Virus record (IMG/VR): IMGVR_UViG_3300045988_165550 | Span: 40,311-104,310 of that record | DNA from: a virus | DNA: 64,000 nucleotides | Direction: 5' to 3' (one strand) | In this document: positions 1-64,000 of the stretch, in pieces | How the letters are laid out: each line of letters starts with the position of its first letter | Position numbering within the stretch: position 1 is the first letter of the stretch | Position numbers and translations under genes: made by a program | Notes under the pieces: model-generated | What the model was told of the DNA's origin: nothing | Databases searched by the model: none | What the model saw: the letters and a program-made list of their open reading frames with translations, nothing else

Positions 1-102
1 TTCCGGCAAGGGCTATCATTCTGATGCACCTGGTGACACTCGTCTGTATCATTATCAAATGATGTACAAAAGATTAGTTGATAGTTATTAAAACGATTGC
101 GT

Positions 103-561
103 ATGAAGATAAAGATAGAACAGATAAAGGAGAAGATTGCAGGGTTTATCTTTGACCTTATCATAGAATCGGGCAGTAAGTCTAAATTCTTCCGTAAGTA
201 CACCAACCATCGTTTTCGTAAGCAGTACGAACGATTGACGGGTAATGCCGCTTGTAGGATGTATAAACGCAACAGCGATTTGGAAAGAGAGATTATCAAG
301 CTGCGTGAAAAGATTAATACTTTGAAGTGTAGACTTCGTTCAGCTTATAATAAAATAAAAGTCGTAGCTACGGAGTACCCTAAAAACATTCCGTGTCCTC
401 ACGGAGAAAAGGATGAGATAAACCATGACCCTGTCAGAACAGATTCCGTTGAATGCTGGTGCTGCCCAGGTTTCGTAGACAGAGTACCCGAAGATGGTAC
501 CATCATCTGCTGGAATAAGAACTTTGAGCAGAGTGAGGATTTAGAGAATAAAGAAAAATAG
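103..561 (+). CDS. hypothetical protein with Cys/His-rich C-terminal half
   Basis: Track ORF 97..561 begins at TTG and the first ATG is at 103. It has a coiled-coil-like N-half and a CPHG...CWCCPG cysteine cluster. No family recognised. Confidence 0.5.
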   Translation: MKIKIEQIKEKIAGFIFDLIIESGSKSKFFRKYTNHRFRKQYERLTGNAACRMYKRNSDLEREIIKLREKINTLKCRLRSAYNKIKVVATEYPKNIPCPHGEKDEINHDPVRTDSVECWCCPGFVDRVPEDGTIICWNKNFEQSEDLENKEK

Positions 562-604
562 CGAAGAGTAATAGTCAGTAACAAAGAAATTAATAGAAAA
601 AGAT

Positions 605-1429
605 ATGGCAAAGAATAACGATTATCTTGTAAAAGCAAAAGAGTACCTAGCCGCAATGAAGACTATGTACAACCTAGAGCAGTTGGCAGATGGGGTTCGC
701 CCTGATAAATACAAGTACATCTGTCAAAAGTATGGTATTGATGAGAACGAAGCCATGAATATGTACTCTGTTCTTCAGAAGATGAAGAAGGAATATTATA
801 TGGTGAACTATAAGAAATCGGCAGCTTTGGAGCGCGTCCTGGCTATTGCTGAGGAAGCCTATGTTACCTATAATCATGATCGTGTCGATTTTTACGTAGA
901 ACTACACTCCCCTGAAACAAGATACAAGTATATTCTTGTAAGTTTCCGCAAACCAGGCGAAAAGTTGGTTCAACAGGAGTTCAATATAACAGACCCGAAA
1001 ACCTTTCCGGCTGTCACCGACATGATGAATAGCGGTTTCGAGATTGTCGGTATGTCACGACAGGCAGACGAGATAGAAAGTACAAAGTACGATGGAGTCG
1101 ATGACGATAGAAGGATTTACATCCCTATTTATGATGGCGACGTGCTTCTCTGCTACTTAGAGAATCCTGACAGTATTTTCTCTCATCATAAAGAATGTGG
1201 TCTCTATCTCTGCCATGCTGGTGTTTATCATCGCCTCGTCTATACTCCTGGTAAAGGATACGTAAGACATCATAAGCCAGATGAGGATGAAGATTTCGAG
1301 TTGGATATTAGCGAAGAGTCTTTCAGTCAGTACGTCTTGACATTATCCAAGAAATTCCGTAAGTTAGGTAACATCCATTCCGGCATCGGTTTCCTCATGG
1401 AAGAAGATAACAAGGAAGAAGAGAAATAG
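605..1429 (+). CDS. hypothetical protein
   Basis: 274-aa ORF with an ATGGCA start after an A-rich leader, co-oriented with its neighbours. No family recognised. Confidence 0.6.
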   Translation: MAKNNDYLVKAKEYLAAMKTMYNLEQLADGVRPDKYKYICQKYGIDENEAMNMYSVLQKMKKEYYMVNYKKSAALERVLAIAEEAYVTYNHDRVDFYVELHSPETRYKYILVSFRKPGEKLVQQEFNITDPKTFPAVTDMMNSGFEIVGMSRQADEIESTKYDGVDDDRRIYIPIYDGDVLLCYLENPDSIFSHHKECGLYLCHAGVYHRLVYTPGKGYVRHHKPDEDEDFELDISEESFSQYVLTLSKKFRKLGNIHSGIGFLMEEDNKEEEK

Positions 1430-1432
1430 CGT

Positions 1433-1780
1433 ATGACAAAGCAAGAATTGTTATCTACCCCTGCCTTTCAAAATGCAAGGGATGATGCTTTTATCTATCT
1501 AGTTGCATGGATTGATGACGGCCCATGGATAAGACATATTTCAGCTCCTAAGAAGGAAGATCAAACCCAGGACTGCATTTGTTTTCGCTCATTCGAACCA
1601 GCGATTAGTAAAATACGCCTGTTAACAAATCCTTCTTTTCGTCATTCTAGGGGAGATAAGGTTTTAACCTTTCAATACTTGTATGGTTGGCATAAAACAG
1701 GAAGATGTGATGTTGATATTGACTCAGACGGCGATATTATCATTAGAGAGAAATTAAAAGAAGAAGATTATGCAGAATAA
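1433..1780 (+). CDS. hypothetical protein
   Basis: 115-aa ORF, 3 nt after the previous stop and overlapping the next gene by 11 nt (translational coupling). Confidence 0.55.
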   Translation: MTKQELLSTPAFQNARDDAFIYLVAWIDDGPWIRHISAPKKEDQTQDCICFRSFEPAISKIRLLTNPSFRHSRGDKVLTFQYLYGWHKTGRCDVDIDSDGDIIIREKLKEEDYAE

Positions 1781-2756
1781 AGAAGGAACTCCCGTAAAAG
1801 GAGCATTGATTTACCAGCCGCAGGGTGCGGCTGGTGAATATGCTAAGTGGGCAATCAATCTATATCATGGTTGCTCTAACGGCTGCACATATTGTTATAA
1901 CCGCAGAGGTGTGTTGAGTCACGTCTTCGGCGATAAGCCGGAACTGGCGGCACCTATCATTAAGCAGCGAGATAAGCAGCTCAATGAATATCTGAAGAAA
2001 AACAATATGACTGCACATGATGCTATTAAGAAAGGTGTTGTGGACCATGAAAGTCTCGTTGCCACCCATGCTCTTATCTCGAAGGATTTAAAGAAGATAG
2101 GAATAGATAAACTACGTCAGGATGGCGGTATCTTCTTCTCTTTCACTTGCGACCCATTCGATATAGAGGCAGATATGCTTATCCTGCATGGGACGGTTTT
2201 ACATTTACTATTCGACCGTATTCCGGTCACGATATTAACAAAAAACGTAAATTGGTCGCAGACTGATTTGTGGAAGTGTACACTTCGAGACCTTACAACA
2301 GATTATAAGGATATAGCCCGCCACCTCACCATCGGTTTTACTATCACTGGCAAAGATAAGTTTGAGCCAGGTGCTCCTTCTACAGAGAAGCGTATCGAAG
2401 CCCTGCGTAAGCTGCACGATGAATACAAGATTAAGACCTTTGTGTCTTTAGAGCCAATAACGAGTATTCATACCGCATCGGAAGTAATCAAGAAAACATA
2501 TCAGATTACGGACGAGATACGCTTTGGTGCCCAGTCGCCTATCAAGAAGGACAGATATGATCCGAACGAGTTTGTCGGTTTCGTTATCGCGATTAAAACC
2601 CTGGCACGCGGTCTTGATTGCCGTTTCATGGTAAAGGATAGTATGTATAAGCAGGCAGAAACTTTTGAAGGTGCTTATAGAAATTTGTGTGTCAGAAATC
2701 TCGATGAGATAAGAAAGATTTATGAATCAAAACAAAAAGAAAATTATGAAAAGTAA
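1770..2756 (+). CDS. radical SAM protein, SplB / DNA-photolyase-like (COG1533-like)
   Basis: CxxxCxxC cluster in NLYHGCSNGCTYCYNRRG. Downstream blocks VTILTKN and FVSLEPI...FEPGAPSTEKRIEALRKL resemble the SplB-like radical SAM family. Confidence 0.75.
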   Translation: MQNKEGTPVKGALIYQPQGAAGEYAKWAINLYHGCSNGCTYCYNRRGVLSHVFGDKPELAAPIIKQRDKQLNEYLKKNNMTAHDAIKKGVVDHESLVATHALISKDLKKIGIDKLRQDGGIFFSFTCDPFDIEADMLILHGTVLHLLFDRIPVTILTKNVNWSQTDLWKCTLRDLTTDYKDIARHLTIGFTITGKDKFEPGAPSTEKRIEALRKLHDEYKIKTFVSLEPITSIHTASEVIKKTYQITDEIRFGAQSPIKKDRYDPNEFVGFVIAIKTLARGLDCRFMVKDSMYKQAETFEGAYRNLCVRNLDEIRKIYESKQKENYEK

Positions 2757-3384
2757 ATTGAAGTATTACGCTCAGGTTATAGGCGTTAACCTGTTGGCTA
2801 TATTAGTACCCCTCCTCGCCGTTGTCCTTATCTATGGCTTCGGCAAGTTAAAGAATACCTATACCCATCCTTGCGTTCTATCGCAGGAGATATACGATTG
2901 CTGCTTAGAGGCGACTATCGTGGTATTGGCTGGTTTCTCCGTAGGTCTCCTGCTCGTTGGCTGGGCTGATAGCTGGCGAAAAACGAAGCTCAGAGTTCTA
3001 AAGGGCAAAAGAGAGCGTGAGGAATTAGAATTGCGTGTCAAGTTAGAGGTAGAGCCTATTGAGGAGAGAACGGAGCAGAAGAATACGCTTGCGCTTGGCG
3101 ATTCCGAGTTTGAGGATATTTCCGGATTGACGGTTAAAGAGATTTGGGAACTCTATAAAGGGCGTGAGATAGATCTTTTAGGTGGTAATTTTTTTATTGC
3201 TGGTTACGACGAAGAGCCTAGCTTTGTTGTTGTCGGTACTAAGTTAGTTCAACCTAGCATAAGTTACGACGAGATGGTAGAAAGAATGGCTAGTAAAAAT
3301 CCCGATAAGTGGCATGTAGAAAAAGGTTATGCAGATTACGGAACGCTTTCCACCAAATACATCCACATCTATAAAAAGAAATAA
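2722..3384 (+). CDS. predicted membrane protein
   Basis: Two hydrophobic segments (VIGVNLLAILVPLLAVVLIYGF and ATIVVLAGFSVGLLLVGWA). An alternative start lies at 2746. Confidence 0.5.
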   Translation: MNQNKKKIMKSKLKYYAQVIGVNLLAILVPLLAVVLIYGFGKLKNTYTHPCVLSQEIYDCCLEATIVVLAGFSVGLLLVGWADSWRKTKLRVLKGKREREELELRVKLEVEPIEERTEQKNTLALGDSEFEDISGLTVKEIWELYKGREIDLLGGNFFIAGYDEEPSFVVVGTKLVQPSISYDEMVERMASKNPDKWHVEKGYADYGTLSTKYIHIYKKK

Positions 3385-3402
3385 TAACTAAGCATAGAAG
3401 CT

Positions 3403-3735
3403 TTGGCAGCACCCAAAAGTAATTACAAAACGTTTTACGCCAATCTTTATTATACAAACCCATCGGCATGCGAAGGTAAAACATACTTTATGCGTCCTAT
3501 CCCAGAACACATGAAGCAGTTTCTCTCCGTTGTTGATGCGGATGCAGCTATAGCGCAAGTTCTAGTTTTTGCGAAGGCTCATCCCGATTTTTGTATGAAA
3601 AGGTTATGCGTGGTAACGTCTTTCTATACCAAGAAGGACAATTACAATTACCGTACAGATTACCAGTGGTACAGATGGAATAAAACTTCGCATAAATTTG
3701 AACGAGATGAATACCAGAAAAATGTGCATTGGTAA
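3403..3735 (+). CDS. hypothetical protein (start uncertain)
   Basis: Track ORF starts at TTG 3403; an in-frame ATG lies at 3490. Confidence 0.4.
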   Translation: MAAPKSNYKTFYANLYYTNPSACEGKTYFMRPIPEHMKQFLSVVDADAAIAQVLVFAKAHPDFCMKRLCVVTSFYTKKDNYNYRTDYQWYRWNKTSHKFERDEYQKNVHW

Positions 3736-3770
3736 TAAAGATATATTGAAAAGAATAATGAAGAATAGTT

Positions 3771-4352
3771 ATGCAAAAGAATTATTTATTTGATGTTGAT
3801 GGCTTGCTGCAGGTGCTGCAAGCCATCAAGGAAGGAAAGCCCGTGGAGTATCGCCCACTGGAGGAACCTAATTGGCGAGATTTCGACCCAGAGGATTGTG
3901 ATATAGATACGGAAAACTGTAAGTATCGAGTTAAGCCTTGTGAGTATGGAGAGAATATTGGTACTGTAGTTCTTCGTCCTGAAGACTTGCAGGAAGATAG
4001 AATTTATTTCTTAACGCATGGAGATTATAACACGAAGAATAAAGATTTTATCTGTGTAAAGAGTAATCTATGGCGTGAGAACAAGATGGTTACCTTTCAT
4101 TTCTCATGGCAAAGTGATGGTGTTTGCGCTACGCTTTTAGTGGGCGATGTGAATGCAGAAGGCCGCCATAGCGAGCAATCAAAAGGCTTTGCTAACATAA
4201 TCGCTCCTCATATTGTTTCTAATAATTTCGATGGTGTAGAAATCCGGCTGGCATCCCTGGCTCAAGTCGAGATACTGGAGTCTAAGTTACGAGAAATAGG
4301 CTATGAGTTTGAGAACGGAGAAATAAAAAAGATAGATGGGAGCAAAGAGTAA
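3771..4352 (+). CDS. hypothetical protein
   Basis: 193-aa ORF that overlaps the next gene by 17 nt. Confidence 0.55.
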   Translation: MQKNYLFDVDGLLQVLQAIKEGKPVEYRPLEEPNWRDFDPEDCDIDTENCKYRVKPCEYGENIGTVVLRPEDLQEDRIYFLTHGDYNTKNKDFICVKSNLWRENKMVTFHFSWQSDGVCATLLVGDVNAEGRHSEQSKGFANIIAPHIVSNNFDGVEIRLASLAQVEILESKLREIGYEFENGEIKKIDGSKE

Positions 4353-4932
4353 ACAAACACCGCTCCTTACCAAGGAGCAGGTAACAGAGCAGCTTCTTCA
4401 GCAGCATTTGCGCGGCTGGAAATCGAACCCTAAGTACATCGTAGAAAACCTGTACGTGTTCGACTGGGAGAGTGATATGCTCATCAAGACCCGAAGCGGG
4501 TATTGGTATGAGGTGGAATGTAAAATCTCCCTTGCTGATTTTAAAAACGATTTCACCCATAAGCGGCAGAAGCATGAATTGCTGAAGAATGGGGATGAGA
4601 AGCGTCGCCGCCCGAATCTCTTTTACTATTGCGTACCTTGGTACCTTAGTGCGAAAGTATATCCTCTCCTTCCTGATTATGCCGGGCTGATTGTACTTAA
4701 AGCGGATGGTAAGCTGGATGAGATACAACATGCACACTGCCTGCATCTGCATAAGTACACCAACGAGGAGTTGAAGCTATGCGATAAGTTCTATTACGCC
4801 TACCGCAACTGGAAGGAGAACGTAGAGCGCCATCAGCCTACCGCAGAAATCAAGCGCCTGAAAGATGAGATTGCTTTCCTCAAGGCAGAATATAAGGCCG
4901 TAGCCGGATGCGATATTAAAGACGCATTTTAA
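4336..4932 (+). CDS. PD-(D/E)XK-fold nuclease-like protein (MmcB-like)
   Basis: The segment FDWESDMLIKTRSGYWYEVECKISLADFKNDFTHKRQKH shows a D...E-x-K pattern typical of MmcB-like/resolvase-like nucleases. Confidence 0.45.
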   Translation: MGAKSKQTPLLTKEQVTEQLLQQHLRGWKSNPKYIVENLYVFDWESDMLIKTRSGYWYEVECKISLADFKNDFTHKRQKHELLKNGDEKRRRPNLFYYCVPWYLSAKVYPLLPDYAGLIVLKADGKLDEIQHAHCLHLHKYTNEELKLCDKFYYAYRNWKENVERHQPTAEIKRLKDEIAFLKAEYKAVAGCDIKDAF

Positions 4933-4953
4933 TGATTAAAAGATTTATAGATT

Positions 4954-5601
4954 ATGGAAAAGATAGAATTAACAAAGGAACAGATAGAAAAGATAGCTGA
5001 AGGCATCAGCGTTATCTGCTTCCGTTTTGATTTGAAGACAAAAGAGTATGCGCTTTTTGAATATCCGAAAGTGAACATCTTTCACCAGTCGTGTGTATGG
5101 AATGATCCGTCTGAAGATTATTGTCGCAAGAAAGAAGTAAGACAGGTATTTCCTTCTTTTGAAGCAGAACATACCTATGACCATCCGATGCTTTTTAAGC
5201 CAAGTCTTGCAGAAGCGATTCAGGCAATGCCCCTCGACTTAATAGGAAAAGCAAATGCTTTCACCATTAAGCATAATGGCTTCAATGCCGATGGTAGTAA
5301 ACATGTGAGTATCGTTACTCCTTATCTTATCGGCGAAAAGATAGTGCAGATACCGCCTGTAAAGGATAAGAAGGAGGAAAAGCGTCTGCATCTTTCACCA
5401 TTAAAGGTTGGCGACCTCGTGGGCACTATTCTCGATGAGTATTGTCAGGTCAGTATAGATTGGCTTGCCCCTGATAACTATATACAATCTGCATGGCAGG
5501 GTTATCTGAATGATGTTCCGGAGGAATACTTGAATAAGCCTTTCCGTCCGATAAATATCATGACGGATTCAGAAAAACTTATTCATTTAATCATCAACTG
5601 A
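4954..5601 (+). CDS. hypothetical protein
   Basis: 215-aa ORF in the same operon orientation. Confidence 0.55.
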   Translation: MEKIELTKEQIEKIAEGISVICFRFDLKTKEYALFEYPKVNIFHQSCVWNDPSEDYCRKKEVRQVFPSFEAEHTYDHPMLFKPSLAEAIQAMPLDLIGKANAFTIKHNGFNADGSKHVSIVTPYLIGEKIVQIPPVKDKKEEKRLHLSPLKVGDLVGTILDEYCQVSIDWLAPDNYIQSAWQGYLNDVPEEYLNKPFRPINIMTDSEKLIHLIIN

Positions 5602-5623
5602 TTATTTTAAAACAATAAAAAAT

Positions 5624-6847
5624 ATGAGTTTATATACAAAACAAGAAAAGGTGAAATCCCTTTGGCATCCTATTACCGATGAGGATTTTGAGATAGACTT
5701 CGGTAAGCCGTTTATTGTTTGCTGCGATGATGCTTCTCTCTTTATCGTGAAAAATTTTGCAGATATGTTTAGCTATCTGGATGAAGACCGATTCTACGAT
5801 GTCGAGGCGCAAACCCTGTCTGAAGAAGGCAAGGAGGAATTTCGAGAAGACTATTATGGATATATGTATCTCGACGAGGATTTCTACCATGCGATAGATT
5901 GGGCGAAAGGCGAGTATATCGAGGACGTGAAAGGTGATCGAGAGAGACCTGAATTGTTTGTAATGTATGAATCGGGTCCCAAGGTGTTTGACCATTTCGA
6001 TTTTGGTCCGAGCGGTACTCCGGCATACGGCGGGGCACCGTTGCTGCGCAGAGAGTTCGCCGCAAGACATCCCGAATTATACCACGTAGAGTATATCGTT
6101 AATTTGAACCACGTTCCCGCAACATCCCTCAATGCCCTGTTTATGGCACCAATCGATGAGCCTAAAACCGCTTACGTGGTAACATCGGGCGAGTATAGTG
6201 ACTACCACATCGATGGAGTGTTTTCCGATAAAGAGAAAGCCGATTTCTTTGCTGATAAAGACGGTGATAGAAGTGTTGAGGAATACGATATTGACGATGA
6301 GCAGACGCTTCGACAAGAAAACTGGTATGAAGTCAAAATTTACGTAGGAGAGTCTTTGGAAACCAAAGACATTTCAGTACTGAACCTCTCTTACAATTCC
6401 TGGAACAAAATATTTGATGCTGTCATGTTCGCAAAGACTGGGGAAGATGATAGGTATTTCTCCTTCTATTTGGCAGCCATTAATCGTGGTAAGGCAAAGG
6501 CTATAGCTTTGGAGCGTTTTCATGCTTTATTGGCTGTGGAGTCTTCTCATTTCCCTATGTTGAGATGTGTGCGTATCGTAGACCCTGTCCGTAGTTATAA
6601 GATTTGGCAAAGCTTGGTGTTTGGCTATTTTGACTACAAGGCTTATTTCTGCCCTAATGATAGAATAGAGAAAACGCAAGATCTGTTTATGAAAATAAAA
6701 GATTACCTCCCCAAACCACTGACCGAAGAGGACGAGGATAATATCGACTGGCAGAATCTTACGGAAGAAGCTTGTCTGCAGCTTATGCGTAACCATGGAT
6801 TGGATATTGAATTGAAGAAAGATTTATCTTATGTTTATTATGACTAA
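5624..6847 (+). CDS. hypothetical protein
   Basis: 407-aa ORF. The antisense ORFs it contains are short and low-complexity. Confidence 0.6.
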   Translation: MSLYTKQEKVKSLWHPITDEDFEIDFGKPFIVCCDDASLFIVKNFADMFSYLDEDRFYDVEAQTLSEEGKEEFREDYYGYMYLDEDFYHAIDWAKGEYIEDVKGDRERPELFVMYESGPKVFDHFDFGPSGTPAYGGAPLLRREFAARHPELYHVEYIVNLNHVPATSLNALFMAPIDEPKTAYVVTSGEYSDYHIDGVFSDKEKADFFADKDGDRSVEEYDIDDEQTLRQENWYEVKIYVGESLETKDISVLNLSYNSWNKIFDAVMFAKTGEDDRYFSFYLAAINRGKAKAIALERFHALLAVESSHFPMLRCVRIVDPVRSYKIWQSLVFGYFDYKAYFCPNDRIEKTQDLFMKIKDYLPKPLTEEDEDNIDWQNLTEEACLQLMRNHGLDIELKKDLSYVYYD

Positions 6848-6882
6848 TAAGAAATAATACATTTAATCATTTACTAAGTATT

Positions 6883-7242
6883 ATGATGATACAGATTCAA
6901 GATTGGAAATGTGACAAGAAAATCGTGGTCGTGGATGAAATCAACCATGGCACCGTGCAGGTGGAGATACCGAAGCCTGGAGAGTATAAGGATAAATATT
7001 ATCAGCATGCCGATTGCGCCATCTATAACCTTTGGGTGGATGAGAAATATCGCAAGCAGGGTGTGGCACGCCTCCTGATGGAGACTGCGGAGAGGGAAGC
7101 TAAGAAATTGGGATGCAAGTCTGTGCAGTTGGAATATGATAAAGAGAGCGGGTCTTTCGTTCTCCAGTGGTACCAGCGTCTTGGCTATGTGGTGAAGGCT
7201 TGCGGTATAGGTGGTCCGCTGCTGCTGGTAAAGAAGCTTTAG
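6883..7242 (+). CDS. GNAT-family N-acetyltransferase
   Basis: GNAT motif A, WVDEKYRKQGVARLLMETAEREAKKLG, followed by the QWYQRLGY beta-strand block. Confidence 0.7.
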   Translation: MMIQIQDWKCDKKIVVVDEINHGTVQVEIPKPGEYKDKYYQHADCAIYNLWVDEKYRKQGVARLLMETAEREAKKLGCKSVQLEYDKESGSFVLQWYQRLGYVVKACGIGGPLLLVKKL

Positions 7243-7275
7243 GTTCATTGTCCCGCCCATCAAAAAATAATGTAT

Positions 7276-7283
7276 TACCTTTG
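7276..7283 (+). promoter_or_regulatory. Bacteroidota -7 promoter box TAnnTTTG
   Basis: TACCTTTG lies 25 nt upstream of ATG 7308. Confidence 0.5.
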
Positions 7284-7307
7284 CAAACAGAAAAAGAAGT
7301 ATAGTAT

Positions 7308-7844
7308 ATGGATAAAATAGAGGAGCAGATGATGCTGCAACAGCTCAAGTCAATTTATTGGCTGATGATGGACTCTTCCGGCAAGATGGACTTCGCAAAT
7401 AAAACGCTATGGGATGAGATTACTGATCTCAACCAGGATAGTGGCGATTACCGGGAAGAGGTGGTAGAAATCTATTTCACCGATGGCAGGTTTATACAAC
7501 TGCATAACCGCAGTTTTGAATCGCTTATCAATAATTCCTATTCCGGTGATGACATCCAACTGCTGCTAATGAAAGATGAAAAGCTCTTCAAAGCAGTAGC
7601 AGATTGTGGCGCATGTATCTACGATGTTTACCTTCCGGTGGTTCGCATTAGATATGATGATCCGGAAACAGGAAGAACGGAAACTGAATTTCCTATATCC
7701 TCCGTGGTCCGCATAGCCTCTTATAGTAAAAAGGTAAAGTGGAGCGGGGAATGGGCTAAACTGAGTCCCGAAAAAGTGAAGCTGCATGAACTTATGTTCC
7801 GTAACTTCCGTGAAAAATATCTCAGAGATCATCCTGAGAATTAG
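7308..7844 (+). CDS. hypothetical protein
   Basis: 178-aa ORF downstream of a -7 box. Confidence 0.55.
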   Translation: MDKIEEQMMLQQLKSIYWLMMDSSGKMDFANKTLWDEITDLNQDSGDYREEVVEIYFTDGRFIQLHNRSFESLINNSYSGDDIQLLLMKDEKLFKAVADCGACIYDVYLPVVRIRYDDPETGRTETEFPISSVVRIASYSKKVKWSGEWAKLSPEKVKLHELMFRNFREKYLRDHPEN

Positions 7845-8055
7845 GAATTTTTCATTCTTCTAAATAATATATATAAGTGTTTTTAATCTTGTTTCAAGAT
7901 TGTTTTATAAGATTGTTTTTATTTATAATGTATTTTGTTTACCTAAGTCCTCCTTCGTTGTGATAACGCGGGAGGTTTCTTTAGTCAAGGTCAAACGTGT
8001 AATAATGTAGTAGTTTTTGTATTACCATGTAATAATTGGTTTTGTATAAAGAAAG

Positions 8056-8088
8056 AAGGGGCGGTTGTCGTGATGACACCCGCCCCTT
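8056..8088. terminator. bidirectional hairpin terminator between convergent genes
   Basis: aaggggcgg(t)tgtc-gtgat-gaca(c)ccgcccctt forms about 13 bp of GC-rich stem, with T-rich flanks on both strands. Confidence 0.65.
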
Positions 8089-8097
8089 TATCGTCCT

Positions 8098-8125
8098 ATA
8101 AATTATTAACTATAAACTATCAACT
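8098..8125 (+). repeat. heptad array AT[A/C/T]AA[C/T]T x4
   Basis: ataaatt attaact ataaact atcaact, immediately outside the TerL stop codon (8130..8132). Confidence 0.8.
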
Positions 8126-8129
8126 AAAA

Positions 8130-10133
8130 CTAAACGTTCCTTCCGTCCGGCAGTACGAACCAGCCGATATTTCCTCGCCAGAACTTGCAGCCCAGATATA
8201 GCGAGTCGAAGGCATCGGTGAAGTCGGTTCTCTGCTGCAACGGCAGGTTGTCTTCCGTCTCCGCTTTCTTCTCCTGACTCTTATCCTTTCGGAATCCCTG
8301 ATAGCCGATACTTACTTCACAGAGCTGCATGGCGATAATCAAATCAGGGTTCTGAGTCTGATTGATACGGATAGCAGGATATTCGATACCGGCAAGGGCA
8401 TTATTGATGATGCGATGCTTCACCTCGTGCTTCTCTGGCACACCCATATCTATTGCCGTAACATTCCAACCATTGCGCTCCAACTCCTTAATCACTGCCT
8501 GGTAGAATCGCTCATCGGTCAAAGCATACGATGCACCCTGCTTTGCGGTGGCATCATAGAAGTAAACCACGTCTCTGTTGATGGCTCTCTTCGGAGCATA
8601 GTAATGTGAGAAATCATCTACCAACTCCCTCAGCTTGCGTTCGTTCTTCACATAGAAGCTTTTGATAACATTCACAGCCTCTACTCCGTCACGCTGATAT
8701 ACCTGACCTACCACCAGGGTATTGATATTCGCATTGTAATCGAATGCCAGATAGAGAGGAAGGTCGTTCACGCAGTCAGCATCCATACGGCAATCGTTTC
8801 TCTCGGACAGTTCCTTCAAATCCGGCTGATAGCTCTCTGATGTAATCTTCTTGCCGCCGATGATGCCGGTAGCCTTCTGTGTACTCCAATTAGCAACCGA
8901 AAGGGGATCTATCTCATTATCATTGACGTATCCATGCACTCTGTCTATGTCTAAATTTGAGTAGAAGCCATCATTAGATTTCTTGACTTTTACGTTGAGT
9001 ATAGATACTGCGAAGGTGTATGCAGGGAGATCTCGTTTTAGCTGTTTGATGTAATCTTCACCGAGAATGTCAATATTTTCTAATGTAGATGCACGTCTAA
9101 CTACAAATCCGACCCTTCTTAACTCTCGAAGATACCCGTTTCTGAATTTATCCGATTTGTCAAACATTTGCATTTCCCAATACTCTTCTGGGGTAAGCAG
9201 ATATTCATAATCGAATATTAACTCTGCATCATCTGTACTTACCAGATGATAATTTACGGCCATATCGACCATGTTTTTAGAAAGCTGCTTTCCGTGATTA
9301 GGTAATATTTTGAATTGACCTTCATGTTTAATCATTTTGAGTGCAATAGCTCGGATCATACTTCTCACTTCTATTGGTACTACGTGCGGTGTATGACCTG
9401 TTTTTTTTGAGTTATAGAGCAAATCATTATAACGTATTACCTTTCGGGCGTAGTCTTCAAGTTTATCTTGCACCCACTGATATGTCTTTCCTTTGAAAGG
9501 TCCGGATTCTATGATAAGCTCCAATTTTTCGTCTTCCCGCTCCAGCCAGCTTCCCTTCGCCGTCAAAGAGGCATCTGTAACAAACATCCTGCCTCTATAA
9601 TAAGGGTTATATTCAGAAAACTCTATATTGCCTAATGGATGGGTCTGTCCTGATAGAGAAGGCATAAACTCTTCGTCGATTTTCTTTTTGTTTGCAAATC
9701 TACCTTCATCCAAAATGGCGTGTGAGAACGTATATGAGTTCGCTGATGCGGTCTGTGCGAGGGATATTGAAGCCCATTGTGCGCCGTTGGCGAACCATAT
9801 AATATTATCATAATTTTTTGGCTTAAAAATTGCAGGACGGGCGTGTTTCGGAGGTCTTCCCCATCCCATGTGGATGCCTATTGTGAAACCGAACATTCGC
9901 TCCATTGCTGCCATTGTGCCAGGAATAGTTTTAGAAAAAGCTTGTTGTCTGGAAATAGCAAGCCAAGCGCCCAGCATGCCTGGCATAGAGTCCGACACTG
10001 CCCATACGCGTGGCGCTACCAAGCCATCAGTTTTACCTGTGCGTCGTCCAGCTATGACGATTTCATCTTTTGCTCCCATATAAAAGAGTTCTTGCTGGAA
10101 TCTGTTTAAATATATTTGATGTGGTTGCTGCAT
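8130..10133 (-). CDS. terL: terminase large subunit
   Basis: 667 aa. Walker A IAGRRTGKTDG is near the N-terminus and Walker B-like HAILDEG follows. The size and the C-terminal acidic nuclease-like half are typical of TerL. Confidence 0.8.
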   Translation of the reverse strand: MQQPHQIYLNRFQQELFYMGAKDEIVIAGRRTGKTDGLVAPRVWAVSDSMPGMLGAWLAISRQQAFSKTIPGTMAAMERMFGFTIGIHMGWGRPPKHARPAIFKPKNYDNIIWFANGAQWASISLAQTASANSYTFSHAILDEGRFANKKKIDEEFMPSLSGQTHPLGNIEFSEYNPYYRGRMFVTDASLTAKGSWLEREDEKLELIIESGPFKGKTYQWVQDKLEDYARKVIRYNDLLYNSKKTGHTPHVVPIEVRSMIRAIALKMIKHEGQFKILPNHGKQLSKNMVDMAVNYHLVSTDDAELIFDYEYLLTPEEYWEMQMFDKSDKFRNGYLRELRRVGFVVRRASTLENIDILGEDYIKQLKRDLPAYTFAVSILNVKVKKSNDGFYSNLDIDRVHGYVNDNEIDPLSVANWSTQKATGIIGGKKITSESYQPDLKELSERNDCRMDADCVNDLPLYLAFDYNANINTLVVGQVYQRDGVEAVNVIKSFYVKNERKLRELVDDFSHYYAPKRAINRDVVYFYDATAKQGASYALTDERFYQAVIKELERNGWNVTAIDMGVPEKHEVKHRIINNALAGIEYPAIRINQTQNPDLIIAMQLCEVSIGYQGFRKDKSQEKKAETEDNLPLQQRTDFTDAFDSLYLGCKFWRGNIGWFVLPDGRNV

Positions 10134-10158
10134 ATTCTTGAATTTTATTTTTATGCAA

Positions 10159-10166
10159 CAAAGTTA
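10159..10166 (-). promoter_or_regulatory. Bacteroidota -7 promoter box (minus strand)
   Basis: Plus-strand caaagtta equals TAACTTTG on the minus strand, 26 nt upstream of the TerL ATG. Confidence 0.45.
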
Positions 10167-10285
10167 TGTATTTCAAAATAAAGGGAAAGGACAATTATTT
10201 GCAGGTAAGGGTGATATTAATACGAGAAGTAGGTTAATTATTTAAAAATAAAACAATTATTTTTTAGTTTACAGATTCTTTTTGT

Positions 10286-10293
10286 TATCTTTG
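10286..10293 (+). promoter_or_regulatory. Bacteroidota -7 promoter box
   Basis: TATCTTTG lies 25 nt upstream of ATG 10318. Confidence 0.5.
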
Positions 10294-10317
10294 CACTAAT
10301 AAAAATAAAAAGTCAAT

Positions 10318-11895
10318 ATGCCACAGAGAAAATCAACTATAGCAGATAATCCTATCTTAATAGGTTGTTGGGATTATGAAGCAAATAATGGATTAGATCC
10401 TCATAATATCGGAGGGTCTTACGGAAACTCTTTGCAATGGAGGTGTGCAAAATGCAATACCCCCTTTATTGCTACGGGCAAGACGGTTATATCTCGCAAT
10501 GGCATGTGTAGGAGTTGTTATCTTGAAGAGAAGAACAAATCGAGCCAGGAAAAAGAATCCTTTATTCGGTATGGGAGTTTAGCAGATGTTCCCGAAATAA
10601 TGGCTTTGTGGTGTGATGATAATCCGGACCCTCGGACGTTACACAAGACGGATAAAGTGAAAGTTAATATAAGATGTGCAGATTGTGGCAAGATTACGAG
10701 CCATCCTATAATTGATATATATCGTAATCATGCTTTCTATTGTAAGGATTGTGCAGCAAAACGACGAGCAGAAAAATATCAAGCAGCCATGATAGAGAAA
10801 ACGGGATCCTGTAAGGATTATCCTGAAATAATGGAAGTGTGGGATTTTTCTCAAAATGATCTTGACCCAAGCAAGGTCCCGTCTGGCAGCCGATATATGA
10901 TAAAATGCAAGTGTCCTATATGTGGTTCTAAGTGGAAAACGAAGGTTTTTCAAAGAAAGGGAAAGAAACCGATGTGCCGATTGTGCGCAATTAGAAGTAT
11001 GGTCCATAAAAGAGACGAGCAGAGAAATCAAGATTTTCTTGTTGACCAGCACAAATCTTTCGGTGATACGGTATATAGGTTTGTTAACTGGTGGCATCCT
11101 ACGTTAAATGGCTCTTTGACTCCGTATGATATAGCTCCAGGTTCAGGCAAGACATACTACTGGAAATGTCCGAATAATCATGTATTTTCGGCAACGGCAA
11201 GCAATATGAAGTCGAGACGTTTTTGTCCTATATGCCGACCTACGATACATTCATCTTTCATAGAAATGGCTATTGCTTTTTATCTGCGGAAAGTCATAGA
11301 TATAGACCAGTGGAAACAGATTGAAGGTACGAGGCAATCTATAGATATTTATATCCCACGACTTAAGGTTGGTATAGAGTATGATGGTGTTCGTTATCAT
11401 AATAATAGAAAGCAAATTAAAAGAGATTGCAGAAAGTCTGAAATATTGGAAAGACAAGGCGTAAGACTGATTCGGATACAGGAGTGGCAGAGTGATAGTC
11501 ATAACGACTCTACAATTTTTTATGATTACAACAAGGCTGATCTTCAAGGATTAATGAATACCTTGTGCGATATGTTGTCGATAGAAATGATCTTGGTCGA
11601 TTTAAACAAAGATACTGCTGATATATACAAACTTCTTTATCCTAAAGCTGTTCGTAATTCTATATCAGAGATTTCTCCTCAATTAGTCCCATATTGGGAC
11701 GAAGAGGCTAATGGTGGGGTAACACCTGAAAAAGTGAATGCTTATTCGGCTTTATTCTTTTATTGGCGCTGTCCTGATTGCGGAGCAACATGGACCCAAT
11801 CTCCAATAGGGATGAAAAGACGAAAAAGACTTTGCCAAGTTTGCCATCCGTATAATCATCATAAAGGCGGTAGGCGCGATGGTGAAACAGAATAG
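10318..11895 (+). CDS. multi-zinc-ribbon protein with Vsr/DUF559-like PD-(D/E)XK endonuclease core (free-standing homing-endonuclease-like)
   Basis: Five repeats of W-x-(n)-C-x2-C...C-x2-C zinc-ribbon modules (DUF4379-like). An endonuclease core, SIDIYIPRLKVGIEYDGVRYH...ILERQGVRLIRI, sits between repeats 4 and 5. Confidence 0.7.
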   Translation: MPQRKSTIADNPILIGCWDYEANNGLDPHNIGGSYGNSLQWRCAKCNTPFIATGKTVISRNGMCRSCYLEEKNKSSQEKESFIRYGSLADVPEIMALWCDDNPDPRTLHKTDKVKVNIRCADCGKITSHPIIDIYRNHAFYCKDCAAKRRAEKYQAAMIEKTGSCKDYPEIMEVWDFSQNDLDPSKVPSGSRYMIKCKCPICGSKWKTKVFQRKGKKPMCRLCAIRSMVHKRDEQRNQDFLVDQHKSFGDTVYRFVNWWHPTLNGSLTPYDIAPGSGKTYYWKCPNNHVFSATASNMKSRRFCPICRPTIHSSFIEMAIAFYLRKVIDIDQWKQIEGTRQSIDIYIPRLKVGIEYDGVRYHNNRKQIKRDCRKSEILERQGVRLIRIQEWQSDSHNDSTIFYDYNKADLQGLMNTLCDMLSIEMILVDLNKDTADIYKLLYPKAVRNSISEISPQLVPYWDEEANGGVTPEKVNAYSALFFYWRCPDCGATWTQSPIGMKRRKRLCQVCHPYNHHKGGRRDGETE

Positions 11896-11897
11896 GG

Positions 11898-11965
11898 TCC
11901 GCTAGGCGTTCCTGCTGGTTTTAAATCCGGCGGAACGCCTAACGGATATGTCAGGTCTTTTTTTT
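11898..11965. terminator. long hairpin plus T8, bidirectional terminator between convergent genes
   Basis: tccgctaggcgttcc (11898..11912) pairs with ggaacgcctaacgga (11932..11946) at 14 of 15 positions. A T8 run lies at 11958..11965. Confidence 0.6.
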
Positions 11966-11971
11966 ACAGTC

Positions 11972-12253
11972 TTAGAGAAATTTTGCGGGCTGGCAATCAT
12001 CGATTAGCTTGCGTGTTTCTTTGGCACACTCAGCCACGCATCTCTCGACTGCCTCGGTGATGTCTTGAATTTGGTTCTCACGCATATTGCCGTATTTATC
12101 GCAAGTGTCGTTTATTATTTTGTAGAGAACCTGATTTTGTAAAGCCTCCATATAATCTACGTACTCCTTGCAAGTACTGCGCCGAGGTGCTTGCACCCAT
12201 TTAAGGAAGTCCTGTTTCCAGTCTTTCCATGTTTTTATTTTTATTACTATCAT
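11972..12253 (-). CDS. hypothetical protein
   Basis: 93-aa ORF at the end of the minus-strand operon. Confidence 0.45.
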   Translation of the reverse strand: MIVIKIKTWKDWKQDFLKWVQAPRRSTCKEYVDYMEALQNQVLYKIINDTCDKYGNMRENQIQDITEAVERCVAECAKETRKLIDDCQPAKFL

Positions 12254-12259
12254 TGTTGC

Positions 12260-12583
12260 TTACATTTTAAATTGTCGTTTCAAGAACTGGTTGCTCTTTA
12301 TGAGTTCTATCATTTCTTCTTCTGAGTGTGCTCCCTCCCAGAAGAGTTCGGTATGGTCTCCGACCTTATCTTCATCTACAGAGAAAGGCACGCCATAGTT
12401 AGTATAGGTTTCGCCGTGGTGTTGAATCAGGTGACGACCTGGATTTTTCCGGATGTTTTCTATCCAGACTTCATTATCACACTCGCACCATTTATTATAC
12501 TCCTCTCCTGTCAGTGTCATATCAATACCGATAGGGTAGTGCCCGGAGCACCCATTGGTTCCGAAATAAATAATCTTTGCCAT
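12260..12583 (-). CDS. hypothetical protein
   Basis: 107-aa ORF with an ATGGCA start, 12 nt downstream of the methyltransferase stop. Confidence 0.5.
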   Translation of the reverse strand: MAKIIYFGTNGCSGHYPIGIDMTLTGEEYNKWCECDNEVWIENIRKNPGRHLIQHHGETYTNYGVPFSVDEDKVGDHTELFWEGAHSEEEMIELIKSNQFLKRQFKM

Positions 12584-12595
12584 AATTTCGCAGAT

Positions 12596-13366
12596 TTAAA
12601 ACAGGCTCGGTTGCATCATCTCTAACTTGATACGCTTGCAAGCCTTGTCGTAATATTCTTTGTTCAGCTCAAAGCCGATGAAGTTTCGCTTTTCTCTGAT
12701 GCAGGCGATGGCGGTAGTGCCGCTGCCCATGCAGTTATCAAGAACGCACCCCCCCACATTGGTATAAGTACATATCAGATAGCGGAGTAAATCTACTGGC
12801 TTCTGGGTAGGGTGGAAGGTATCGTTAGAATGTTCTTTGTCGAAGCATATAATGCTCTTTGGAAATTTTTCATCTGATACGATAGTAGGCACTTCTTTAT
12901 GATCGCCATAACAACCTCGCTTCAAACTATGAGAGCCATCTCCCCTTCGATGGTTCCTTTGATGTGGCGCACATTTTACCATTTGAGGATTGTAGACAGG
13001 TTGTTTTCGATAGAATACTGCAATATCCTCATGCGAGCGCAGAGGCATCTTGTTGGCATTCAGAAAGCCTGTTACCCGTTGTTTGCTCCAAATAAGATTA
13101 TATTTCCAGAGTTTCGGCTGTGACATCATAAGTTGTGCGGTAAACATACCTTGGCAGAAAAGAATAATCGCTGCATTGGGTTTGGTTATGCGCAGATATT
13201 CCTTCCATAATGGCTCAAGCGGGATAATACTATCCCAGCCACCGCCTTCACTCTTTTTATTGAGAACGCCATAAGGCAAATCGCAGATAATGCAATCCAC
13301 GCTTGCGTCCGGAATCTTTTTCATTCCTTCCATGCAATCCTCATTATAAATCTTATTTAACTCCAT
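12596..13366 (-). CDS. DNA methyltransferase, beta-class N6_N4 type (probably N6-adenine)
   Basis: Motif IV CDLPYG is near the N-terminus. Motif I VLDNCMGSGTTAIA and FHPTQKPVDLL are near the C-terminus, which is the IV-before-I order of the beta class. Confidence 0.85.
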   Translation of the reverse strand: MELNKIYNEDCMEGMKKIPDASVDCIICDLPYGVLNKKSEGGGWDSIIPLEPLWKEYLRITKPNAAIILFCQGMFTAQLMMSQPKLWKYNLIWSKQRVTGFLNANKMPLRSHEDIAVFYRKQPVYNPQMVKCAPHQRNHRRGDGSHSLKRGCYGDHKEVPTIVSDEKFPKSIICFDKEHSNDTFHPTQKPVDLLRYLICTYTNVGGCVLDNCMGSGTTAIACIREKRNFIGFELNKEYYDKACKRIKLEMMQPSLF

Positions 13367-13371
13367 CCTCT

Positions 13372-13406
13372 ATAAACTATAAATTATAAACTATCAACTC
13401 TTAACT
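13372..13406 (+). repeat. heptad array x5
   Basis: ataaact ataaatt ataaact atcaact cttaact. The array spans the junction between the methyltransferase start and the 3' end of the upstream gene, and encodes that gene's last residues, VDSL. Confidence 0.8.
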
Positions 13407-13623
13407 TCCCAATGTGCCATTTCGAGCAAACCTTGCACTGATAAGCCGTATATCCGGCAGCCATGATTTTAGGGTGCAGGTGCAGGAACTCGCAGGCTTC
13501 ATCCTCACTCTCGTAGGCAACCTTGGCTTTCCAACCGTGGCTGCTTTTCCTCGTCCAGTGTTCCGGATCAGGACGGAAGGGAGGTATCTTGTTGGGATGA
13601 TGATTTTCGTATCGCTTACTCAT
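13384..13623 (-). CDS. small hypothetical protein
   Basis: 79-aa ORF with a single CKVC pair; overlaps the upstream gene by 8 nt. Confidence 0.45.
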   Translation of the reverse strand: MSKRYENHHPNKIPPFRPDPEHWTRKSSHGWKAKVAYESEDEACEFLHLHPKIMAAGYTAYQCKVCSKWHIGKLRVDSL

Positions 13624-14401
13624 CGGCTGGTTCCTCCTTCATTTCTTTAGTCTGTTTGTCAGCCTCCTTCTCTTCCATCACCTCTTCCATGTAGTCGAAG
13701 TAATCAGGAGCTTTCTCCGGAGTAGCATTCAGACTCTCCTCATCGGCTATCTGCTGCATATCCTTCACCGTCAAACCGTACTTGCGAGCCATCTTGCGCT
13801 TATACTCATCGGTATAGTTGATACGGTCGTGCTTCACGATGCTTACATCCTGCGTAATGGCAATACGGCTCATATCCGGCATCTCATCCGTAGCATCCTT
13901 ATCCTCCACGAAGTTGCCATATACATTAGCCAGGGCTTGCATACCCTTATCCACCGCGCGGTCGTTGTTCTGCTGCTTGCCTGTGCGGATGAGCCATTCA
14001 GCGCTGCTCAGATACATCGCCTTGTGGCGAGGACTTTCATCGGTCTGGAAGAAACGGATAATGTGGTTGCAGACTGCCACATCATTATTCAGTTCCGTAA
14101 CCGTGCGAGGTTTGATATTTCCTTCATCGTCAATATCAATATGCAGCGCCATCACCATTTCCTGCGCCTCTTTGTTGCCCTGTCCTGCCTGGTTCACGAA
14201 GAGCGTATAGTCGCGCCGTGCGATATTGCGGCAGGTGGTACGCGGGTCTATATCGTTGTTCTGCACCCAGCGTTTGTAGAACTCAGCACAAATCTGCATG
14301 CGGTACCGCTGTTCCAGTTTGGGGAACATCGTCTCCATGCTGAGACCATTTGATAGCCACTTGTCTATCCTCTGCAGGGTGTTTTGCGTTAATTGGCTCA
14401 T
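13616..14401 (-). CDS. hypothetical protein, possible terminase small subunit
   Basis: It is the first gene of the minus-strand packaging operon, 261 aa with an acidic C-terminal tail. The TerS assignment rests on position only. Confidence 0.5.
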   Translation of the reverse strand: MSQLTQNTLQRIDKWLSNGLSMETMFPKLEQRYRMQICAEFYKRWVQNNDIDPRTTCRNIARRDYTLFVNQAGQGNKEAQEMVMALHIDIDDEGNIKPRTVTELNNDVAVCNHIIRFFQTDESPRHKAMYLSSAEWLIRTGKQQNNDRAVDKGMQALANVYGNFVEDKDATDEMPDMSRIAITQDVSIVKHDRINYTDEYKRKMARKYGLTVKDMQQIADEESLNATPEKAPDYFDYMEEVMEEKEADKQTKEMKEEPADE

Positions 14402-14441
14402 TTTGCTTTGCAGTGTTTAATGTTATTTTTATATCTGCCCA

Positions 14442-14449
14442 CAAAATTA
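14442..14449 (-). promoter_or_regulatory. Bacteroidota -7 promoter box (minus strand)
   Basis: Plus-strand caaaatta equals TAATTTTG on the minus strand, 41 nt upstream of ATG 14401. Confidence 0.45.
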
Positions 14450-14486
14450 CGAAATCTCCCCTAAATGGTTGGGACAAGGGAGAGAT

Positions 14487-14571
14487 AGTTGACAGTTGAT
14501 AGTTTATAGTTAATAGCATCCTTGCTCAAAGGCGTTAGCTTCTATAAACTATAAACTGTAAACTATAAACT
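14487..14571. repeat. composite palindromic element: 4 inverted heptads, conserved core, 4 direct heptads
   Basis: agttgac agttgat agtttat agttaat | ag catccttgctcaaaggcgttagcttct | ataaact ataaact gtaaact ataaact. It is homologous to 61967..62074. Confidence 0.85.
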
Positions 14572-14604
14572 ATATTTTGTCCCTAGCATAGGGCAAAAAT
14601 ATTC

Positions 14605-14612
14605 TACCTTTG
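14605..14612 (+). promoter_or_regulatory. Bacteroidota -7 promoter box
   Basis: TACCTTTG lies 47 nt upstream of ATG 14659. Confidence 0.5.
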
Positions 14613-14658
14613 CAATAGTATTAAGACAACATAGGATAACATTAAAAAGAAAAAAGAA

Positions 14659-15300
14659 ATGCAAAGTTTAATTCCAACTCTTACAAGGTTTTTTGCAGCC
14701 ATTATCGGCTTAGTGTGGTGTACACTGGAACCATCTCTTAACTACATCGCCGTATGCTTCTTCGCCCTTATCTGCGACTGCTACACGGCATGGCGCTGCA
14801 ACTGCCGCATCTATTCCCGCTATCGGGAGGCTATCAAGAAAGATCCTCGATGCAAAATCGACGGGAAACTGAAATCTAAGAAAATGGCAAAGATGGTGAA
14901 AGATTTCTCCGTCCTCATTCTTGCGATATTCTTGGCCACGATGGTAGATACCGTCATACTCGATTTTCAGAACCCTCTTCATCTCGCTAATTATCTTGCC
15001 GCCATTTATTGTGGTGTACAGCTCGTAAGTATTCTCGAAAACGAGAGTACCTGTAATGGGGCACCTTGGGCAAGAGTGATGCAGAAGATTGTAGCCGATA
15101 AAACCGAAAGGCACTTCAATGTGAAGCTGAAAGACTTGATGAAGGAAGAAGAAGAGGAAACTCCATCGGCTGAGAAGGCAGAGAAGGCTGAGAAGAAAGA
15201 TGAAGTAGAAGCATCATCTGATAAGAAGGATAGCGAAAGTGATGCAGATAAGGATGAATGGGTTCCGTCGAAATCTGCCGACGATGCTTACGACATATAG
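14659..15300 (+). CDS. holin-like membrane protein (phage holin family 4-like) with acidic tail
   Basis: Predicted TM segments are present. The blocks LICDCYTAW, KSKKMAKMV and VQLVSILENES resemble the Phage_holin_4 signature (D..T ... SILEN). Confidence 0.55.
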   Translation: MQSLIPTLTRFFAAIIGLVWCTLEPSLNYIAVCFFALICDCYTAWRCNCRIYSRYREAIKKDPRCKIDGKLKSKKMAKMVKDFSVLILAIFLATMVDTVILDFQNPLHLANYLAAIYCGVQLVSILENESTCNGAPWARVMQKIVADKTERHFNVKLKDLMKEEEEETPSAEKAEKAEKKDEVEASSDKKDSESDADKDEWVPSKSADDAYDI

Positions 15301-15362
15301 TGTCAATAACTCTTAATTTCTGTACGCTATCAGTTAATAATGTGTTAAAATCCCTTTGAATT

Positions 15363-15950
15363 ATGACAATATCAAATGTTTTGGAACACTGGGCTACGAT
15401 CTACAAGCCCTTATCCCATGACCCGACAAGCAAGAAGCTGGAAGAACAGAGTTTCTTCCGCATTCGTGATATTGACGAGGAAAATATCTTTTCCCGAAAC
15501 GCCAATATTATTCACTCTCCCTGTATGCTCTATCGTGTGGTTAACTCCGGAGAATTGAAATCGGATAAGCAAGCCCTGATTACTTATCAGGTCTGTTTCC
15601 TTACCAGACTGAAAGATTCCTCTGCTACGTTGGGCAGATATGATGGCAGCAAATTGCAGGCTGCATCGGATGATCTGATGGAGTATTGCGAAGACCTCGC
15701 CTCTTATCTCACTCAGCTTCGCCGCACGGGTATCTGTCCTATCACGGGCAGAAACTTCAAGACGGAAGAGCCTAAATTGGGCATAGAGTTATCATCCGTC
15801 GATATAGAGAGTTTTGCCTATGGTGTAAACCCTCTTTTCCGTGGTCCGAGCTGGCTCCTTGCTGATTGTTATTGGCAGACTATCCGTCCGCTATATAACT
15901 TCCAATGCGGGAAGGAGCAGAAATATATCATTCCTGCATCGACTAAATAG
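15363..15950 (+). CDS. hypothetical protein (tail-associated by position)
   Basis: 195-aa ORF upstream of the tape measure gene. Confidence 0.5.
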   Translation: MTISNVLEHWATIYKPLSHDPTSKKLEEQSFFRIRDIDEENIFSRNANIIHSPCMLYRVVNSGELKSDKQALITYQVCFLTRLKDSSATLGRYDGSKLQAASDDLMEYCEDLASYLTQLRRTGICPITGRNFKTEEPKLGIELSSVDIESFAYGVNPLFRGPSWLLADCYWQTIRPLYNFQCGKEQKYIIPASTK

Positions 15951-15964
15951 AAAGGAAACGGCTT

Positions 15965-16528
15965 ATGGGAATCAAGACTAAACCCATCCAATCGCCTTTT
16001 GCGCCTTTGAAAGATGTAGCCGGAATCTATCTCAAGCAGGCTTTGCTCGATATTCAGTTGAACTTCCAGAAGCAGCGTATCTACCCTACAGAGGTATATC
16101 GTGGCTACGAGAAGGTAAACCAATACCGGAGAAAGCACCACATGTGGTGGTCAAGAGGCGATGGCGCAAAATCCTTTGAGGGTACAGTATATCAGGCTAA
16201 TGAGGAGACGGGTGAACTCACCGTAGGTATTCGCTACAACGATTATCTGAAGTTCGTGGATATTGGTGTAGGTCTGACCGGAAATCCTCACGATCCAGAA
16301 GCTCATATCACGGCTGACAAGGTGGACCGAGTAAGGAAGGCGAAGTACAACACCCGATATATCAGAAAGTGGGATAGAAGGGAAGGTAAATCTCACCGTC
16401 CGGCTATCATGCGAACCATTCGCAGACTGAAAACGAGATATGAGAACCATCTTGCCGATTACTACGGCTGGCAGGCTATCATGCAGATAGCAAAGGCGCT
16501 GGAGGATGACGGAATCAAGAGAGAATAA
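15965..16528 (+). CDS. hypothetical protein (tail-associated by position)
   Basis: 187-aa ORF directly upstream of the tape measure gene. Confidence 0.5.
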   Translation: MGIKTKPIQSPFAPLKDVAGIYLKQALLDIQLNFQKQRIYPTEVYRGYEKVNQYRRKHHMWWSRGDGAKSFEGTVYQANEETGELTVGIRYNDYLKFVDIGVGLTGNPHDPEAHITADKVDRVRKAKYNTRYIRKWDRREGKSHRPAIMRTIRRLKTRYENHLADYYGWQAIMQIAKALEDDGIKRE

Positions 16529-16548
16529 TATTTTAAAAGAAAAAGATT

Positions 16549-19500
16549 ATGGCAGGTAAAATAGAATCCATCATTACGATGGACGGCAAGCAGCCTATCA
16601 AAGTGCTGCAACTCCTTCTCGATAAGGCAAAGGAGCTTACCGATCAGATGAAGCAGATGAAGCCTGGCACAGAGGAATACAAGGAGGCAGAGGCGAAAGT
16701 GAAAGCCTTGCAGTCTGCCCAGGTTCAGACCATCAAGACGACGGAGCGGCTGGAAGCTGTGGTTAATAACCTCGGTAATACTTCGCTCCGTAACCTTCGC
16801 CGTGCATTGGGTGAAGGCAAGCGCAAACTGGAAGGCCTTTCTGAAGCAGAGGAGGAAGAAGCAAAACATATCCGCTCTCTGATGAAGGAAGTAGGCGACG
16901 AGGTGCGATTGCTCGAAGGCAAGTATGTGAAGATTGAAAAAGGACTGAAGAACGTAAGGAATCAATCTGACCAATGGCTTAGTAAGGCTATTGTTCAACA
17001 GAAAGACCTCGTGGCTTCACTCGAAAAGACAGGTACTTCATATCATCACAACCTCAGTACCTTAAAGCAACTGGAGGCAGAAGAGGATAGACGCAAAGGG
17101 AAGATGGGCATATCGGAAGCTCGCCAAGCAGTAAGTGACAGCAACGCTTCTGCGTCCGATTTGCGCCGTGCCAAGGCTACGATTACAGAAGTTCGTGACA
17201 GAGTACCTATCGGTAACGCAAGTGCTATAGAAACTTATAATCGCGAACTTCAAACGATTGAAGAGCGTTTGAATGCCGTATCGGGCAAGGCTCAGAAGGC
17301 AGCGATCAGTTGGCAGCAGATGCGACAGGTTTTATCAAACCCTGGCAAGGCTTCGGGTGAGGACATTAAGCGCACAATGGACGCTATTCAGCAGAAAATT
17401 CAGCAACTCCCTGCTGGAAGCAAGGCTGTATCTGATTTACGCAGACAATATGCCCAGTTGGAGCAAACTCTGAAAGGCACTCGCCTCTCGCAAGCGCAGC
17501 TCAATGATATAGTTGCCCGCAGTAAGACTGGCAAGGCAAATATCAATGAGCTGAGACAAACTTATAAGCAGTTGGAGGAGGAACTGAATCTAATTAATAC
17601 TAAGAGCGAGGCTTTTGCAAACAGACAGAAGGAGCTGAAGAATCTCAAGAAGGTTATTGATGATGCAACGGGTGCAGCCAACAAGCAAAGCAATGCCTGG
17701 CGTACGGCATTAAAGAACCTTACGGCATACGTGGGTATGTTTGCGGTATTCAATCAGGCTAAAACTTTACTTACTGGTGTTATTCAGAAGAACCTGGATA
17801 TGTCAGACTCGCTGGCCAACATTCGTAAGGTTTCAGGCTTACTTCATCAGGATATTGACAAGATGGCGGTATCTCTGTCTAAGATTGATACCCGTACATC
17901 TGTGCAGGAACTTCAGAACATCGCTTATGCTGGTGCAAAACTCGGTATTGGTGAGTATGGACCGGAAGGACTGGAGTCGTTTGTAAAGGCCGCCAACCAG
18001 GTAAACGTGGCATTGAAGGAAGACCTCGGTGATGAAGCGCTGTCTGCACTTTCCAAGATAACTGAAGTAATGGGACTTATCCCTAAGATGGGTGTAGAAC
18101 AGAGTATGTTGAAGACGGGTAGCGCTATCTTCAAACTGGCATCTACCTCTACTGCTACGTCTGGAAAGATTATTGATTTTAGTAATCGCCTCCTCGCTAT
18201 GGGTAAGGTCGGTGCGCTTTCTACATCCGATATTCTTGCTCTTGGTGCAGCCGTAGATAGTATGGCGATTGAGCCAGAAGTAGCAAGTACTGCATTCGCA
18301 AAACTGATTACAGAGATACGAAAGGGAACATCTTCTATTGAACATGATCTTGGCTTGGCAAAGGGTACACTTTCTGAATTTCTGAAAGAGGGTAGGGGTA
18401 TTGAAGCCCTGCAGACTATATTCCATAAGATGCGTGAATCAGGCAATGTCTTTGCCCTGGATAGTCTCTTTAAGGATCTGGGTTCGGATGGCTCTCGCCT
18501 TATTAAGGTAATGGTTACGATGGCAGAAAAGGCAGATATGCTCGATAAAGCTGTAGCTACCTCTCGTAAGGCTTTCGATGAAGGTATGGCCGTAACCCAG
18601 GAGTATAACATCCAGCAGGATACTGCAAAGGGTATTCTTGAGCGTGCCAACAATATGTGGAATAAGGCATTTACAAATCCTGACGGAATTAACTCCGTAA
18701 AGCAGTTGACGATAGCCTGGTATAATCTATCTCGTGCCTTGACAACCTCCACTGCATCCCAGAAAGCTGTTTTGGGTACGATAGACCTACTTGTGCTTTC
18801 CTGCAAAACACTGATAGCATTGTTGCCTTCTCTCTTTGGCTTCTTCATTGGTAAGGGTCTCGCTATGGCAGCAGTTCAGCTTGTCAATATCAGTAAGGCT
18901 GTATGGGCTTGGGTTATTGCGCAGAAAGCTTTGAATCTGGCCATGGCATCAAATGTTTTTGGTTTGGTTCTCGGAGTTCTGTCAACGCTTTACGCTTATT
19001 TTCAAAAGAATGCCAACGCAGCGCAGGATGCAGCCAATGCCGCCGACCATTTTACAAAATCATTAAGCGGAGTAAAATCTGAAGTAGGACGTGCTACTCT
19101 TGAGCTGGACGGCTATAAGCGTGCCATCGACGGTGCTAAGAAAGGTACAAAGGAAAGACAGGCAGCTATAGATCAGTTTAATAATAAGTTCGGTTCTTAT
19201 CTTTCCAAGCTGCTTACCGAGAAGTCAACTGTAAACGACTTAAAGAAAGCCTACAATGAAGCTGCCAATGCCATTGAGCGCAAAGTGATGGCTCAGGCTG
19301 CTGAGAAGGATATTCAACAACATGTGGCACCAAAGGCTGGAAGAGAAGCGCAGTTGCTTTACAACTACGACCAGCAAGCGCAGAAAAACAAAATGGGTCA
19401 GTATGGTAGTTCCTGGCTGAAGGCTTTTGTGGATGATAATCTCGCAAAGCATGGATTGAATTACACAATCAATGAAGTTATCAGGCGTAGTGGTGTTGGC

Positions 19501-22500
19501 AAAAATTATGGTTCTCAGCATAATAAAGGCTTAATTACAGCTATTAAGAACACGAATGGCACTCCATCCGCCGGTTATAGTTGGATCTCTTCTTCTAAGG
19601 GTGTTTATGGAGAAAAACATATTGACCATAATAGTGATAAATATTCTGATCAGGAACGGATGACTGCCATGGCGGTTGCTTACATCCGCCAGCGCGGAGC
19701 ACGCGTAAAGTCACAGCAGGAAGTTGAAAAGAAATACAAAGATTTTCCTGGGATATTTGTTACAGAAATCCCTGGAGGTGTTAATACTGGAGGCGACGGT
19801 GGCGATTCCGGCAACAACGGCTCTGGCGGTGGCAAGAATACTCCAAAGACCGATAACACTGCTAAAAACGAGGAGCAGAAGGCAAAGACCCGCGCCAATG
19901 CCCTTATTGCCAATATCAAGGCTTTCTATGAAGAGCAGAAGCGTAAGTACCTGGAATGGGTAACGCAGATGAATGCTGATGGCGAGAAGGTAAGCGAGGG
20001 TCAGCAGCAGCAGATGCTTGCTCTTCTCGACGCTAAGACGAAGACGGCACTCGGTACGGCTCGTAAGTCTATCGCAACGATGAGTGATGATTTTAAGAAG
20101 TTTTTCTCTCACATGGATGAGGATGTGCTTATCTATGATGATGAAACTTCCAAGTCCTTGTTGGAGTCTATCGGCAAATCGGATATTAGTGAGCTGCACG
20201 ATCTTTTCCAAAAGCTATCGGGTGATTTGTCACGAGAGAACAATAAGACGCTCTCAGAGAACCTGGGTGCTCTTCTTGATCAAATCTTTGCCAATGGCTC
20301 TAAGGAATTGCGTGAGGCAGCAGAAAAACTTCTTGCCCAGCAGCGGGAGATTCAGAAGATACTCAACGAGAATGACTACACGGGCGCAGTCAACCGTTCT
20401 ACTCGTAGTAATTTCGATAAGCTCAGATTCCTTCGCCCAGCGAGTGGGGTAGATGCAGCTACAGAGGAAGGCCTTCAGAAAATGAATGACGCGTTCGACA
20501 AACTCACAACAAAGGCTCGCTCAACGGTGGCTATACTCTATACCATCAATCCGGAAAGTCAGCGTTTCCAGCAACAGTTTCTTGATTATCTTTCCGTAGC
20601 AAATAGCGGTTTCGATTTTGCAAAGCTCAATACGCAGGAGTTAAAGGCACTCTATATCGAGCTGATTAAATATACGGATAGCTACACCGAGGCAGAGAAA
20701 CGTAAGTACGACTATGCAAAGAAGATTGCCGATCAAGCCTGGGCGGTAAATAAGCGCAATCTTGCCAACCAGGAAGCTCTTCGCAAGATGCAGCAGGAAA
20801 GTGCGCTCTTCGGTAAGCGAACCAATATGTGGTCTAACCTCGGTCTTGGTGATCTCACCGCCGACCCAGAGGTGGAGCTGATGAAGATGAAGATGCAGAT
20901 GGCAGAAGATTATTATGCTTTCGTTTTCAAAAACTCACGTAACAAGCAGCTCCTCGACGAAGCAGACAAGGCTCGGCAGGAGGCAGAACTTGCCTATGTC
21001 AACCAAATGGCAACGGCGATGAAGAACCGCCTTTCTCAGATGCAGCAGCTCGTGCAGCCTATCGAAACCTTCGGTGCAGAGGTAGGCAAGGCATTTGCCG
21101 AAATGCGTAACGACGTAAGCAGCGCACAGGAAGCTATCAAGAACGCTCTGAAGTCTATGCTTGAGTCATGGGCTAATATGGCACTCAATGACGTGAATAC
21201 GCAGATGTGGAAGGCTATCAATGATGCAGGTGCCAAACGTGGTAAGAGGAAAGCACAACCTGGTATTGATGCAGCGAGAGCCAACGCTGATGCCAATGCC
21301 GTGAAGGAGGATTTCTCGAATCTCGGCACAAAGGCGAACCCGATGTATGTGCGACTGGTGGATGAGGGTGCAGCTTACCTTACTCCGCAGCCGCAGTCTA
21401 ACTTTGAGAAGATGACTCCACAGCAGCCTTCTCTCGGTTGGAATCCTGATGGTACACCTATCAATCCTAACAGTCAGGCTATTGTGCCTCCTTATGCGCC
21501 TCCTGCTACTCCTGAGCAGCAGAATACGCAATCACAGGGCAGTGGCGCGCCTCGTGCATGGGAGCATCGCAACAGAGACAATGCTAATGCGTTCTACAAT
21601 GATGCCGCAACACAAACTGGTGCAGCAGCCGCCGATGCTATCGCAGGTGGCGGTTCCTTTGCTGATGCCGCAGCCGGTATCACTGGTTCCTTCATCGGCG
21701 GTGTGATGAATACCGAGTTCAAGACTGGCGGCGGCAAATCCAAGGAAGACAAGGAGAAAGCCGAGCAGTTAAAGAAAGAGAAGAAGCACCAGAAGGAACT
21801 GAGCAAAGAGGTAAAGAAGGGCAATAAGGATCGTGAGAAGGTTACAACGCAGGGTGTTCAGAACATCACGAATGTGACGGATGCCGGAAACAAGGAGCAG
21901 ACCGAGGGCACAAAGATAGCCTTGAATACAGGTATGGCTATGACCCAAACGGCGCTCACTGAGAACCTTAATAAAACGCAGGAAAATAACGAGGCCATCA
22001 TTCAATCGGATGCGGACCGCACGCAAGCAGGAATGACCTTCTCTATTGCTGGTGCCATCGGTAAGTGTTTCGACTTCTTGGGTCCTATTGCGGGTCCTAT
22101 TGCAGCTGCGGGTGTGATGGCTACCCTCATGGGCTTGCTCCAGTGGGCACTCAACTCTGCATTCAGCGGCGGCAAGAAGAAGAGTAATACCAATACCACC
22201 AATACCAAGCTTGTAACCGGTATGCTTACCTATGATTCCGGAAACGTTCAAGACTTGAAGCCATTTGTGGACGAAAATGGTGAATTGTACTGGATGGCTG
22301 ATGATAATGATAAAGAACAGGGCAAGAAGCCGTTCATGGCCAATAACGGCGAAGTGTATTGGACAACTGAGGATGATGGCAGACAGATGCAGGGTGTGAA
22401 GATGCTTACATCTCCAACCGCTACTACTGTGAACGGGCAGCCGTCTCTCGTAGCCGAGAGAGGACCAGAAATCGTCATTGGTAGGGAAACTACCCATGCG

Positions 22501-22836
22501 ATGATGATGAACAACCCAGGCTTGCTGAAAGCACTCGTCAACTACGACCGCAACTACTCAGGAAGAAACTCAGCAAGAAGGGCATTTGATGATGGCAACG
22601 TGGGTGATGTTCTTGCAGCAGGCACGCAAGCAGGCAATGGTAATCTTTCGCCTGGCGCATCAGCGGCAGGCGACCTGGTTTCCGCAAGCATTGCAAGCAA
22701 TGCGGCTCTCCTGCAAGCCGTGAATGCGCTCATTCAGCGTCTGAATGAACCTATCAACGCCAAGATCAATATGTACGGTCGTGACGGACTGCATGATAGC
22801 CTGAATAAGGCTAATCAGTTTATGAAGAACAAGTAG
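16549..22836 (+). CDS. tail tape measure protein
   Basis: 2095 aa with long coiled-coil regions, a central hydrophobic segment and a TP901-type TMP core-like region (NQAKTLLTGVIQKNLDMSDSLANIRKVSGL...). It is the largest gene in the window. Confidence 0.85.
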   Translation: MAGKIESIITMDGKQPIKVLQLLLDKAKELTDQMKQMKPGTEEYKEAEAKVKALQSAQVQTIKTTERLEAVVNNLGNTSLRNLRRALGEGKRKLEGLSEAEEEEAKHIRSLMKEVGDEVRLLEGKYVKIEKGLKNVRNQSDQWLSKAIVQQKDLVASLEKTGTSYHHNLSTLKQLEAEEDRRKGKMGISEARQAVSDSNASASDLRRAKATITEVRDRVPIGNASAIETYNRELQTIEERLNAVSGKAQKAAISWQQMRQVLSNPGKASGEDIKRTMDAIQQKIQQLPAGSKAVSDLRRQYAQLEQTLKGTRLSQAQLNDIVARSKTGKANINELRQTYKQLEEELNLINTKSEAFANRQKELKNLKKVIDDATGAANKQSNAWRTALKNLTAYVGMFAVFNQAKTLLTGVIQKNLDMSDSLANIRKVSGLLHQDIDKMAVSLSKIDTRTSVQELQNIAYAGAKLGIGEYGPEGLESFVKAANQVNVALKEDLGDEALSALSKITEVMGLIPKMGVEQSMLKTGSAIFKLASTSTATSGKIIDFSNRLLAMGKVGALSTSDILALGAAVDSMAIEPEVASTAFAKLITEIRKGTSSIEHDLGLAKGTLSEFLKEGRGIEALQTIFHKMRESGNVFALDSLFKDLGSDGSRLIKVMVTMAEKADMLDKAVATSRKAFDEGMAVTQEYNIQQDTAKGILERANNMWNKAFTNPDGINSVKQLTIAWYNLSRALTTSTASQKAVLGTIDLLVLSCKTLIALLPSLFGFFIGKGLAMAAVQLVNISKAVWAWVIAQKALNLAMASNVFGLVLGVLSTLYAYFQKNANAAQDAANAADHFTKSLSGVKSEVGRATLELDGYKRAIDGAKKGTKERQAAIDQFNNKFGSYLSKLLTEKSTVNDLKKAYNEAANAIERKVMAQAAEKDIQQHVAPKAGREAQLLYNYDQQAQKNKMGQYGSSWLKAFVDDNLAKHGLNYTINEVIRRSGVGKNYGSQHNKGLITAIKNTNGTPSAGYSWISSSKGVYGEKHIDHNSDKYSDQERMTAMAVAYIRQRGARVKSQQEVEKKYKDFPGIFVTEIPGGVNTGGDGGDSGNNGSGGGKNTPKTDNTAKNEEQKAKTRANALIANIKAFYEEQKRKYLEWVTQMNADGEKVSEGQQQQMLALLDAKTKTALGTARKSIATMSDDFKKFFSHMDEDVLIYDDETSKSLLESIGKSDISELHDLFQKLSGDLSRENNKTLSENLGALLDQIFANGSKELREAAEKLLAQQREIQKILNENDYTGAVNRSTRSNFDKLRFLRPASGVDAATEEGLQKMNDAFDKLTTKARSTVAILYTINPESQRFQQQFLDYLSVANSGFDFAKLNTQELKALYIELIKYTDSYTEAEKRKYDYAKKIADQAWAVNKRNLANQEALRKMQQESALFGKRTNMWSNLGLGDLTADPEVELMKMKMQMAEDYYAFVFKNSRNKQLLDEADKARQEAELAYVNQMATAMKNRLSQMQQLVQPIETFGAEVGKAFAEMRNDVSSAQEAIKNALKSMLESWANMALNDVNTQMWKAINDAGAKRGKRKAQPGIDAARANADANAVKEDFSNLGTKANPMYVRLVDEGAAYLTPQPQSNFEKMTPQQPSLGWNPDGTPINPNSQAIVPPYAPPATPEQQNTQSQGSGAPRAWEHRNRDNANAFYNDAATQTGAAAADAIAGGGSFADAAAGITGSFIGGVMNTEFKTGGGKSKEDKEKAEQLKKEKKHQKELSKEVKKGNKDREKVTTQGVQNITNVTDAGNKEQTEGTKIALNTGMAMTQTALTENLNKTQENNEAIIQSDADRTQAGMTFSIAGAIGKCFDFLGPIAGPIAAAGVMATLMGLLQWALNSAFSGGKKKSNTNTTNTKLVTGMLTYDSGNVQDLKPFVDENGELYWMADDNDKEQGKKPFMANNGEVYWTTEDDGRQMQGVKMLTSPTATTVNGQPSLVAERGPEIVIGRETTHAMMMNNPGLLKALVNYDRNYSGRNSARRAFDDGNVGDVLAAGTQAGNGNLSPGASAAGDLVSASIASNAALLQAVNALIQRLNEPINAKINMYGRDGLHDSLNKANQFMKNK

Positions 22837-22899
22837 AAAACGATTTTTTGTTGATTGTTTAGTTGTTAGTTTTTAAAGTTTTAGTTAATTGTTAGCAGG

Positions 22900-22931
22900 G
22901 CTGCTCCGCTGTGAAGCGTGGCAGCTTTTTT
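22900..22931 (+). terminator. rho-independent terminator after the tape measure gene
   Basis: The gctgc...gcagc stem has an inner cgc/gcg extension and is followed by T6 (22926..22931). Confidence 0.7.
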
Positions 22932-22933
22932 GT

Positions 22934-22968
22934 CTGCGGATTTCAAATCCGCAGGAACGCCTAACGGA
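22934..22968 (+). repeat. perfect hairpin plus shared GGAACGCCTAACGGA box
   Basis: ctgcggattt-c-aaatccgcag is followed by ggaacgcctaacgga. The aaatccg..ggaacgcctaacgga segment recurs at 11923..11946. Confidence 0.7.
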
Positions 22969-22977
22969 CACAATTTC

Positions 22978-23541
22978 TTTTTGGTCCCATTTTGCGACCA
23001 AGCCCATCATTTAGTGGGCTTTTGATAACTCGCTGATTTAGTGGGCTTTTTGGTCTCAAAAGCATATCTTTGTCCCATTTTTCCCCGAAATTCACTACTA
23101 TATATAAAAATTTCCGTGTATTTTTTCTTTTCCCTAAAATCAAAAACCCCTAACCTCAAACTAGAAGTTAGTAGCATTAACGGCTTTGCCGTAAACATCA
23201 GACAATAAGGTAGTTATGAGGATATAAGGGAGTGGCAGCTAGCGAGAGAAATGCAGGATTTTCTACATATTTTCTGCATATTCCAAATATATTTTTGCAT
23301 TCCTGCGTACATTAGTTTATAGAAATTAATTAAAAAATGAGACCAAAAATAAGAAAATCGCTGAAAAACAAGCAAATAGCAAAAAATCGTAGGGGGCTAG
23401 CAGTGGGACAATGGTGGGTCAGCAGTGGGGCAAAATCCCTCATTTTCTTCATTAGGGGACTTTAACATTTCGCCCTTCAAAATAAAAATGGGACCAAAAT
23501 GAGACTTTTGAGACCAAAATCGGAAGTTTGGTCCCATTTTT
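22978..23541. promoter_or_regulatory. iteron-rich non-coding region, candidate origin of replication
   Basis: TTTTGGTC(C/T)CATTTT or its reverse complement occurs at 22978..22993, 23069..23082, 23332..23349, 23484..23499 and 23527..23541. Half sites lie at 23047..23061 and 23507..23520. ATTTAGTGGGCTTTT is duplicated (about 23009..23023 and 23036..23050), and AT-rich stretches are present. Confidence 0.55.
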
Positions 23542-23563
23542 GAAAAAACATCCTTTTCGCTTC

Positions 23564-23588
23564 CGTTCCCAGCGATTCCGTCGCTGGT
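23564..23588 (+). repeat. 25-nt hairpin repeat, copy 1
   Basis: cgttcccagcgattccgtcgctggt, with stem ccagcga/tcgctgg. It is identical to 37687..37711 and differs by 1 nt from 32517..32541. Confidence 0.85.
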
Positions 23589-23677
23589 TTCCTCTCTCAA
23601 ACCCATATTAAATGTTAAAAATATAACTTATTTCAAATATTATATAGATAACCTATATTCTTTTCGATTTATTTTTG

Positions 23678-23685
23678 TATCTTTG
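23678..23685 (+). promoter_or_regulatory. Bacteroidota -7 promoter box
   Basis: TATCTTTG lies 36 nt upstream of ATG 23721. Confidence 0.5.
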
Positions 23686-23720
23686 CAGCAGTTTTAGAAA
23701 AGAAATATAATAGTTAAGGT

Positions 23721-24839
23721 ATGTTTGACGAGATATGTTCCATCTATCGGGATGCGAAGGATGCGCTTGGAAGATACGTCGATATGGAGACGGGCGAGTG
23801 CATCACGCAGATGTCTATCCGTGAGTTCTGTCTTACGGATAGGTGGAAGCCGTATGTAGAGAAGCTGAGAGCCATGCGGCAGCAATATGGCAGTGCAGCT
23901 AAGAAGATGCCGGAATACGTAGATACCAAGAAGATGCTTCCTGGTGCCACGCTGAGTGGTCTCTTCGCTACCTACGAGGACGATAGCCTTACCCATCCAG
24001 GTCAGCGGGTGATGGTTTCCCGAAGAGAAAGCCACCTTCAGCAGCATACGGGATGGCTGGCGATAGATATTGACCTGCAAGACAACCAGGGCATAGCCGA
24101 TTTCGAGAATATCCGCAGAGTGTTGGCATTTCGTCCAGAGGTAGCTTTGCTGATGCGTTCCTGCTCCGGAACTGGACTGTTCGGATTGGTTCGCTTGGCT
24201 TACCCCGAACGTCACAAAGAGCAGTTCAAGGCATTATTGCAGGAATATGCTGCTCTGGGCATCATGCTCGATGGTTCTTGCGGAAATATCGGCCGTGTGC
24301 GTTTCGCTTCATGGGATGATCCGCAGCATATATATATTAATGAACGTGCGATGCCCTACACCAAACTACCCGATAATGTGCCTACGCCGATGCCCGTGAT
24401 GAACTATGCCAACACATTTTTCAGTGGCAGTCATCCGACTGGTGCCGGCTTCGGCGGAAACTATCCGCATGGTGGATATAGACGTGATACGCCGGAAATC
24501 ATCTACCGCAAAGCTCTGCGATTGGTGGAGAAGATTGAGGCTCAAGGCATAGATATTTGTGCCGGAAAGGATGCTAATAGCGGTTATCTGGGTTGGGTTA
24601 AATGCGGCATGTCGCTCTACCATGTGGACAGAGTAGCAGGTTACGACCTATGGCGAAGAGTTTCCCGTTTCCGTCCTGCTGATTCCACCTGCGGCCACAA
24701 TGAAATGGATTTCCGTAAGCGATGGAACCAGTTTGCCAATTACAACAGAATTTCTGAGGCAACTTTCTTCGACTACTGCAAGCGTTCGGGCATCATCCTT
24801 ACCAAGGAAGACTGGAAAGAAATATATCAGAATACATAG
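23721..24839 (+). CDS. VirE_N / BT4734-like N-terminal domain replication (primase-associated) protein
   Basis: The block TGWLAIDIDLQDN...LLMRSCSGTGLFGLVRLAY resembles the BT4734-like/VirE N-terminal domain found in Bacteroidota primase-type proteins. It lies next to the iteron region. Confidence 0.55.
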   Translation: MFDEICSIYRDAKDALGRYVDMETGECITQMSIREFCLTDRWKPYVEKLRAMRQQYGSAAKKMPEYVDTKKMLPGATLSGLFATYEDDSLTHPGQRVMVSRRESHLQQHTGWLAIDIDLQDNQGIADFENIRRVLAFRPEVALLMRSCSGTGLFGLVRLAYPERHKEQFKALLQEYAALGIMLDGSCGNIGRVRFASWDDPQHIYINERAMPYTKLPDNVPTPMPVMNYANTFFSGSHPTGAGFGGNYPHGGYRRDTPEIIYRKALRLVEKIEAQGIDICAGKDANSGYLGWVKCGMSLYHVDRVAGYDLWRRVSRFRPADSTCGHNEMDFRKRWNQFANYNRISEATFFDYCKRSGIILTKEDWKEIYQNT

Positions 24840-24873
24840 AAAAGAATTTTAATACATTTAAAAATTAAAGATT

Positions 24874-25156
24874 ATGGCAAAGAGAAATGTAGAAATCCCG
24901 AAGGGGTCATGGCTCGACCAGAAAGGTCAGCGATGGATGAAAGTAGTGTTCGATGTAATGTCGGGGGGGGGGTAATTTCCTCCGTCAAATCACCATGACG
25001 TTCCCGGTGAACTTTGAAATGACATTGGGAAAATATACGGTAGATATGGGTGATATGGATGATTTTCGTGATAGAGTAAATCAGCAATATCCTTCGCTGG
25101 AACGCCTGAGAAACCTTACGTTTTTTCCTACAGGAAACAAGGTCTTTAGAGAGTAG
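24874..25156 (+). pseudogene. small ORF split by a G10 homopolymer (frameshifted or phase-variable)
   Basis: ATG 24874 reads 33 codons into the G10 tract and stops at TAA 24973. The next frame stays open for 61 codons to TAG 25154..25156. Losing one G would fuse the two into one product of about 93 aa. Confidence 0.45.
24963..24972 (+). repeat. G10 homopolymer
   Basis: Ten consecutive G counted directly in the sequence. Confidence 0.95.
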
Positions 25157-25194
25157 AGAAAATAAATTTACAGATGGCTTTAAAAACTTCCATT

Positions 25195-25238
25195 ATATCG
25201 AAGCCATATCGAAGCCGTTTCAAAGCCATATCGAAGCC
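25195..25238 (+). repeat. 11-bp tandem repeat x4
   Basis: atatcgaagcc atatcgaagcc gtttcaaagcc atatcgaagcc, 53 nt upstream of the kinase ATG 25291. Confidence 0.85.
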
Positions 25239-25290
25239 GTATGCTATTTATTGGTTCTCTATGAGTATAAAACTTTACAAAATAAAAGAT

Positions 25291-25899
25291 ATGAAACAAA
25301 AGATTATCGCAATTATGGGTCCATCTGGAGCAGGCAAGGACACGGTGGCAAACATCCTTTCCATCGCCCTGAATATCCCGTTGCTCTGTTCCTTCACCAC
25401 CCGTCCCATGAGGGATGGCGAGGTAAACGGTAAGGAGCATTTTTTCGTGAAGGAGTGCAAGACTCCCAAGGAGGATATGCTTGCCTACACCGAATATGGT
25501 GGCTACGAGTATTGGACGGAACTCGCCCAGATAGAAGATGTCGCCATCTATGTGATTGACGAAAAAGGATTCCTGGGCATCTGTGAGCATTTTCCGGATA
25601 TTGAACTGATGAGTATTTATGTGGCTGCCAAGCCCGAAACGCTGAAGGCTCGCGGCATCGCCCCTGAAAGAACCAACCGTGATGAATATCGTGTATCGCT
25701 GGATATTAACTCCTTCGATTACGTTATCAGCAATAATTCATCGCTCTACCGCTTGCTGATTACCACGCTGGATGTAGTGAAGTGCATCAGAACTGCTAAC
25801 GGAGAAACACGGAAGTATGAAGCAGAGGCAGAAGAGAGACTGAAAAAAGGAGGAGTGGCAGCACAGAACTTCATCCGCCTTCTCAGCGCCTTCTTTTAA
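25291..25899 (+). CDS. guanylate-kinase-like nucleoside monophosphate kinase
   Basis: P-loop IMGPSGAGKDT and the guanylate-kinase block FTTRPMRDGEVNGKEHFFV. The start was chosen at the ATG just before the P-loop; the track ORF extends upstream to 25174. Confidence 0.75.
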   Translation: MKQKIIAIMGPSGAGKDTVANILSIALNIPLLCSFTTRPMRDGEVNGKEHFFVKECKTPKEDMLAYTEYGGYEYWTELAQIEDVAIYVIDEKGFLGICEHFPDIELMSIYVAAKPETLKARGIAPERTNRDEYRVSLDINSFDYVISNNSSLYRLLITTLDVVKCIRTANGETRKYEAEAEERLKKGGVAAQNFIRLLSAFF

Positions 25900-25968
25900 G
25901 AGAAACCATCTGTTTCCGTGGAGCAGAAAGCAGATTTTTAATATATAAACATCAAATAAAGAAACAAT

Positions 25969-26862
25969 ATGAAAATGATAATTCCTGGTGTTGAGTGGTG
26001 GCCTCAGAAGACCGCCGCTCAACAGATTGCCCGAGTAGGCAGAGTTTGCTACAAGAGCAAGGGTAAGCAGCCTGACGAGAATCTTTCTGAAGAGCAGAAA
26101 GAGAAGTTCTTGGAAGAACAGGCAGTGAAGTTGGCCAACCGATTCTGGGAGAGCGGTCATCGCTCCATGTATCGACACGGCACTCTTTACTTTTTTATCA
26201 AGAACGATAGTAAACTGCCGAAACACCTTTGGTCTTTCCTTATCGCATCTCCATATATCAGCTATGCAGTGCAGGAAAAGAAGGTATGGATCAGCAGCAA
26301 CATGCAGTTCCTCTGCGAGCATGGCAGCATTCTCGAAATGCTATCCCCATTCAATGTGAAGGAAGCCGAGTTTATCGAAAAGGCGCAGAAATATGATTTC
26401 ATAGAAGCACTCAATATCCTCCGCATGACGCTGGTCGTTACTACGCAGATCAGCACCAGCCGTGAGTTGAACCGCACATCGCCTAACTGCATCAGCGAGC
26501 AGAGCACCCGCTACGTGAACCTGGAGAAGAAAGGTGGCGTTCAGATTGCCCGTCCGCACTGGCTGCATGAGGGTACGAAATGGCAGAAATTTCTCTATCT
26601 TTCCGGCTGCAAGGTTTCCGACTGGCTCTATCGCCGATTGCTGAAATCGGGCATGAAGCCGCAGGATGCCCGCGGTATTCTCCCTCTTGATACCTATACG
26701 GTGGTAGCCTACACCTATACCATCAGTGAGTGGCAGCATATCCTCGACCTCCGCTTCAGAGAAACCACCGGCAAGGCGCATCCTAACGCCAAAGAGGTAA
26801 GTTTCGAGATTAACCGCATCATCAGCGAAAGAATGGAAATGTTCGAGACTCAAAAGAAATAA
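25969..26862 (+). CDS. thyX: ThyX-family (flavin-dependent thymidylate synthase-like) protein with degenerate RHR motif
   Basis: SGHRSMYRHGTLYFFI matches the GHxSxxEH block. RELNRTSPNCISEQSTRYV aligns with the ThyX signature ELvRHRhfSysQlSQRYV. PQDARGILPLDTYT and the WQHILDLRF...AHPNAKEV blocks are also present. Confidence 0.65.
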   Translation: MKMIIPGVEWWPQKTAAQQIARVGRVCYKSKGKQPDENLSEEQKEKFLEEQAVKLANRFWESGHRSMYRHGTLYFFIKNDSKLPKHLWSFLIASPYISYAVQEKKVWISSNMQFLCEHGSILEMLSPFNVKEAEFIEKAQKYDFIEALNILRMTLVVTTQISTSRELNRTSPNCISEQSTRYVNLEKKGGVQIARPHWLHEGTKWQKFLYLSGCKVSDWLYRRLLKSGMKPQDARGILPLDTYTVVAYTYTISEWQHILDLRFRETTGKAHPNAKEVSFEINRIISERMEMFETQKK

Positions 26863-26943
26863 GATGATTGCCCAATAAGGGCGATTATGATTAATAGAGT
26901 ATATTGCCAATCAATGCTTGGCAATAAAAAGCAATAAAAAGCA

Positions 26944-27918
26944 ATGGGAACAAAAAACAAAAAACAACAGCAGCAGGCATTGGCCAAGCGTGAGCAGCAG
27001 ATCAGAAATCTGCCGACCATCTACACCTTTAATTTCAAGGATGTGCCTGCCGAGAAATATACCGCAGCTTTGGAAGCCCTCTTCTCCCACCCCGATTTCG
27101 CTGCAGCCGTGCGCAACCGTAACGAACTCGTGCGTGCCGCGAACCGTGTTCCTTCTAACTCACCACAGATGGGTGGCCTTATCAAGGCGATTCAGGAGAG
27201 AGATACCAAACTCGCCAAACAGATGTATGGCTTGCTTGTACAGATAAACCTGCGCAGCGAAGTAAGCTATGATTTTCTGAACTTCGGTCATCTGCTTCGC
27301 TACTACGTAGACTATTCTAAGCCCGATATGCAGCAGAAGGTAACAAAACTTTCCGACAACCTTAACAAGGTGGCGTTCCTCGCCGACGCACTGGAAAGCA
27401 TCGTAAGACAGATTCAGGCTGATATGATGGAAATCTTCAATGGCAGCGTAGAGTTCAACCAGTTTGATGCTGTGACCCAGGTGTTGAAGCAGTTAGATGT
27501 CTTCTTCAATTTTTCGAGAACCAAAAACCCCGAGTCGAAGGATAATGAACTCTACTGCGAGTATTCCGATAGCATCAATGCCTTTGTAGATAAGCGCATG
27601 AAGACTTACTCCGAGAAATACCGCAAACTGCACCCTTCCCTCCCCGGTTTCACTCAAGAGCAGATGATGGAAGCCATCAACCTCTTTTTTGGAGAAGACA
27701 AGAAGTTCAACGAGAGTTTTATCGCCAAAACCGAGTCGGGCGGCTGCTACATCGACGGCATGAAGCTCTTCATGAATCTCACCGAGGAGCAGACTGCCAA
27801 GCTCGATAAGCTGGTACCACGCCCCAAGGAAGGCAACAGCATGCAGAAATACTTCCTTAACGTCACCGATGCCATCATGCTCTACTATGCCCAGCAGAAA
27901 GGCATCGCCCTAAAATAA
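26944..27918 (+). CDS. hypothetical protein
   Basis: 324-aa ORF. The overlapping 26918..27247 frame is low-complexity and was rejected. Confidence 0.6.
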   Translation: MGTKNKKQQQQALAKREQQIRNLPTIYTFNFKDVPAEKYTAALEALFSHPDFAAAVRNRNELVRAANRVPSNSPQMGGLIKAIQERDTKLAKQMYGLLVQINLRSEVSYDFLNFGHLLRYYVDYSKPDMQQKVTKLSDNLNKVAFLADALESIVRQIQADMMEIFNGSVEFNQFDAVTQVLKQLDVFFNFSRTKNPESKDNELYCEYSDSINAFVDKRMKTYSEKYRKLHPSLPGFTQEQMMEAINLFFGEDKKFNESFIAKTESGGCYIDGMKLFMNLTEEQTAKLDKLVPRPKEGNSMQKYFLNVTDAIMLYYAQQKGIALK

Positions 27919-27923
27919 AAAAA

Positions 27924-28655
27924 ATGCCAAATATCTATCTTCGTCTCCCCACCTCCCGCTGCCAGTTCTTCCGGCACCGCGATCCCAAGCTCACCCTGGC
28001 AAAGGATGAGCCGGTAGTGTTCAGCAACTACTCGCACGAGCACTTCATCATGCGCAACTCCCTCATCAATGCCCCAGCCCGCAGCAGCCGTATCGACCTC
28101 GGCTGTTTCTCCCAGCAGCAATGGTGCAATATGCTCACGGGTAGGCACCCTGCCGGAGGCAAGGTAATGATGCGCCGTGATGCCGGAAGCTGGCTCACCT
28201 TTCAGGAAGTTCAGCAGCTCAATGGTCGCCTTACTGATGGCAAGGGCGCACATGATGATTATCTCTGCATCCGTCTGCCCAGCGAAGTAGAGATTGTCGA
28301 TACCGTTTATTCCGTAAAGCCTACCTTTACATTGGATACGTACGGCATCCGTGCCCTGGTAGTCTCACTCAACAACGATTTCAAGCGCAGCCTCGTAGAA
28401 TGGTCGCTATCCACCTTCGACTTCTGCACGTCCAAAGGCAGGGTTATCGCCCGCTCCCATAACGCCATGTTGGAACGGTACTTAATGCGATATGGCATAG
28501 AAGCCAGCGAGGAAGAGAAAGACGTATTGCGCCGCATCATCGGCAGGTGGTTCCGCACGGAGCACTGCTTCTTCAAGAGCTATTCCTGCGTGGATATGCA
28601 GTATAAAGATAGCCGTGATAAGCCCAATCGCATCGATGAAGTGCAGTGGCTATGA
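27924..28655 (+). CDS. hypothetical protein
   Basis: 243-aa ORF, 5 nt after the previous stop. Confidence 0.6.
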   Translation: MPNIYLRLPTSRCQFFRHRDPKLTLAKDEPVVFSNYSHEHFIMRNSLINAPARSSRIDLGCFSQQQWCNMLTGRHPAGGKVMMRRDAGSWLTFQEVQQLNGRLTDGKGAHDDYLCIRLPSEVEIVDTVYSVKPTFTLDTYGIRALVVSLNNDFKRSLVEWSLSTFDFCTSKGRVIARSHNAMLERYLMRYGIEASEEEKDVLRRIIGRWFRTEHCFFKSYSCVDMQYKDSRDKPNRIDEVQWL

Positions 28656-28729
28656 TTTTACACCTTTTATAATAGGTGTTAATTCATAATATAATAAACG
28701 TTAAATAATAGATAAATCAAGGAAAAGAT

Positions 28730-29218
28730 ATGAAAAAAGTAAATAGTTGCAGAGAGTTATTTCTTGATGGAGTAACCGATGCTTATTTTTATGCTGCAAG
28801 GGAAAGTTCCCTTCCTATCCCGTTCATTGTGCAGCGGGTGTTGCAGATGAATGGCTGCAGGTTTGCCGGCGAAGCACTCCATATTGCCACCAGCGAAGGC
28901 GATAATTACGTGGTGGCAGATGCCATCACCGCCAAGCAGACTTCCCAGGAAGGTGGCAACGGCACCGCATTCAGCTTCGAGATTACCGCCAATATCGAAG
29001 CCGGAAAGGAGAATATACCCGAAATCATCAAGAATATGCACGGAAACGACTATTATATAGTCTTGCGCAAGCAGGATGATTCGCTTTATCTCTGCTATAC
29101 GCTGCCTAATACCTTCCGCATCACCGATTCCGTAACCAGTCAGAACGATGCTGAAACCCGCAGCGTTACGGCAACCTGCCAGGCGATGTCGGAGTTTATC
29201 CCGATTACGCTTTCATAA
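28730..29218 (+). CDS. hypothetical protein (possibly structural)
   Basis: 162-aa ORF followed by a strong terminator. Confidence 0.5.
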   Translation: MKKVNSCRELFLDGVTDAYFYAARESSLPIPFIVQRVLQMNGCRFAGEALHIATSEGDNYVVADAITAKQTSQEGGNGTAFSFEITANIEAGKENIPEIIKNMHGNDYYIVLRKQDDSLYLCYTLPNTFRITDSVTSQNDAETRSVTATCQAMSEFIPITLS

Positions 29219-29304
29219 TCAGTTTTTAAAAAGAATTGCCGATTCTTAATTATTATAGTTTTTAAAAATGTAATTTGTTTTAGTTTAGTAAGATTTGAAT
29301 TAAT

Positions 29305-29340
29305 AGCCCTGCCGTCTGTGATAGATAGCAGGGTTTTTTG
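29305..29340 (+). terminator. rho-independent terminator
   Basis: Stem ccctgc (29307..29312) pairs with gcaggg (29328..29333), followed by T6. Confidence 0.7.
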
Positions 29341-29410
29341 TTTTCCCCTAAATCATAATGAAATCCCACATATAGGCTTATTTTGTCCCTATCTGCCCAC
29401 GTTTTCCCAT

Positions 29411-29418
29411 TACCTTTG
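29411..29418 (+). promoter_or_regulatory. Bacteroidota -7 promoter box
   Basis: TACCTTTG lies about 100 nt upstream of ATG 29522, the head-gene operon. Confidence 0.45.
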
Positions 29419-29521
29419 CCGTCAGAAAATATATAAGAGTCTTCTTTTGCAATCAAGGTAAGGAGATTTGTTTTCAGGATAACGATAACATACATTAATT
29501 TTTAAAATTCTATTACCCACA

Positions 29522-31150
29522 ATGAAAGGTCTTTATGAAATTCTGACCGAGAAGAAGTGGATGGTGAACCCCGATTTCGTGCATGGCATTCGCAAAACGA
29601 TCGAGCAGAACTTAAATACTCATACAGCGTTTACCAAACCGGAAAAGACTTGTGGATTCGTCACTGCAAAGGATGATAAAGGCAACACCTACTATCCGGA
29701 GGAATATCAGATTTCCGAGGATGGCAAGCAGGTGAGAACTAACTATCAGCTCGACTATCCGGAAGATGATGAGCGGGCGCAGAACTTTCCGTTTGTTTCG
29801 GTTCTCACCGTAGATGGTCCTATCACTCGAAATGGCGGATATTGCTCTTATGGTTCTGTCGACCATCGCGATATGATGATGCGTGCGGCTGATCATCCGC
29901 TTTGCCGAGGTCATCTTTTTATCATCAATACTCCTGGCGGTTCGGCTTGGGCTAAAAATGATTATGCCTTGGCTATCGACTATGCCCACTCCAAAGGTCA
30001 AAAGGTTATTGCTCTGGTAGATGGCATGTGCGCCAGTGCAGGTATGTATCTCGCCTCTCTTTGCGATGAGCGATATTATTTGAATCCGAAAGATGAAGTT
30101 GGTTGTATCGGTGTGATGGCTGCCTTCTATACTTTGGCTAATGGCTCAAAGGATAAATATACCGATGAGACTTATCACGAGGAGTACGATCCAGAGTCAT
30201 TCGACAAGAATAAGGCTTACCGTGACATCGCCAACAAGAACGACAATAAGGAACTCGTAAAAGAGCTTGCCGAGTTGGGTGTTGAGTTCAGAACTGACGT
30301 AAAGAAAGCTTGCCCTAATGCAACCGATAAGCATCTTAAGGGCAAGATATTTAGTGCTGAAGACGTGAAGGGAATCCTTATGGACGACCAGAGCACCTTT
30401 ATGGGTTGCGTTCAGCGTTGCTTTGCTCTCTACAATGGCATAGCCGAGCCTATCAAACGAGAGGCTTCTATCCAAAAGCCAGAACCGGAAGACAACGAGC
30501 CTGAGCAGGCATCAGCATCCACTGCACAAGAAAATCATCAACATACAAACACCAAAAATCAAATCAATATGGCAAATTATCCAAAGATCAATGCCGCTTG
30601 CGGTATGCAGGATGGTCAGCAGATTGAGGTGAAGGAGGAAGGCGCATTCATGAATGCCCCATTGCTCGACACCCTCGAAGCTCATCTCGCATCGCAGGAG
30701 CAGGCAGTGGCTGATGCTAAGCAGAAAGCCACCACAGCAGAGCAGAGTCTTGCCGATCTCCAGGCAAAGCACGACGCACTCGCTGAAACCATCGCCCAGA
30801 AGGACGAGGAGATTAAGAACCTGAAAGAGGCAAAGGCTAAGGCAGATGAGGACATCAAAGCCCTCAACGACGCTAAGGCAAAGGCTGATGAGGAGAAGGC
30901 AAAGGCGGATGAGGAGTTGAAGACTGCACAGGCTTCGCTCGCTACTGCCCAGCAGACCATCGCCGACAAGGACGCTCAGATTGCTGAGTTGAACGAGAAC
31001 CCAGGTGAGGAGCCAGCACAGGGCGCAGCACCTCAGAACAACGGTGAGGGTGCAAAGGCTCAGAATCTCCGTGAGTTCGACCCAACGAAGTATAAGACCA
31101 ATGCCGAGCGCAAGGCGGCCTTCGAGCGTTTCAAGCGAGGCGAGGAGTAA
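29522..31150 (+). CDS. S49 (SppA/ClpP-like) head maturation protease fused to coiled-coil scaffold domain
   Basis: IINTPGGSAW and VALVDGMCASAGMYLASLCD match the S49 serine block. The C-terminal 200 aa are a KAKADE-repeat coiled coil. The gene lies directly upstream of the capsid gene. Confidence 0.8.
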   Translation: MKGLYEILTEKKWMVNPDFVHGIRKTIEQNLNTHTAFTKPEKTCGFVTAKDDKGNTYYPEEYQISEDGKQVRTNYQLDYPEDDERAQNFPFVSVLTVDGPITRNGGYCSYGSVDHRDMMMRAADHPLCRGHLFIINTPGGSAWAKNDYALAIDYAHSKGQKVIALVDGMCASAGMYLASLCDERYYLNPKDEVGCIGVMAAFYTLANGSKDKYTDETYHEEYDPESFDKNKAYRDIANKNDNKELVKELAELGVEFRTDVKKACPNATDKHLKGKIFSAEDVKGILMDDQSTFMGCVQRCFALYNGIAEPIKREASIQKPEPEDNEPEQASASTAQENHQHTNTKNQINMANYPKINAACGMQDGQQIEVKEEGAFMNAPLLDTLEAHLASQEQAVADAKQKATTAEQSLADLQAKHDALAETIAQKDEEIKNLKEAKAKADEDIKALNDAKAKADEEKAKADEELKTAQASLATAQQTIADKDAQIAELNENPGEEPAQGAAPQNNGEGAKAQNLREFDPTKYKTNAERKAAFERFKRGEE

Positions 31151-31200
31151 TCTTCATTTTTCATTTAATTTCATTTCATCTTATTTAAATTTTAATTATT

Positions 31201-32499
31201 ATGGCAAATCTTCCTAAAGATTTTATCGGCACATCAGCTCTTGAGCACGTAGCCGAGCAGGTGAGCAAGGAAATCCTCATGGGTCCAGGCTACACCGATG
31301 CAGAGGAAATGGATCGCCTCGGCATTCAGGTTATCAGTGGTGTGCAGTTTAAGCGCACTTTCAACATCTTCCTCCGTAAGGGTGGTACTACCCGCCGTAA
31401 GGATGTTCACGCTAAAGTGAGCAGCCAGGCAGGATTCCTCAAGGAGCGTACTTTGACAGTGAAGCTTACTTGGGACCACTTTGACGATAACATCGATAAC
31501 TACTGCGAGACACCTTTCGGTACAGACGCACAGGGTCAGTATCCTCTCTCTACCCAGGCTGCAGAGGCTATCCTGAAGGATTACGCCGACAACCTTACAG
31601 CTTGCTTGTGGTTCGGTAATATTGACCTCGATAACGGCGATGAGACCGTTCCTGCAAAGGATCAGGCTCTTGCATTGTATGATGGTTATCATACCTGCGT
31701 AAAGCACGACATCGAGGATGGTCTTATCTCTGAGGCTAACGGCAACCTTATCCAGTGTGATGCCATCGAGGAGCCAGCCGACAACAACGACTCTACTCCA
31801 TTCGATAACTTCATCGACTGGTACTTCAAGTGGGATGCTCGTCTGCGCAAGCAGCAGGTAATGGTCTATATGAACGAGTCTACTGCCCGCAACATCGCCG
31901 CCGGTTACGCTAACAAGTATCACGGCAACTTCAAGGTAGAGACTGAGGCAGGTGACAACTTTAAGTTGCCAGGTTACTCTAAGGTAACTATCTGTCCTGT
32001 ATCAGACTTTGGTACTGGCGATCGTATGTATGCTACTGTAAAGGGCAACTTCGTTTACGGTGTTGATACAGAAAGCAACAAGACTTTCATCAGCGTTCGT
32101 GTAGGCTCTGACACCGACCACAGAACCATCTCTTTCCAGATTCAAAGTATTCAGGGTGCAGGTATTAAGGTGCCATTCTCTAGCAGCATGGTTGTCAGCC
32201 CAGGTAAGCTTGATAACCCAGGCTACAAGGCTGGTGATTACACCGACTCTAACCTCACCGTTACCCTCGCAAAGAACAGCACTGCTGATGCAGGTGAGAT
32301 TGATGGTAGCGTAAAGGTTAATGACAAACCTTACGATAAGCCAGTTGACACCAAAGCCAACGACGTGCTGACTCTTGAGGCAGTAGATGGTACCAACTTC
32401 GCCTTCGACCACTGGAGCAACGGCAGCAAGGAGAAGAAGATCCAGGTAATCGCCAGTGGCACAAGCATGGCTTACACCGCCTTCTTCAAGAAAGCCTAG
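31201..32499 (+). CDS. major capsid protein (P2 gpN-like / HK97 fold by position and pattern)
   Basis: 432 aa, immediately after the protease-scaffold gene. The N-terminal and central blocks resemble gpN-type capsid proteins. Confidence 0.6.
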   Translation: MANLPKDFIGTSALEHVAEQVSKEILMGPGYTDAEEMDRLGIQVISGVQFKRTFNIFLRKGGTTRRKDVHAKVSSQAGFLKERTLTVKLTWDHFDDNIDNYCETPFGTDAQGQYPLSTQAAEAILKDYADNLTACLWFGNIDLDNGDETVPAKDQALALYDGYHTCVKHDIEDGLISEANGNLIQCDAIEEPADNNDSTPFDNFIDWYFKWDARLRKQQVMVYMNESTARNIAAGYANKYHGNFKVETEAGDNFKLPGYSKVTICPVSDFGTGDRMYATVKGNFVYGVDTESNKTFISVRVGSDTDHRTISFQIQSIQGAGIKVPFSSSMVVSPGKLDNPGYKAGDYTDSNLTVTLAKNSTADAGEIDGSVKVNDKPYDKPVDTKANDVLTLEAVDGTNFAFDHWSNGSKEKKIQVIASGTSMAYTAFFKKA

Positions 32500-32516
32500 C
32501 CTTCTCCTGCCCCCCC

Positions 32517-32541
32517 CGTTCCCAGCGATTCCATCGCTGGT
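32517..32541 (+). repeat. 25-nt hairpin repeat, copy 2 (preceded by a C8 run at 32510..32517)
   Basis: cgttcccagcgattccAtcgctggt, 18 nt after the capsid stop codon. Confidence 0.85.
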
Positions 32542-32649
32542 CCAACAGGCAAAAAGGCAGTCCTCTATAAATCCTCGGCGGCGGTCGCCTGACCTGGCGG
32601 AATATGGCTTCCGTCGCCATTTCGTTTAATCATCAAAAAAGATACAATT

Positions 32650-33228
32650 ATGGCAGAAACAGTAACATGCCCAGAGATCAAGGATTTGCTTTCCGAGAAC
32701 GATTGCTTGGAAAACTTCGGCGGTCTTGGCGTAAACGTATATGTCTTTATCAAGAGTGAGCTTGCTGCTCCTCTCTCACCAGAGAAAGGTAAGAACACCT
32801 ATGCAGCGCTGACTGCTGCGTCCTTCAAGAAAGGTAAGGGTCTCTACAAGTTTGAGTGCCAGGATGGCGGTCAGGGTCACACCTGGGAGAACCTCGGTTT
32901 CCAGAAAGGCTTCAAGCAGACCTTGGACTACGTTCTTGAGAGCGTAAATGCCGATACTGCTTATGTGGCTCGTGGTCTCAATAACCTCAAGTGTGGTTAT
33001 ATCATCGAGGACGGTGATAAATCAATCATCGTTTACGACAAGCAGCACGACTTCAAATACGACTCCGGTAATATTAAAGGAGACACGGGCAAAAAACCAG
33101 AAGATGATCGTGTAGTTACACTGAGCGGTTCCCTCAGTCCGACAACTTTCGGCCGTTATGAGATTGCCGCACCAGAAAGTGGATGGGATTCTCTCTGTAA
33201 TGGCGCAGGCACAGCGGGGGAAGTGTAA
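32650..33228 (+). CDS. hypothetical structural protein
   Basis: 192-aa ORF with an ATGGCA start, downstream of the capsid gene. Confidence 0.5.
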   Translation: MAETVTCPEIKDLLSENDCLENFGGLGVNVYVFIKSELAAPLSPEKGKNTYAALTAASFKKGKGLYKFECQDGGQGHTWENLGFQKGFKQTLDYVLESVNADTAYVARGLNNLKCGYIIEDGDKSIIVYDKQHDFKYDSGNIKGDTGKKPEDDRVVTLSGSLSPTTFGRYEIAAPESGWDSLCNGAGTAGEV

Positions 33229-33391
33229 GCGGAACTGACAAGAGCGATACCAATTCCGCTCCCCGGCAGTCATCTAAGCGGAGCAAGCAGGTAGCATCTA
33301 TCAATGATGAAACCGCTATGCTTGGCGAGAATGATGAATAATCGCTCACCTATCCAATGCGTTCCATTGGCAATTTACACTCTATAAATCA

Positions 33392-33443
33392 AAGCCTCGG
33401 TATTGATCCTTAGTAAAATAAGGCAAGATACCGGGGCTTTTCG
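33392..33443 (+). terminator. long hairpin terminator
   Basis: aagcctcggtat pairs with ataccggggctt (12 bp including one G-U pair). An inner cctta/taagg stem is present and the hairpin is followed by TTT. Confidence 0.6.
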
Positions 33444-33502
33444 CATTTAAAACTGCAAATATCTTTCATTTTTTAATATCTTATCCCATAATTAGATTTT
33501 TT

Positions 33503-33525
33503 TATGCAAAATGCGTTTCCGCATA
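33503..33525. promoter_or_regulatory. inverted repeat TATGC-N13-GCATA upstream of the LysR gene (candidate LysR-type box)
   Basis: tatgcaaaatgcgtttccgcata lies 69-91 nt upstream of ATG 33594. LysR regulators commonly autoregulate through dyads in this position. Confidence 0.35.
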
Positions 33526-33537
33526 GAATATTTTTCT

Positions 33538-33545
33538 TATTTTTG
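33538..33545 (+). promoter_or_regulatory. Bacteroidota -7 promoter box
   Basis: TATTTTTG lies 49 nt upstream of ATG 33594. Confidence 0.5.
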
Positions 33546-33593
33546 CAGCATGAAATTTTAATTTATATAGTGTAACTAAAATAGTAAGAGATT

Positions 33594-34499
33594 ATGGAAC
33601 TAAGACATTTACGTTCGTTTGTGTATGTGGCAGAGACGCTTTCTTTCAGCATCGCCGCCACCCGATGTTTTGTTACCCAATCCGCCATCAGTCAGCACAT
33701 CAAGGCTCTGGAGGACGAACTGGGATGCAAGCTGCTGATACGCACATCGCACAGTATCATGCTTACCGAGAACGGAGAGGCACTTCTGCCCCGTGCCAAG
33801 GAAATACTGAAGTTGGCGGAAGACTGCAAGGAGCATATCAATGCACTCAACAACTGCATGACCGGAGAACTGCGCATCGGTGTAGGTTCCTTTATCGCAC
33901 CCTATATCCGTGTGGCTGCACTTATATTCATGGAGCGATACCCTAACGTAAGAGTGAATGCCGAATTTTCCAAGGCAACGAGCCTGAACCGCCTGTTGCG
34001 AGACCACATGCTGGATCTCGCTTTTACGATGAACGAAGCTTATACCAACGAGGGCATCGAGAGCCATCCCTGCATCCCATTCAGCATTTGTGCCATCATG
34101 CGAAACACACACCCTCTTGCCAGGAAAGATAAGATAATATACGATGACCTGCTGAAGCACGGTATCATCATGCCCGATGTAGGCGAACGTGTTTTCAACA
34201 CTTTTCAGCAATATTTGCAGAACGATCTCACCAAATTAAGCGTAAAGTGTATCCTCAGTGACCCCGACGAAGACCTTGCCATCATAGAAGATACTCACCT
34301 GGTTACTTTTATGCCGAAGCTGTATCTGAAGAACCACCCTACCCTTATAGCTCGCCCTATCCAGGGCATAGGAGAAGAACTGATGAGCAATGCCCACTGG
34401 ATGAAGGATGTACCCATGAAGCGTTCTGCACAACTCTTCCTCGACATTATCAGGGACGAAGCCATCCCGTATATCAAGGCTTTGGAAGAAACTATGTAG
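33594..34499 (+). CDS. LysR-family transcriptional regulator
   Basis: The N-terminal wHTH MELRHLRSFVYVAETLSFSIAATRCFVTQSAISQHIKALEDELGCKLLIRT is a textbook LysR HTH_1 domain. A 200-aa LysR-substrate-like C-terminal domain follows. Confidence 0.9.
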   Translation: MELRHLRSFVYVAETLSFSIAATRCFVTQSAISQHIKALEDELGCKLLIRTSHSIMLTENGEALLPRAKEILKLAEDCKEHINALNNCMTGELRIGVGSFIAPYIRVAALIFMERYPNVRVNAEFSKATSLNRLLRDHMLDLAFTMNEAYTNEGIESHPCIPFSICAIMRNTHPLARKDKIIYDDLLKHGIIMPDVGERVFNTFQQYLQNDLTKLSVKCILSDPDEDLAIIEDTHLVTFMPKLYLKNHPTLIARPIQGIGEELMSNAHWMKDVPMKRSAQLFLDIIRDEAIPYIKALEETM

Positions 34500-34638
34500 C
34501 TTAGTACCAAAGTACATTTGTACTTATGTACTTCTGCACGTTTGTACTTTTTCTTATCTGTCTATTAGTGTTCCTGCTTCATGATTTATCCGCAAGAACA
34601 TCTAATAAAAATCACTTTTCAGTTTACTTCATTCCTAT

Positions 34639-34646
34639 TACCTTTG
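34639..34646 (+). promoter_or_regulatory. Bacteroidota -7 promoter box
   Basis: TACCTTTG lies 42 nt upstream of ATG 34688. Confidence 0.5.
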
Positions 34647-34687
34647 CATACGATTCCGATATTGGAAGAATTTAAACACAAAAAACT

Positions 34688-35200
34688 ATGCAGGTAAAAA
34701 CGAATGATGGCAACTATGATGTTGCCAGCAAGGGATTGGGTAATACCGCCCTTGGACTTGGTATCGCAGGTTTGGCTACCAGTTTGCTGGGTGGCGGTGC
34801 ATCCTTGTTTAACCTCGGCAGAGGCAACAATGGCATGACTGCCAATCCGAGTGATCCGGATGCACGCTTTGTAACCAAGAGTGAGACCAACCTTATTCAG
34901 GAGAACTCTACATTGAAGACGGAACTTGCTATCCAGAAGAGTGAGAACTATACCGACAAGAAGATGGTAGATGTTACTCAGTATCTTGACGGTAAGATTC
35001 GCCAGCTCGAAAACAAGGTGGATGCCAATAAGGATGCACAGCAGGCGGTCAACGCAGAGCAGATGGCATACAATGCCGCTGCCAACGCCAACATCGACGT
35101 GCTGAAATCGCAGGTGGCTTCACTCACGAGTGTTACCAAGCTGATGATTCCATCGGGCAATGTTTGTCAGATGGGGTGTGGATGCGCTTGTAACCAGTAA
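34688..35200 (+). CDS. hypothetical protein with Gly-rich hydrophobic segment, coiled coil and C-terminal CQMGCGCAC cluster
   Basis: 170-aa ORF; features read from the translation. Confidence 0.5.
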   Translation: MQVKTNDGNYDVASKGLGNTALGLGIAGLATSLLGGGASLFNLGRGNNGMTANPSDPDARFVTKSETNLIQENSTLKTELAIQKSENYTDKKMVDVTQYLDGKIRQLENKVDANKDAQQAVNAEQMAYNAAANANIDVLKSQVASLTSVTKLMIPSGNVCQMGCGCACNQ

Positions 35201-35230
35201 CCGTATTTTCGGATAAAAGGAAGAAACGAT

Positions 35231-35653
35231 ATGGATTACAAGAACTCGCAAATCCTGGCAGCGGTGGTGTCCGAATGGGCACGCCCTGCCATCTCTCAGA
35301 TAGCGGCTGGCAATCTGATGCACTTGCCTATGCTCCAGTCTCTCCAGGCTACCATCGGCAGCATGGGACTGGTGAGCGGCAACTATTCTCTGCAAGCCGA
35401 TATAGAACCGATGATTCAGCCTGTGGTCAATGCGCTTGTCACTCCGATGCTCGCCAAGTATTTCGGGAACATTCCCGAAGAGAGCATTCCGCAGATGGCG
35501 CACGATGTGGTAGAGCAGCTTCGCTACAAAGGACCGCTCTCTATCCTGGAGGGTGTGATAACCTTTGACGAGGAGGATCTTGACGAACTCGCCGACCTTC
35601 TTCAGAAGAACCTTCCGGTAGAGAAGACCCAGGGCTATCAAGTGAAACATTAA
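35231..35653 (+). CDS. hypothetical protein
   Basis: 140-aa ORF. Confidence 0.5.
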   Translation: MDYKNSQILAAVVSEWARPAISQIAAGNLMHLPMLQSLQATIGSMGLVSGNYSLQADIEPMIQPVVNALVTPMLAKYFGNIPEESIPQMAHDVVEQLRYKGPLSILEGVITFDEEDLDELADLLQKNLPVEKTQGYQVKH

Positions 35654-35694
35654 TGCGGCGGTGAAGTCGTCGCTCTATTAAAACAGAAAAGACT

Positions 35695-36117
35695 ATGAAC
35701 AAAAGAACAATTCCAGCCTGCATCATGGCTACGCTTGCAGTAGGTGCAACCGCCACTGCTCCCTATTATGATGTAAATATCACGCAGCAGCTCTGTGCTC
35801 CTTCATGCGTGGACGAGACTCCGGTTTTCAACCCTCAGTTCTCTGTAAAGAGTATTGCCAACGTGGGTACTTCGCAATATCTCATAACCATTCACTTAGA
35901 GGGTGTTATCAGTTACGTGCCTTGCAACTGCGGCTCCTGCTGCACCCGCTCGCAGGTAGTAAGTCAGGATTTCACCATTCCTGTCTTCTCTGCTACGGCA
36001 ATCACGAACGTTACCACATCTCTTGGCAGCGTGAAAAACCGTCTTGTCAAGGTAGCCTGCTGCTCCTGTAGCAAGACTTTCGTGTGCGATGCTCCGTTAA
36101 CACTCACCATCGCATGA
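35695..36117 (+). CDS. secreted cysteine-rich small protein
   Basis: Signal-peptide-like N-terminus MNKRTIPACIMATLAVGATATA. There are 11 Cys, including PCNCGSCC and ACCSC clusters. Confidence 0.5.
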   Translation: MNKRTIPACIMATLAVGATATAPYYDVNITQQLCAPSCVDETPVFNPQFSVKSIANVGTSQYLITIHLEGVISYVPCNCGSCCTRSQVVSQDFTIPVFSATAITNVTTSLGSVKNRLVKVACCSCSKTFVCDAPLTLTIA

Positions 36118-36149
36118 CTATCCACTAACAAAAGGAAAGGTAAAAGACG

Positions 36150-36650
36150 ATGAAGTATATTCAGTTAATAGATCAGGCCCGTGCTCACGGCGTGGCTACT
36201 GAGAAGAAGATGATGGAGGCGATGGAGCAGTTGAGCTGCGACCTCGCCTCCCTGGAGGAAACAAATCCGGAATTGTACTGGCGCATCCTCCGTCACCAGC
36301 ACGCAGTGTTCTATGATCGTCATTACAGTGAGAAAATGGCCAACCATGATGTCTGCCATCTTGTGTACAGCAAGAAAGGTGAGAATGGTGAGTTGATAGG
36401 ATCCGGCGCGCATTGGACCAAATCGCAGATAGTGAATGCCACCAAGGGCATGAAGTTCCGTGAAAAGGTGAACGATTGGGATAAATATGTTGCCTTTAAT
36501 GCCATGTACGCTGACCTGTGCAGCGATATGACAGAAGATGAAATCATCAAGGCAGCTTATCTCTTCTATTTCCAGGATGCAGATTGGCAACCCGAAGAAG
36601 ACGATTGTACCAAGATATGGGACTATATGTCCGCTCACGCGATGATGTAG
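36150..36650 (+). CDS. hypothetical protein
   Basis: 166-aa ORF. Confidence 0.5.
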   Translation: MKYIQLIDQARAHGVATEKKMMEAMEQLSCDLASLEETNPELYWRILRHQHAVFYDRHYSEKMANHDVCHLVYSKKGENGELIGSGAHWTKSQIVNATKGMKFREKVNDWDKYVAFNAMYADLCSDMTEDEIIKAAYLFYFQDADWQPEEDDCTKIWDYMSAHAMM

Positions 36651-36799
36651 TTTGTTTTGAACTAGGTAATATAGATTTCGCACTAGCGAGTGCAAGTATT
36701 TAAAGTAAAAAGATTGGGATAACATTTTTTGAAGCCTCTTTGCGCCTACAAAAGCCGCAGGGAGGCTTTCTTTGTCCCCATCATCTTTTTAGCATTTGC

Positions 36800-36807
36800 T
36801 ATCTTTG
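36800..36807 (+). promoter_or_regulatory. Bacteroidota -7 promoter box
   Basis: TATCTTTG lies 34 nt upstream of ATG 36841. Confidence 0.5.
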
Positions 36808-36840
36808 CCATCAGAATAAAAACGATAAAACAGAAAAGAT

Positions 36841-37395
36841 ATGGCAAAGATTCAACCTCTTGCAGATTTCATTCTCTCCTTCGAGGGAGGTTACGTGAAC
36901 CACCCCAACGATAAGGGTGGTCCTACCAACATGGGCGTAACATTGAAAACCTGGCAAACCCAAGGTTACGACAAGAACCATGATGGCCGCATAGACGCAA
37001 AGGACGTGAAGCTTATCACAAAAGCCGATGCTATCTCCATCCTTCGCCGTTGCTACTGGAACCGATGGAAAGCCGATGGCATCAAAGACCAGAGCATCGC
37101 CAACATCCTGGTAGATTGGGTATGGATCAGCGGCACACCAGGCATCACCCTCGTACAGGCTATGCTGGGCGTAACCGCCGATGGTATCGTAGGCAACAAA
37201 ACTCTCAAGGCGCTCAATAGCCAGAACCCTAAGCGGTTTTTCGAGCGCATCAAGGCACGCCGCAAGCAATACATCGCTAGAGTCATTGCCCTGTGCCCTA
37301 GTCAGAAGGGCTTCGAGGCAGGCTGGCTCCGTCGTCTCAATGCTATCAGTTACGGCAGTCTTATCTCCAATAATGGCAAAGAAATAAAGTGGTAA
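36841..37395 (+). CDS. endolysin, glycoside hydrolase family 108 with PG_binding_3 domain
   Basis: The GH108 signature FILSFEGGYVNHPNDKGGPTNMGVT is present. The C-terminal DGIVGNKTLKALN block is typical of the associated peptidoglycan-binding domain. Confidence 0.85.
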   Translation: MAKIQPLADFILSFEGGYVNHPNDKGGPTNMGVTLKTWQTQGYDKNHDGRIDAKDVKLITKADAISILRRCYWNRWKADGIKDQSIANILVDWVWISGTPGITLVQAMLGVTADGIVGNKTLKALNSQNPKRFFERIKARRKQYIARVIALCPSQKGFEAGWLRRLNAISYGSLISNNGKEIKW

Positions 37396-37396
37396 T

Positions 37397-38503
37397 ATGG
37401 AAGCAAAGATAAACCTCACCATCCCGAAAAGCTGGAACCAATGCACCCCCACCCAGCTAGAGCAGATAGCCCTTATCATGCTGGAGCAGATAGAGAAATC
37501 CAAGGCAGACCGCTATCACCCTTTCGATATGCAGAAGGTGAAAGTAGCCGTCTTCTTTCTCTTTGCCGGGATAAGCATCAACACCTATCCCGACCCCCGT
37601 CTGCCCATCAATGAGCAGCACTACCTGGTAAGCATAGAGCCGCAAAAAAAGAGCCTCCTGAAGAAGTTCCTCTCCCTCTGCGCCACCGTTCCCAGCGATT
37701 CCGTCGCTGGTACCAAATCGGCTATCCACTTTCCCCTCTATCTTTGGCAGCTCAACTATTGGCTCTCCCCAAAAGCTAAGACCGATGATAAAACCTCCCC
37801 AGAGTACATCGCTCAGGGCGCAGGTCTTCTCGATTGGCTGGATGCAGATAGTGGCTATTTCCTCACCCGCTTCCCCTATCCGATTATCGGACAGAAAGCC
37901 AAGTGGTATCGTCGTGCAAAAGCCTTCCGTGGTCCGAACCCAGACCTCGATGGCTTCTCCTGGCAGCAATACCGTTTTGCCAGCGATATGATGCAGACCT
38001 ACACCCGTTTGGATAACAACCTGATAAAGATGAAGAAGATGAATAAATTCACCGAGGAACAACTCCAGACGCAAGCCCAGAGTGTAGCCAGCGCCAGAAA
38101 CATGTTCCTTGCCACCATCTTCAACACCACCACCCAGTACATCGACCCGGCAACAGGCATCACGAAATACGATTTTCACTACGAGTCAAAGCAGTTCACC
38201 GAGAACGCAGGTTATTTCGTCAAATATCCGGAAGCCAACTGGCAGGTCATCCTCTTCTGGTGGAGCGGCATCATGCACACCCTAGCCCGTCGCTACCCTC
38301 ACGTATTCAAGGTGCAGAAGGTAGATAATAAGAAGCCGCAAACCCCGATGGAAATCTACACCGCCACCACCGCTACGATGCAGAAGTATGCCGGCTTAAC
38401 GGAAGATCAGGTCAACACTCAATCCTATTCCCTCGTTCTCGAACACCTCGAAAGGTTATCGAAAGAGAATGAGGAAATGGAAAAGATGAGGAGAGAAAAA
38501 TGA
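37397..38503 (+). CDS. hypothetical protein
   Basis: 368-aa ORF starting 1 nt after the endolysin stop. It contains copy 3 of the 25-nt hairpin repeat. Confidence 0.6.
   Translation: MEAKINLTIPKSWNQCTPTQLEQIALIMLEQIEKSKADRYHPFDMQKVKVAVFFLFAGISINTYPDPRLPINEQHYLVSIEPQKKSLLKKFLSLCATVPSDSVAGTKSAIHFPLYLWQLNYWLSPKAKTDDKTSPEYIAQGAGLLDWLDADSGYFLTRFPYPIIGQKAKWYRRAKAFRGPNPDLDGFSWQQYRFASDMMQTYTRLDNNLIKMKKMNKFTEEQLQTQAQSVASARNMFLATIFNTTTQYIDPATGITKYDFHYESKQFTENAGYFVKYPEANWQVILFWWSGIMHTLARRYPHVFKVQKVDNKKPQTPMEIYTATTATMQKYAGLTEDQVNTQSYSLVLEHLERLSKENEEMEKMRREK
37687..37711 (+). repeat. 25-nt hairpin repeat, copy 3 (inside a CDS)
   Basis: cgttcccagcgattccgtcgctggt, translated as TVPSDSVAG. Confidence 0.85.
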
Positions 38504-38525
38504 TGATTATAAAAACAATAAGATT

Positions 38526-38897
38526 ATGGAAAGAAACAACCGACTGCCTAACGTGATATTCTTATCACCAAAGGCTTCTGAGATGATAGAAAGTTTGACA
38601 ACAGAAGATGTAGTTTGTCTTGAGAATGAAGCAAATGGCATAAGCATCAAAAATGCGTCTTTTTGTGATGCCGACACGGATGAAACAGCAGAATATCGCA
38701 ACATTATTCAACTATGGCACCCAGCCGAAGAGAAACCGCATTGCATAGGGTCGCTTCTTTGTTGGCGACGCGATGGCACTCATTTTGTGCATGAACATTT
38801 CTCCCACGACGAACAGAACTGGCGAATGTTTATTAGCGAATACGACGTGAAGTGTTATTGTTATATCGCCAACTTGGAGCCTGACTCGTTCTCTTGA
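38526..38897 (+). CDS. hypothetical protein
   Basis: 123-aa ORF. Confidence 0.45.
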   Translation: MERNNRLPNVIFLSPKASEMIESLTTEDVVCLENEANGISIKNASFCDADTDETAEYRNIIQLWHPAEEKPHCIGSLLCWRRDGTHFVHEHFSHDEQNWRMFISEYDVKCYCYIANLEPDSFS

Positions 38898-39051
38898 TTT
38901 GTATATGGTTAGACAACAGCCTTTGAATGTTTGTATGGGGGGGGTGGCCGTAACACTAAATACTCGATACGAACGTTTGTGTGTAGAGCATTTGATGTCT
39001 TTGGCTCATTTCCCAAGGACAGGAGTATTCATTGAGTATGATTAAAGATTC

Positions 39052-39360
39052 ATGAGTCATAATACATTAAAAATAGAGAAGGATAAATTCAGAGAACACT
39101 CTGTAATTTTATCCCGTTCAACCGTAAGTGATACGGTTGTAATCAAGTGTGGTTCAGAAAGCGTGTGTCTTGAGCAAGACGAATTTAAAGTGTTGGCACA
39201 TCTCATGTGCTACGATTTCTATACACGAGGTATGATCGAGGAAGCTCAAGAACATAGCCGGAATGATGTTCGTCCATATGATATATATTCTACTCCTGAT
39301 ATAGAAGGTTACGATGAGAAGATTAATTGGGATTTGGCTGTAGAAAATAACAGCAAATAA
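39052..39360 (+). CDS. hypothetical protein
   Basis: 102-aa ORF, more AT-rich than its neighbours by eye. Confidence 0.4.
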   Translation: MSHNTLKIEKDKFREHSVILSRSTVSDTVVIKCGSESVCLEQDEFKVLAHLMCYDFYTRGMIEEAQEHSRNDVRPYDIYSTPDIEGYDEKINWDLAVENNSK

Positions 39361-39499
39361 CATTATGATTTGTCCCCTCAAAAACTATAAAAAACCATAA
39401 CTTTACACTCAGAAACAAGAGAAATAGGTGTGCGTATATCGCCACCATTCTCTCTTTCAATCACATTCAGGATAACATATAAAAAAAAGAAACGCAAAA

Positions 39500-41317
39500 A
39501 TGGCAAGCAAAAACAAAAACAGAGTAACCACCCTGCAGCAGCTCCAAAATCGTAGTGAGGAACTGAAAGATGCAGGCTATGTAGCCGTTCGCCCCGATGC
39601 CTTTACACCGCTTAAAAATGGCGGCGGTAAAGTCTTCTCCTGGAATGACTACGTTCACGGCATGCTACTTACCACAGCCGGTATGTCGGCAAGCGGTGGC
39701 GACGCAGGCGGTTCCGCAGCACGTCAGCAAGTCTCCACTATCTTTGCATCAAGTGGCGGCGAGAACCTGGGCAAACCAAAAGGCGTAGGTACCGAAGGCT
39801 TAGGCTTTATGGAATGGGGTATGGCCAACCGACTGCCTAACCTTATCTGGATGCTCTCCCGTATGTCGCCTTTTACAGCAGCAGGAGTAGATTACATCAA
39901 GAAGATACTGGTAGGTCGTGGTCCCGCAGCCAAGTATCATTACACCCAGTATGTAGGCGGTAACATCACGGAGAAGTATATCCCCTACGAGAGTGCAGGA
40001 GTCCTGCTCCGCGGTCAGATTGCCGACCTCAAAGCCAAGGAAGAGGCAGCCGCCGAAGCCAAGCGACAGAACGAGCAGCAGAGCCAGAACGGGCAGTCTC
40101 AGCAGGAGGAGTCACCGTTCTCTGCGGTTCAATCGCAGGTCTTATCCTCCGATGAAGGTGAAAGCGAGGAGATGAAATCTCTGAAAGAAGCTCTCCGCAA
40201 ATGGGAAGAAACCAATGCCCAGCTTCGTGATTTCTTGGAAAACAACGACCTGATGCAGACCTTCCTCGACCTGGCAGGAGATATGGCTTTGATGTCGCAG
40301 TGCTTTGTAGAACTTCAGCTCAATCAGCGTTCCCTCGACGAGAACGGCAAAGCGGTTCCTACTGCCCAGTGGACCCCGAAGGTAATCGGTCTGAAGCACC
40401 GCAGCATCTTCACTACCCGACTGGAGCGCATGGACGAGAACTACCGCATCAACTATGCCTACGTGAGCAATCAATGGCTCGACCCTACCCAATACGTCGG
40501 CGTGCAGAAAGAGGAAGACCGCAAGATAGCTGCTATCCCCTATCTCCCTACCACATCAGCCGTAAAGGATTTGCAGCGCAATATCCGTGAGGCACGTCAG
40601 AAGCAGGTAAGCCGCAAGAAACGCCCTACCCGCTTCATCATGTCACCAAGAGATTTCGGCGGTCCCTACTATGCCGATGCCCTTTGGCACTCTATCTTTG
40701 CCGGCAGCATCTTTGAATATGCCTTTACTATCGTGGATGACCGCCTTACCCGAAAGCGCAACAGTAACATTATCGGTAGAGTGATCTATATCCATCAGGA
40801 CTATATCAACAAACTCTATCAGCAGCAGGGCGAGCAGAAGAAGAAAACCATCGGTGAGATTCAGAACGAAATCTTTACCTCTATTAACACATGGCTCTCT
40901 AACCCAGATAATGCTGGTCAGGCGCTCATCTCTTCTGCTTTCACGGGAAGCGACGGCAAGGAGCACAAAGCTTGGGAAATAGTGGAAATCGAAACCAAGG
41001 CAAATGATCAGGCAAATGCCGATAAGACCGAGTTGCAAGAAATAAGCAGTATCATTTTCTTTGCCATGGGTCTTGATGCAAAGCTCATCGGTAATACTCC
41101 TGGCGATACAGCATCATCGGGCGGTACCGACCTGAGAGAGCGTTTCCTGGTCAAGCAAATCCAGTTTGCCCCATTGCAGCAGTTGATGATACGCCCATTG
41201 GAAGTTTTGAGCCGCTTCAACGATTGGGATGAGCACCTGGTGTGGCAGATAGACCGAGAGGTATTAACCACCCTCGATAACTCGAAGACCGGAGTGGCAA
41301 AGCAGGAAAGCATTTAA
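39500..41317 (+). CDS. putative portal protein
   Basis: 605 aa, the first gene of the long late operon. The C-terminal block GGTDLRERFLVKQIQFAPLQQLMIRPLEVL resembles the conserved portal stem/wing helix region. The assignment is not certain. Confidence 0.5.
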   Translation: MASKNKNRVTTLQQLQNRSEELKDAGYVAVRPDAFTPLKNGGGKVFSWNDYVHGMLLTTAGMSASGGDAGGSAARQQVSTIFASSGGENLGKPKGVGTEGLGFMEWGMANRLPNLIWMLSRMSPFTAAGVDYIKKILVGRGPAAKYHYTQYVGGNITEKYIPYESAGVLLRGQIADLKAKEEAAAEAKRQNEQQSQNGQSQQEESPFSAVQSQVLSSDEGESEEMKSLKEALRKWEETNAQLRDFLENNDLMQTFLDLAGDMALMSQCFVELQLNQRSLDENGKAVPTAQWTPKVIGLKHRSIFTTRLERMDENYRINYAYVSNQWLDPTQYVGVQKEEDRKIAAIPYLPTTSAVKDLQRNIREARQKQVSRKKRPTRFIMSPRDFGGPYYADALWHSIFAGSIFEYAFTIVDDRLTRKRNSNIIGRVIYIHQDYINKLYQQQGEQKKKTIGEIQNEIFTSINTWLSNPDNAGQALISSAFTGSDGKEHKAWEIVEIETKANDQANADKTELQEISSIIFFAMGLDAKLIGNTPGDTASSGGTDLRERFLVKQIQFAPLQQLMIRPLEVLSRFNDWDEHLVWQIDREVLTTLDNSKTGVAKQESI

Positions 41318-41340
41318 TTATAAACTATAAATTATAAATT
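41313..41340 (+). repeat. heptad array x4 abutting a start codon
   Basis: tttaatt ataaact ataaatt ataaatt, followed directly by ATG 41341. Confidence 0.75.
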
Positions 41341-42516
41341 ATGATTATTTCCACCAACCAAGAATTGCGTTTGCACGTTCCAAGCAACGCAATCGACGAT
41401 ATAGCCACCATCCAGGGCATACTGGATAATAGCGAAAAAGATGTGCTGAAGGATAAGCTCGGCGCATCACTCTACAACCGCCTGTGTGAGGAATACAAGA
41501 AGCTCGACCCGCTCGATTTCTACAACCACGTGCAGGATGGTACCTATATCCAATATCCATGGGAAGAGCTTCTGCTGAATGCCCAGCGTGTAGTGGCTAA
41601 CGAGGCGATGGCCCGCTTCGCCTATCAGCAGATTATCTCCATCAATGGTGCAGGAGTTAATATTGCTTCCAGCAACGACTATGATGCAGCCAGTGAAAAG
41701 CTGTTGGATAAAGGTGTAGCCGGATATAAGAAGGAAGCCCTGGTTTCCCTCAACAACCTTCTGCTCATGCTCGAAAACATGGCGAAGATGGCGAATACTC
41801 CGGCGGAAATCGTAGGCACGGATAACACGGATAGTGCAGATTCAGAAAGCCCCGAAGTACCAAAGGACGAAAGTACTGACGTACCAAAGGACGATAGCAC
41901 GAAAGGAGATGGCGATACAGAAGACCCTTCAACTCAGCCTACCAAGGAAGAAATTCACGCCGCCCTAGAGGATATTATCCTCCTGTGGCAGGAGAGCCGA
42001 TATTACTATCTGCATCATGATCTCCTTATTCCGACCTGCGAAATCATGCAGCAGTATCTCGACATCTACGATAGTCGGGATAAGTTCATTCGTCTCATCC
42101 CCGATATGCTTTTCATTCAGAGTGAATATCTGGAAGAAGCGTTTGGCGAAGATTTTATTCCTCGTCTCTTGCAGGCCGACGAGAACGACAAGATGCTGAA
42201 GAAGGCACGCCAGCTTGTAGTGGCTTATCTCAAGGAGCGTACATCGGTTATCAGTTTTGATAAGCTGACTCGCTCCACGGCGCACAATGATTCCATTACC
42301 GTAAGGGAAAGCATTCATCGGTTGCTGAAGAAAGAGGAAGCCGAAGCGCAAGCGAAACTCGATGCAGCCAAAGCTGATAGCGCCACAGAAGGCGGCTCCT
42401 CCTCATCGACGAGTAACGCCTCCAGTGCTTCATCATCGAATGACAAGGGCGGCAGCGAAGGCTACAACAACAACCAAAAAGGTTCTCGTATCTTCGTAAC
42501 CCCTATTCTGTGCTAA
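41341..42516 (+). CDS. hypothetical virion-module protein with acidic and Ser-rich low-complexity regions
   Basis: 391-aa ORF. Confidence 0.55.
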   Translation: MIISTNQELRLHVPSNAIDDIATIQGILDNSEKDVLKDKLGASLYNRLCEEYKKLDPLDFYNHVQDGTYIQYPWEELLLNAQRVVANEAMARFAYQQIISINGAGVNIASSNDYDAASEKLLDKGVAGYKKEALVSLNNLLLMLENMAKMANTPAEIVGTDNTDSADSESPEVPKDESTDVPKDDSTKGDGDTEDPSTQPTKEEIHAALEDIILLWQESRYYYLHHDLLIPTCEIMQQYLDIYDSRDKFIRLIPDMLFIQSEYLEEAFGEDFIPRLLQADENDKMLKKARQLVVAYLKERTSVISFDKLTRSTAHNDSITVRESIHRLLKKEEAEAQAKLDAAKADSATEGGSSSSTSNASSASSSNDKGGSEGYNNNQKGSRIFVTPILC

Positions 42517-42558
42517 AAATATTCTTAATTTTCAAATAAACAACAAAAACAAGGATTT

Positions 42559-43674
42559 ATGGAAAATTTATCATTACAGGAAATCATCAACATTTTGAAA
42601 CCTGCCATCGGTGCAAGAATGCTTACCCAGGAGCAGAAAGATGCCTATGAGCAGGGATTGTCTCTCCTGGAAGGTGCAAGTAATGCACACTCGTTTATCG
42701 AGAACTCACGTAAGTTTAAAGACTATCATCGCCGTACCCGACAGATGATCGCCTATCTGAATAGCTACAGCAGCTCTCAAGCCAACGCTGCATCATCATC
42801 TGCTGCCGACAAGCGACGTGTAGGTCGCCCAACCAAACAGGAACAGGAAGCCTATGCCGAACTTCAGAAAAAGAAAGCCATGGAAGAGGCGAAGCAGTCT
42901 CTCTTTCCTAATCTGAAGCCCGACACCACCGTGCAGCCGCTTACCTATAATGGTATCGTAGCCAACCCTAACGGCGAAAGTATCGCTGCTACCATGCCCA
43001 ACCTGATGCAGTTGCGTCCGTTCCTCTCTACTGCCCTTCAGGAGCAGGTGAACACCGTGCGTGACCTTCGTAGCGAGATGGCAAGCAAGGCAGAGCAGGC
43101 GAAGACCATGGCAGAAGCCAACGAGAAAGCTATCTCGCAGGGTAAAAGCGCCATCTATACCGAGGCTGAGATTGCCGAATTCGCCACAAGAGCCGTAGAA
43201 ATCGAAAGCGATATTCTTCCGGAAATCTTTAAGGCTGTAGATAGAGAGATGGGCGAATGCTATCTGAGACTGAGCGAGAAGACTGGAGACCCTGAATACA
43301 TCGCTTACGCAAAGAAGGCCTTCACCATCGACCCTCAGACTCTCCGCACTCAGTTTAAGCCATTCTATGAAAAGGCATTAGCACGCGACCCTCTTTTTGC
43401 CGAGCAGGTAGCCGAGAAGATTGCCAACGACCGCCCAGAAGTAAAGGCAGCTCGTGATGCAGCCGCCAAGCACAAGGCTGAAGCCGATGCTCGCATCAAG
43501 TATATCCTTCGTAAGGATAAGCTATCTACCCAGACGAGAGTGAAAGGCATCAAGGAGCGCATAGACCAACTTCGCCAGGATTACTCTGACATCGTGACCG
43601 AAGAGGAGCTTTCCGGTTATGAAGCTATTCTCACAAAAACTATAGAAGAAGCCAAAGAGGATTCCGAAGCATAA
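42559..43674 (+). CDS. hypothetical protein
   Basis: 371-aa ORF. Confidence 0.55.
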   Translation: MENLSLQEIINILKPAIGARMLTQEQKDAYEQGLSLLEGASNAHSFIENSRKFKDYHRRTRQMIAYLNSYSSSQANAASSSAADKRRVGRPTKQEQEAYAELQKKKAMEEAKQSLFPNLKPDTTVQPLTYNGIVANPNGESIAATMPNLMQLRPFLSTALQEQVNTVRDLRSEMASKAEQAKTMAEANEKAISQGKSAIYTEAEIAEFATRAVEIESDILPEIFKAVDREMGECYLRLSEKTGDPEYIAYAKKAFTIDPQTLRTQFKPFYEKALARDPLFAEQVAEKIANDRPEVKAARDAAAKHKAEADARIKYILRKDKLSTQTRVKGIKERIDQLRQDYSDIVTEEELSGYEAILTKTIEEAKEDSEA

Positions 43675-43678
43675 AAAA

Positions 43679-44332
43679 ATGACAAAGAATAAAGAAACCC
43701 CAGAACAGCGCACGCAGCGTTTTAAGACCCTGTGCGTCCATATCCTCTCCCAGAGCGGTAACTGCCAGGAATCTCAGCATGCTTTCAAAAGCACGCAGAG
43801 CATTCCCGAAATGTGCGAGGCGTGGCGCAAGTACTGGCACGGCTTAATCACCGAGGTTCCGCAGCAGGTAATCGATGCTTTCAAAGCCGTATATCCGGAG
43901 TTTAAGGCAGATATTAACCAGGGCGGTATCTTCTATAATGAAGACTCGCCTACAGGTACCGTCCTTGTGGGTGATGCAGACGAGGAAATCCACCTCTACT
44001 CTTCCCGAAAGATATACGTCCTCGGCAAGGCGCACGTCATTCTCCATAATGCGGCTACCGCCATCGTGATGAATGAAGGCTGTAAGATAGAGTTATTGGA
44101 TGGCAGCAAGGCAACCATCAAGGCAGGTTACGGAATCGCCCGGAATTATGCCCATCTGGTAACTTGCCAGGAAGCGGAATGCTACGACCAGAGTGTAGCC
44201 TTCATTACCGATGGCACCCTTCACGACCATGGGCATCAGAAGATCAATGCCTTTGGTACGGCAATGATAGATACCTTTACCCATCGCCTCATAGATTTAT
44301 ATGATAGCGCCAGGATAGAAATCAGAAAGTAA
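43679..44332 (+). CDS. hypothetical protein, beta-helix-like repeats in the C-half
   Basis: 217-aa ORF, 4 nt after the previous stop. Confidence 0.55.
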   Translation: MTKNKETPEQRTQRFKTLCVHILSQSGNCQESQHAFKSTQSIPEMCEAWRKYWHGLITEVPQQVIDAFKAVYPEFKADINQGGIFYNEDSPTGTVLVGDADEEIHLYSSRKIYVLGKAHVILHNAATAIVMNEGCKIELLDGSKATIKAGYGIARNYAHLVTCQEAECYDQSVAFITDGTLHDHGHQKINAFGTAMIDTFTHRLIDLYDSARIEIRK

Positions 44333-44356
44333 ATATCAGAAAATAGAAATCAGAAA

Positions 44357-47263
44357 ATGAACTCACATCTCTCTATATTAATCAATGATAAGCCTGTGGC
44401 GCTCCCCGATGATTTCTCTATAGATATAGAGGATCAGAACCCGGTATTCAACGATACGGAAATGTTCTCCTATCCCTTCTCTATCCCGCTAGACGGCAAC
44501 CGCTGGCTAGTAAAGAACATCGAAGACGTTCACGCTGCTATGAAAGCCGTGAACATGGAGCACCTGCCTGTCAGAATCAATGCCGACGGATTGCCATTCC
44601 GCAGCGGTACCCTGGTTATGCAGGATGGTGAAGAGATAACCAATTCTCTCTCTATGAGCATCGATGCCAGCACGCAGAGTTTCAGCGAACTTATCAGCGA
44701 CCTGCAATGCCGTGATATTCCGGTAAAGGACCAGCTTATCATCGGTGAGAAAATTGGTAATGTGAGGGTGGATATTTGGAGTAACCCGGTAGTAAAAGTC
44801 AACCTCCATTCCGATGGTAAGAAAGGTGGAAAGAATGCCACCGCCACCGTTACGACCGACCCATTGAGAGCTAGTAAGGTGCTGGAACCACAGGCACTCG
44901 GTTTCTCCTATCCCGCAAGCTGCAAGGAATATACCTCTACTGATACGGCACACTATATCGGCGATGCCTACAACAAGAGTAAGAAATCTTATTCTTCTGG
45001 TGCGATAACAATCAATGTACCGCAAGAGACTGCCAACGGCAACTATATTAATACCTCGGCAGCCTATGACGAGACGGATGGCGCTGGCAGACCTGCTACC
45101 TACTGCAATGCCCGAATCTGTTACAAGCATCATGCCCTGGATGATGAAGGGAATACATCGAGTGACCTCATCAAAATGGATAAGTGCTCATGGACGAATG
45201 AAGACCTCTATCCTTACTGGGTGTTGGATGCCAAACGTCCGCAATCGGGCATCTGCTTCTATGTACTCTATTTCCTCGACTGCCTCTTTACCTATTTGGG
45301 TGTCACCTTCGATAAGGATGCGCTGATGGAGATAGAAGACTTGAAGCATCTCTGTTTTTTCACTACCGTTTGCAGTTATGATACCCTCGAGCATCCACAC
45401 CACGGTAGTTATTACACTGCGAGTGAAATTCAGAAAGCAAAGGACATCGTGAATAAAGAGGGCTACGTAAAAGGCTCGAATCCTGAGATGGAAATCGTGG
45501 CTGCTAAATCCGTAGGCGAAATCAAGACGGGCTTCTTTAAGGATCAGAAGCATATCAATTCCTGGTTGGAGAGCCGTGGCTGCGGCGGTCAGATTGAAAT
45601 CACCAAGGCAGAAGATAAGGACGTGCAGGAACTCGACCTTACGCTGACTGAAAACGGTGTGGCTACCACCCGCCATATCCAGGTGGGCGAGGTAGTTGCT
45701 TTTCCTCCTGGCAAGGGAATGAAAGTAACAGGTATCACCATCGAATCGAATATCAAGAAGTTTGAGGTGCAGGCAAACGTGCTCTATATGGTTGCCAACA
45801 GCGAGAATTTCCCTGACGAGAGCGTGAGCACTGTCATCTCTTCTCTAGAAAACGCATTCGGTATCAAGTTCTCCTACGATTACGAGCAGAAGAAGGTCAC
45901 GGCTTATCTCACTCGCGACGTGATGCGAAAGAGCGGCAGAAAGACTAGGGATTTCCACTGCGAAATCCATTCGATGATTCCGATGACCGAGAAGATTACT
46001 GGTGTGCGTATGCGCTATTCAGCCGAGGAGGATGCTAAGGAACAGAAGAGTTATGTGCGCAACGCCAAAGGCGAATTAAAGGATTCCAGCTACGATACCG
46101 ATTACAACTTCATCGACTATCCACTGCCCGATGGCGACACCAGCAAGATGGGTAGAACCGTCACCGATATGAAGTACATTGAGTTCTTCCATAACATCCA
46201 TAACCCTGGTGATAAAAACTGCTACATCGACCGCAACACCGGCAATGCCTATTGTGTAAAGGTCAACAAGGAGGCAAAGACTTCCAACGAGTTAAAGCCA
46301 GTACTCTTCGAGGTAGGTCAGTTCAAGGGTGTGGAATATGGAGATTGCAGTGAGGAGAATGAAGATTTCATACACGATATTTCCATTGATTTCACTCCAG
46401 TACCTTTCAATGATGTGAATTATTTCAAGGAGGTAAAGGCAGCCTATGGTTCGCATACAGGTGACGTGACTGACTTTGAAGGCAAGCCTTTGCTAAAAAG
46501 TGTAGTGCAGATTACAGAGGCTCAGCAGCCCATCCTCTGCGCTTATGTAGATGAGGATATGGAGCACGAGTTTGTAGAGCAGGAAATCAACCAGGTTATC
46601 TCCTCTGCCTTCTGCAATTACTATATGAAGCAGAAACTGAAGCTCGTGGAAAGCTACGACCCTTCTGGCACGGATGATGGCAACTCACCGTTGCAGGATA
46701 AATCACGATGGGGCTTTGCCCTGGCATTAATGCGTGGTGGCGGTAGCGATGCCACCCTGCAACCCTACGATTATAACTACGACCATTTCGGCACGTCAAA
46801 ATGGCGAACCAATGCGGGACAGTATGCCCTGGCTTGCGACTCGCTGGATATGATGGGCAATGTGTTTGATTATAATGGTGTGCAGGAAGGTGTAGGCACC
46901 GGCGAACGTTTCTCGCTGAAGATACGTGCTTTCAAGGAACCATCGTGGCTGAAAGATCCGAAGTATAAGGATTTGGTACTCTGCAATGCCGATGAAGTAG
47001 ATGAGAACGGCAAGGTGGTGACTAAAATCCGCTCCCGTGGCTTATTTGATACCTTCATTCTCCCATACGCCTATTTCCTTCTGAACAGAAAGAAGTTTAT
47101 GGTGAGATGTACCACCACCGTAGCGCAAGTGGCCGATATACCGAATCACTGGCAGGATTGGTGGAATATAGGTGGCATGAAATGCCTCATAGACAAGGTG
47201 AATACTACCATTGATGCCAAGACAGGCATGGGCGAAGTAGAGTTAACGGTATACGCTTTATAA
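44357..47263 (+). CDS. large tail/baseplate structural protein
   Basis: 968-aa ORF in the late operon. No enzymatic motif recognised. Confidence 0.55.
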   Translation: MNSHLSILINDKPVALPDDFSIDIEDQNPVFNDTEMFSYPFSIPLDGNRWLVKNIEDVHAAMKAVNMEHLPVRINADGLPFRSGTLVMQDGEEITNSLSMSIDASTQSFSELISDLQCRDIPVKDQLIIGEKIGNVRVDIWSNPVVKVNLHSDGKKGGKNATATVTTDPLRASKVLEPQALGFSYPASCKEYTSTDTAHYIGDAYNKSKKSYSSGAITINVPQETANGNYINTSAAYDETDGAGRPATYCNARICYKHHALDDEGNTSSDLIKMDKCSWTNEDLYPYWVLDAKRPQSGICFYVLYFLDCLFTYLGVTFDKDALMEIEDLKHLCFFTTVCSYDTLEHPHHGSYYTASEIQKAKDIVNKEGYVKGSNPEMEIVAAKSVGEIKTGFFKDQKHINSWLESRGCGGQIEITKAEDKDVQELDLTLTENGVATTRHIQVGEVVAFPPGKGMKVTGITIESNIKKFEVQANVLYMVANSENFPDESVSTVISSLENAFGIKFSYDYEQKKVTAYLTRDVMRKSGRKTRDFHCEIHSMIPMTEKITGVRMRYSAEEDAKEQKSYVRNAKGELKDSSYDTDYNFIDYPLPDGDTSKMGRTVTDMKYIEFFHNIHNPGDKNCYIDRNTGNAYCVKVNKEAKTSNELKPVLFEVGQFKGVEYGDCSEENEDFIHDISIDFTPVPFNDVNYFKEVKAAYGSHTGDVTDFEGKPLLKSVVQITEAQQPILCAYVDEDMEHEFVEQEINQVISSAFCNYYMKQKLKLVESYDPSGTDDGNSPLQDKSRWGFALALMRGGGSDATLQPYDYNYDHFGTSKWRTNAGQYALACDSLDMMGNVFDYNGVQEGVGTGERFSLKIRAFKEPSWLKDPKYKDLVLCNADEVDENGKVVTKIRSRGLFDTFILPYAYFLLNRKKFMVRCTTTVAQVADIPNHWQDWWNIGGMKCLIDKVNTTIDAKTGMGEVELTVYAL

Positions 47264-47282
47264 CATAAAAAACAAAATAAAA

Positions 47283-48485
47283 ATGGATAGAAAAATATTG
47301 ATTACCGGAACCGGTATCATTTCTGCCATGGGCAGAAATACCAGAGAAGTAGCCATGAACCTTTATAAAGGTAAATGCGGGTTGCATCATAATGAATGCC
47401 GTGATAGCTATATCTCCGATTTATGTGGAGATGTTGAAAGCTGGGAAGTAGATTATGAGAAAATCCTTACTCATGCGCAATACGAGTGTATGCCTCATCA
47501 TGGTTTCTATGTGCTCGAAGCGGTATTTGAGGCGCTGAAGAAAGCGAAGGTCGGTAAGGAGTTCCTGGAAAAACATAACGTCTCCCTCATAGTAAGCAAT
47601 GATTCTGAGTGCTACGAGAGTAGACATGTAGTAGATCATGTGAACGAGGGCGACAATAATCGTTATTTGCCGGTAACAACCTTGTTTCACTCGCTCAATT
47701 CTACTATCAGCATGAATCTGGCTACTATCCTCGGTATTCATGGCTTATCACTTACCGTGAGCGCAGCCTGTGCAGGAGGTGGCCACGCCATCGGACTGGC
47801 AAAGATGTTGCTCGATAGCAAGCAGACTGAAATGGTAATTGTGATTGGTGCGCAGGAATGCGGATCTCAATACTGCATGGAAGCATTCGATGCCCTCGGT
47901 GTCTTCTCACCCGATAAGGTGCAGCCATTCGGCAAAGGCAGAAACGGATTGGCACCATCGGGAGGTGCAGCCTGCATCGTCCTCGAACCCTCGGATAGTC
48001 TTCGTCTGAAAGAAGAGAAGGTGCCTTCCTTCGCTTCCCTTTCCGGCTATGGTTTCTCTACCAATGGAAAAGCTATCACTACCCCTGATAGCTATCAGGA
48101 GGAGGTATCTATGGTGAAAGCTATCGAGAACGCAGGATTGGACGAAGGCATGATAGATGTAGTTCTTGCCCATGCTACCGGTACCCCGATGGGCGATGAA
48201 GCCGAGGCAAAGGCAATAGAGGGGATTTTCCCTATCTGCCCGAACGTAGTAGCTACAAAGGGCATGACAGGCCACGAGTGTTGGATGGCAGGTGTATCGC
48301 AAGCCGTACAAGCTACCATCATGCTTACCTATGGCCGTCTGCTCCATGCAGCCACCACCGAGGAGAACGCCTTCCCTCATCTTAACCTGGTGATGCGCCC
48401 TAAGTATTACGATCCTCATCATATTCTCTGTAATGCCTTCGGCTTTGGTGGTACCAATTCATCCTTTATCATCTCAAAAGCATAG
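47283..48485 (+). CDS. beta-ketoacyl-ACP synthase (KAS I/II, FabF/FabB-like)
   Basis: Active-site Cys163 in LTVSAACAGGGHAI (TGT 47769..47771). The His blocks VLAHATGTPMGD and KGMTGHECWMAG are both present, as are the C-terminal NAFGFGGTNSSFII and PFGKGRNGLAPSGGAACIVLE. Confidence 0.9.
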   Translation: MDRKILITGTGIISAMGRNTREVAMNLYKGKCGLHHNECRDSYISDLCGDVESWEVDYEKILTHAQYECMPHHGFYVLEAVFEALKKAKVGKEFLEKHNVSLIVSNDSECYESRHVVDHVNEGDNNRYLPVTTLFHSLNSTISMNLATILGIHGLSLTVSAACAGGGHAIGLAKMLLDSKQTEMVIVIGAQECGSQYCMEAFDALGVFSPDKVQPFGKGRNGLAPSGGAACIVLEPSDSLRLKEEKVPSFASLSGYGFSTNGKAITTPDSYQEEVSMVKAIENAGLDEGMIDVVLAHATGTPMGDEAEAKAIEGIFPICPNVVATKGMTGHECWMAGVSQAVQATIMLTYGRLLHAATTEENAFPHLNLVMRPKYYDPHHILCNAFGFGGTNSSFIISKA

Positions 48486-48487
48486 TT

Positions 48488-48733
48488 ATGAAAAAAGAAG
48501 AAATAACCTCTCGCATTATCACCATCGTGAACAGCCTGAAAACATCGTGGGTAAAACACGAAGTAACCCCTGACTCTAATCTCCGTGACGAGGTAGAACT
48601 GGAGTCTATTGACTTTCTCGATATGATCCAGCAGGTGGAAATGATGTTCCACATTAAAATCACCCCCGAAGAAGCGAAAGATTGTAAGCTCGTTTCCGAT
48701 GTAGTCAATCTCGTAATTAAAAAGAAAGAATAA
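48488..48733 (+). CDS. acyl carrier protein
   Basis: 81 aa and acidic. The helix-II phosphopantetheine-site-like motif VELESIDFLDMIQQVE carries Ser40 (TCT 48605..48607). The gene starts 2 nt after the KS stop. Confidence 0.75.
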   Translation: MKKEEITSRIITIVNSLKTSWVKHEVTPDSNLRDEVELESIDFLDMIQQVEMMFHIKITPEEAKDCKLVSDVVNLVIKKKE

Positions 48734-48734
48734 T

Positions 48735-49793
48735 ATGGCACAGAAAATCACTCTCACATCGGGTTCCGTCTTTGCCGGAAATCCGATAACTCTCGCTATT
48801 CAGCCTAATACGCTGACCTCGAAGCCTTCCTTCCATCGGGTTATCGTAGAAGTGTATTTTGACGATGGTACGGGCAGTTATGAAACTAATAAACTCACCA
48901 TCCCCGTTACCACAGAAAAAAGAGAAGTATCGCTAGATATCTCCTCTGCTCTCCGCATTTCGCTGGATAGTTACAAGTATACTGCCACCCCGTCCACCTA
49001 CCCCGTGGTAAGCTGGTATGTAAAAGCCTACGATGAGTACATGGATAGCAACGGCGAAGTGCATACCAATGCGGGCGAAGTCTATTATCCTGCCGATGGT
49101 TCCAAGGATAGTACGAAAAATCTGCGTTGCATAGCCGGGGCCTTCAGCGATATAGAGCGATTAAAGGCAGGTGCGACCCAGTCAGTAACTCTTCTCTCCT
49201 GCAAACCTACAGACACCCACGAACTCGCCGTGGTAGGTGAAAGTTTCGTCTATCCCGTCTCCTATTCTGCAGCACAGAATCTCTTGGATAGCGCAACGCT
49301 CGAAGCCCCATCATCCGAGGAAGAGGAAATCACGCAGGAAGGTGCGCAAAGCATTCACGGACACCCCATCTATGCCCTGTCAGCCTCTGAAGCTGAAGAC
49401 CGCACCACCTTCCGTTTCATTAACCGCTTCGGTTGTTTGGAGAGTATCAGTGTTCCGAAGTCTTATTCTCAGAAGATGAACGTAGAAACTACGGAGTATA
49501 CAAAAGCGATTCAGGAAACCTTTAATGAGTTCTCTCGTTCGGTTGTAGATAAGAAGAACGATAAAGAAGGCTGGCTTTTTCAAAGCGACCCTTTAACCGA
49601 AAAATGGCTGCGATGGTATTATCACGAGTTCTTGATGAGCAAGTACGTGTGGTTAAGGGCAAGCGGTATTTGGCTCCCTTGCACCATTGCCATGGAAGAT
49701 GAGATCACCATCAAGGATAACACCAACAAAGTTATGCACTCAGTTTCCTTCACTGCAAAGCTCGGTATCAACGGAAACCCTTGTCCCTACTGA
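48735..49793 (+). CDS. hypothetical tail/baseplate protein
   Basis: 352-aa ORF with an ATGGCA start, 1 nt after the ACP stop. Confidence 0.55.
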   Translation: MAQKITLTSGSVFAGNPITLAIQPNTLTSKPSFHRVIVEVYFDDGTGSYETNKLTIPVTTEKREVSLDISSALRISLDSYKYTATPSTYPVVSWYVKAYDEYMDSNGEVHTNAGEVYYPADGSKDSTKNLRCIAGAFSDIERLKAGATQSVTLLSCKPTDTHELAVVGESFVYPVSYSAAQNLLDSATLEAPSSEEEEITQEGAQSIHGHPIYALSASEAEDRTTFRFINRFGCLESISVPKSYSQKMNVETTEYTKAIQETFNEFSRSVVDKKNDKEGWLFQSDPLTEKWLRWYYHEFLMSKYVWLRASGIWLPCTIAMEDEITIKDNTNKVMHSVSFTAKLGINGNPCPY

Positions 49794-49808
49794 TAACCAA
49801 AAACCCAT

Positions 49809-49816
49809 TATCTTTG
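49809..49816 (+). promoter_or_regulatory. Bacteroidota -7 promoter box
   Basis: TATCTTTG lies 31 nt upstream of ATG 49847. Confidence 0.45.
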
Positions 49817-49846
49817 CCGTATAATCAATAAAATTCAAAAGAAAGA

Positions 49847-51976
49847 ATGGCAACAGAAGCAAAGACCACGAATTATTGGATTTCGAGCACAGCCCTCTAT
49901 ATTCAGCTCAATGCGATGGGAGAACCCGACTACACGCAGTGCAGCGTGGCATCGGGGGCTTCCATCCTTTGCTACATGCAGGGCGTTAAGGGCTTGGAAT
50001 ACGACGCAGGGCACAACTACCAGCGGTGGCCGCTTGTAGCCTACCCTTCCATCTTCCCCGATAGCGAGAAGAAATATGTGTATGCAGCGATACCCCGCAA
50101 ACGCCTCTCGGATAACGACCAGGCTACCATCGTGTTTCCTAGTCAGCGTATTGACCTCTACGGAAAAGCCATTCTTACTACCCAAGGCGAAGATGGCTCA
50201 ACAATAGAAACCGAAGGTGAGCAGATAGGTAATGAGCAGTTTTATTATATCTTCCTGCAAGGTATTATTTCGGAGGTAAAAACTGATAGCGACGGCAAAA
50301 CTAGGATGCGAGAATGGCAGCAGCATGTAGACTGCGGCAGTCTTGCCACCGATGAAGCCCTGGCAAGCGGTGGAGAAGGTCAATGGTGGAAGTATAATAG
50401 CGTGAGCGATACCGTCACCTTCCTCAAGACCATTCAGAAGGCGGATTTCGAGGCACTGGCTGCCCAATCGGCTACCATCAACAAACTTATCCTCGGCAAA
50501 AGCGAACTCACGGGCATAGCTACTGCCGAAACGCTAGAAAATAGCAACGACAAGGTGGTAACTCCTGTATACCTAGGCTTGTTTGGAGAAAGGCATTTCT
50601 TGTCGAAAGACAAAGATGATGTTGCTCATGGAACCATTACCTTTGAGAAGATACAGAAGTTTCTCGATGGTTTGATTGCTCAAAAAGAATCAGGCTTTAA
50701 AGGTGGAGCCACTTTTGGAGAGTTTATTGAAGGCATTCTGTTCGGTACGGGTGCCCGAGTTGATTCCCTCGGAAATGCCGAGTTTGAAAGCATTACGTCC
50801 CGAAGCTCCATCATCGCCAAGGAACTTATCGTGAACCGACAGACTGCGATGGAGAGCAACTTTGTCTTTACGGAAAGCGGATTGGTGGAGAAGGTAACTG
50901 AGCATGCACCGGAAAGCGAAGGTGGCAATACAACTTACACACTCCAGCTCCAGAAGCGATGGGAGAACGATTTCACGGCATTCAAGGAGAATGATGTGAT
51001 ATTAGCTTCTATCAATACGCTGCTGCAGGATGGCAAGTATTACGATATGTGGTTACGGGTACTTAGCGTGAATACGGTGAAGAATACCATCGATGTGGTT
51101 TGTTATCCGAACAATGAGGTCCCTAGCAAGAAAAACTATCCTCCCTGCGAGCTCGCAAGACTGATCCGATGGGGTAATGCTACAGACAGGGACCGACAGA
51201 GTTGTTGGTATATTTCATCGTCCGAGGGCTTACTCGTCTGGCTCGACCACGTTACCAAGCCAATCATCGATAAGAGTAATTATTCCGTAGCTATCGGCAA
51301 GCTTCCCGATGCACTGTCGTTTATCTTTGCTGATTATCCTCTTGCCGACAAGCGCGACGGAGCTTTCTATGCCAAATATCTCGCCGTGCAGAACATTCTC
51401 CAAACCGACTACGAGGGCAATGTAAAGCAAAATGTGGTGGATAGGGGGAAATGGTCGCTGGAAACCGCCCAAGGCAACAATCCTTATCGGAGTACGAATA
51501 CTGAGGTGCATGACGTATGGCACTACGGATGCCGATGGCGATGCTTGGTTGACAAGACCACGGATGAACCTAGATACGCCAGTACAGGATGGGCGTTCGT
51601 GGAAGGCAACCCTGAGTTCTCTATTGACATATCATCTTCCAATGGCTTCCGTTTCTCGAAGAATTATATCTTCGGTTGCAGGGATGATCTTGGAGAATTG
51701 CGACCTTTTACTATCATCACGATAAGAGGTATTCTCTACAACAATGATGTGACGGAGCATTTAACCAATGTTGTATGGACCCGAGATACCGGCAATCCGA
51801 CGGAAGATAACAGATGGGCGCAGCAGGTAGCGCAGCGTAAAGATCAGATTCATTTGCCACTCACGGGTAGCGACCTGGGCGACAACTGGGGCACCAACAA
51901 TCCCTGCGTCTTTAAATGCTCGGCAGAAATCAAGGATGGAGAAGTTTTAACCTCAGAATACGAAATAGAATTTTAA
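49847..51976 (+). CDS. tail/baseplate structural protein
   Basis: 709-aa ORF. Confidence 0.55.
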   Translation: MATEAKTTNYWISSTALYIQLNAMGEPDYTQCSVASGASILCYMQGVKGLEYDAGHNYQRWPLVAYPSIFPDSEKKYVYAAIPRKRLSDNDQATIVFPSQRIDLYGKAILTTQGEDGSTIETEGEQIGNEQFYYIFLQGIISEVKTDSDGKTRMREWQQHVDCGSLATDEALASGGEGQWWKYNSVSDTVTFLKTIQKADFEALAAQSATINKLILGKSELTGIATAETLENSNDKVVTPVYLGLFGERHFLSKDKDDVAHGTITFEKIQKFLDGLIAQKESGFKGGATFGEFIEGILFGTGARVDSLGNAEFESITSRSSIIAKELIVNRQTAMESNFVFTESGLVEKVTEHAPESEGGNTTYTLQLQKRWENDFTAFKENDVILASINTLLQDGKYYDMWLRVLSVNTVKNTIDVVCYPNNEVPSKKNYPPCELARLIRWGNATDRDRQSCWYISSSEGLLVWLDHVTKPIIDKSNYSVAIGKLPDALSFIFADYPLADKRDGAFYAKYLAVQNILQTDYEGNVKQNVVDRGKWSLETAQGNNPYRSTNTEVHDVWHYGCRWRCLVDKTTDEPRYASTGWAFVEGNPEFSIDISSSNGFRFSKNYIFGCRDDLGELRPFTIITIRGILYNNDVTEHLTNVVWTRDTGNPTEDNRWAQQVAQRKDQIHLPLTGSDLGDNWGTNNPCVFKCSAEIKDGEVLTSEYEIEF

Positions 51977-51987
51977 TTTTTTTAATT

Positions 51988-53172
51988 ATGGCTTTAGCAA
52001 GAAGTAACAGAAAGAAAATGGAGAAAGCTCCTGTCATTTACTCAATGCTCTGCAATATCGAAGTAATGGCAGATGGTTACACTCCTACTACGCAGAATTA
52101 CGATGCGGTCAGCGGAATCTTTTTTCCTGATTATTCGGCTTCGCCACTCAACCTTTTTCCTCGCTGCGTCTTGATTGATCCGGATTCGCCCGTAGCTTCC
52201 AAGACCTACAACAGTATGCTGAAATCGTTTGAGTGGTTTGAGGTGACGAAAAACGGAACGGTTTCCATCTATTCCAAGGGCGGTACGGTGGCTAGTGGCT
52301 ACCAAGTGATTGCATCCGGCGACTACACGGGTCAGCTCGTCGTCAAGAAAAACGGTAAGGTAGGCGAACCGAGAGCTTTGCGATTCGTAGGTATCTACGA
52401 GGAGGACGGTTACACCTACAAATTCGACCGAAGTATTCCTCTTATCACGAATGATGTGACTCCGGCAGGTTCCGAACTGATGATTGATTCACCTGCGGCA
52501 CTCGCCTACAACCCTCTCCGTATGCCCGAGCAGCAAACCATCAACGTAACCGTTATCAAGGGTACCACGGATATAACGAACGACGAGCGATGCAAGTTGA
52601 TGTGGTATCGACGTGACGCAAGGGGGACGGAAACGCCGCTCACCGCCAACGCCGATTATGATAATATCGAGGTGGTTTCCGCCGTGAAGAGCAAAAACGG
52701 CAGTATCACATCGCTGGTTATCGACCGTGAACTGATTGGTGAAGGACAGACCTACGTAGTTTACGCCATGTTCCGGGCTGATAAGAAGTTCCCTAGCTCG
52801 CCCGAGCCTTCCGATTCACGAGCCTATACCACCATCAAGCGCCAGTTTCCGCCCCTTACGTGCATCATCCGTGGCGATGGTCTCCGTTCTACGACGGATG
52901 CCAACTGCGTGAAGGCGATCGTAAGCGACAACCAGGGTGTACTCGACAACTGGAACAGATACCTTTACGCTTCATGGAAGGTGTCAGACGGAACCACGGA
53001 GATAGAAAGAGCACGCGGCGAAGAGGTGATGCTGCCTGCTGAATACGGCAAGGATTTCTTTTGCGATATTGAAGATAGAGGGACCAACAAGGTAATGGTT
53101 TCCGATACGGGTGAATGGCTTACCGATACCGATGGCAGCGTTATCATCACAAGAGATTACGAGGGTGATTGA
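51988..53172 (+). CDS. hypothetical tail protein
   Basis: The start was chosen at ATGGCT 51988 in an A/T-rich context. The track ORF 51916 would overlap the upstream gene by 61 nt. Confidence 0.55.
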   Translation: MALARSNRKKMEKAPVIYSMLCNIEVMADGYTPTTQNYDAVSGIFFPDYSASPLNLFPRCVLIDPDSPVASKTYNSMLKSFEWFEVTKNGTVSIYSKGGTVASGYQVIASGDYTGQLVVKKNGKVGEPRALRFVGIYEEDGYTYKFDRSIPLITNDVTPAGSELMIDSPAALAYNPLRMPEQQTINVTVIKGTTDITNDERCKLMWYRRDARGTETPLTANADYDNIEVVSAVKSKNGSITSLVIDRELIGEGQTYVVYAMFRADKKFPSSPEPSDSRAYTTIKRQFPPLTCIIRGDGLRSTTDANCVKAIVSDNQGVLDNWNRYLYASWKVSDGTTEIERARGEEVMLPAEYGKDFFCDIEDRGTNKVMVSDTGEWLTDTDGSVIITRDYEGD

Positions 53173-53222
53173 TACCTCGATATTTTTAATATTTAGTATT
53201 TAATGCTTAAAAGATACATATT

Positions 53223-53690
53223 ATGCCTTATTATGTTAAAGTAACAAAGAAGGTGAGAGAGGCATTGTTGCCTGCTTACCTGGTAGTGCAGAGAACCTTC
53301 GATGGTAATTATCTGCTTTTTCAGTCTGCTCTCTCTAAGGTAGAGGGTAATACACTCTCCGAAAGATGTGCCGCTGTGGGCGGTTCGCTGATTACTCCTC
53401 TAGAGGTGGCTGGCGAGGTGAACGGCACAAGCTGCGCATCCTGCTACACCCCGAAGGAATATGGCGGAGACGAGGACGAGGACACTACTGAGGATTTCCG
53501 CCCAGGAGAGAACATTGAAGTCCTTCAGCCGGGAGAGAATGTTGAAGTTCCTCAGCCGGGAGAAAATTCTGAATCTCCAAAACCTGAGAAGAATACTGAA
53601 ACCCCTACCCCATCGGAGACTGAAGCAGAGAAGAAAACAGAGTCAGAAACAGATAAAAAAGAAAGTGAGGTAACAGATGAGCAAAAGTAG
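53223..53690 (+). CDS. hypothetical protein with PGEN-repeat acidic tail
   Basis: 155-aa ORF whose C-half is encoded by 27-nt tandem repeats. Confidence 0.5.
   Translation: MPYYVKVTKKVREALLPAYLVVQRTFDGNYLLFQSALSKVEGNTLSERCAAVGGSLITPLEVAGEVNGTSCASCYTPKEYGGDEDEDTTEDFRPGENIEVLQPGENVEVPQPGENSESPKPEKNTETPTPSETEAEKKTESETDKKESEVTDEQK
53502..53582 (+). repeat. 27-nt tandem repeat x3 (coding)
   Basis: ccaggagagaacattgaagtccttcag / ccgggagagaatgttgaagttcctcag / ccgggagaaaattctgaatctccaaaa, encoding (R/Q)PGEN-x-E-x-(L/P)(Q/K) units. Confidence 0.8.
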
Positions 53691-54816
53691 TGCAACCTTC
53701 AGAATTATCAGCATCTCGAATGGTAAGACTTATTACACCATCATGCAGTGTGACCAGGGCGATATTAACCAGTTCTATGATGATAGCGGTGCAGTGTTCC
53801 CTACCTTTGGAGGAACTAACTGCCCTACGGTGATATTCCTGGTTTATGATTCAGAGAATAGTGCCAAGTCTATCGTGGTGCCTGATGCCAACATCAAGTG
53901 GTTTGTGAATGGCGTGGAACTCGCCTTCTCCGGACAGATTTCTACCAACAAATTCAACGGCAGCGAAACCGGTCATTTCAAGCGCATCACCAAAACCATT
54001 AACGGTGTAAACATCCAGTGCCTTCAGATTATCAAGAATCTGACGGGCATTAACAGTAGAAGTTCATTTGCCATCACTGCCACCGCTACGGGTTTGGTAG
54101 AGAATACAAGCACCGAACTTTCCGCCCAGTTCCCTGTGACTATTGCCTATGGTGATACATCATCCAAGAAAGTAAGAATCCAGTCTCCTGCCAGCTATAA
54201 GGGTACTCCTTTCACCATTGAGGCGAGAGGTGGACAATGCCAGATTCAGGCCGTGGTTGTAACAAACTCGGGCGAAGGCTTCACGGTGGATGGCTATTTC
54301 TTTGAATGGTTCCAGCAGAAGGACGGCGCATGGACGAACCTTAATACTGATTCGGGGGCACATACGCTTACCGTATTGGAGACGATGGTTAACGGCAGTG
54401 CGTTGTTCATGTGCAAGGTGTATAGCGACGCAGGTAAACAGAATCTCTATGGCACGGATATTTGTAGCGTCAATGATATTTCCGACCCTTGGCAGGTTTT
54501 CCCTAACCCTGTGGCTAGCGAGACGAGCGACAAGCCTGCTACGCTGGTCTGCGTAAAGGGGAGCGGTATAGCTGCTGTCTTCAAGCCTTACGTTAAATCA
54601 GGTTCCAACAAGCTTGCCGCTGACAAATGTTCATTCACCATGGGCTTGTTTAATTCAGCAGGAACCAAGCTCAACGGAAAAGATTCGGCGGGCTACAATC
54701 CTCCGTTCCTTGATTCCGATAAGAAGACGGTTTTCGTGATTCCGGAGCCGTTTATCTCAGACAATGGTGGTATTGACGGCGAGATTGTCTGTGAGATTAC
54801 CGAAACTCAAAAATAG
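53677..54816 (+). CDS. hypothetical tail protein
   Basis: 379-aa ORF that overlaps the previous gene by 14 nt. Confidence 0.55.
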   Translation: MSKSSATFRIISISNGKTYYTIMQCDQGDINQFYDDSGAVFPTFGGTNCPTVIFLVYDSENSAKSIVVPDANIKWFVNGVELAFSGQISTNKFNGSETGHFKRITKTINGVNIQCLQIIKNLTGINSRSSFAITATATGLVENTSTELSAQFPVTIAYGDTSSKKVRIQSPASYKGTPFTIEARGGQCQIQAVVVTNSGEGFTVDGYFFEWFQQKDGAWTNLNTDSGAHTLTVLETMVNGSALFMCKVYSDAGKQNLYGTDICSVNDISDPWQVFPNPVASETSDKPATLVCVKGSGIAAVFKPYVKSGSNKLAADKCSFTMGLFNSAGTKLNGKDSAGYNPPFLDSDKKTVFVIPEPFISDNGGIDGEIVCEITETQK

Positions 54817-54822
54817 TTAGTT

Positions 54823-57561
54823 ATGACATTAGTTCGTGGAACGTTTAATATATCTAGCGTAGCAAACGGTGAGGATGCAGTCTCTTACGAGATTGTACCC
54901 TCTACCCGTTCGTTGCTCATAGAAGCTAATGGTAACTGGGCAGACGGCACGACAACAAGCGAGGGGTATGCCAAGATTACTTGTTCGGTATACAAGGTGG
55001 TCGGTTCCCAGCGAGAGTTGTGTATCGAGAAGTTGTACTATGTTGCGGACGGCGCTTTCATTAAAAGTTTTGCGTTCGATAAGGGTGTTTTTACTCTACT
55101 GATCCCCCGCAGTGCCACTGTAGTGGATGTTTCCGTCTTTGCTAGGGATAAAACTACAAATAAGTCTATCGGTGATCCGCTCGCTATGATAAGCATCCCT
55201 ATCATCCATAATGGAGCCAATGGCACCAGCGGCGCATCTCTCTTATGTCAGTATTCCGCTGATAATACAAATTGGCACGACGGATTTACTCCAGGCGACG
55301 TGTGGATGCGACAAAAACTGAGCACCGACATTGTCTGGAGCGGCTCGATGCGCATTGTAGGCGAGCCGGGAAAGTCTGGCGCGAACGGCAGTTACACGGA
55401 ATACTCTTTCGGCATCAGCGCAACAGAGAGCGTGGCGAGCTCGGCAATTTCCCCCGGTGTTGAAACTTGGCATGATATGCCTATCCCTACCACAAAAGAT
55501 AAGCCTTATCTGTGGATGAGGGTTATCAAGGTAGATAAAAAGGGCAATGAGTCTGAGCCAGCTTATTCTCGTCTGAACGGCAAGGATGGCAACAACGGAA
55601 CGTCGGTGAGCATCAAAGGCTCGAAACCTTCATCTTCTGCGCTGCCTAGCTCCGGTCAGAAGATGGGCGACTGCTATCTTATCAATGGTGAACTATGGGT
55701 GTATACGGGTGAAACGGGTTCGGGCATCGTTAACGGATTCGTGAACTGCGGCAACATCAAGGGCGAACCTGGCAACTCGGCAGTTCAGTATTTCTACCAC
55801 ATGGCATGGGCCACCGGAATCAAGACGGATTCTTCCGGCACGATGGTGGACGTGGAAGGTTTTACTACTTCCAATCCGGCTGGCTTGTCTTATGCGTATA
55901 TGGGCGTATGCTACAACACCGTAAGCAGCCCCGACCCTAGCGACTGGAATCAGTATAAATGGGTGAAGGTGGAAGGCAAAGATGCCGTAACCTACGAGAT
56001 AAAGCTGGATTCAAACACCGTGTCTGCCGACGGAAAGACGGGTAAATTCCTGACAACCAAGTTGGGTAAATATCGCCTTCTCAGGCATACGGGTGACAAG
56101 ACGGAGAACTGTTCGGGTATCTTAGATACCCTCGATTTTCTTATATTTCCGATAGGAGCGGATGGCGAGGCGCTTGGTGTTCTTTCGGGCGATAAGGATA
56201 GCGATATATATGGCACTATCACGGGTAATGGTCTCAAGGAAGAAAACGTATATCAGATAAAATTCTTCTGGTATTCAGGTCCCGCCGCTGTAGCTAATAG
56301 ATACAATTATCTTCAGGCGCTTAAAAAGACACAGGGTATTCCTACATCTACCATGGTGATTTCCGTTCTTGCCAGCAACACCTTCACCGTACTCCGTCAG
56401 GGAGTGGATGGCGAACGTGGCAGCAGTGGAGCCGTATGGCGGCAGCATCGTGGCTTTGTGGAAGCATCGGAGACGGCAACTTACAAGTATGAAGCTGGCG
56501 GAAATGATGAGAAGTTTATAGATGCAGTGCTTCTCACAGGCGCAAGCGGCAAGAAGACGTGGTATAGATGTATACAATCATATTACTCCACCGGCAAGTC
56601 TGATTCAAGGAATATTGTAGGTTCTACTGAGTTTGCCAAGTATTGGGATTCAGCCTATATGACGGTGGATTTCATCGCCACCGATTTCTTTCTTTCAGAG
56701 AATGCCAAGATTAATCTGTTGGGGTCTAACGAAATCAATCTCACGGATAAGAACGGACAGATTTTCGGTTCATACAGAATCCCTTCAAAGAATGGCGATG
56801 ATGGCGTGTATGCCTTGTGGCTAGGTGCGGCAACTGGAGGTGATGCTCCATTCTCGGTGACGAAATCCGGCGAGATATATAGTGTAAGCGGAACTATTGG
56901 CGGATTCAGAATCGGGGAGTATGGTCTCGGTACCCGTGAGGGCAGCAATATGTTCCTTAAGAATGACTATATTCATTTCGGAAACTTTGCAGCCCTTACC
57001 AATTTCGACGGATATTGTATAGAACTGGGCAGAAGGAATCACCGTTGCCTGACGGCTGTTTCTTCTTCCAGTAGCGGTAATGATATTTATGAAGGTGGTT
57101 TTTTCTCTGTTCTTGTCAATAGGCCAATAGCCAAATATGCTGCTGCCCTACATTTGCAATGCGATTGGACGATTGATGCTGGAGAGATTGATATGACAAA
57201 TGCATACGAAGGCAACCATGCCATACTCATCGAATCGGGCGATGTGGCAGGTATCAGACCTTCTTTTGTCCGCATTAATAAAGACTTGGCTCTATCCGAC
57301 TACAATTTTAACGTCGAGTGCTATAATGAGACTAACACAATAACCCTGACGCTGCCTGCTAGTCCGAAATGGGGACAGCATTATGTGGTTATCCAGCGTG
57401 GCAATGGGCGGATAAACTTCAAGTCAGCACTCAACACCAATATCCACGACCTCAACAGTGGCGCAAATGACAAAACCTGGTATTCCGGCACTCGGGGGCA
57501 GGTAACTTGGTTCTGGTATGACGGTACGGAATGGATGGTGAGATATGTAAATAGACAATAA
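54823..57561 (+). CDS. tail fibre-like protein
   Basis: 912 aa, Gly/Ser/Thr-rich with a beta-rich composition. It is the last large gene before the DGR target. Confidence 0.55.
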   Translation: MTLVRGTFNISSVANGEDAVSYEIVPSTRSLLIEANGNWADGTTTSEGYAKITCSVYKVVGSQRELCIEKLYYVADGAFIKSFAFDKGVFTLLIPRSATVVDVSVFARDKTTNKSIGDPLAMISIPIIHNGANGTSGASLLCQYSADNTNWHDGFTPGDVWMRQKLSTDIVWSGSMRIVGEPGKSGANGSYTEYSFGISATESVASSAISPGVETWHDMPIPTTKDKPYLWMRVIKVDKKGNESEPAYSRLNGKDGNNGTSVSIKGSKPSSSALPSSGQKMGDCYLINGELWVYTGETGSGIVNGFVNCGNIKGEPGNSAVQYFYHMAWATGIKTDSSGTMVDVEGFTTSNPAGLSYAYMGVCYNTVSSPDPSDWNQYKWVKVEGKDAVTYEIKLDSNTVSADGKTGKFLTTKLGKYRLLRHTGDKTENCSGILDTLDFLIFPIGADGEALGVLSGDKDSDIYGTITGNGLKEENVYQIKFFWYSGPAAVANRYNYLQALKKTQGIPTSTMVISVLASNTFTVLRQGVDGERGSSGAVWRQHRGFVEASETATYKYEAGGNDEKFIDAVLLTGASGKKTWYRCIQSYYSTGKSDSRNIVGSTEFAKYWDSAYMTVDFIATDFFLSENAKINLLGSNEINLTDKNGQIFGSYRIPSKNGDDGVYALWLGAATGGDAPFSVTKSGEIYSVSGTIGGFRIGEYGLGTREGSNMFLKNDYIHFGNFAALTNFDGYCIELGRRNHRCLTAVSSSSSGNDIYEGGFFSVLVNRPIAKYAAALHLQCDWTIDAGEIDMTNAYEGNHAILIESGDVAGIRPSFVRINKDLALSDYNFNVECYNETNTITLTLPASPKWGQHYVVIQRGNGRINFKSALNTNIHDLNSGANDKTWYSGTRGQVTWFWYDGTEWMVRYVNRQ

Positions 57562-57576
57562 TTGATAGATAAAAAA

Positions 57577-57861
57577 ATGAAATTGAATTTTGAAAATGTA
57601 GAGGTTTATACCTCTCTCGACAAGTCTGCTTGTCAGGTAATGAATCTTCGCAAGAGTATTGCGAACCTCATCTACAACCAGGGCAATGGTCTGGGTTTGG
57701 AAGGAGTAGCCCTTGCCACGAAGATGTGGAACGGCGCTGCCGACACGGAGTACACCGAGCGTGAAGCGGAAATCATCCGCAACCTGGTAGTCCAGAATTG
57801 CGCTCCCTGCGTAATAGATGCAGTCCTCGCCATAGTAGGCAAGGAAGATAAAGATAAGTAA
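57577..57861 (+). CDS. hypothetical small protein
   Basis: The ATG at 57577 was chosen; the track ORF begins at TTG 57562. Confidence 0.5.
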   Translation: MKLNFENVEVYTSLDKSACQVMNLRKSIANLIYNQGNGLGLEGVALATKMWNGAADTEYTEREAEIIRNLVVQNCAPCVIDAVLAIVGKEDKDK

Positions 57862-57898
57862 TTTGAGAAGTAAATAAATTCTTTTAAAAAGTAAGATT

Positions 57899-58642
57899 AT
57901 GGGTATTCAAACAAAGAAAATGAGCGAGTGGCTTGCCGCAAACGGGCAGGCTATTACTAATGCTTCAGCAGTAAGCATGAAGGCTTACATGGAGCAAAAC
58001 CTGCGTTCTTTACAGGATGGTGTTTACATCGGTAAGATCCAGAAGGAAACATGGGGAACTTACATGAGATGCGACCCATGGCAGACTACGGAGATCGGTA
58101 TCAAAAAAGCCGATGCCGATGCTATTGTCGTTCAGCACGGCAGTCTGCGTCTCGGTATTGCCTTAACCGAACCTGGTGCTATGAAGTGGGGCAGTGTTCA
58201 GAATGAAAATTCTGTAGGTTATCAGACATCCAGCGATTGGAGCCTTCTCGACGGTAAGACGAGAACAGCGGCAGTGATGGCTAGTAGTTATTACAAGAAC
58301 GATGATCCTGCTACCTACGCCGTAGCATATTGCTACAAATATTCAAAATCGCACACTGGCGACCCTGGAGGAGATGTGAGCATCCCCGCCAAGTCATGGT
58401 ATCTTCCTGCAACTGGCGAACTTGAGATTATCCGATCTCATTTCGAGACCGTCAATCTTGCTTTGCAGCGAATCAAGAATGCAGGCAAGCAGAGTGCTGA
58501 TTTGCTCCAGCGGACGGCTTACTGGTCTAGTGTCGAGAATTCCGGCAACTATGCGTGGAATCTGAACTTTGGCGGTGGCATTCACGGCGGCGACGGTAAG
58601 GTTGACGCTTCGTTTCGAGTTCGCCCGGTCACAGCATTTTAA
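57899..58642 (+). CDS. DGR target protein, DUF1566 / C-type-lectin-fold-like receptor-binding protein
   Basis: The C-terminal WYLPATGELEII...YWSSVENSGNYAWNLNF...VRPVTAF matches the DUF1566 pattern. Its last 130 nt are the VR of the adjacent DGR. Confidence 0.9.
   Translation: MGIQTKKMSEWLAANGQAITNASAVSMKAYMEQNLRSLQDGVYIGKIQKETWGTYMRCDPWQTTEIGIKKADADAIVVQHGSLRLGIALTEPGAMKWGSVQNENSVGYQTSSDWSLLDGKTRTAAVMASSYYKNDDPATYAVAYCYKYSKSHTGDPGGDVSIPAKSWYLPATGELEIIRSHFETVNLALQRIKNAGKQSADLLQRTAYWSSVENSGNYAWNLNFGGGIHGGDGKVDASFRVRPVTAF
58509..58638 (+). repeat. DGR variable repeat (VR)
   Basis: 130 nt, collinear with the TR at an offset of 859 nt. There are 14 mismatches, and at all of them the TR base is A. 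Confidence 0.92.
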
Positions 58643-58672
58643 TCATTTTATCTCTTTATCTCTTTACCTCTT

Positions 58673-58687
58673 CCGGCCGTAGGCCGG
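58673..58687 (+). other. GC hairpin downstream of VR
   Basis: ccggcc-gta-ggccgg, 35 nt after the VR end. It is comparable in position to the hairpin/cruciform that assists DGR target recognition. Confidence 0.4.
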
Positions 58688-58710
58688 CAAGCAAGAATGC
58701 CGATCAAGAA

Positions 58711-58738
58711 AAGTCTGGCGGCGTAAGCCGCCGGACTT
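58711..58738 (+). terminator. hairpin with GTAA loop after the target gene
   Basis: aagtc-t-ggcggc-gtaa-gccgcc-g-gactt. No clear T-run follows. Confidence 0.4.
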
Positions 58739-58867
58739 CTGTACCCTTCCATAAAAGAGCATGCGGCAGTTTTTTGTACAGTTGAGGTATTTTGATACGT
58801 ATAAAAAAAATTACAAAAAAAATATAACGCTATCACGATTTATTAGCAGCATAATTGATAAATATTT

Positions 58868-59215
58868 ATGGCTTTAGCAAAGGATTTACAGATATACAAG
58901 GATACGTTCGAACTGGTTGATAAACTCACGGAGATGAAACAGAATTTTCCGCGAATGTATCGCTATGATCTGGGTGAAAAGATGACGAACGTTGCGCTCG
59001 AACTCTTTGAATATATCCAGCTAGCGAATATGTATGCGGATAGTCGCCATCACTACATGATGGGATTCCGTGTCAAGTTTGAACTCCTTAAAACAATCCT
59101 TCGCCTTGCTTTCCGTAGAAAGCTATTCTCGGAGAAGCAGGCCGCGGATATTTGTCGGTTAACTACCATCATCGGTAGACAGGCTACAGCTTGGGGAAAT
59201 TCAAAGAAAGGTTAG
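58868..59215 (+). CDS. avd: Avd-like four-helix-bundle accessory protein of the DGR
   Basis: 115 aa and basic, with the pattern of the 23S-rRNA-IVS / four-helix-bundle family (LQIYKDTFELV...RYDLGEKM...). It sits between the target gene and the TR. Confidence 0.8.
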   Translation: MALAKDLQIYKDTFELVDKLTEMKQNFPRMYRYDLGEKMTNVALELFEYIQLANMYADSRHHYMMGFRVKFELLKTILRLAFRRKLFSEKQAADICRLTTIIGRQATAWGNSKKG

Positions 59216-59367
59216 TCCTGCTCTGAATTAAAAGCAAGAGTACAATCGGCTAAGGTTTATTGTAGAATGTGACTCTCCATTAATAATGGTCTCGCCGCTG
59301 TCACCTCGCACCGTCATTTGTACGACGGAGCGAAGCAGCTAAGATGTATAACCCAGAGCGAGAAAAT

Positions 59368-59497
59368 AGCGGACGAATTACTGGTCTAGTGTCGAGAATT
59401 CCGGCAACAATGCGTGGAATCTGAACTTTGACAATGGCAATCACGGCAACAACGGTAAGGTTGACAATTCGAATCGAGTTCGCCCGGTCACAGCATT
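59368..59497 (+). repeat. DGR template repeat (TR)
   Basis: Non-coding 130-nt copy of the VR, rich in AAC/AAT triplets, 31 nt upstream of the RT start. Confidence 0.92.
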
Positions 59498-59528
59498 AGT
59501 TTGAAGAGTTAGAGAAATAGGAACAATT

Positions 59529-60815
59529 ATGGTAAAGGAAGAAGATATATTAGAGGCTTATGAGAATTGTCTAAAAGATAAGGCATCATCTCCTGATGCT
59601 ATCAGGTTTGTTGTAAATCTCTTTGAGAATATCACAGATTTAACGGATGCTATCAACTCTCGTACCTACGAACCGCTTCCATCCATAACATTTGTCGTTT
59701 CTCGGCCTGTATACCGGGAGGTATTCGCTGCTAATTTTCGTGATAGAGTTATTCATCACTACATCGCACTTCGATTAGAACCGCTATTCGAAGGCGTGTT
59801 CAGCGAGAGAACTTATAATTGCCGTAAGGGTAAAGGACAGCTATATGGTGTCATGCAGTTGGCGGCAGATATTAAGGAATGTTCCGAAAACTTCACTCGT
59901 CCATGCTGGTATCTGAAATGCGACATGAAAGGATTCTTTATGAGCATACCCCGAAAGCAGTTGGCAGATAAGGTAGATAAGTTTATTCTCGAAAATTACA
60001 AGGGCGATGATATAGAAGATTTACGCTATCTGTCTCGTGTAACAATTATGAATGATCCTACGAAGAATTGCATCAGGCGTTCTCCTGAAGAAATAATGAA
60101 GATGGTTCCGGCAGGAAAGACGCTGAGGGGCGCGAAGCCTGGCCATGGTCTCCCTATCGGGAATCTCACGAGCCAGCATGATGCCAACTTCTGGCTCAAT
60201 GATTTTGATTGGATGTTTGATATATTCCTCCATATCTATTGGCATGGGCGATATGTCGATGATTTCTACGTGATTTATCCCGATAAGCAGTCGTTACTCG
60301 ATGCGATTCCTAAAATCCGATCTTATCTGATAGTTTTAGGCGCAACCCTACATCCTAGAAAGATAGAAATGCAGTCGGTATATAAAGGCATCACATTTAC
60401 GGGTATGGTAGTGAAGCGGGATAGGATTTACGCCAGCAACCGCATGGTAAGCAACTTCGAGCAGTTGATTCATTACATGAATACGCTCTCCGAGGGCTTC
60501 AGCATAGAAACGCTGCAACATTACGTCTGTTCCATCAATAGCTATCTTGGCTTGATGCGTCATTGCAATAGCTACGATATACGCAAGCGGATCATGCTGA
60601 AGATGGATAGACGTTTCTATCGGTTTCTCTACATTAAAGGTAGGTATGAATGTGTGCGTATCAAACAGAAATATAAAAGAGATTTAATAAACAGGAAGTT
60701 ACTGCGGAATAATAATTCCAAGAACTTTGATATATTGATAAACAATTATTATGACGAAAATGAAAATCATAAGAGCAGACCTTCCTACCGAGAAGGAGAT
60801 AAGCTCGCTTCTTGA
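59529..60815 (+). CDS. DGR reverse transcriptase
   Basis: RT motifs are present: NFRDRVIHH, the DGR-diagnostic LPIGNLTSQ (I/LGxxxSQ) and the catalytic YVDDF. Confidence 0.92.
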   Translation: MVKEEDILEAYENCLKDKASSPDAIRFVVNLFENITDLTDAINSRTYEPLPSITFVVSRPVYREVFAANFRDRVIHHYIALRLEPLFEGVFSERTYNCRKGKGQLYGVMQLAADIKECSENFTRPCWYLKCDMKGFFMSIPRKQLADKVDKFILENYKGDDIEDLRYLSRVTIMNDPTKNCIRRSPEEIMKMVPAGKTLRGAKPGHGLPIGNLTSQHDANFWLNDFDWMFDIFLHIYWHGRYVDDFYVIYPDKQSLLDAIPKIRSYLIVLGATLHPRKIEMQSVYKGITFTGMVVKRDRIYASNRMVSNFEQLIHYMNTLSEGFSIETLQHYVCSINSYLGLMRHCNSYDIRKRIMLKMDRRFYRFLYIKGRYECVRIKQKYKRDLINRKLLRNNNSKNFDILINNYYDENENHKSRPSYREGDKLAS

Positions 60816-60893
60816 TAACGGAGCAGAAATAGAAATCTATATGAAGGACGGAAAAATCAACATGGAAATAGAGACTTCGCCATAACACCTCCT

Positions 60894-60921
60894 ATAAACT
60901 ATAAACTATCAACTATCAAAA
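60894..60921 (+). repeat. heptad array x4
   Basis: ataaact ataaact atcaact atcaaaa, downstream of the RT gene and preceded by cctcct. Confidence 0.8.
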
Positions 60922-60966
60922 AAGCCCCACGATCCATCACGGACGGCAGGGCTTCATCGTTTTTTT
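60922..60966 (+). terminator. weak hairpin plus T7
   Basis: aagccc...gggctt is a 6-bp stem with a 21-nt loop. A T7 run lies at 60960..60966. Confidence 0.35.
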
Positions 60967-61206
60967 AATACCTTTTTAAAGATTATAACACCATAACCCT
61001 TGCGGGTCATGATAGATTGGCTGCAAAGGTACGAAGAAAAATCCAAATAACTATAAAAAATTCCGAGAAAAACAAGAAATTATCTGTAAATTTTCGGCTC
61101 GTCCCGAAGAATTATCCGAATTTTTCGCAACGGAAATCATACGGATAATGGCATTATTCCATAAAAATTATACAGCTCATGTCCGCCCCGTTTCCCAGAA
61201 AAATGC

Positions 61207-61214
61207 TACCTTTG
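61207..61214 (+). promoter_or_regulatory. Bacteroidota -7 promoter box
   Basis: TACCTTTG lies about 300 nt upstream of the likely start at 61512. Confidence 0.45.
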
Positions 61215-61295
61215 CATCATAAGATTACCCGAAAGCGAACGCTAGGAAACAGGAAGAAAATCATTAGGAAATCATCCGAAAGTGATTGAAAGATG

Positions 61296-61350
61296 ATTGG
61301 AAAATCATTGGAGGACTATTGGAGGACTATCGGAGGATTATTGGAGAACC
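61296..61350 (+). repeat. 11-nt tandem repeat x5 (GGAGG-containing)
   Basis: attggaaaatc attggaggact attggaggact atcggaggatt attggagaacc. Confidence 0.8.
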
Positions 61351-61511
61351 GGGAAAGGAACCCACCCTTCCCACTCGCCCCCATTCCATGCGATTCCGTC
61401 ACAGGTCAGCCCCCATGTTTGCTGCCCTCAACGCCCACTCCCGAGCCATCTTTGCAAGTGTTAACGCCCCCACGAGGAGGCATATTGTCGAACCATAAAA
61501 ATGTAAAGATT

Positions 61512-61961
61512 ATGGCAAAAGTTCAACCGAGCGATTTGTTCACGTCTATCAGTGGCAAATTGTGCAGCAAGGAGGGCACCTACATCGCCCTCAACAAGCA
61601 GACTGGAAAGATGTATTCAGCCGTGCATCATCATTATTCCGATTCCAACACCGGAGCGCAGCAGTCCGTGCGCAAGCTCTTTGTTGCGAAGAGCAAGTTT
61701 GCCACCAAGTGGTGGAAGGCCAACAAGCCATCCACCGAGAACCCGAAGGGAAGCGACAACTACCAGTTGGTACTGAAGGCCTACAAGGGTCAGCACAAAA
61801 TCGGCAACCGATTCAGCTACCTCCGCACCCTGGTAACCGATGATTTGAAGGTGAAGCTGGGCGACCTGGATATTACGGGCGAGATTACCCCTGATGCAGG
61901 TGCCGATGCAGGCACCACCGAAGGTGGCGGCGGCACTGGCAGACCAGGCGGCGAAGGATAA
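61512..61961 (+). CDS. hypothetical protein with Gly-rich tail
   Basis: The start was chosen at gattATGGCA 61512, the start context shared by many genes here. The track ORF extends in frame back to ATG 61293 through repeat and Pro-rich sequence. Confidence 0.5.
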   Translation: MAKVQPSDLFTSISGKLCSKEGTYIALNKQTGKMYSAVHHHYSDSNTGAQQSVRKLFVAKSKFATKWWKANKPSTENPKGSDNYQLVLKAYKGQHKIGNRFSYLRTLVTDDLKVKLGDLDITGEITPDAGADAGTTEGGGGTGRPGGEG

Positions 61962-61966
61962 ATAAG

Positions 61967-62074
61967 AGTTAATAGTTAATAGTTGATAGTTTATAGGGCA
62001 TTCTTGCTCAACGGCGCTAGCCTCTATCAACTATTAACTATCAACTATTAACTATCAACTATTAACTATAAACT
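61967..62074. repeat. composite palindromic element: 4 inverted heptads, conserved core, 7 direct heptads
   Basis: agttaat agttaat agttgat agtttat | ag ggcattcttgctcaacggcgctagcctct | atcaact attaact atcaact attaact atcaact attaact ataaact. Confidence 0.85.
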
Positions 62075-62093
62075 TTAGCATCGCCCTTGCGCA

Positions 62094-62948
62094 TCAATAT
62101 CGGGCCGCATCTTCCCTATCCTTAAACCATATAGAAGAGAGATAGCCGTTCTCGCAGCTATATAGCTTAATCTCTACACCAGAAAGGTTCTTGTAATAGA
62201 AGGTAACCACATCGCTCTTGCTCAGGAAACCATTGATAGTAACCTTTCCGTTCTTTGTGGTGTAGGTAGCAGTATGATCGCTGACACTCTCTATCACCAT
62301 GTGCATGGTGCCATCCTCGTTAAACGTCATGGAAGCCATACAGTTCCTCTTCTTTCCATTCTCGGCATTGGTATAGGTAACGACGCAATACCAGGTGCCT
62401 CTCAGCGCCACATCGTGGTCCGTCTCGTCAGAAATATCATCCAGCGAGCTGCCGCATCTCATCTGGCATTCATATCCGTTAGGCAGGGTGCCCACAATCA
62501 GCGGGCGCATATCGATGCTTATTGATACCCTGCTGCCCATGATTTTGTTGCTTTCCTGCAGATGCACGCCCGATAGAGTTCCGTTCAGCAGATGGCCGAT
62601 ATTGAAGCTTTTCGGAGTGCCCACCTCGAAGCGGGTAGTAAGCTTGTCGCCATCCATCTGCCAGTAGCCGAAGGCGGTGTTAGGCTCGGCGAAGAGACCG
62701 CCCGAGCTCATGCTGCCGCTGCCCTCATAGTAAACCATGTGGTTCTTGTAATAAGAGTAAGTACCACTGGTACTGTTGATGGTCCACTCATTGCCGACAA
62801 GATATTCCTTCACCTTTGCCGCATTCTTCTCGCTCTCGTCCTCGTTGCTGCTGCAAGCCGTGAGCGATGCCGTAACCATTCCCGCAGCCACCACTGTGCA
62901 GATAGCCAGCAGGGAACGCTTCATCATAGTTAGAAAATTCTGTTTCAT
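62094..62948 (-). CDS. lipoprotein
   Basis: Signal peptide with a lipobox, ...VTASLTAC|SSNEDE. 284 aa. Confidence 0.7.
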   Translation of the reverse strand: MKQNFLTMMKRSLLAICTVVAAGMVTASLTACSSNEDESEKNAAKVKEYLVGNEWTINSTSGTYSYYKNHMVYYEGSGSMSSGGLFAEPNTAFGYWQMDGDKLTTRFEVGTPKSFNIGHLLNGTLSGVHLQESNKIMGSRVSISIDMRPLIVGTLPNGYECQMRCGSSLDDISDETDHDVALRGTWYCVVTYTNAENGKKRNCMASMTFNEDGTMHMVIESVSDHTATYTTKNGKVTINGFLSKSDVVTFYYKNLSGVEIKLYSCENGYLSSIWFKDREDAARY

Positions 62949-63001
62949 TTCTTCATTCCGTTTAAAGTGTTATACATTATTAATTATTCAATATTCATCA
63001 T

Positions 63002-63469
63002 TCATCCTTCTTCGGGCAGCAGCACCACTCCCACCCTTACTTTCTTTCCGCAGTGAGGGCAGAAGGTGGAAGTCTGGATCATCTGCTGCTGCTGATTTTC
63101 TGATACCAGTCCGTTTTCGTGAACCGGATAGGCTGGCTCGCTCCCTGCTACCTGCTGCACGAAATTCACGTCCCTAAGAATGAAACCTTCCGGCAGATCT
63201 CCACGTAGCGTAGCGTTCAGAGTTTCACTATCGTTTTCCGTTTCGGCAGGAGTCTCTTTCTCTTCTGCCTCTTCCGCAGGGTCGGGATAGAAAAGGTCGG
63301 TGATGTCGCAGCCGATGCCTTCAGCTATCTGCATCAGCTTGGCAACGGTGGGGTTGCCGCCTTTGATGATGGCGCTGATATTCGGAGCGATGATACCCGA
63401 TTTCTTCGCCAATTCAATCTGACTCATATTGTGCTCGGTAAGAGCACGCCTAATATCCAGTTTCTTCAT
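63002..63469 (-). CDS. XRE-family HTH transcriptional regulator (repressor-like)
   Basis: N-terminal HTH ALTEHNMSQIELAKKSGIIAPNISAIIKGGNPTVAKLMQIAEGIG. It faces a divergent promoter region. Confidence 0.85.
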   Translation of the reverse strand: MKKLDIRRALTEHNMSQIELAKKSGIIAPNISAIIKGGNPTVAKLMQIAEGIGCDITDLFYPDPAEEAEEKETPAETENDSETLNATLRGDLPEGFILRDVNFVQQVAGSEPAYPVHENGLVSENQQQQMIQTSTFCPHCGKKVRVGVVLLPEEG

Positions 63470-63500
63470 ATTATTACCTATTAATATATTATTTTCGCTG

Positions 63501-63508
63501 CAAAAATA
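63501..63508 (-). promoter_or_regulatory. Bacteroidota -7 promoter box (minus strand)
   Basis: Plus-strand caaaaata equals TATTTTTG on the minus strand, 32 nt upstream of ATG 63469. Confidence 0.45.
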
Positions 63509-63525
63509 CGATAAAAAAACGTATT
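63505..63525. promoter_or_regulatory. inverted repeat AATACG-N9-CGTATT, candidate operator
   Basis: The dyad overlaps the -7 box of the XRE gene promoter. Confidence 0.35.
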
Positions 63526-63604
63526 ACGCAAGTTTTTTTGGCATAAAATTACAGAAAAAGGTAATTTTCCCTAGAAAATGTTTGGTTGTTTCGAGAAATC
63601 TCCT

Positions 63605-63612
63605 TATCTTTG
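63605..63612 (+). promoter_or_regulatory. Bacteroidota -7 promoter box
   Basis: TATCTTTG, divergent from the XRE gene. Confidence 0.45.
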
Positions 63613-63860
63613 CACCGTCTAAAAAAATAAAATGTCGGGAACGTAGAAAGTATCGAAGCACATGATGTGCCTCTGATACAGAGGCTGCATATACATATAT
63701 GGCAGTGTGAACTCCCCTGCTTGCGATGTAATGTCGCTGGCGTGGTAAGCTCTTTTCTATGTTCGAGCGTTTTATGCCATTAGACAAGGGGTTAAGGGCG
63801 CACTGCCTCTTTATATATAATAATGTGTGTCGATGTCTAATAAATAATAGTAACATAGTA

Positions 63861-64000
63861 ATGAATCAAACAACCATTACCCTACCAATGGGTAAAGCTG
63901 ACCTCCAGGAGGCAGCCACGGCAGTAATCGAGCAGCTTGCCACTGCACCACCCGACACTGGGAGTATGAGCCAAGAGCAGTCCATATCCTATAATATGGG
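63861..64000 (+). CDS. hypothetical protein, 5' partial (runs off the window)
   Basis: The frame is open from ATG 63759 or ATG 63861 to the window end (MNQTTITLPMGKADLQEAATAV...). It is absent from the track because no stop codon lies within the window. Confidence 0.35.
   Translation, partial: MNQTTITLPMGKADLQEAATAVIEQLATAPPDTGSMSQEQSISYNM

Follow-up and report, generated by a model that had tools for sequence, protein, structure and literature searches.

The DNA analyzed here (the window) comprises 64,000 nt of the viral record IMGVR_UViG_3300045988_165550, record positions 40,311 to 104,310, and derives from a human-gut phage of approximately 104 kb. A ketosynthase (KS) gene and an acyl carrier protein (ACP) gene lie next to each other in its structural gene block, with the following features in window coordinates:

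44357-47263, + strand: p968, the upstream flank, a putative baseplate hub or tail-associated protein; outside the cassette
47264-47282, + strand: A-rich spacer of 19 nt between the hub and KS genes, the left insertion boundary
47283-48485, + strand: KS, 400 aa, predicted FabB/ApeR-like elongating beta-ketoacyl-ACP synthase (Pfam, PDB, and active-site motifs)
48488-48733, + strand: ACP, 81 aa, with Ser40 in LESIDFLD (PP-binding, PHROG 5934)
48735-49793, + strand: p352, the downstream flank, conserved, beta-rich, and encoded in the hub block; outside the cassette
49847-51976, + strand: p709, matching PHROG 26822/17422, both of unknown function
51985-53172 and 53677-54816, + strand: tail proteins p395 and p379, which match PHROG 3267 "tail protein"
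54823-57561, + strand: p912, a fiber protein of 912 aa (PHROG 3890/3904 tail fiber families)
57899-58642, + strand: DGR target ORF, with its VR at 58509-58638 (Lcl_C among the DGR-region matches)
58868-59215, + strand: DGR bAvd (bAvd match)
59368-59497, + strand: DGR TR, a 130-nt direct repeat with the VR at 89% identity
59529-60815, + strand: DGR RT (RVT_1 / PHROG 1423)

An ORF check gave gaps of 19, 2, and 1 nt for p968/KS, KS/ACP, and ACP/p352. These coordinates agree exactly with the original prediction, which had placed the two genes between genes of 968 and 352 aa within a block of structural genes. The structural nature of the surroundings is supported by the hub-like p968, the tail proteins, the tail fiber, and the DGR target, all in a densely packed block on the + strand, of which the part from 49847 to 57561 was variable among relatives. 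p968 itself had no Pfam, PHROG, or PDB sequence match. Its AF2 model (pLDDT 85, pTM 0.84) gave weak, coherent hub matches in Foldseek against the PDB, which covered only about 120 to 145 residues at E values of at least 8.7e-3; the top match was the baseplate of phage 7-7-1 (E 8.7e-3, prob 0.99), and the other, weak ones were the Mu gp44-type proteins 3cdd/3d37/1wru and the AFP, VgrG, diffocin, and pyocin hubs. Against BFVD, p968 had 63 matches to large Caudovirales proteins. For p352, no Pfam, PHROG, or PDB match was found, its unnamed homologues were confined to contigs of this phage group, and the FN3/Ig-like matches of its poor AF2 model (pLDDT 62) are a hint only. Profile searches with p352 and p968 against PDB sequences returned nothing, even with a profile of 48 sequences.

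Both domains of the ketosynthase scored well above the Pfam gathering cutoff of 20.8 bits, which is the same for all three Pfam families considered here (ketoacyl-synt N PF00109, 1.4e-26 and 94.1 bits; ketoacyl-synt C PF02801, 1.1e-17 and 64.6 bits; PF00550 for the ACP). The best PDB sequence matches were FabB structures (4xox at 2e-39; also 1dd8), and alignment to these identified the catalytic set Cys163 (SAACAGG), His297 (AHATGTPMGD), and Lys326/His331 (TKGMTGHECWMAG), together with Thr299/Thr301, Asp305/Glu308, and the FGFGGTN loop. Thus, the complete Cys-His-His triad of a FabF/FabB-type enzyme, as originally proposed, was borne out by the domains and by the alignment. The active-site motifs were kept in 79/79 phage copies and were invariant in an alignment of phage and host homologues, so the degraded active sites that had been raised as a possibility were not seen. 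Judged by these domains and residues, the phage KS is an intact elongating beta-ketoacyl-ACP synthase of the KAS I/II type in the thiolase superfamily. A housekeeping FabF/FabB equivalog was considered and rejected, since KS fell far below all of the NCBIfam equivalog cutoffs (TIGR03150 fabF, 171.7 versus 493.75 bits; NF005935 FabB, 164.2 versus 630). Compared with FabB, FabF, and AcpP of E. coli and Vibrio, the phage pair has the same KS fold, domain pair, catalytic residues, and length, but the KS is only about 26 to 30% identical to FabB/FabF and carries GHECWMAG, which includes Trp334, in place of GHSLGAAG/GHLLGAAG, and the ACP has an ESID motif where AcpP-type proteins have DSLD.

The ACP matched Pfam PP-binding PF00550 at 8.4e-7 (29.6 bits versus the cutoff of 20.8) and PHROG 5934 "acyl carrier protein" at 6e-7, which upholds the original assignment of an 81-aa ACP with a carrier serine; this residue, Ser40 at the phosphopantetheine position, was kept in 64/64 copies. 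Among the NCBIfam ACP models, the best was NF002150 at 48.2 bits, under its cutoff of 66. The ACP is a co-inherited partner of the KS. Like the phage ACPs of PHROG 5934, which belong to the category "moron, auxiliary metabolic gene and host takeover," it is a small carrier without a full pathway; unlike them, it is accompanied by a cognate ketosynthase, for which PHROGs held no family. Both genes were under purifying selection similar to that on their neighbors, with dN/dS values of 0.118 for KS, 0.146 for ACP, 0.114 for the hub, and 0.123 for p352.

Searches of 50,697 GenBank phage records gave no similarity match for the DNA from 44 to 50 kb, and in tblastn of KS against the same records no match exceeded 28% identity except MT837464, at 37%. 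The latter was rejected as a phage KS, as it is probably a piece of Bacteroidales chromosome (UpxY/NusG-like gene, FabG, KS1, and lipoproteins). In metagenomic data, the hub-KS-ACP-p352 order recurred in approximately 60 independent viral contigs of 50 to 110 kb from many samples and three data sources, which was the synteny that the original prediction had suggested seeking in related phages.

The distribution of the pair showed that it is accessory cargo, which is present, absent, or relocated in related phages while its flanks stay adjacent. In clade A, to which these approximately 60 contigs belong, the cassette lies between hub and p352 and is fixed in every genome seen. In the sister phages of clade B (hub identity of 44 to 51%, p605 mostly 70 to 87%), hub and p352 are adjacent with no KS or ACP between them, and these phages were absent from the KS scan. 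Clade C has the order TMP-(379 aa)-ACP-KS-primase-ThyX, and in its L066/L266 genome the hub lies about 46 kb from the pair. Finally, a T4-like contig of 160 kb (L343) carries KS-ACP near TerL, among replication and packaging genes. With three different genomic contexts and the hub this far away in L066/L266, linkage to the neighboring genes is not conserved across the carrier lineages. The tight gene spacing was also a feature of the window and its nearest relatives alone: in many relatives hairpin spacers lay upstream of KS, measuring about 120 nt in L001 and about 170 nt in L148, and in some a spacer of up to about 370 nt separated KS and ACP. The tail-linked function implied by the original prediction does not hold up against the adjacent hub and p352 of clade B and the different contexts in clade C and the T4-like phage.

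By sequence comparison, the closest cellular relatives of the pair are the KS1-ACP1 pairs located beside a ketoreductase in Bacteroidota flexirubin/aryl-polyene type II PKS clusters. Among the best 80 of more than 580 genome matches to the TGHECWM signature pattern, the closest relatives of the phage KS were 34 to 41% identical to it, and matches at 32 to 41% identity were nearly all from Bacteroidota. The conserved host context was TAL - SDR/KR - KS - ACP - LpxL-type acyltransferase - 4HBT x2 - KS/CLF pairs - ACP, and the cluster also contained an O-methyltransferase, an MMPL exporter, and a FAD oxidoreductase. In NJ trees, phage KS grouped beside KS1 and not with the other KS/CLF proteins of the cluster or with FabB-like enzymes; support was 73/100 for the phage KS clade, 68/100 for host KS1, and 41/100 for the joint node. 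Of the host cluster ACPs, the one encoded after KS1 was likewise the better match to the phage ACP (best 45 bits, versus 27 bits for the second ACP). The original prediction had proposed acquisition of the pair and a phylogenetic comparison with flexirubin- and aryl-polyene-type enzymes, and both suggestions proved right. Phage and host pairs share the order of KS and then ACP, the full Cys-His-His/Lys site, and the TGHECWMAG signature, which is invariant in the phage copies. However, identity between them is only 34 to 41% for KS and about 30 to 34% for ACP, and the phage KS may therefore have a new substrate. Within its cluster, KS1-ACP1 is the positional analogue of ApeR, a FabB-like homodimeric KS that adjoins the ketoreductase ApeQ. 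Prevotella spp. carry an aryl-polyene-type cluster; when the KS1 cluster was sought in Segatella copri, only "Prevotella sp." names were recovered.

The phage pair lies in a structural operon, and the remaining cluster families are missing around it. TAL, KR, dehydratase/thioesterase, KS-CLF pairs, acyltransferase, and the MMPL exporter were absent from the window and from about 34 further kb, which makes the pair a derivative of the flexirubin/aryl-polyene cluster rather than a member. Similarly, the window and these 34 kb, which come from the same or close genomes, showed no PPTase, AT, KR, DH, or TE (approximately 98 of 104 kb covered). The original prediction had reported no partner enzymes in the window and reliance on the host; the profile scans agree with it, and with none of these partners encoded, host lipid or polyketide enzymes must serve. 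It had also described the 5' part of KS as AT rich. GC content was indeed lower at both ends of the pair (0.405 to 0.42 at 47.0 to 47.6 kb and 0.407 at 48.4 to 48.8 kb, versus about 0.48), but this is not diagnostic, as comparable dips occurred at 42.4 and 53.0 kb. A recent acquisition was thus not accepted on this basis, and the cassette is old, with identity tiers of 58 to 98% within clade A. The reported lack of a promoter box or terminator around the pair was reproduced in scans of the window: there was no match to the Bacteroidota -33/-7 promoter consensus near the pair, a scan for sigma-70 promoters did no better than chance, and next to the pair the + strand had no convincing terminator. 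Transcription of the window pair is probably by readthrough from the hub operon.

The explanation that we favor, with some confidence, is that KS-ACP is a host-derived two-gene moron or auxiliary-metabolic cassette that was inserted between the hub gene and the next structural gene in one subclade of gut Bacteroidota phages of about 100 kb. In the infected cell, a host PPTase would phosphopantetheinylate the phage ACP, and host FabD would load malonate onto it. A KS homodimer could then carry out the decarboxylative Claisen condensation of an acyl or aryl-acyl primer with malonyl-ACP, and host KR, DH, and acyltransferase would complete the product. The likeliest target would be the polyene-lipid pathway of the host outer membrane (aryl-polyene/flexirubin-like), with general type II fatty acid synthesis as the alternative. 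FabB-like KS of the ApeR type increase aryl-polyene throughput, and the key residues published for ApeR are Tyr135 and Phe202 (PMC8358021); aryl polyenes are reported to be outer-membrane lipids that protect against oxidative stress (PMC13532178). Gut phages are frequent carriers of oxidative-stress genes and of inserts of two lipid or cell-wall genes (PMC8008677). The placement among tail genes would be an accident of insertion rather than a sign of a virion role. The lack of a promoter or terminator of its own in the window would lead to late expression of the pair, which suits host protection less well, and the fixation of the cassette in all clade A genomes seen also fits an essential role there.

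Two known systems resemble this arrangement. Lambdoid morons of the late operon, such as lom and bor, are likewise accessory genes that separate conserved late structural genes and that close relatives lack; like KS-ACP in many genomes, they have extra intergenic sequence alongside. Classical morons come with a promoter and a terminator of their own and are prophage-expressed. In the window, unlike in these, the scans found neither signal for KS-ACP. The ispD and licD insert in some "Flandersviridae" likewise encodes two adjacent host-derived enzymes of lipid or cell-envelope metabolism, was inserted into a conserved module, and is found in only part of a group of abundant gut Bacteroidota phages; it was interpreted as having a phage-host interaction function (Benler et al. 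2021, PMC8008677). It differs in that it belongs to the isoprenoid/phosphocholine pathway and lies in the replication module, while the ketosynthase and ACP lie in the baseplate module.

A more far-reaching version, which we advance only tentatively, holds that KS and ACP were captured once from a flexirubin/aryl-polyene pathway and spread to unrelated gut phages (two lineages of about 100 kb and the T4-like one), where they would reprogram the polyene lipid or polyketide synthesis of the host. Rather unlikely, in our estimation, is a role in general fatty acid synthesis with no link to polyenes, in which the pair would act as an extra FabB/FabF and AcpP and supply acyl chains for the membrane or lipid A. 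The best solved-structure matches are to FabB, and the best NCBIfam models are fabF and FabB; moreover, the phage encodes no aryl-starter enzymes (TAL, ligase), and the cassette occurs in phages whose hosts may be without aryl-polyene clusters, such as the T4-like L343. However, the equivalog cutoffs were missed by a wide margin (172 versus 494 and 164 versus 630 bits), TGHECWMAG and the tree put KS with the cluster-specific KS1 and not with housekeeping KS, and the ACP, too, is nearest to that of the cluster.

We consider it improbable that the pair performs virion-linked chemistry, with an acyl or polyketide group placed on a protein of the tail or baseplate (such as p352 or the hub) or made as an adsorption or injection ligand or a membrane anchor. 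The close packing of the pair (19, 2, and 1 nt) between p968, which is hub-like, and p352 would suit such a role, as would the order fixed throughout the approximately 60 clade A contigs and the clade C pair that also follows a tail gene, TMP. In contrast, clade B keeps hub and p352 adjacent and conserved with no cassette, the clade C hub is about 46 kb away, in the T4-like phage the pair lies with genes for replication and packaging, the tight coupling is lost in many relatives, and no acyltransferase that could move a product to a protein was found in the approximately 98 of 104 kb covered. Even less credible is a host-takeover decoy, in which phage ACP and KS would sequester host FAS/PKS partners or malonyl units and so block the synthesis of host lipids or pigment. 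The phage encodes just two of the many required components, and the sequences have diverged strongly from host homologues (34 to 41% identity), yet a decoy would need no such conservation, under purifying selection, of the catalytic residues in 79/79 KS copies and of the carrier serine in 64/64 ACP copies. An assembly chimera or bacterial contamination can be practically dismissed: one related contig (L149) does join Prevotellaceae and phage DNA exactly upstream of KS, but the window lacks the repeat element that contains this junction, identity of the phage genes to any bacterial copy among the best 80 of more than 580 matches is no higher than 34 to 41%, and recurrence of the gene order in approximately 60 independent contigs, which come from three data sources and many samples, refutes for the window the chimera that the original prediction had considered.

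This phage group abounds in human-gut metagenomes, with hundreds of protein clusters and many contigs of about 100 kb. A predicted intact KS with its own ACP, subject to purifying selection and found in at least three phage lineages, implies altered lipid or polyketide chemistry in a dominant gut bacterium during infection. Aryl-polyene-type lipids are located in the outer membrane and influence oxidative-stress tolerance and biofilm formation, and a phage lever on their synthesis, if real, would bear on host fitness, receptor surfaces, and possibly immune recognition. Reprogramming of polyenes might, for example, raise oxidative-stress tolerance or alter the cell surface, and it would then be the first case in which a virus manipulates a type II PKS pathway. 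The literature searched held no description of a phage KS-ACP cassette, which is apparently a new and undescribed form of phage auxiliary metabolism. The case is also a clean example that a position in a structural operon is no evidence of a structural role.

The probable host of the phage group is Segatella/Prevotella, for which the lead is one possibly chimeric contig. An assignment to the "Flandersviridae" was rejected, as those phages have polA and no partition genes while this genome has ParA and DnaN. The junction of L149 was considered as a prophage junction or att site, with the pair as a lysogenic-conversion gene, and this was set aside as inseparable from a chimera formed through the shared repeat. 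The hairpin repeat elements matched no Rfam family above threshold. The element folds with a z of -3.1 and was found at the hub/KS site in 25/27 matched loci and at a second site in two others, and its second copy in some phage genomes favors a mobile repeat.

The four open reading frames of the original prediction, and the gaps of 19, 2 and 1 nt at p968/KS, KS/ACP and ACP/p352, were reproduced exactly in the ORF list of the window:

44357-47263, + strand: p968, 968 aa
47283-48485, + strand: ketosynthase (KS), 400 aa, with both ketoacyl-synthase domains (Pfam, 1.4e-26 and 1.1e-17)
48488-48733, + strand: acyl carrier protein (ACP), 81 aa, with a PP-binding domain (Pfam, above the gathering score) and a match to the phage acyl carrier protein family in PHROG
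48735-49793, + strand: p352, 352 aa

Residue-level alignment of the KS to FabB structures and homologues placed Cys163, His297, Lys326 and His331, together with the Thr-x-Thr, the Asp/Glu positions and the FGFGGTN loop, and this confirmed the predicted Cys-His-His site. The carrier serine predicted for the ACP is Ser40, in LESIDFLD. ACPs are already familiar as an auxiliary gene family of phages. The KS was ruled out as a housekeeping FabF or FabB orthologue, scoring 172 bits for FabF (cut-off 494) and 164 bits for FabB (cut-off 630). Both genes are under purifying selection similar to that on their neighbors, with dN/dS values of 0.118 (KS), 0.146 (ACP), 0.114 (hub gene p968) and 0.123 (p352). 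Judged from its sequence, the pair is an intact condensing enzyme and its carrier, inherited together.

When 185,579 species genomes were scanned for the TGHECWM signature, more than 580 relatives came up; among the best 80, which were kept, nearly all of those 32 to 41% identical to the phage KS were from Bacteroidota (Bacteroides, Prevotella, Alistipes and Muribaculaceae among them). Around the host enzyme (KS1), crude gene calls, clustering and Pfam searches showed a conserved context: an aromatic amino-acid ammonia-lyase, an SDR ketoreductase, KS1, an 82-aa ACP, a lipid-A-type acyltransferase, two proteins of the 4HBT thioesterase fold, more KS/CLF pairs together with a second ACP, and also an O-methyltransferase, an MMPL exporter and an FAD oxidoreductase. 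Given what is established about these pathways, this is the flexirubin/aryl-polyene type II PKS cluster. In it, a KS is already followed directly by an ACP, and the phage ACP was nearer to the ACP following KS1 (best 45 bits) than to the second ACP of the cluster (27 bits). In neighbor-joining trees, all phage KSs, including those of the ACP-KS phages (clade C) and of a T4-like contig, formed one clade (73/100) beside the host KS1 clade (68/100) and apart from the other KS/CLF paralogues of the cluster and FabB-like enzymes. By homology, the cassette derives from a polyene-lipid cluster, and the trees, with moderate support, suggest one capture followed by phage-to-phage spread. In position, the host KS adjoining the ketoreductase corresponds to ApeR, a FabB-like KS that forms homodimers and, next to the KS-CLF heterodimer, increases aryl-polyene throughput (PMC8358021). 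One GenBank record filed as a phage, L004 (MT837464.1, 6,820 bp, "Bacteriophage sp."), is probably misfiled; with its NusG/UpxY-like, FabG-like SDR and KS1 (TGHECWMAG) genes and several lipoprotein-like ORFs, it looks like a Bacteroidales chromosomal fragment.

The other 42 window proteins and 25 ORFs from about 16 kb more were searched with Pfam, and precomputed annotations were also taken in for the flanks (about 20 kb), so that about 98 of the 104 kb were covered. No phosphopantetheinyl transferase, malonyl transferase, ketoreductase, dehydratase, enoyl reductase or thioesterase was found in any of these, in line with the absence of partner enzymes noted earlier for the window, and the pair must therefore work with host enzymes. 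The same search turned up GNAT acetyltransferases, ParA, DnaN, DUF4942 and LPD29. In the mechanism that we propose, a host phosphopantetheinyl transferase would activate the phage ACP, host FabD would load it, the KS would extend an acyl or aryl-acyl primer, and host ketoreductase, dehydratase and acyltransferase enzymes would complete the product. The most likely target is the host pathway for aryl-polyene/flexirubin-like outer-membrane lipids, which would be augmented or redirected; the main rival explanation is that the pair supports general FAS II instead, and a decoy role is unlikely for this pair. A role in the polyene-lipid pathway would be plausible, because aryl polyenes guard against oxidative stress (PMC13532178) and gut Bacteroidota phages often have genes related to oxidative stress and small inserts coding for lipid or cell-wall enzymes (PMC8008677).

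Sequence-level searches of Pfam, PHROG and PDB sequences gave no annotation for p968, which has 292 diverse relatives. Its AlphaFold model was confident (pLDDT 85, pTM 0.84), and Foldseek against PDB returned weak matches, nearly all of those with appreciable probability being baseplate hub proteins (phage 7-7-1 baseplate, Mu gp44-type, AFP, diffocin, pyocin and VgrG hubs); many large uncharacterized Caudovirales proteins matched as well. We conclude with moderate confidence that p968 is probably a baseplate hub or tail-associated protein. The model of p352 was poor, with only FN3-like hints. The hub reading of p968 and the tail, fiber and diversity-generating retroelement (DGR) genes downstream support the structural setting originally described for the pair.

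A virion-linked role, which this setting might favor, is nevertheless unlikely. The order p605-DUF6712-p371-p217-hub-KS-ACP-p352-p709 was kept in about 60 viral contigs (clade A), with KS identity ranging from 98% down to 58%, so that the proposed KS-ACP-tail synteny held within this clade. In the sister phages of clade B (hubs 44 to 51% identical, p605 70 to 87% identical in most), the same gene block lacks KS and ACP, and p352 begins directly after the hub gene; these near-complete genomes are also missing from the KS-signature scan. The diverse, approximately 100-kb phages of clade C (L066, L333-L336, L339-L342 and L344) have the order ACP-KS, in most cases directly or one gene after the tape-measure gene and followed by primase-like and ThyX genes; in the L066/L266 genome, the hub gene lies about 46 kb from the pair. 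Representative pairs outside clade A are as follows:

L066 9741-11368: clade C ACP-KS pair, its KS with an insertion of ~40 aa ahead of the Lys-His motif
L343 5989-7355: T4-like KS-ACP pair (contig IMGVR_UViG_3300045988_148428, 160,875 bp), a 377-aa KS of the GHECWM family and then an 82-aa ACP

The L343 pair is flanked by dNMP kinase and 5'-3' exonuclease genes on one side and the large terminase gene on the other, and these two genes, a clamp loader and a T4-type TerL are the T4-like markers of this contig. The functional tail link of the original prediction was thus broken by the hub-p352 adjacency in clade B and by the clade C and T4-like placements. Since placements vary between lineages and the tight coupling is not conserved, the cassette behaves as mobile cargo put in at gene boundaries and is best classed with the accessory metabolism of phages, not as a tail component of a new kind. 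In the literature searched, we found no description of a KS-ACP cassette from a type II PKS cluster in several gut phage lineages, and such a shared cassette appears to be undescribed. Even without the tail link, it is well supported, testable and ecologically relevant.

The loss of tight coupling was visible in many clade A genomes, where a structured repeat element separates hub from KS; in some, palindromic repeats amounting to 30 to 370 nt are inserted between KS and ACP, or a spacer separates ACP from p352. Examples are as follows:

L001 9880-10000 (~120 nt) and L148 8376-8548 (~170 nt): hub/KS repeat element
L036 11204-11572; L007 and L009 11200-11300 and 11480-11560: REP-like palindromic arrays (e.g., GGCGGATTTGAAATCCGCC) between KS and ACP, and ACP/p352 spacers in some relatives

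The hub/KS element contains the motifs CGCCCTGTAAGGGCA (twice) and CCCAGGGCAACACCCTGGG, folds with a z of -3.1 and matched no Rfam family above threshold. It was found in 27 loci, 25 times at the hub/KS site and at a second site in L022 and L026, and is absent from the window at 47264-47282. Candidate roles for the element are those of a mobile repeat, of a carrier of a terminator or promoter, and of an att core. Small repeats seem to have hot spots at the intergenic sites that border the cassette.

One related contig provided a host lead:

L149 1-8549: Prevotellaceae/phage junction (ena ERZ27287102 k141_404959, 118,111 bp)

Here, Prevotellaceae chromosomal genes (Kup, ThiF, RecD2, a GH109-like gene and an ABC-F protein) join phage DNA at precisely the repeat element that precedes KS. 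The ABC-F protein is identical to WP_118312820, whose cluster also includes Segatella copri proteins. The junction is either a chimera via a repeat common to phage and bacterium or a prophage junction, and under both readings it points to Prevotella/Segatella as the host. The KS1 family is present in Prevotella spp. (genomes named at genus level).

By its gene content (head protease, primase, endolysin, holin, ThyX, tail and tail-fiber proteins), the window is DNA of a tailed phage. It fits onto a 104,310-bp contig in the manner of a circular or permuted genome, and the exact KS sequence is also present on a contig of 104,360 bp. Metagenomes contain this group in great abundance, with more than 100 KS clusters at 88 to 92% identity, many of them on contigs of 90 to 110 kb (one labeled Caudoviricetes sp.); GenBank phage records gave no DNA match to it. 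Other features of the window include the following:

16549-22836: tape-measure protein, 2095 aa
57899-60815: complete DGR, after a 912-aa tail fiber gene
58509-58638: DGR variable repeat, at the 3' end of a 247-aa ORF with a weak Lcl_C match
58868-59215: bAvd of the DGR
59368-59497: DGR template repeat, 89% identical to the variable repeat over 130 nt
59529-60815: RT of the DGR

The tail module is split in an unusual way: about 21 kb separate the tape-measure gene from the hub/fiber block (44357-57561) downstream of it, and this interval holds primase, ThyX-type, head protease, putative capsid and regulator genes. The gene for a full-length transcription regulator of the LysR type (33594-34499; HTH_1 and LysR_substrate; PHROG 3736) is located between the head genes and the p605 block. 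Outside the window, other parts of the genome (L188 11500-21482 and L154 1-10000) encode a ParA-type ATPase (AAA_31/CbiA) and the beta clamp of DNA polymerase III, which hint at plasmid-like maintenance, and L154 978-4658 is a 1226-aa ORF without a Pfam match. The 525-aa protein encoded at 10318-11895 combines an MTES_1575-type endonuclease domain with four treble-clef zinc-finger repeats (DUF4379); it matched HNH/homing endonuclease PHROGs and may be a mobile endonuclease.

Follow-up and report, generated by a model that had tools for sequence, protein, structure and literature searches.

The window, a 64-kb stretch of viral DNA, carries a diversity-generating retroelement (DGR) cassette in which a putative receptor-binding gene is followed by avd, a template repeat (TR) and a reverse transcriptase (RT) gene (Table 1). 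This is the order proposed by the initial annotation, and the list of open reading frames and the repeat coordinates agree with it. Avd scores 55.4 bits against Pfam bAvd, above the cut-off of 40, matches the PHROG family "Avd protein of DGR" at 4e-22 and reaches 45.9 bits against NCBIfam DivGenRetAVD, under the cut-off of 80. The RT is matched by Pfam RVT_1 (56 bits) and by a PHROG reverse transcriptase family (5e-77), and its top match in the PDB is bRT, the RT of the Bordetella phage DGR (8ub7, 7.6e-18). Both motifs reported earlier, IGNLTSQ and YVDD, are present (LPIGNLTSQ, RYVDDF) and fall on their bRT counterparts: PIGNLTSQ is aligned with PIGSLTSQ (I181, Q187), RYVDDF with RYMDDI (D215, D216) and LKCDMKGFF with LKSDFSKFF (D138), and an arginine occupies the position of bRT R74. 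In this alignment the equivalents of all these residues are kept; the catalytic and DGR-signature residues of the RT are intact. With an Avd above the Pfam threshold and a clean TR/VR pair, this bears out the view that the cassette is an intact instance.

Table 1. Features of the DGR cassette (positions in the window)
Feature	Position	Strand	Remarks
DGR target gene (247 aa), putative receptor-binding protein, C-terminal Lcl_C/DUF1566 (C-type-lectin-like) domain	57899..58642	+	
VR (variable repeat)	58509..58638	+	130 nt, inside CDS 57899..58642
Never-mutated 3' block of VR, GC-rich ...GTTCGCCCGGTCACAGCATT, IMH-like homology end	58618..58638	+	TR counterpart 59477-59497
T/C-rich tract, TTTAYCTC repeats, VR end to hairpin	58639..58672	+	Conserved across the family
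GC-rich hairpin/cruciform CCGGCC-GTA-GGCCGG	58673..58687	+	34 nt 3' of VR, folded
Second hairpin, 12-bp stem, GTAA loop	58711..58738	+	Confined to the window's sub-clade
avd (accessory variability determinant, 115 aa)	58868..59215	+	Pfam bAvd, PHROG
Conserved structured RNA, avd 3' end to TR	59199..59363 (~150-165 nt)	+	RNAalifold, covariation
Helix H1	59199-59228	+	Spans avd stop
Helix H3	59241-59264	+	9-bp stem, UAAG/UACG tetraloop
Helices H5-H7	59290-59363	+	Long interrupted stem
TR (template repeat)	59368..59497	+	130 nt, offset 859 from VR
Purine-rich TR-to-RT spacer, 31 nt	59498..59528	+	
DGR reverse transcriptase (428 aa)	59529..60815	+	Pfam RVT_1, PHROG, PDB match

These two repeats are the only copies in the window, and a single VR was found. 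Realigned directly, they match without gaps over their whole length except at the same 14 positions that had been listed from the sequence (TR 59376, 59377, 59409, 59431, 59433, 59434, 59440, 59448, 59449, 59451, 59466, 59467, 59472 and 59473). The TR base is A at all 14, with no mismatch at any other base; since 38 of the 130 TR nucleotides are A, the hypergeometric P is 4.4e-9, which supports the proposed signature of adenine-specific mutagenic retrohoming. All of the mismatches are at first or second codon positions of the target CDS, and together they replace nine TR-encoded N or D codons, exactly as claimed (N207A, N218Y, D225G, N226G, N228I, N231G, N232D, N237A and N239F). One detail calls for a small qualification: the VR does lie at the 3' terminus of the CDS, but it stops 4 nt short of its end, leaving the last sense base and the TAA stop.

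The same layout recurs in 32 related cassettes. TR/VR pairs were recovered from 28 of 29 IMG/VR relatives and from all four relatives in bacterial genomes or MAGs, and mismatches again concentrate at TR adenines (386 of 415 when the window is pooled with the 28 IMG/VR pairs; 50 of 51 in the four genome relatives). An ordinary duplication or gene-conversion tract with an adenine bias arisen by chance, which has nothing in its favour except that two repeats exist, can be dismissed: it is refuted by the window mismatches, by genomes that combine the same TR with different VRs and by a like adenine bias in the 32 other cassettes, where the repeats lie beside Avd and a DGR-clade RT.

The family can be read as a very clean natural experiment: over dozens of assemblies, a single unchanging TR occurs with many VRs. 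The window and four relatives (L001-L004) have identical TRs (130/130) in cassette DNA that is otherwise 88-92% identical, which indicates continuing selection, and this one TR is accompanied by five different VRs that depart from it at TR-A sites only. Likewise, 87 metagenomic proteins that share 84-96% identity with the target show variation almost confined to the TR AAY and GAC codons: each of the 12 AAY codons takes 7-14 residue types, against a mean entropy of 0.18 bits over residues 1-203. The initial annotation had proposed testing whether VR polymorphism is confined to TR adenines, and public assemblies strongly bear this out, the comparison being between assemblies rather than among reads of one sample. 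With VRs that vary in nature and a TR that stays constant, mutagenic retrohoming is probably ongoing.

Could the window copy nevertheless be a recently inactivated relic, whose repeat differences record past activity after homing had ceased? Some family members are in fact decaying: in one a clean deletion has taken out avd and the TR along with the first codons of the RT (L012) and another has accumulated 11 non-A mismatches (L006). Five differences of TR G versus VR A in two further relatives (L014 and L026) point the same way. In the window, however, RT, Avd, TR, hairpin and upstream RNA are all intact, non-A mismatches are absent and the TR is the one found in four genomes whose cassettes differ by 8-12%. 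We therefore regard a relic as very improbable.

The 3' end of the repeat behaves differently from the rest. Across 33 TR/VR pairs, the VR keeps every TR adenine that lies 0-18 nt from the detected TR 3' end, and at 19-20 nt just two of ten are changed (the detected ends shift by up to 2 nt from one cassette to another); immediately 5' of the never-mutated block, the AAT codon differs in about 19 of 22. Because the block holds a synonymous third-position A (CGA), selection alone is insufficient to explain its constancy. From the T/C-rich tract onward the flanks of VR and TR diverge completely. Nearly all relatives have the GC-rich hairpin that follows the tract, at +27 to +37, and the hairpin stem is preserved by compensatory changes (CCGACC/GGTCGG, CCGTCC/GGACGG, CCGCTC/GAGCGG, CCGTTC/GAACGG); phage F2 has GGTACGGC-GAAA-GCCGTACC at the equivalent place. 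The non-mutated block and the covarying hairpin bear on homing, a step of the DGR cycle that is still poorly understood. The second hairpin is possibly the terminator of the target gene. A scan for sigma-70 promoters, with a consensus unsuited to Bacteroidota, stayed at background level, and terminator-like matches (7 versus 3.0 expected) pointed to no usable site.

What does the cassette diversify? The target scores 28.6 bits against Pfam Lcl_C (PF07603), under the gathering cut-off of 34.9; PF07603 is precomputed for many homologues at 83-96% identity. A phmmer search of the target against the PDB returned only noise and PHROG gives it no functional annotation, and a profile of diverse homologues reaches 8q4e (1e-5), the Legionella Lcl C-terminal domain, and 4eps (4.6e-5), a Bacteroides pilus-tip protein. 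The AF2 model has a pLDDT of 85.7 when the input alignment consists of diverse 50%-cluster representatives (just 33 with the 87 near-identical homologues), and Foldseek matches it to the same two structures with probability 1.0 (4eps, E 2.1e-4; 8q4e, E 4.3e-4) at modest TM-scores of 0.43-0.45; classical C-type lectins appear with low probability only. Among BFVD models, the matches are DUF1566 phage proteins and the C-termini of long phage tail-fibre-type proteins, with TM about 0.6. The predicted fold thus resembles phage tail-fibre tips as well as the DUF1566 domain at the C-terminus of Legionella Lcl, in keeping with the C-type-lectin/DUF1566 fold that had been suggested.

Gene position tells a similar story. 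The ORFs upstream of the target match tail and tail-fibre PHROG families, and the target gene comes directly after them in the same orientation; the cassette does, as had been proposed, close the tail-fibre module. The location of the gene, the predicted fold and the precedent of the nearest cultured relatives lead us to infer a tail protein and tropism switching, and the target protein most likely binds a host receptor. The DGR could also be real and its target a protein expressed by the prophage, an adhesin or surface-recognition factor for the lysogen rather than a receptor-binding protein of the virion. Indeed, the phage is temperate, the best solved structural matches (the 4eps pilus tip and Legionella Lcl) are bacterial surface proteins and the DUF1566 DGR targets of Bacteroidales are mostly cellular (bioRxiv 10.1101/2024.11.15.621889). 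We nonetheless consider it unlikely that the protein serves the lysogen: inspected by eye, its translated N-terminus has no obvious signal or lipoprotein sequence, the gene follows co-oriented tail and tail-fibre genes, the whole-protein fold fits the C-terminal modules of long tail fibres, and a homologous VR has been proposed to explain host range in cultured phages of Bacteroides uniformis.

The RNA around the TR is less conventional. A conserved structure reaches from the end of avd to the TR, where RNAalifold predicts 49 pairs, 23 of them with compensatory changes; 95.7% of cells are paired versus 37-45% with slid partners, and none of 500 shuffles reached the observed covariation. Every compensatory pair of the 474-column alignment is located in this upstream RNA, which also contains the invariant single-stranded TAATGGTC. 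The motif TAATGGTCTCGNNNCTGTCA occurs in 29 IMG/VR contigs only, 25 of which were already known through their RT, and an Rfam search of positions 57000-62000 (E <= 1) gave nothing relevant. A covariance model of the structure (R1) finds all family members and leaves phages F2, F4 and BS-TP1 undetected, and the F2 spacer, folded as a single sequence, does no better than shuffled versions of it (z +0.68); the element is therefore supported within the window's family.

On the other side of the TR, the spacer together with the first ~130 nt of the RT ORF has no conserved structure (consensus energy -1.6 kcal/mol, 1 compensatory pair). A very short TR-to-RT spacer had been singled out as a departure from the Bordetella paradigm. 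The 31 nt are correct and indeed unlike Bordetella, but they are no peculiarity of this instance: in the 25 IMG/VR relatives where it was measured the spacer has 28-31 nt, and phages F2 and F4 have one of 33 nt. In the family, the short spacer goes together with the structured RNA 5' of the TR.

We infer that this upstream structure would be the scaffold that binds RT and Avd. More broadly, a whole clade of Bacteroidales-phage DGRs may have a non-coding RNA scaffold permuted relative to Bordetella, with the Avd- and RT-binding elements, and possibly those for priming, in the ~165-nt domain 5' of the TR, an idea that we put forward tentatively and hold as somewhat short of probable. Such a position would require, for cis-priming at the TR 3' end, that an upstream segment fold back across the whole template; UGUGAC (59268-59273) with GUCACA (59486-59491) is a candidate. 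Strands complementary to the TR 3' block that might act as primers were also found, with compensatory support absent. A pairing of the two TR ends noticed by eye (GGACGAA-UUCGUCC) was dropped, as compensatory changes were not observed and coding in the VR constrains both sequences. The literature yielded nothing joining HbP1 with a DGR.

It is also possible, if less likely than not, that the upstream RNA lies outside the DGR reaction altogether and terminates or attenuates transcription, marks a processing site or regulates how the RT is translated. Helix H1, which runs across the avd stop codon, would suit translational or transcriptional coupling; the helix that would join the structure to the start of the TR is not backed by compensatory changes, and the conserved GAYUCUCC element has no clear pairing partner, three sites (two in the TR, one in the downstream spacer) being tied at 84%. 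Against such a separate role, the structure is restricted to the window's DGR family and immediately adjoins the TR, the TR side that holds comparable elements in Bordetella is unstructured here, and the 9-bp stem with its UNCG-type tetraloop, the interrupted stem and the invariant single strand resemble the Bordetella DGR RNA (bioRxiv 10.1101/2023.10.23.563531).

Taken together, the locus is very probably a functional DGR of an uncultured, temperate Segatella/Prevotella phage of ~100 kb, which diversifies the lectin-like tip of a putative receptor-binding protein. By analogy with the Bordetella phage mechanism, the TR-containing RNA would be reverse-transcribed by an RT-Avd complex that misincorporates opposite template adenines, and the mutagenised cDNA would then replace the 3'-terminal VR of the target gene, a step that may be guided by the hairpin beyond the VR and by the unchanging, GC-rich final ~20 nt of the repeat. 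In this way 12 AAY and two GAC codons of the C-terminal Lcl_C/DUF1566 lectin-like domain would be randomised, which by simple arithmetic allows at least 15^12 x 4^2, about 2e15, possible proteins; carried on the virion, these variants could switch tropism.

As for the host, a relative whose RT is 78% identical is integrated at about 3.11 Mb of the Segatella copri G8 chromosome, NZ_CP146523. The phage family is widespread, temperate, about 100 kb in size and linked to S. copri, a bacterium for which few phages have been characterised. A megablast of the cassette against GenBank phages gave no match, and the literature on S. copri DGR prophages held nothing specific to this phage family. DGRs have been catalogued by the tens of thousands, the gut being their richest habitat, and DUF1566 targets, mostly cellular in Bacteroidales, have already been published from Bacteroidales phages. 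The element of the window is thus a canonical DGR that adds little conceptually. New are its details: the covarying post-VR hairpin, the never-mutated ~20-nt end of the TR and the ~165-nt RNA structure 5' of it.

How does it compare with known DGRs? The target of the Legionella pneumophila DGR and the "category d" CLec2 targets (DUF1566, DUF823, Fib_succ_major) likewise carry their VR in a DUF1566-type C-terminal domain, and about half of this category are short proteins, scarcely more than the domain (Wu et al. 2018, PMC5758913). LdtA of Legionella, however, is a cellular surface lipoprotein, whereas the window target is phage-encoded and lies in a tail module. The closest cultured relatives are the Bacteroides uniformis phages Bacuni F1, F2 and F4 (RT 44-48% identical), temperate-like phages of a Bacteroidales host, in which SNPs in the DUF1566 VR have been proposed to explain differences in host range (Hedzet et al. 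2021, PMC8143477). They share the DUF1566 target, the gene order, a GC hairpin after the VR and the short TR-to-RT gap, with an avd-to-TR gap of 128 nt. They differ in having 40-kb genomes (about 100 kb for the window's phage) and two VRs instead of one, and in escaping the covariance model of the upstream RNA.

The Bordetella phage BPP-1 (mtd-avd-TR-brt) has the same order of target, avd, TR and RT. To our knowledge, its DGR is the only one characterised mechanistically and the only one whose RNA has been studied structurally. In both systems adenine-specific differences affect AAY codons, and the gene that they alter at its 3' end encodes a receptor-binding protein (a putative one in the window) whose fold is C-type-lectin-like; both also have an RT with IGxxxSQ and YxDD, a GC-rich non-mutated repeat end and a hairpin after the VR. 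The resemblance of the RTs is distant, however, and aligns in two stretches, the window RT being 100 aa longer through a ~35-aa insertion and a C-terminal extension; the BPP-1 target is Mtd rather than a DUF1566/Lcl_C protein; and the window hairpin stands ~34 nt past the homology end, behind the T/C-rich repeats. The RNAs differ most. In BPP-1 the TR abuts avd and is followed by a 140-nt structured spacer in which A56, the priming nucleotide, and the elements that bind Avd and RT are located, whereas the window has its covarying structure 5' of the TR and 31 unstructured nt 3' of it. A structured spacer with an Avd-binding stem-loop directly 3' of the TR is found in 207 of 278 Avd-containing DGRs (bioRxiv 10.1101/2023.10.23.563531); the window's family departs from this architecture and, with no conserved stem-loop 3' of the TR, its priming site cannot be placed by analogy with BPP-1. 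The structured RNA 5' of the TR thus suggests that DGR RNAs can differ in organisation from that of BPP-1, which would matter to efforts to predict priming sites and to engineer DGRs whose cassettes are compact.

The cassette is a canonical, intact diversity-generating retroelement (DGR) with a target of the DUF1566 class. The variable repeat (VR, 58509-58638) and the template repeat (TR) align without gaps and differ at 14 sites, all of which carry A on the TR side and fall at codon position 1 or 2 of CDS 57899-58642. Since the TR holds 38 A per 130 nt, the hypergeometric P for 14/14 is 4.4e-9. Nine residues change from TR to VR: N to A, Y, G, I, G, D, A and F, plus D to G. These results reproduce exactly the TR adenine coordinates, the codon positions and the residue changes of the initial annotation, and the ORF map returns its order of target, Avd, TR and an RT with IGNLTSQ and YVDD. 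Within the window, the repeat is found in no more than two copies, both at these sites.

Features of the DGR cassette and its flanks, in window coordinates
Feature	Position	Strand	Basis or remark
Target gene	57899-58642	+	ORF map
6-bp GC hairpin	58673-58687	+	34 nt beyond VR
Second hairpin, 12-bp GC stem, GTAA loop	58711-58738	+	3' of target gene
Avd, 115-aa ORF	58868-59215	+	ORF map
H1	59199-59228		spans avd stop codon
H3	59241-59264		6+3 bp stem; cap UAAG in window, UACG in several relatives
H4	59271-59278 with 59371-59379		GACUCUCC to TR 5' end; no compensatory support
Single strand	59279-59289		contains invariant TAATGGTC
H5-H7	59290-59363		long stem, interior loops, AUUUGUAC loop
TR	59368-59497	+	between Avd and RT ORFs
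RT, 428-aa ORF with LPIGNLTSQ and RYVDDF	59529-60815	+	ORF map

Profile matches identify the 115-aa protein as an Avd (accessory variability determinant): it scores 55.4 bits against Pfam bAvd (cut-off 40) and 4e-22 against the PHROG 'Avd protein of DGR', and stays under the strict cut-off of NCBIfam DivGenRetAVD. The 428-aa protein matches Pfam RVT_1 and a phage RT PHROG (5e-77), and its closest solved relative is bRT, the RT of the Bordetella phage DGR (8ub7, 7.6e-18). There, PIGNLTSQ aligns with PIGSLTSQ, covering I181 and Q187, RYVDDF with RYMDDI (D215, D216) and LKCDMKGFF with LKSDFSKFF (D138), and the residue aligned to R74 is R (for the roles of these bRT residues, see bioRxiv 10.1101/2023.10.23.563531). 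The catalytic and DGR-signature residues of the RT are retained. The protein is ~100 aa longer than bRT, and the extra sequence includes an insertion at about residues 153-204 as well as a C-terminal tail. A 44-aa ORF (60751-60885, +) overlaps this poorly conserved tail, and 3' of it a GC stem and T-run (about 60920-60968, …GGGCTTCATCGTTTTTTT) probably ends the DGR operon.

What does the target look like? Against Pfam Lcl_C/DUF1566, a domain on record for many of its close homologues, it reaches 28.6 bits, under the gathering score of 34.9. A profile of diverse homologues finds 8q4e, the Legionella Lcl C-terminal domain (1e-5), and 4eps, a Bacteroides ovatus fimbrial protein (4.6e-5). A usable AlphaFold model likewise needed diverse homologues, near-identical sequences not being sufficient, and came out at pLDDT 85.7 and pTM 0.85. 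In the PDB, Foldseek matches this model to 4eps (2e-4) and 8q4e (4e-4), each at probability 1.0, with classical C-type lectins ranking after them at low probability; this supports the DUF1566-type fold first proposed. Among predicted viral structures, the matches are DUF1566 phage proteins and C-terminal parts of long tail-fibre/peptidase-S74 proteins, with a TM of ~0.6 across the whole 247 aa. By fold and gene position, the target is a putative tail protein: its fold resembles tail-fibre C-termini, and the ORFs just 5' of it (51916-53172, 53677-54816 and 54823-57561) match tail and tail-fibre PHROGs.

The tail and tail-fibre genes at 53529-57868 have no blastn match in L001-L004, related IMG/VR loci with an identical TR, where similarity to the window begins at 57868-58439, depending on the genome. 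Because these upstream genes are unmatched, we conclude that the tail-fibre region adjoining the cassette is mosaic and exchangeable. A TTG-start ORF of 99 aa (57562-57861, +) separates the target from the 912-aa tail-fibre gene, with an equivalent of the same length and start in a further related locus, L012 (4807-5106). It has no match in Pfam or PHROG, and a role in fibre assembly or as an adaptor would be a guess.

To follow population variation we used public assemblies, and the variation is thus between assemblies rather than among reads. Searching with the RT recovered 29 loci in IMG/VR (61-98% identity) and a further 4 in bacterial genomes or MAGs; 28/29 and 4/4 of these, respectively, carry a TR/VR pair arranged as in the window. 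Mismatches sit at TR adenines in 386 of 415 cases for the window and the 28 IMG/VR pairs combined, and in 50 of 51 for the genome relatives. The window and L001-L004 share a TR identical at 130/130 positions, whereas the rest of their cassettes is merely 88-92% identical, and on this one TR stand five distinct VRs that depart from it at TR-A positions only. A large protein collection contains 1069 target homologues; >100 distinct 90%-identity clusters among them are 83-96% identical to the target. When 87 of these homologues are aligned, mean entropy is 0.18 bits over residues 1-203, the 12 positions that are AAY in the TR show 7-14 residue types each (2.1-3.4 bits), and the two GAC positions show 4-5. 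The adenine-bearing scaffold codons Y208 (TAC), E213 (GAG) and K234 (AAG) are invariant in this alignment, as expected if selection purges fold-breaking variants. VR heterogeneity thus exists and is limited to TR adenines in the five VRs and the 87 proteins, the opposite of the outcome that the initial annotation named as refuting, and the DGR is evidently still evolving. Repeats, Avd, RT, target fold and population variation together support the initial reading of a complete DGR.

Two other patterns appear among the relatives. In L006, the TR/VR pair (5079-5206 vs 5843-5970) is mismatched at 11 non-adenine positions; the L006 target shares 92% identity with that of the window, although its avd-TR-RT is of the type of L005, whose own target is 63% identical. 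L006 resembles a recombinant in which the VR is yet to be overwritten after the exchange. In L014 and L026 (L014:5845-5970), five sites have G in the TR and A in the VR (e.g. GAATT to GGGTT). Two AAT codons of the TR itself may have lost their adenines, or else the VR is older than the change.

Across 33 TR/VR pairs, adenines 0-18 nt from the TR 3' end are never changed in the VR, those at 19-20 nt are changed in 2/10, and the AAT codon immediately 5' of the non-mutated block in about 19/22. One adenine of the block is the third base of a CGA codon and can change only synonymously; because this adenine too is unmutated, selection alone is insufficient to explain the sharp boundary, which argues for mechanism. 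This GC-rich block (GTTCGCCCGGTCACAGCATT) is probably the functional counterpart of the IMH end in the Bordetella phage VR; in that phage, cDNA synthesis begins 17 nt before the TR end. Past the block, the flanks are completely divergent, T/C-rich with TTTAYCTC repeats on the VR side and purine-rich on the TR side. The 6-bp hairpin is kept family-wide with compensatory changes in its stem, its 5' arms (CCGGCC, CCGACC, CCGTCC, CCGCTC, CCGTTC) each having a matching 3' arm, and in phage F2 the equivalent position has a GC hairpin of 8 bp whose loop is GAAA. Homing of the Bordetella phage DGR depends on a post-VR hairpin/cruciform, as Guo and colleagues reportedly found in 2011. The second hairpin is restricted to the sub-clade of the window, L001-L004 and L015; it lacks a T-run on the + strand and is terminator-like on the - strand per scan. 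L012 (IMGVR_UViG_3300045988_107635) is a natural knockout: at 5880-6010, pre-avd sequence (...AATTAGTGGCAATAAG) is fused directly to RT codon ~4 (GCAGAATGTATT...), a deletion that takes out avd and the TR, together with the structured RNA 5' of the TR and the start of the RT, and spares the target gene with its VR as well as the T/C tract and the hairpin.

Related contigs measure 100-108 kb. Because Segatella copri G8 carries a relative (RT 78% identical, A-only TR/VR pair) within its complete chromosome and a Prevotella MAG a further one, the window phage is most likely a temperate phage of Segatella/Prevotella. GenBank phages hold no nucleotide-level relative of the cassette. The closest cultured RTs (44-48%) belong to the Bacteroides uniformis Bacuni phages, in which SNPs clustered in a DUF1566 VR were proposed to cause host-range differences (PMC8143477). 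Elsewhere in the window, a 2095-aa ORF with tape-measure PHROG matches (16549-22836, +) precedes the head-maturation protease (29522-31150), which is not the usual order in structural modules of tailed phages, and a 525-aa protein with HNH/homing-endonuclease PHROG matches (10318-11895, +) is encoded where GC is low (0.38).

The TR-to-RT gap is 31 nt in the window, as initially measured, but it is not special to it: the relatives have 28-31 nt from TR to RT ATG and 147-153 nt from avd stop to TR, and the Bacuni phages F2/F4 have 33 and 128 nt. For 14 non-redundant family members, RNAalifold gives 49 pairs between the last avd codons and the TR, 23 of them compensatory. In this structure, 95.7% of cells are paired vs 37-45% with partners slid 1-3 columns, doubly changed pairs number 23 vs 2-8, and 0/500 shuffles attain the observed covariation. 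A 474-column alignment (avd end to RT +130) places 24/24 compensatory pairs upstream of the TR and none within or 3' of it, and the consensus energy is only -1.6 kcal/mol for the stretch that starts at the TR 3' end and takes in the initial ~130 nt of the RT ORF. In the search for a primer strand, the candidate duplex UGUGAC (59268-59273)/GUCACA (59486-59491) has no compensatory support, and GAYUCUCC gave ambiguous candidate partners. The motif TAATGGTCTCGNNNCTGTCA occurs in 29 IMG/VR contigs only (25 already known via RT, 4 new), and a covariance model of the upstream RNA did not detect phages F2, F4 and BS-TP1. Inside the RT ORF, 86-102 nt 3' of the TR, a hairpin (GCATCA-TCTCC-TGATGC, 59583-59599, +) varies little or not at all within the family, shows no compensatory changes and overlaps conserved KASSPDA codons; it could be a residual downstream RNA element or merely coding constraint.

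The TR of the Bordetella phage directly adjoins avd. Its 140-nt spacer, located downstream, provides the priming A56, forms a stop duplex with avd and contains a single-stranded 'thumb ring', along with a long interrupted stem that binds RT and a stem-loop, capped by a tetraloop, that binds Avd; such a stem-loop is found just downstream of the TR in 207/278 Avd-containing DGRs (bioRxiv 10.1101/2023.10.23.563531). The window family, in contrast, has comparable-looking RNA elements on the opposite side of the TR. By this analogy, its DGR RNA scaffold may be permuted relative to that of the Bordetella phage, and the covarying RNA upstream of the TR is the more interesting counterpart of the clade's short TR-to-RT spacer.
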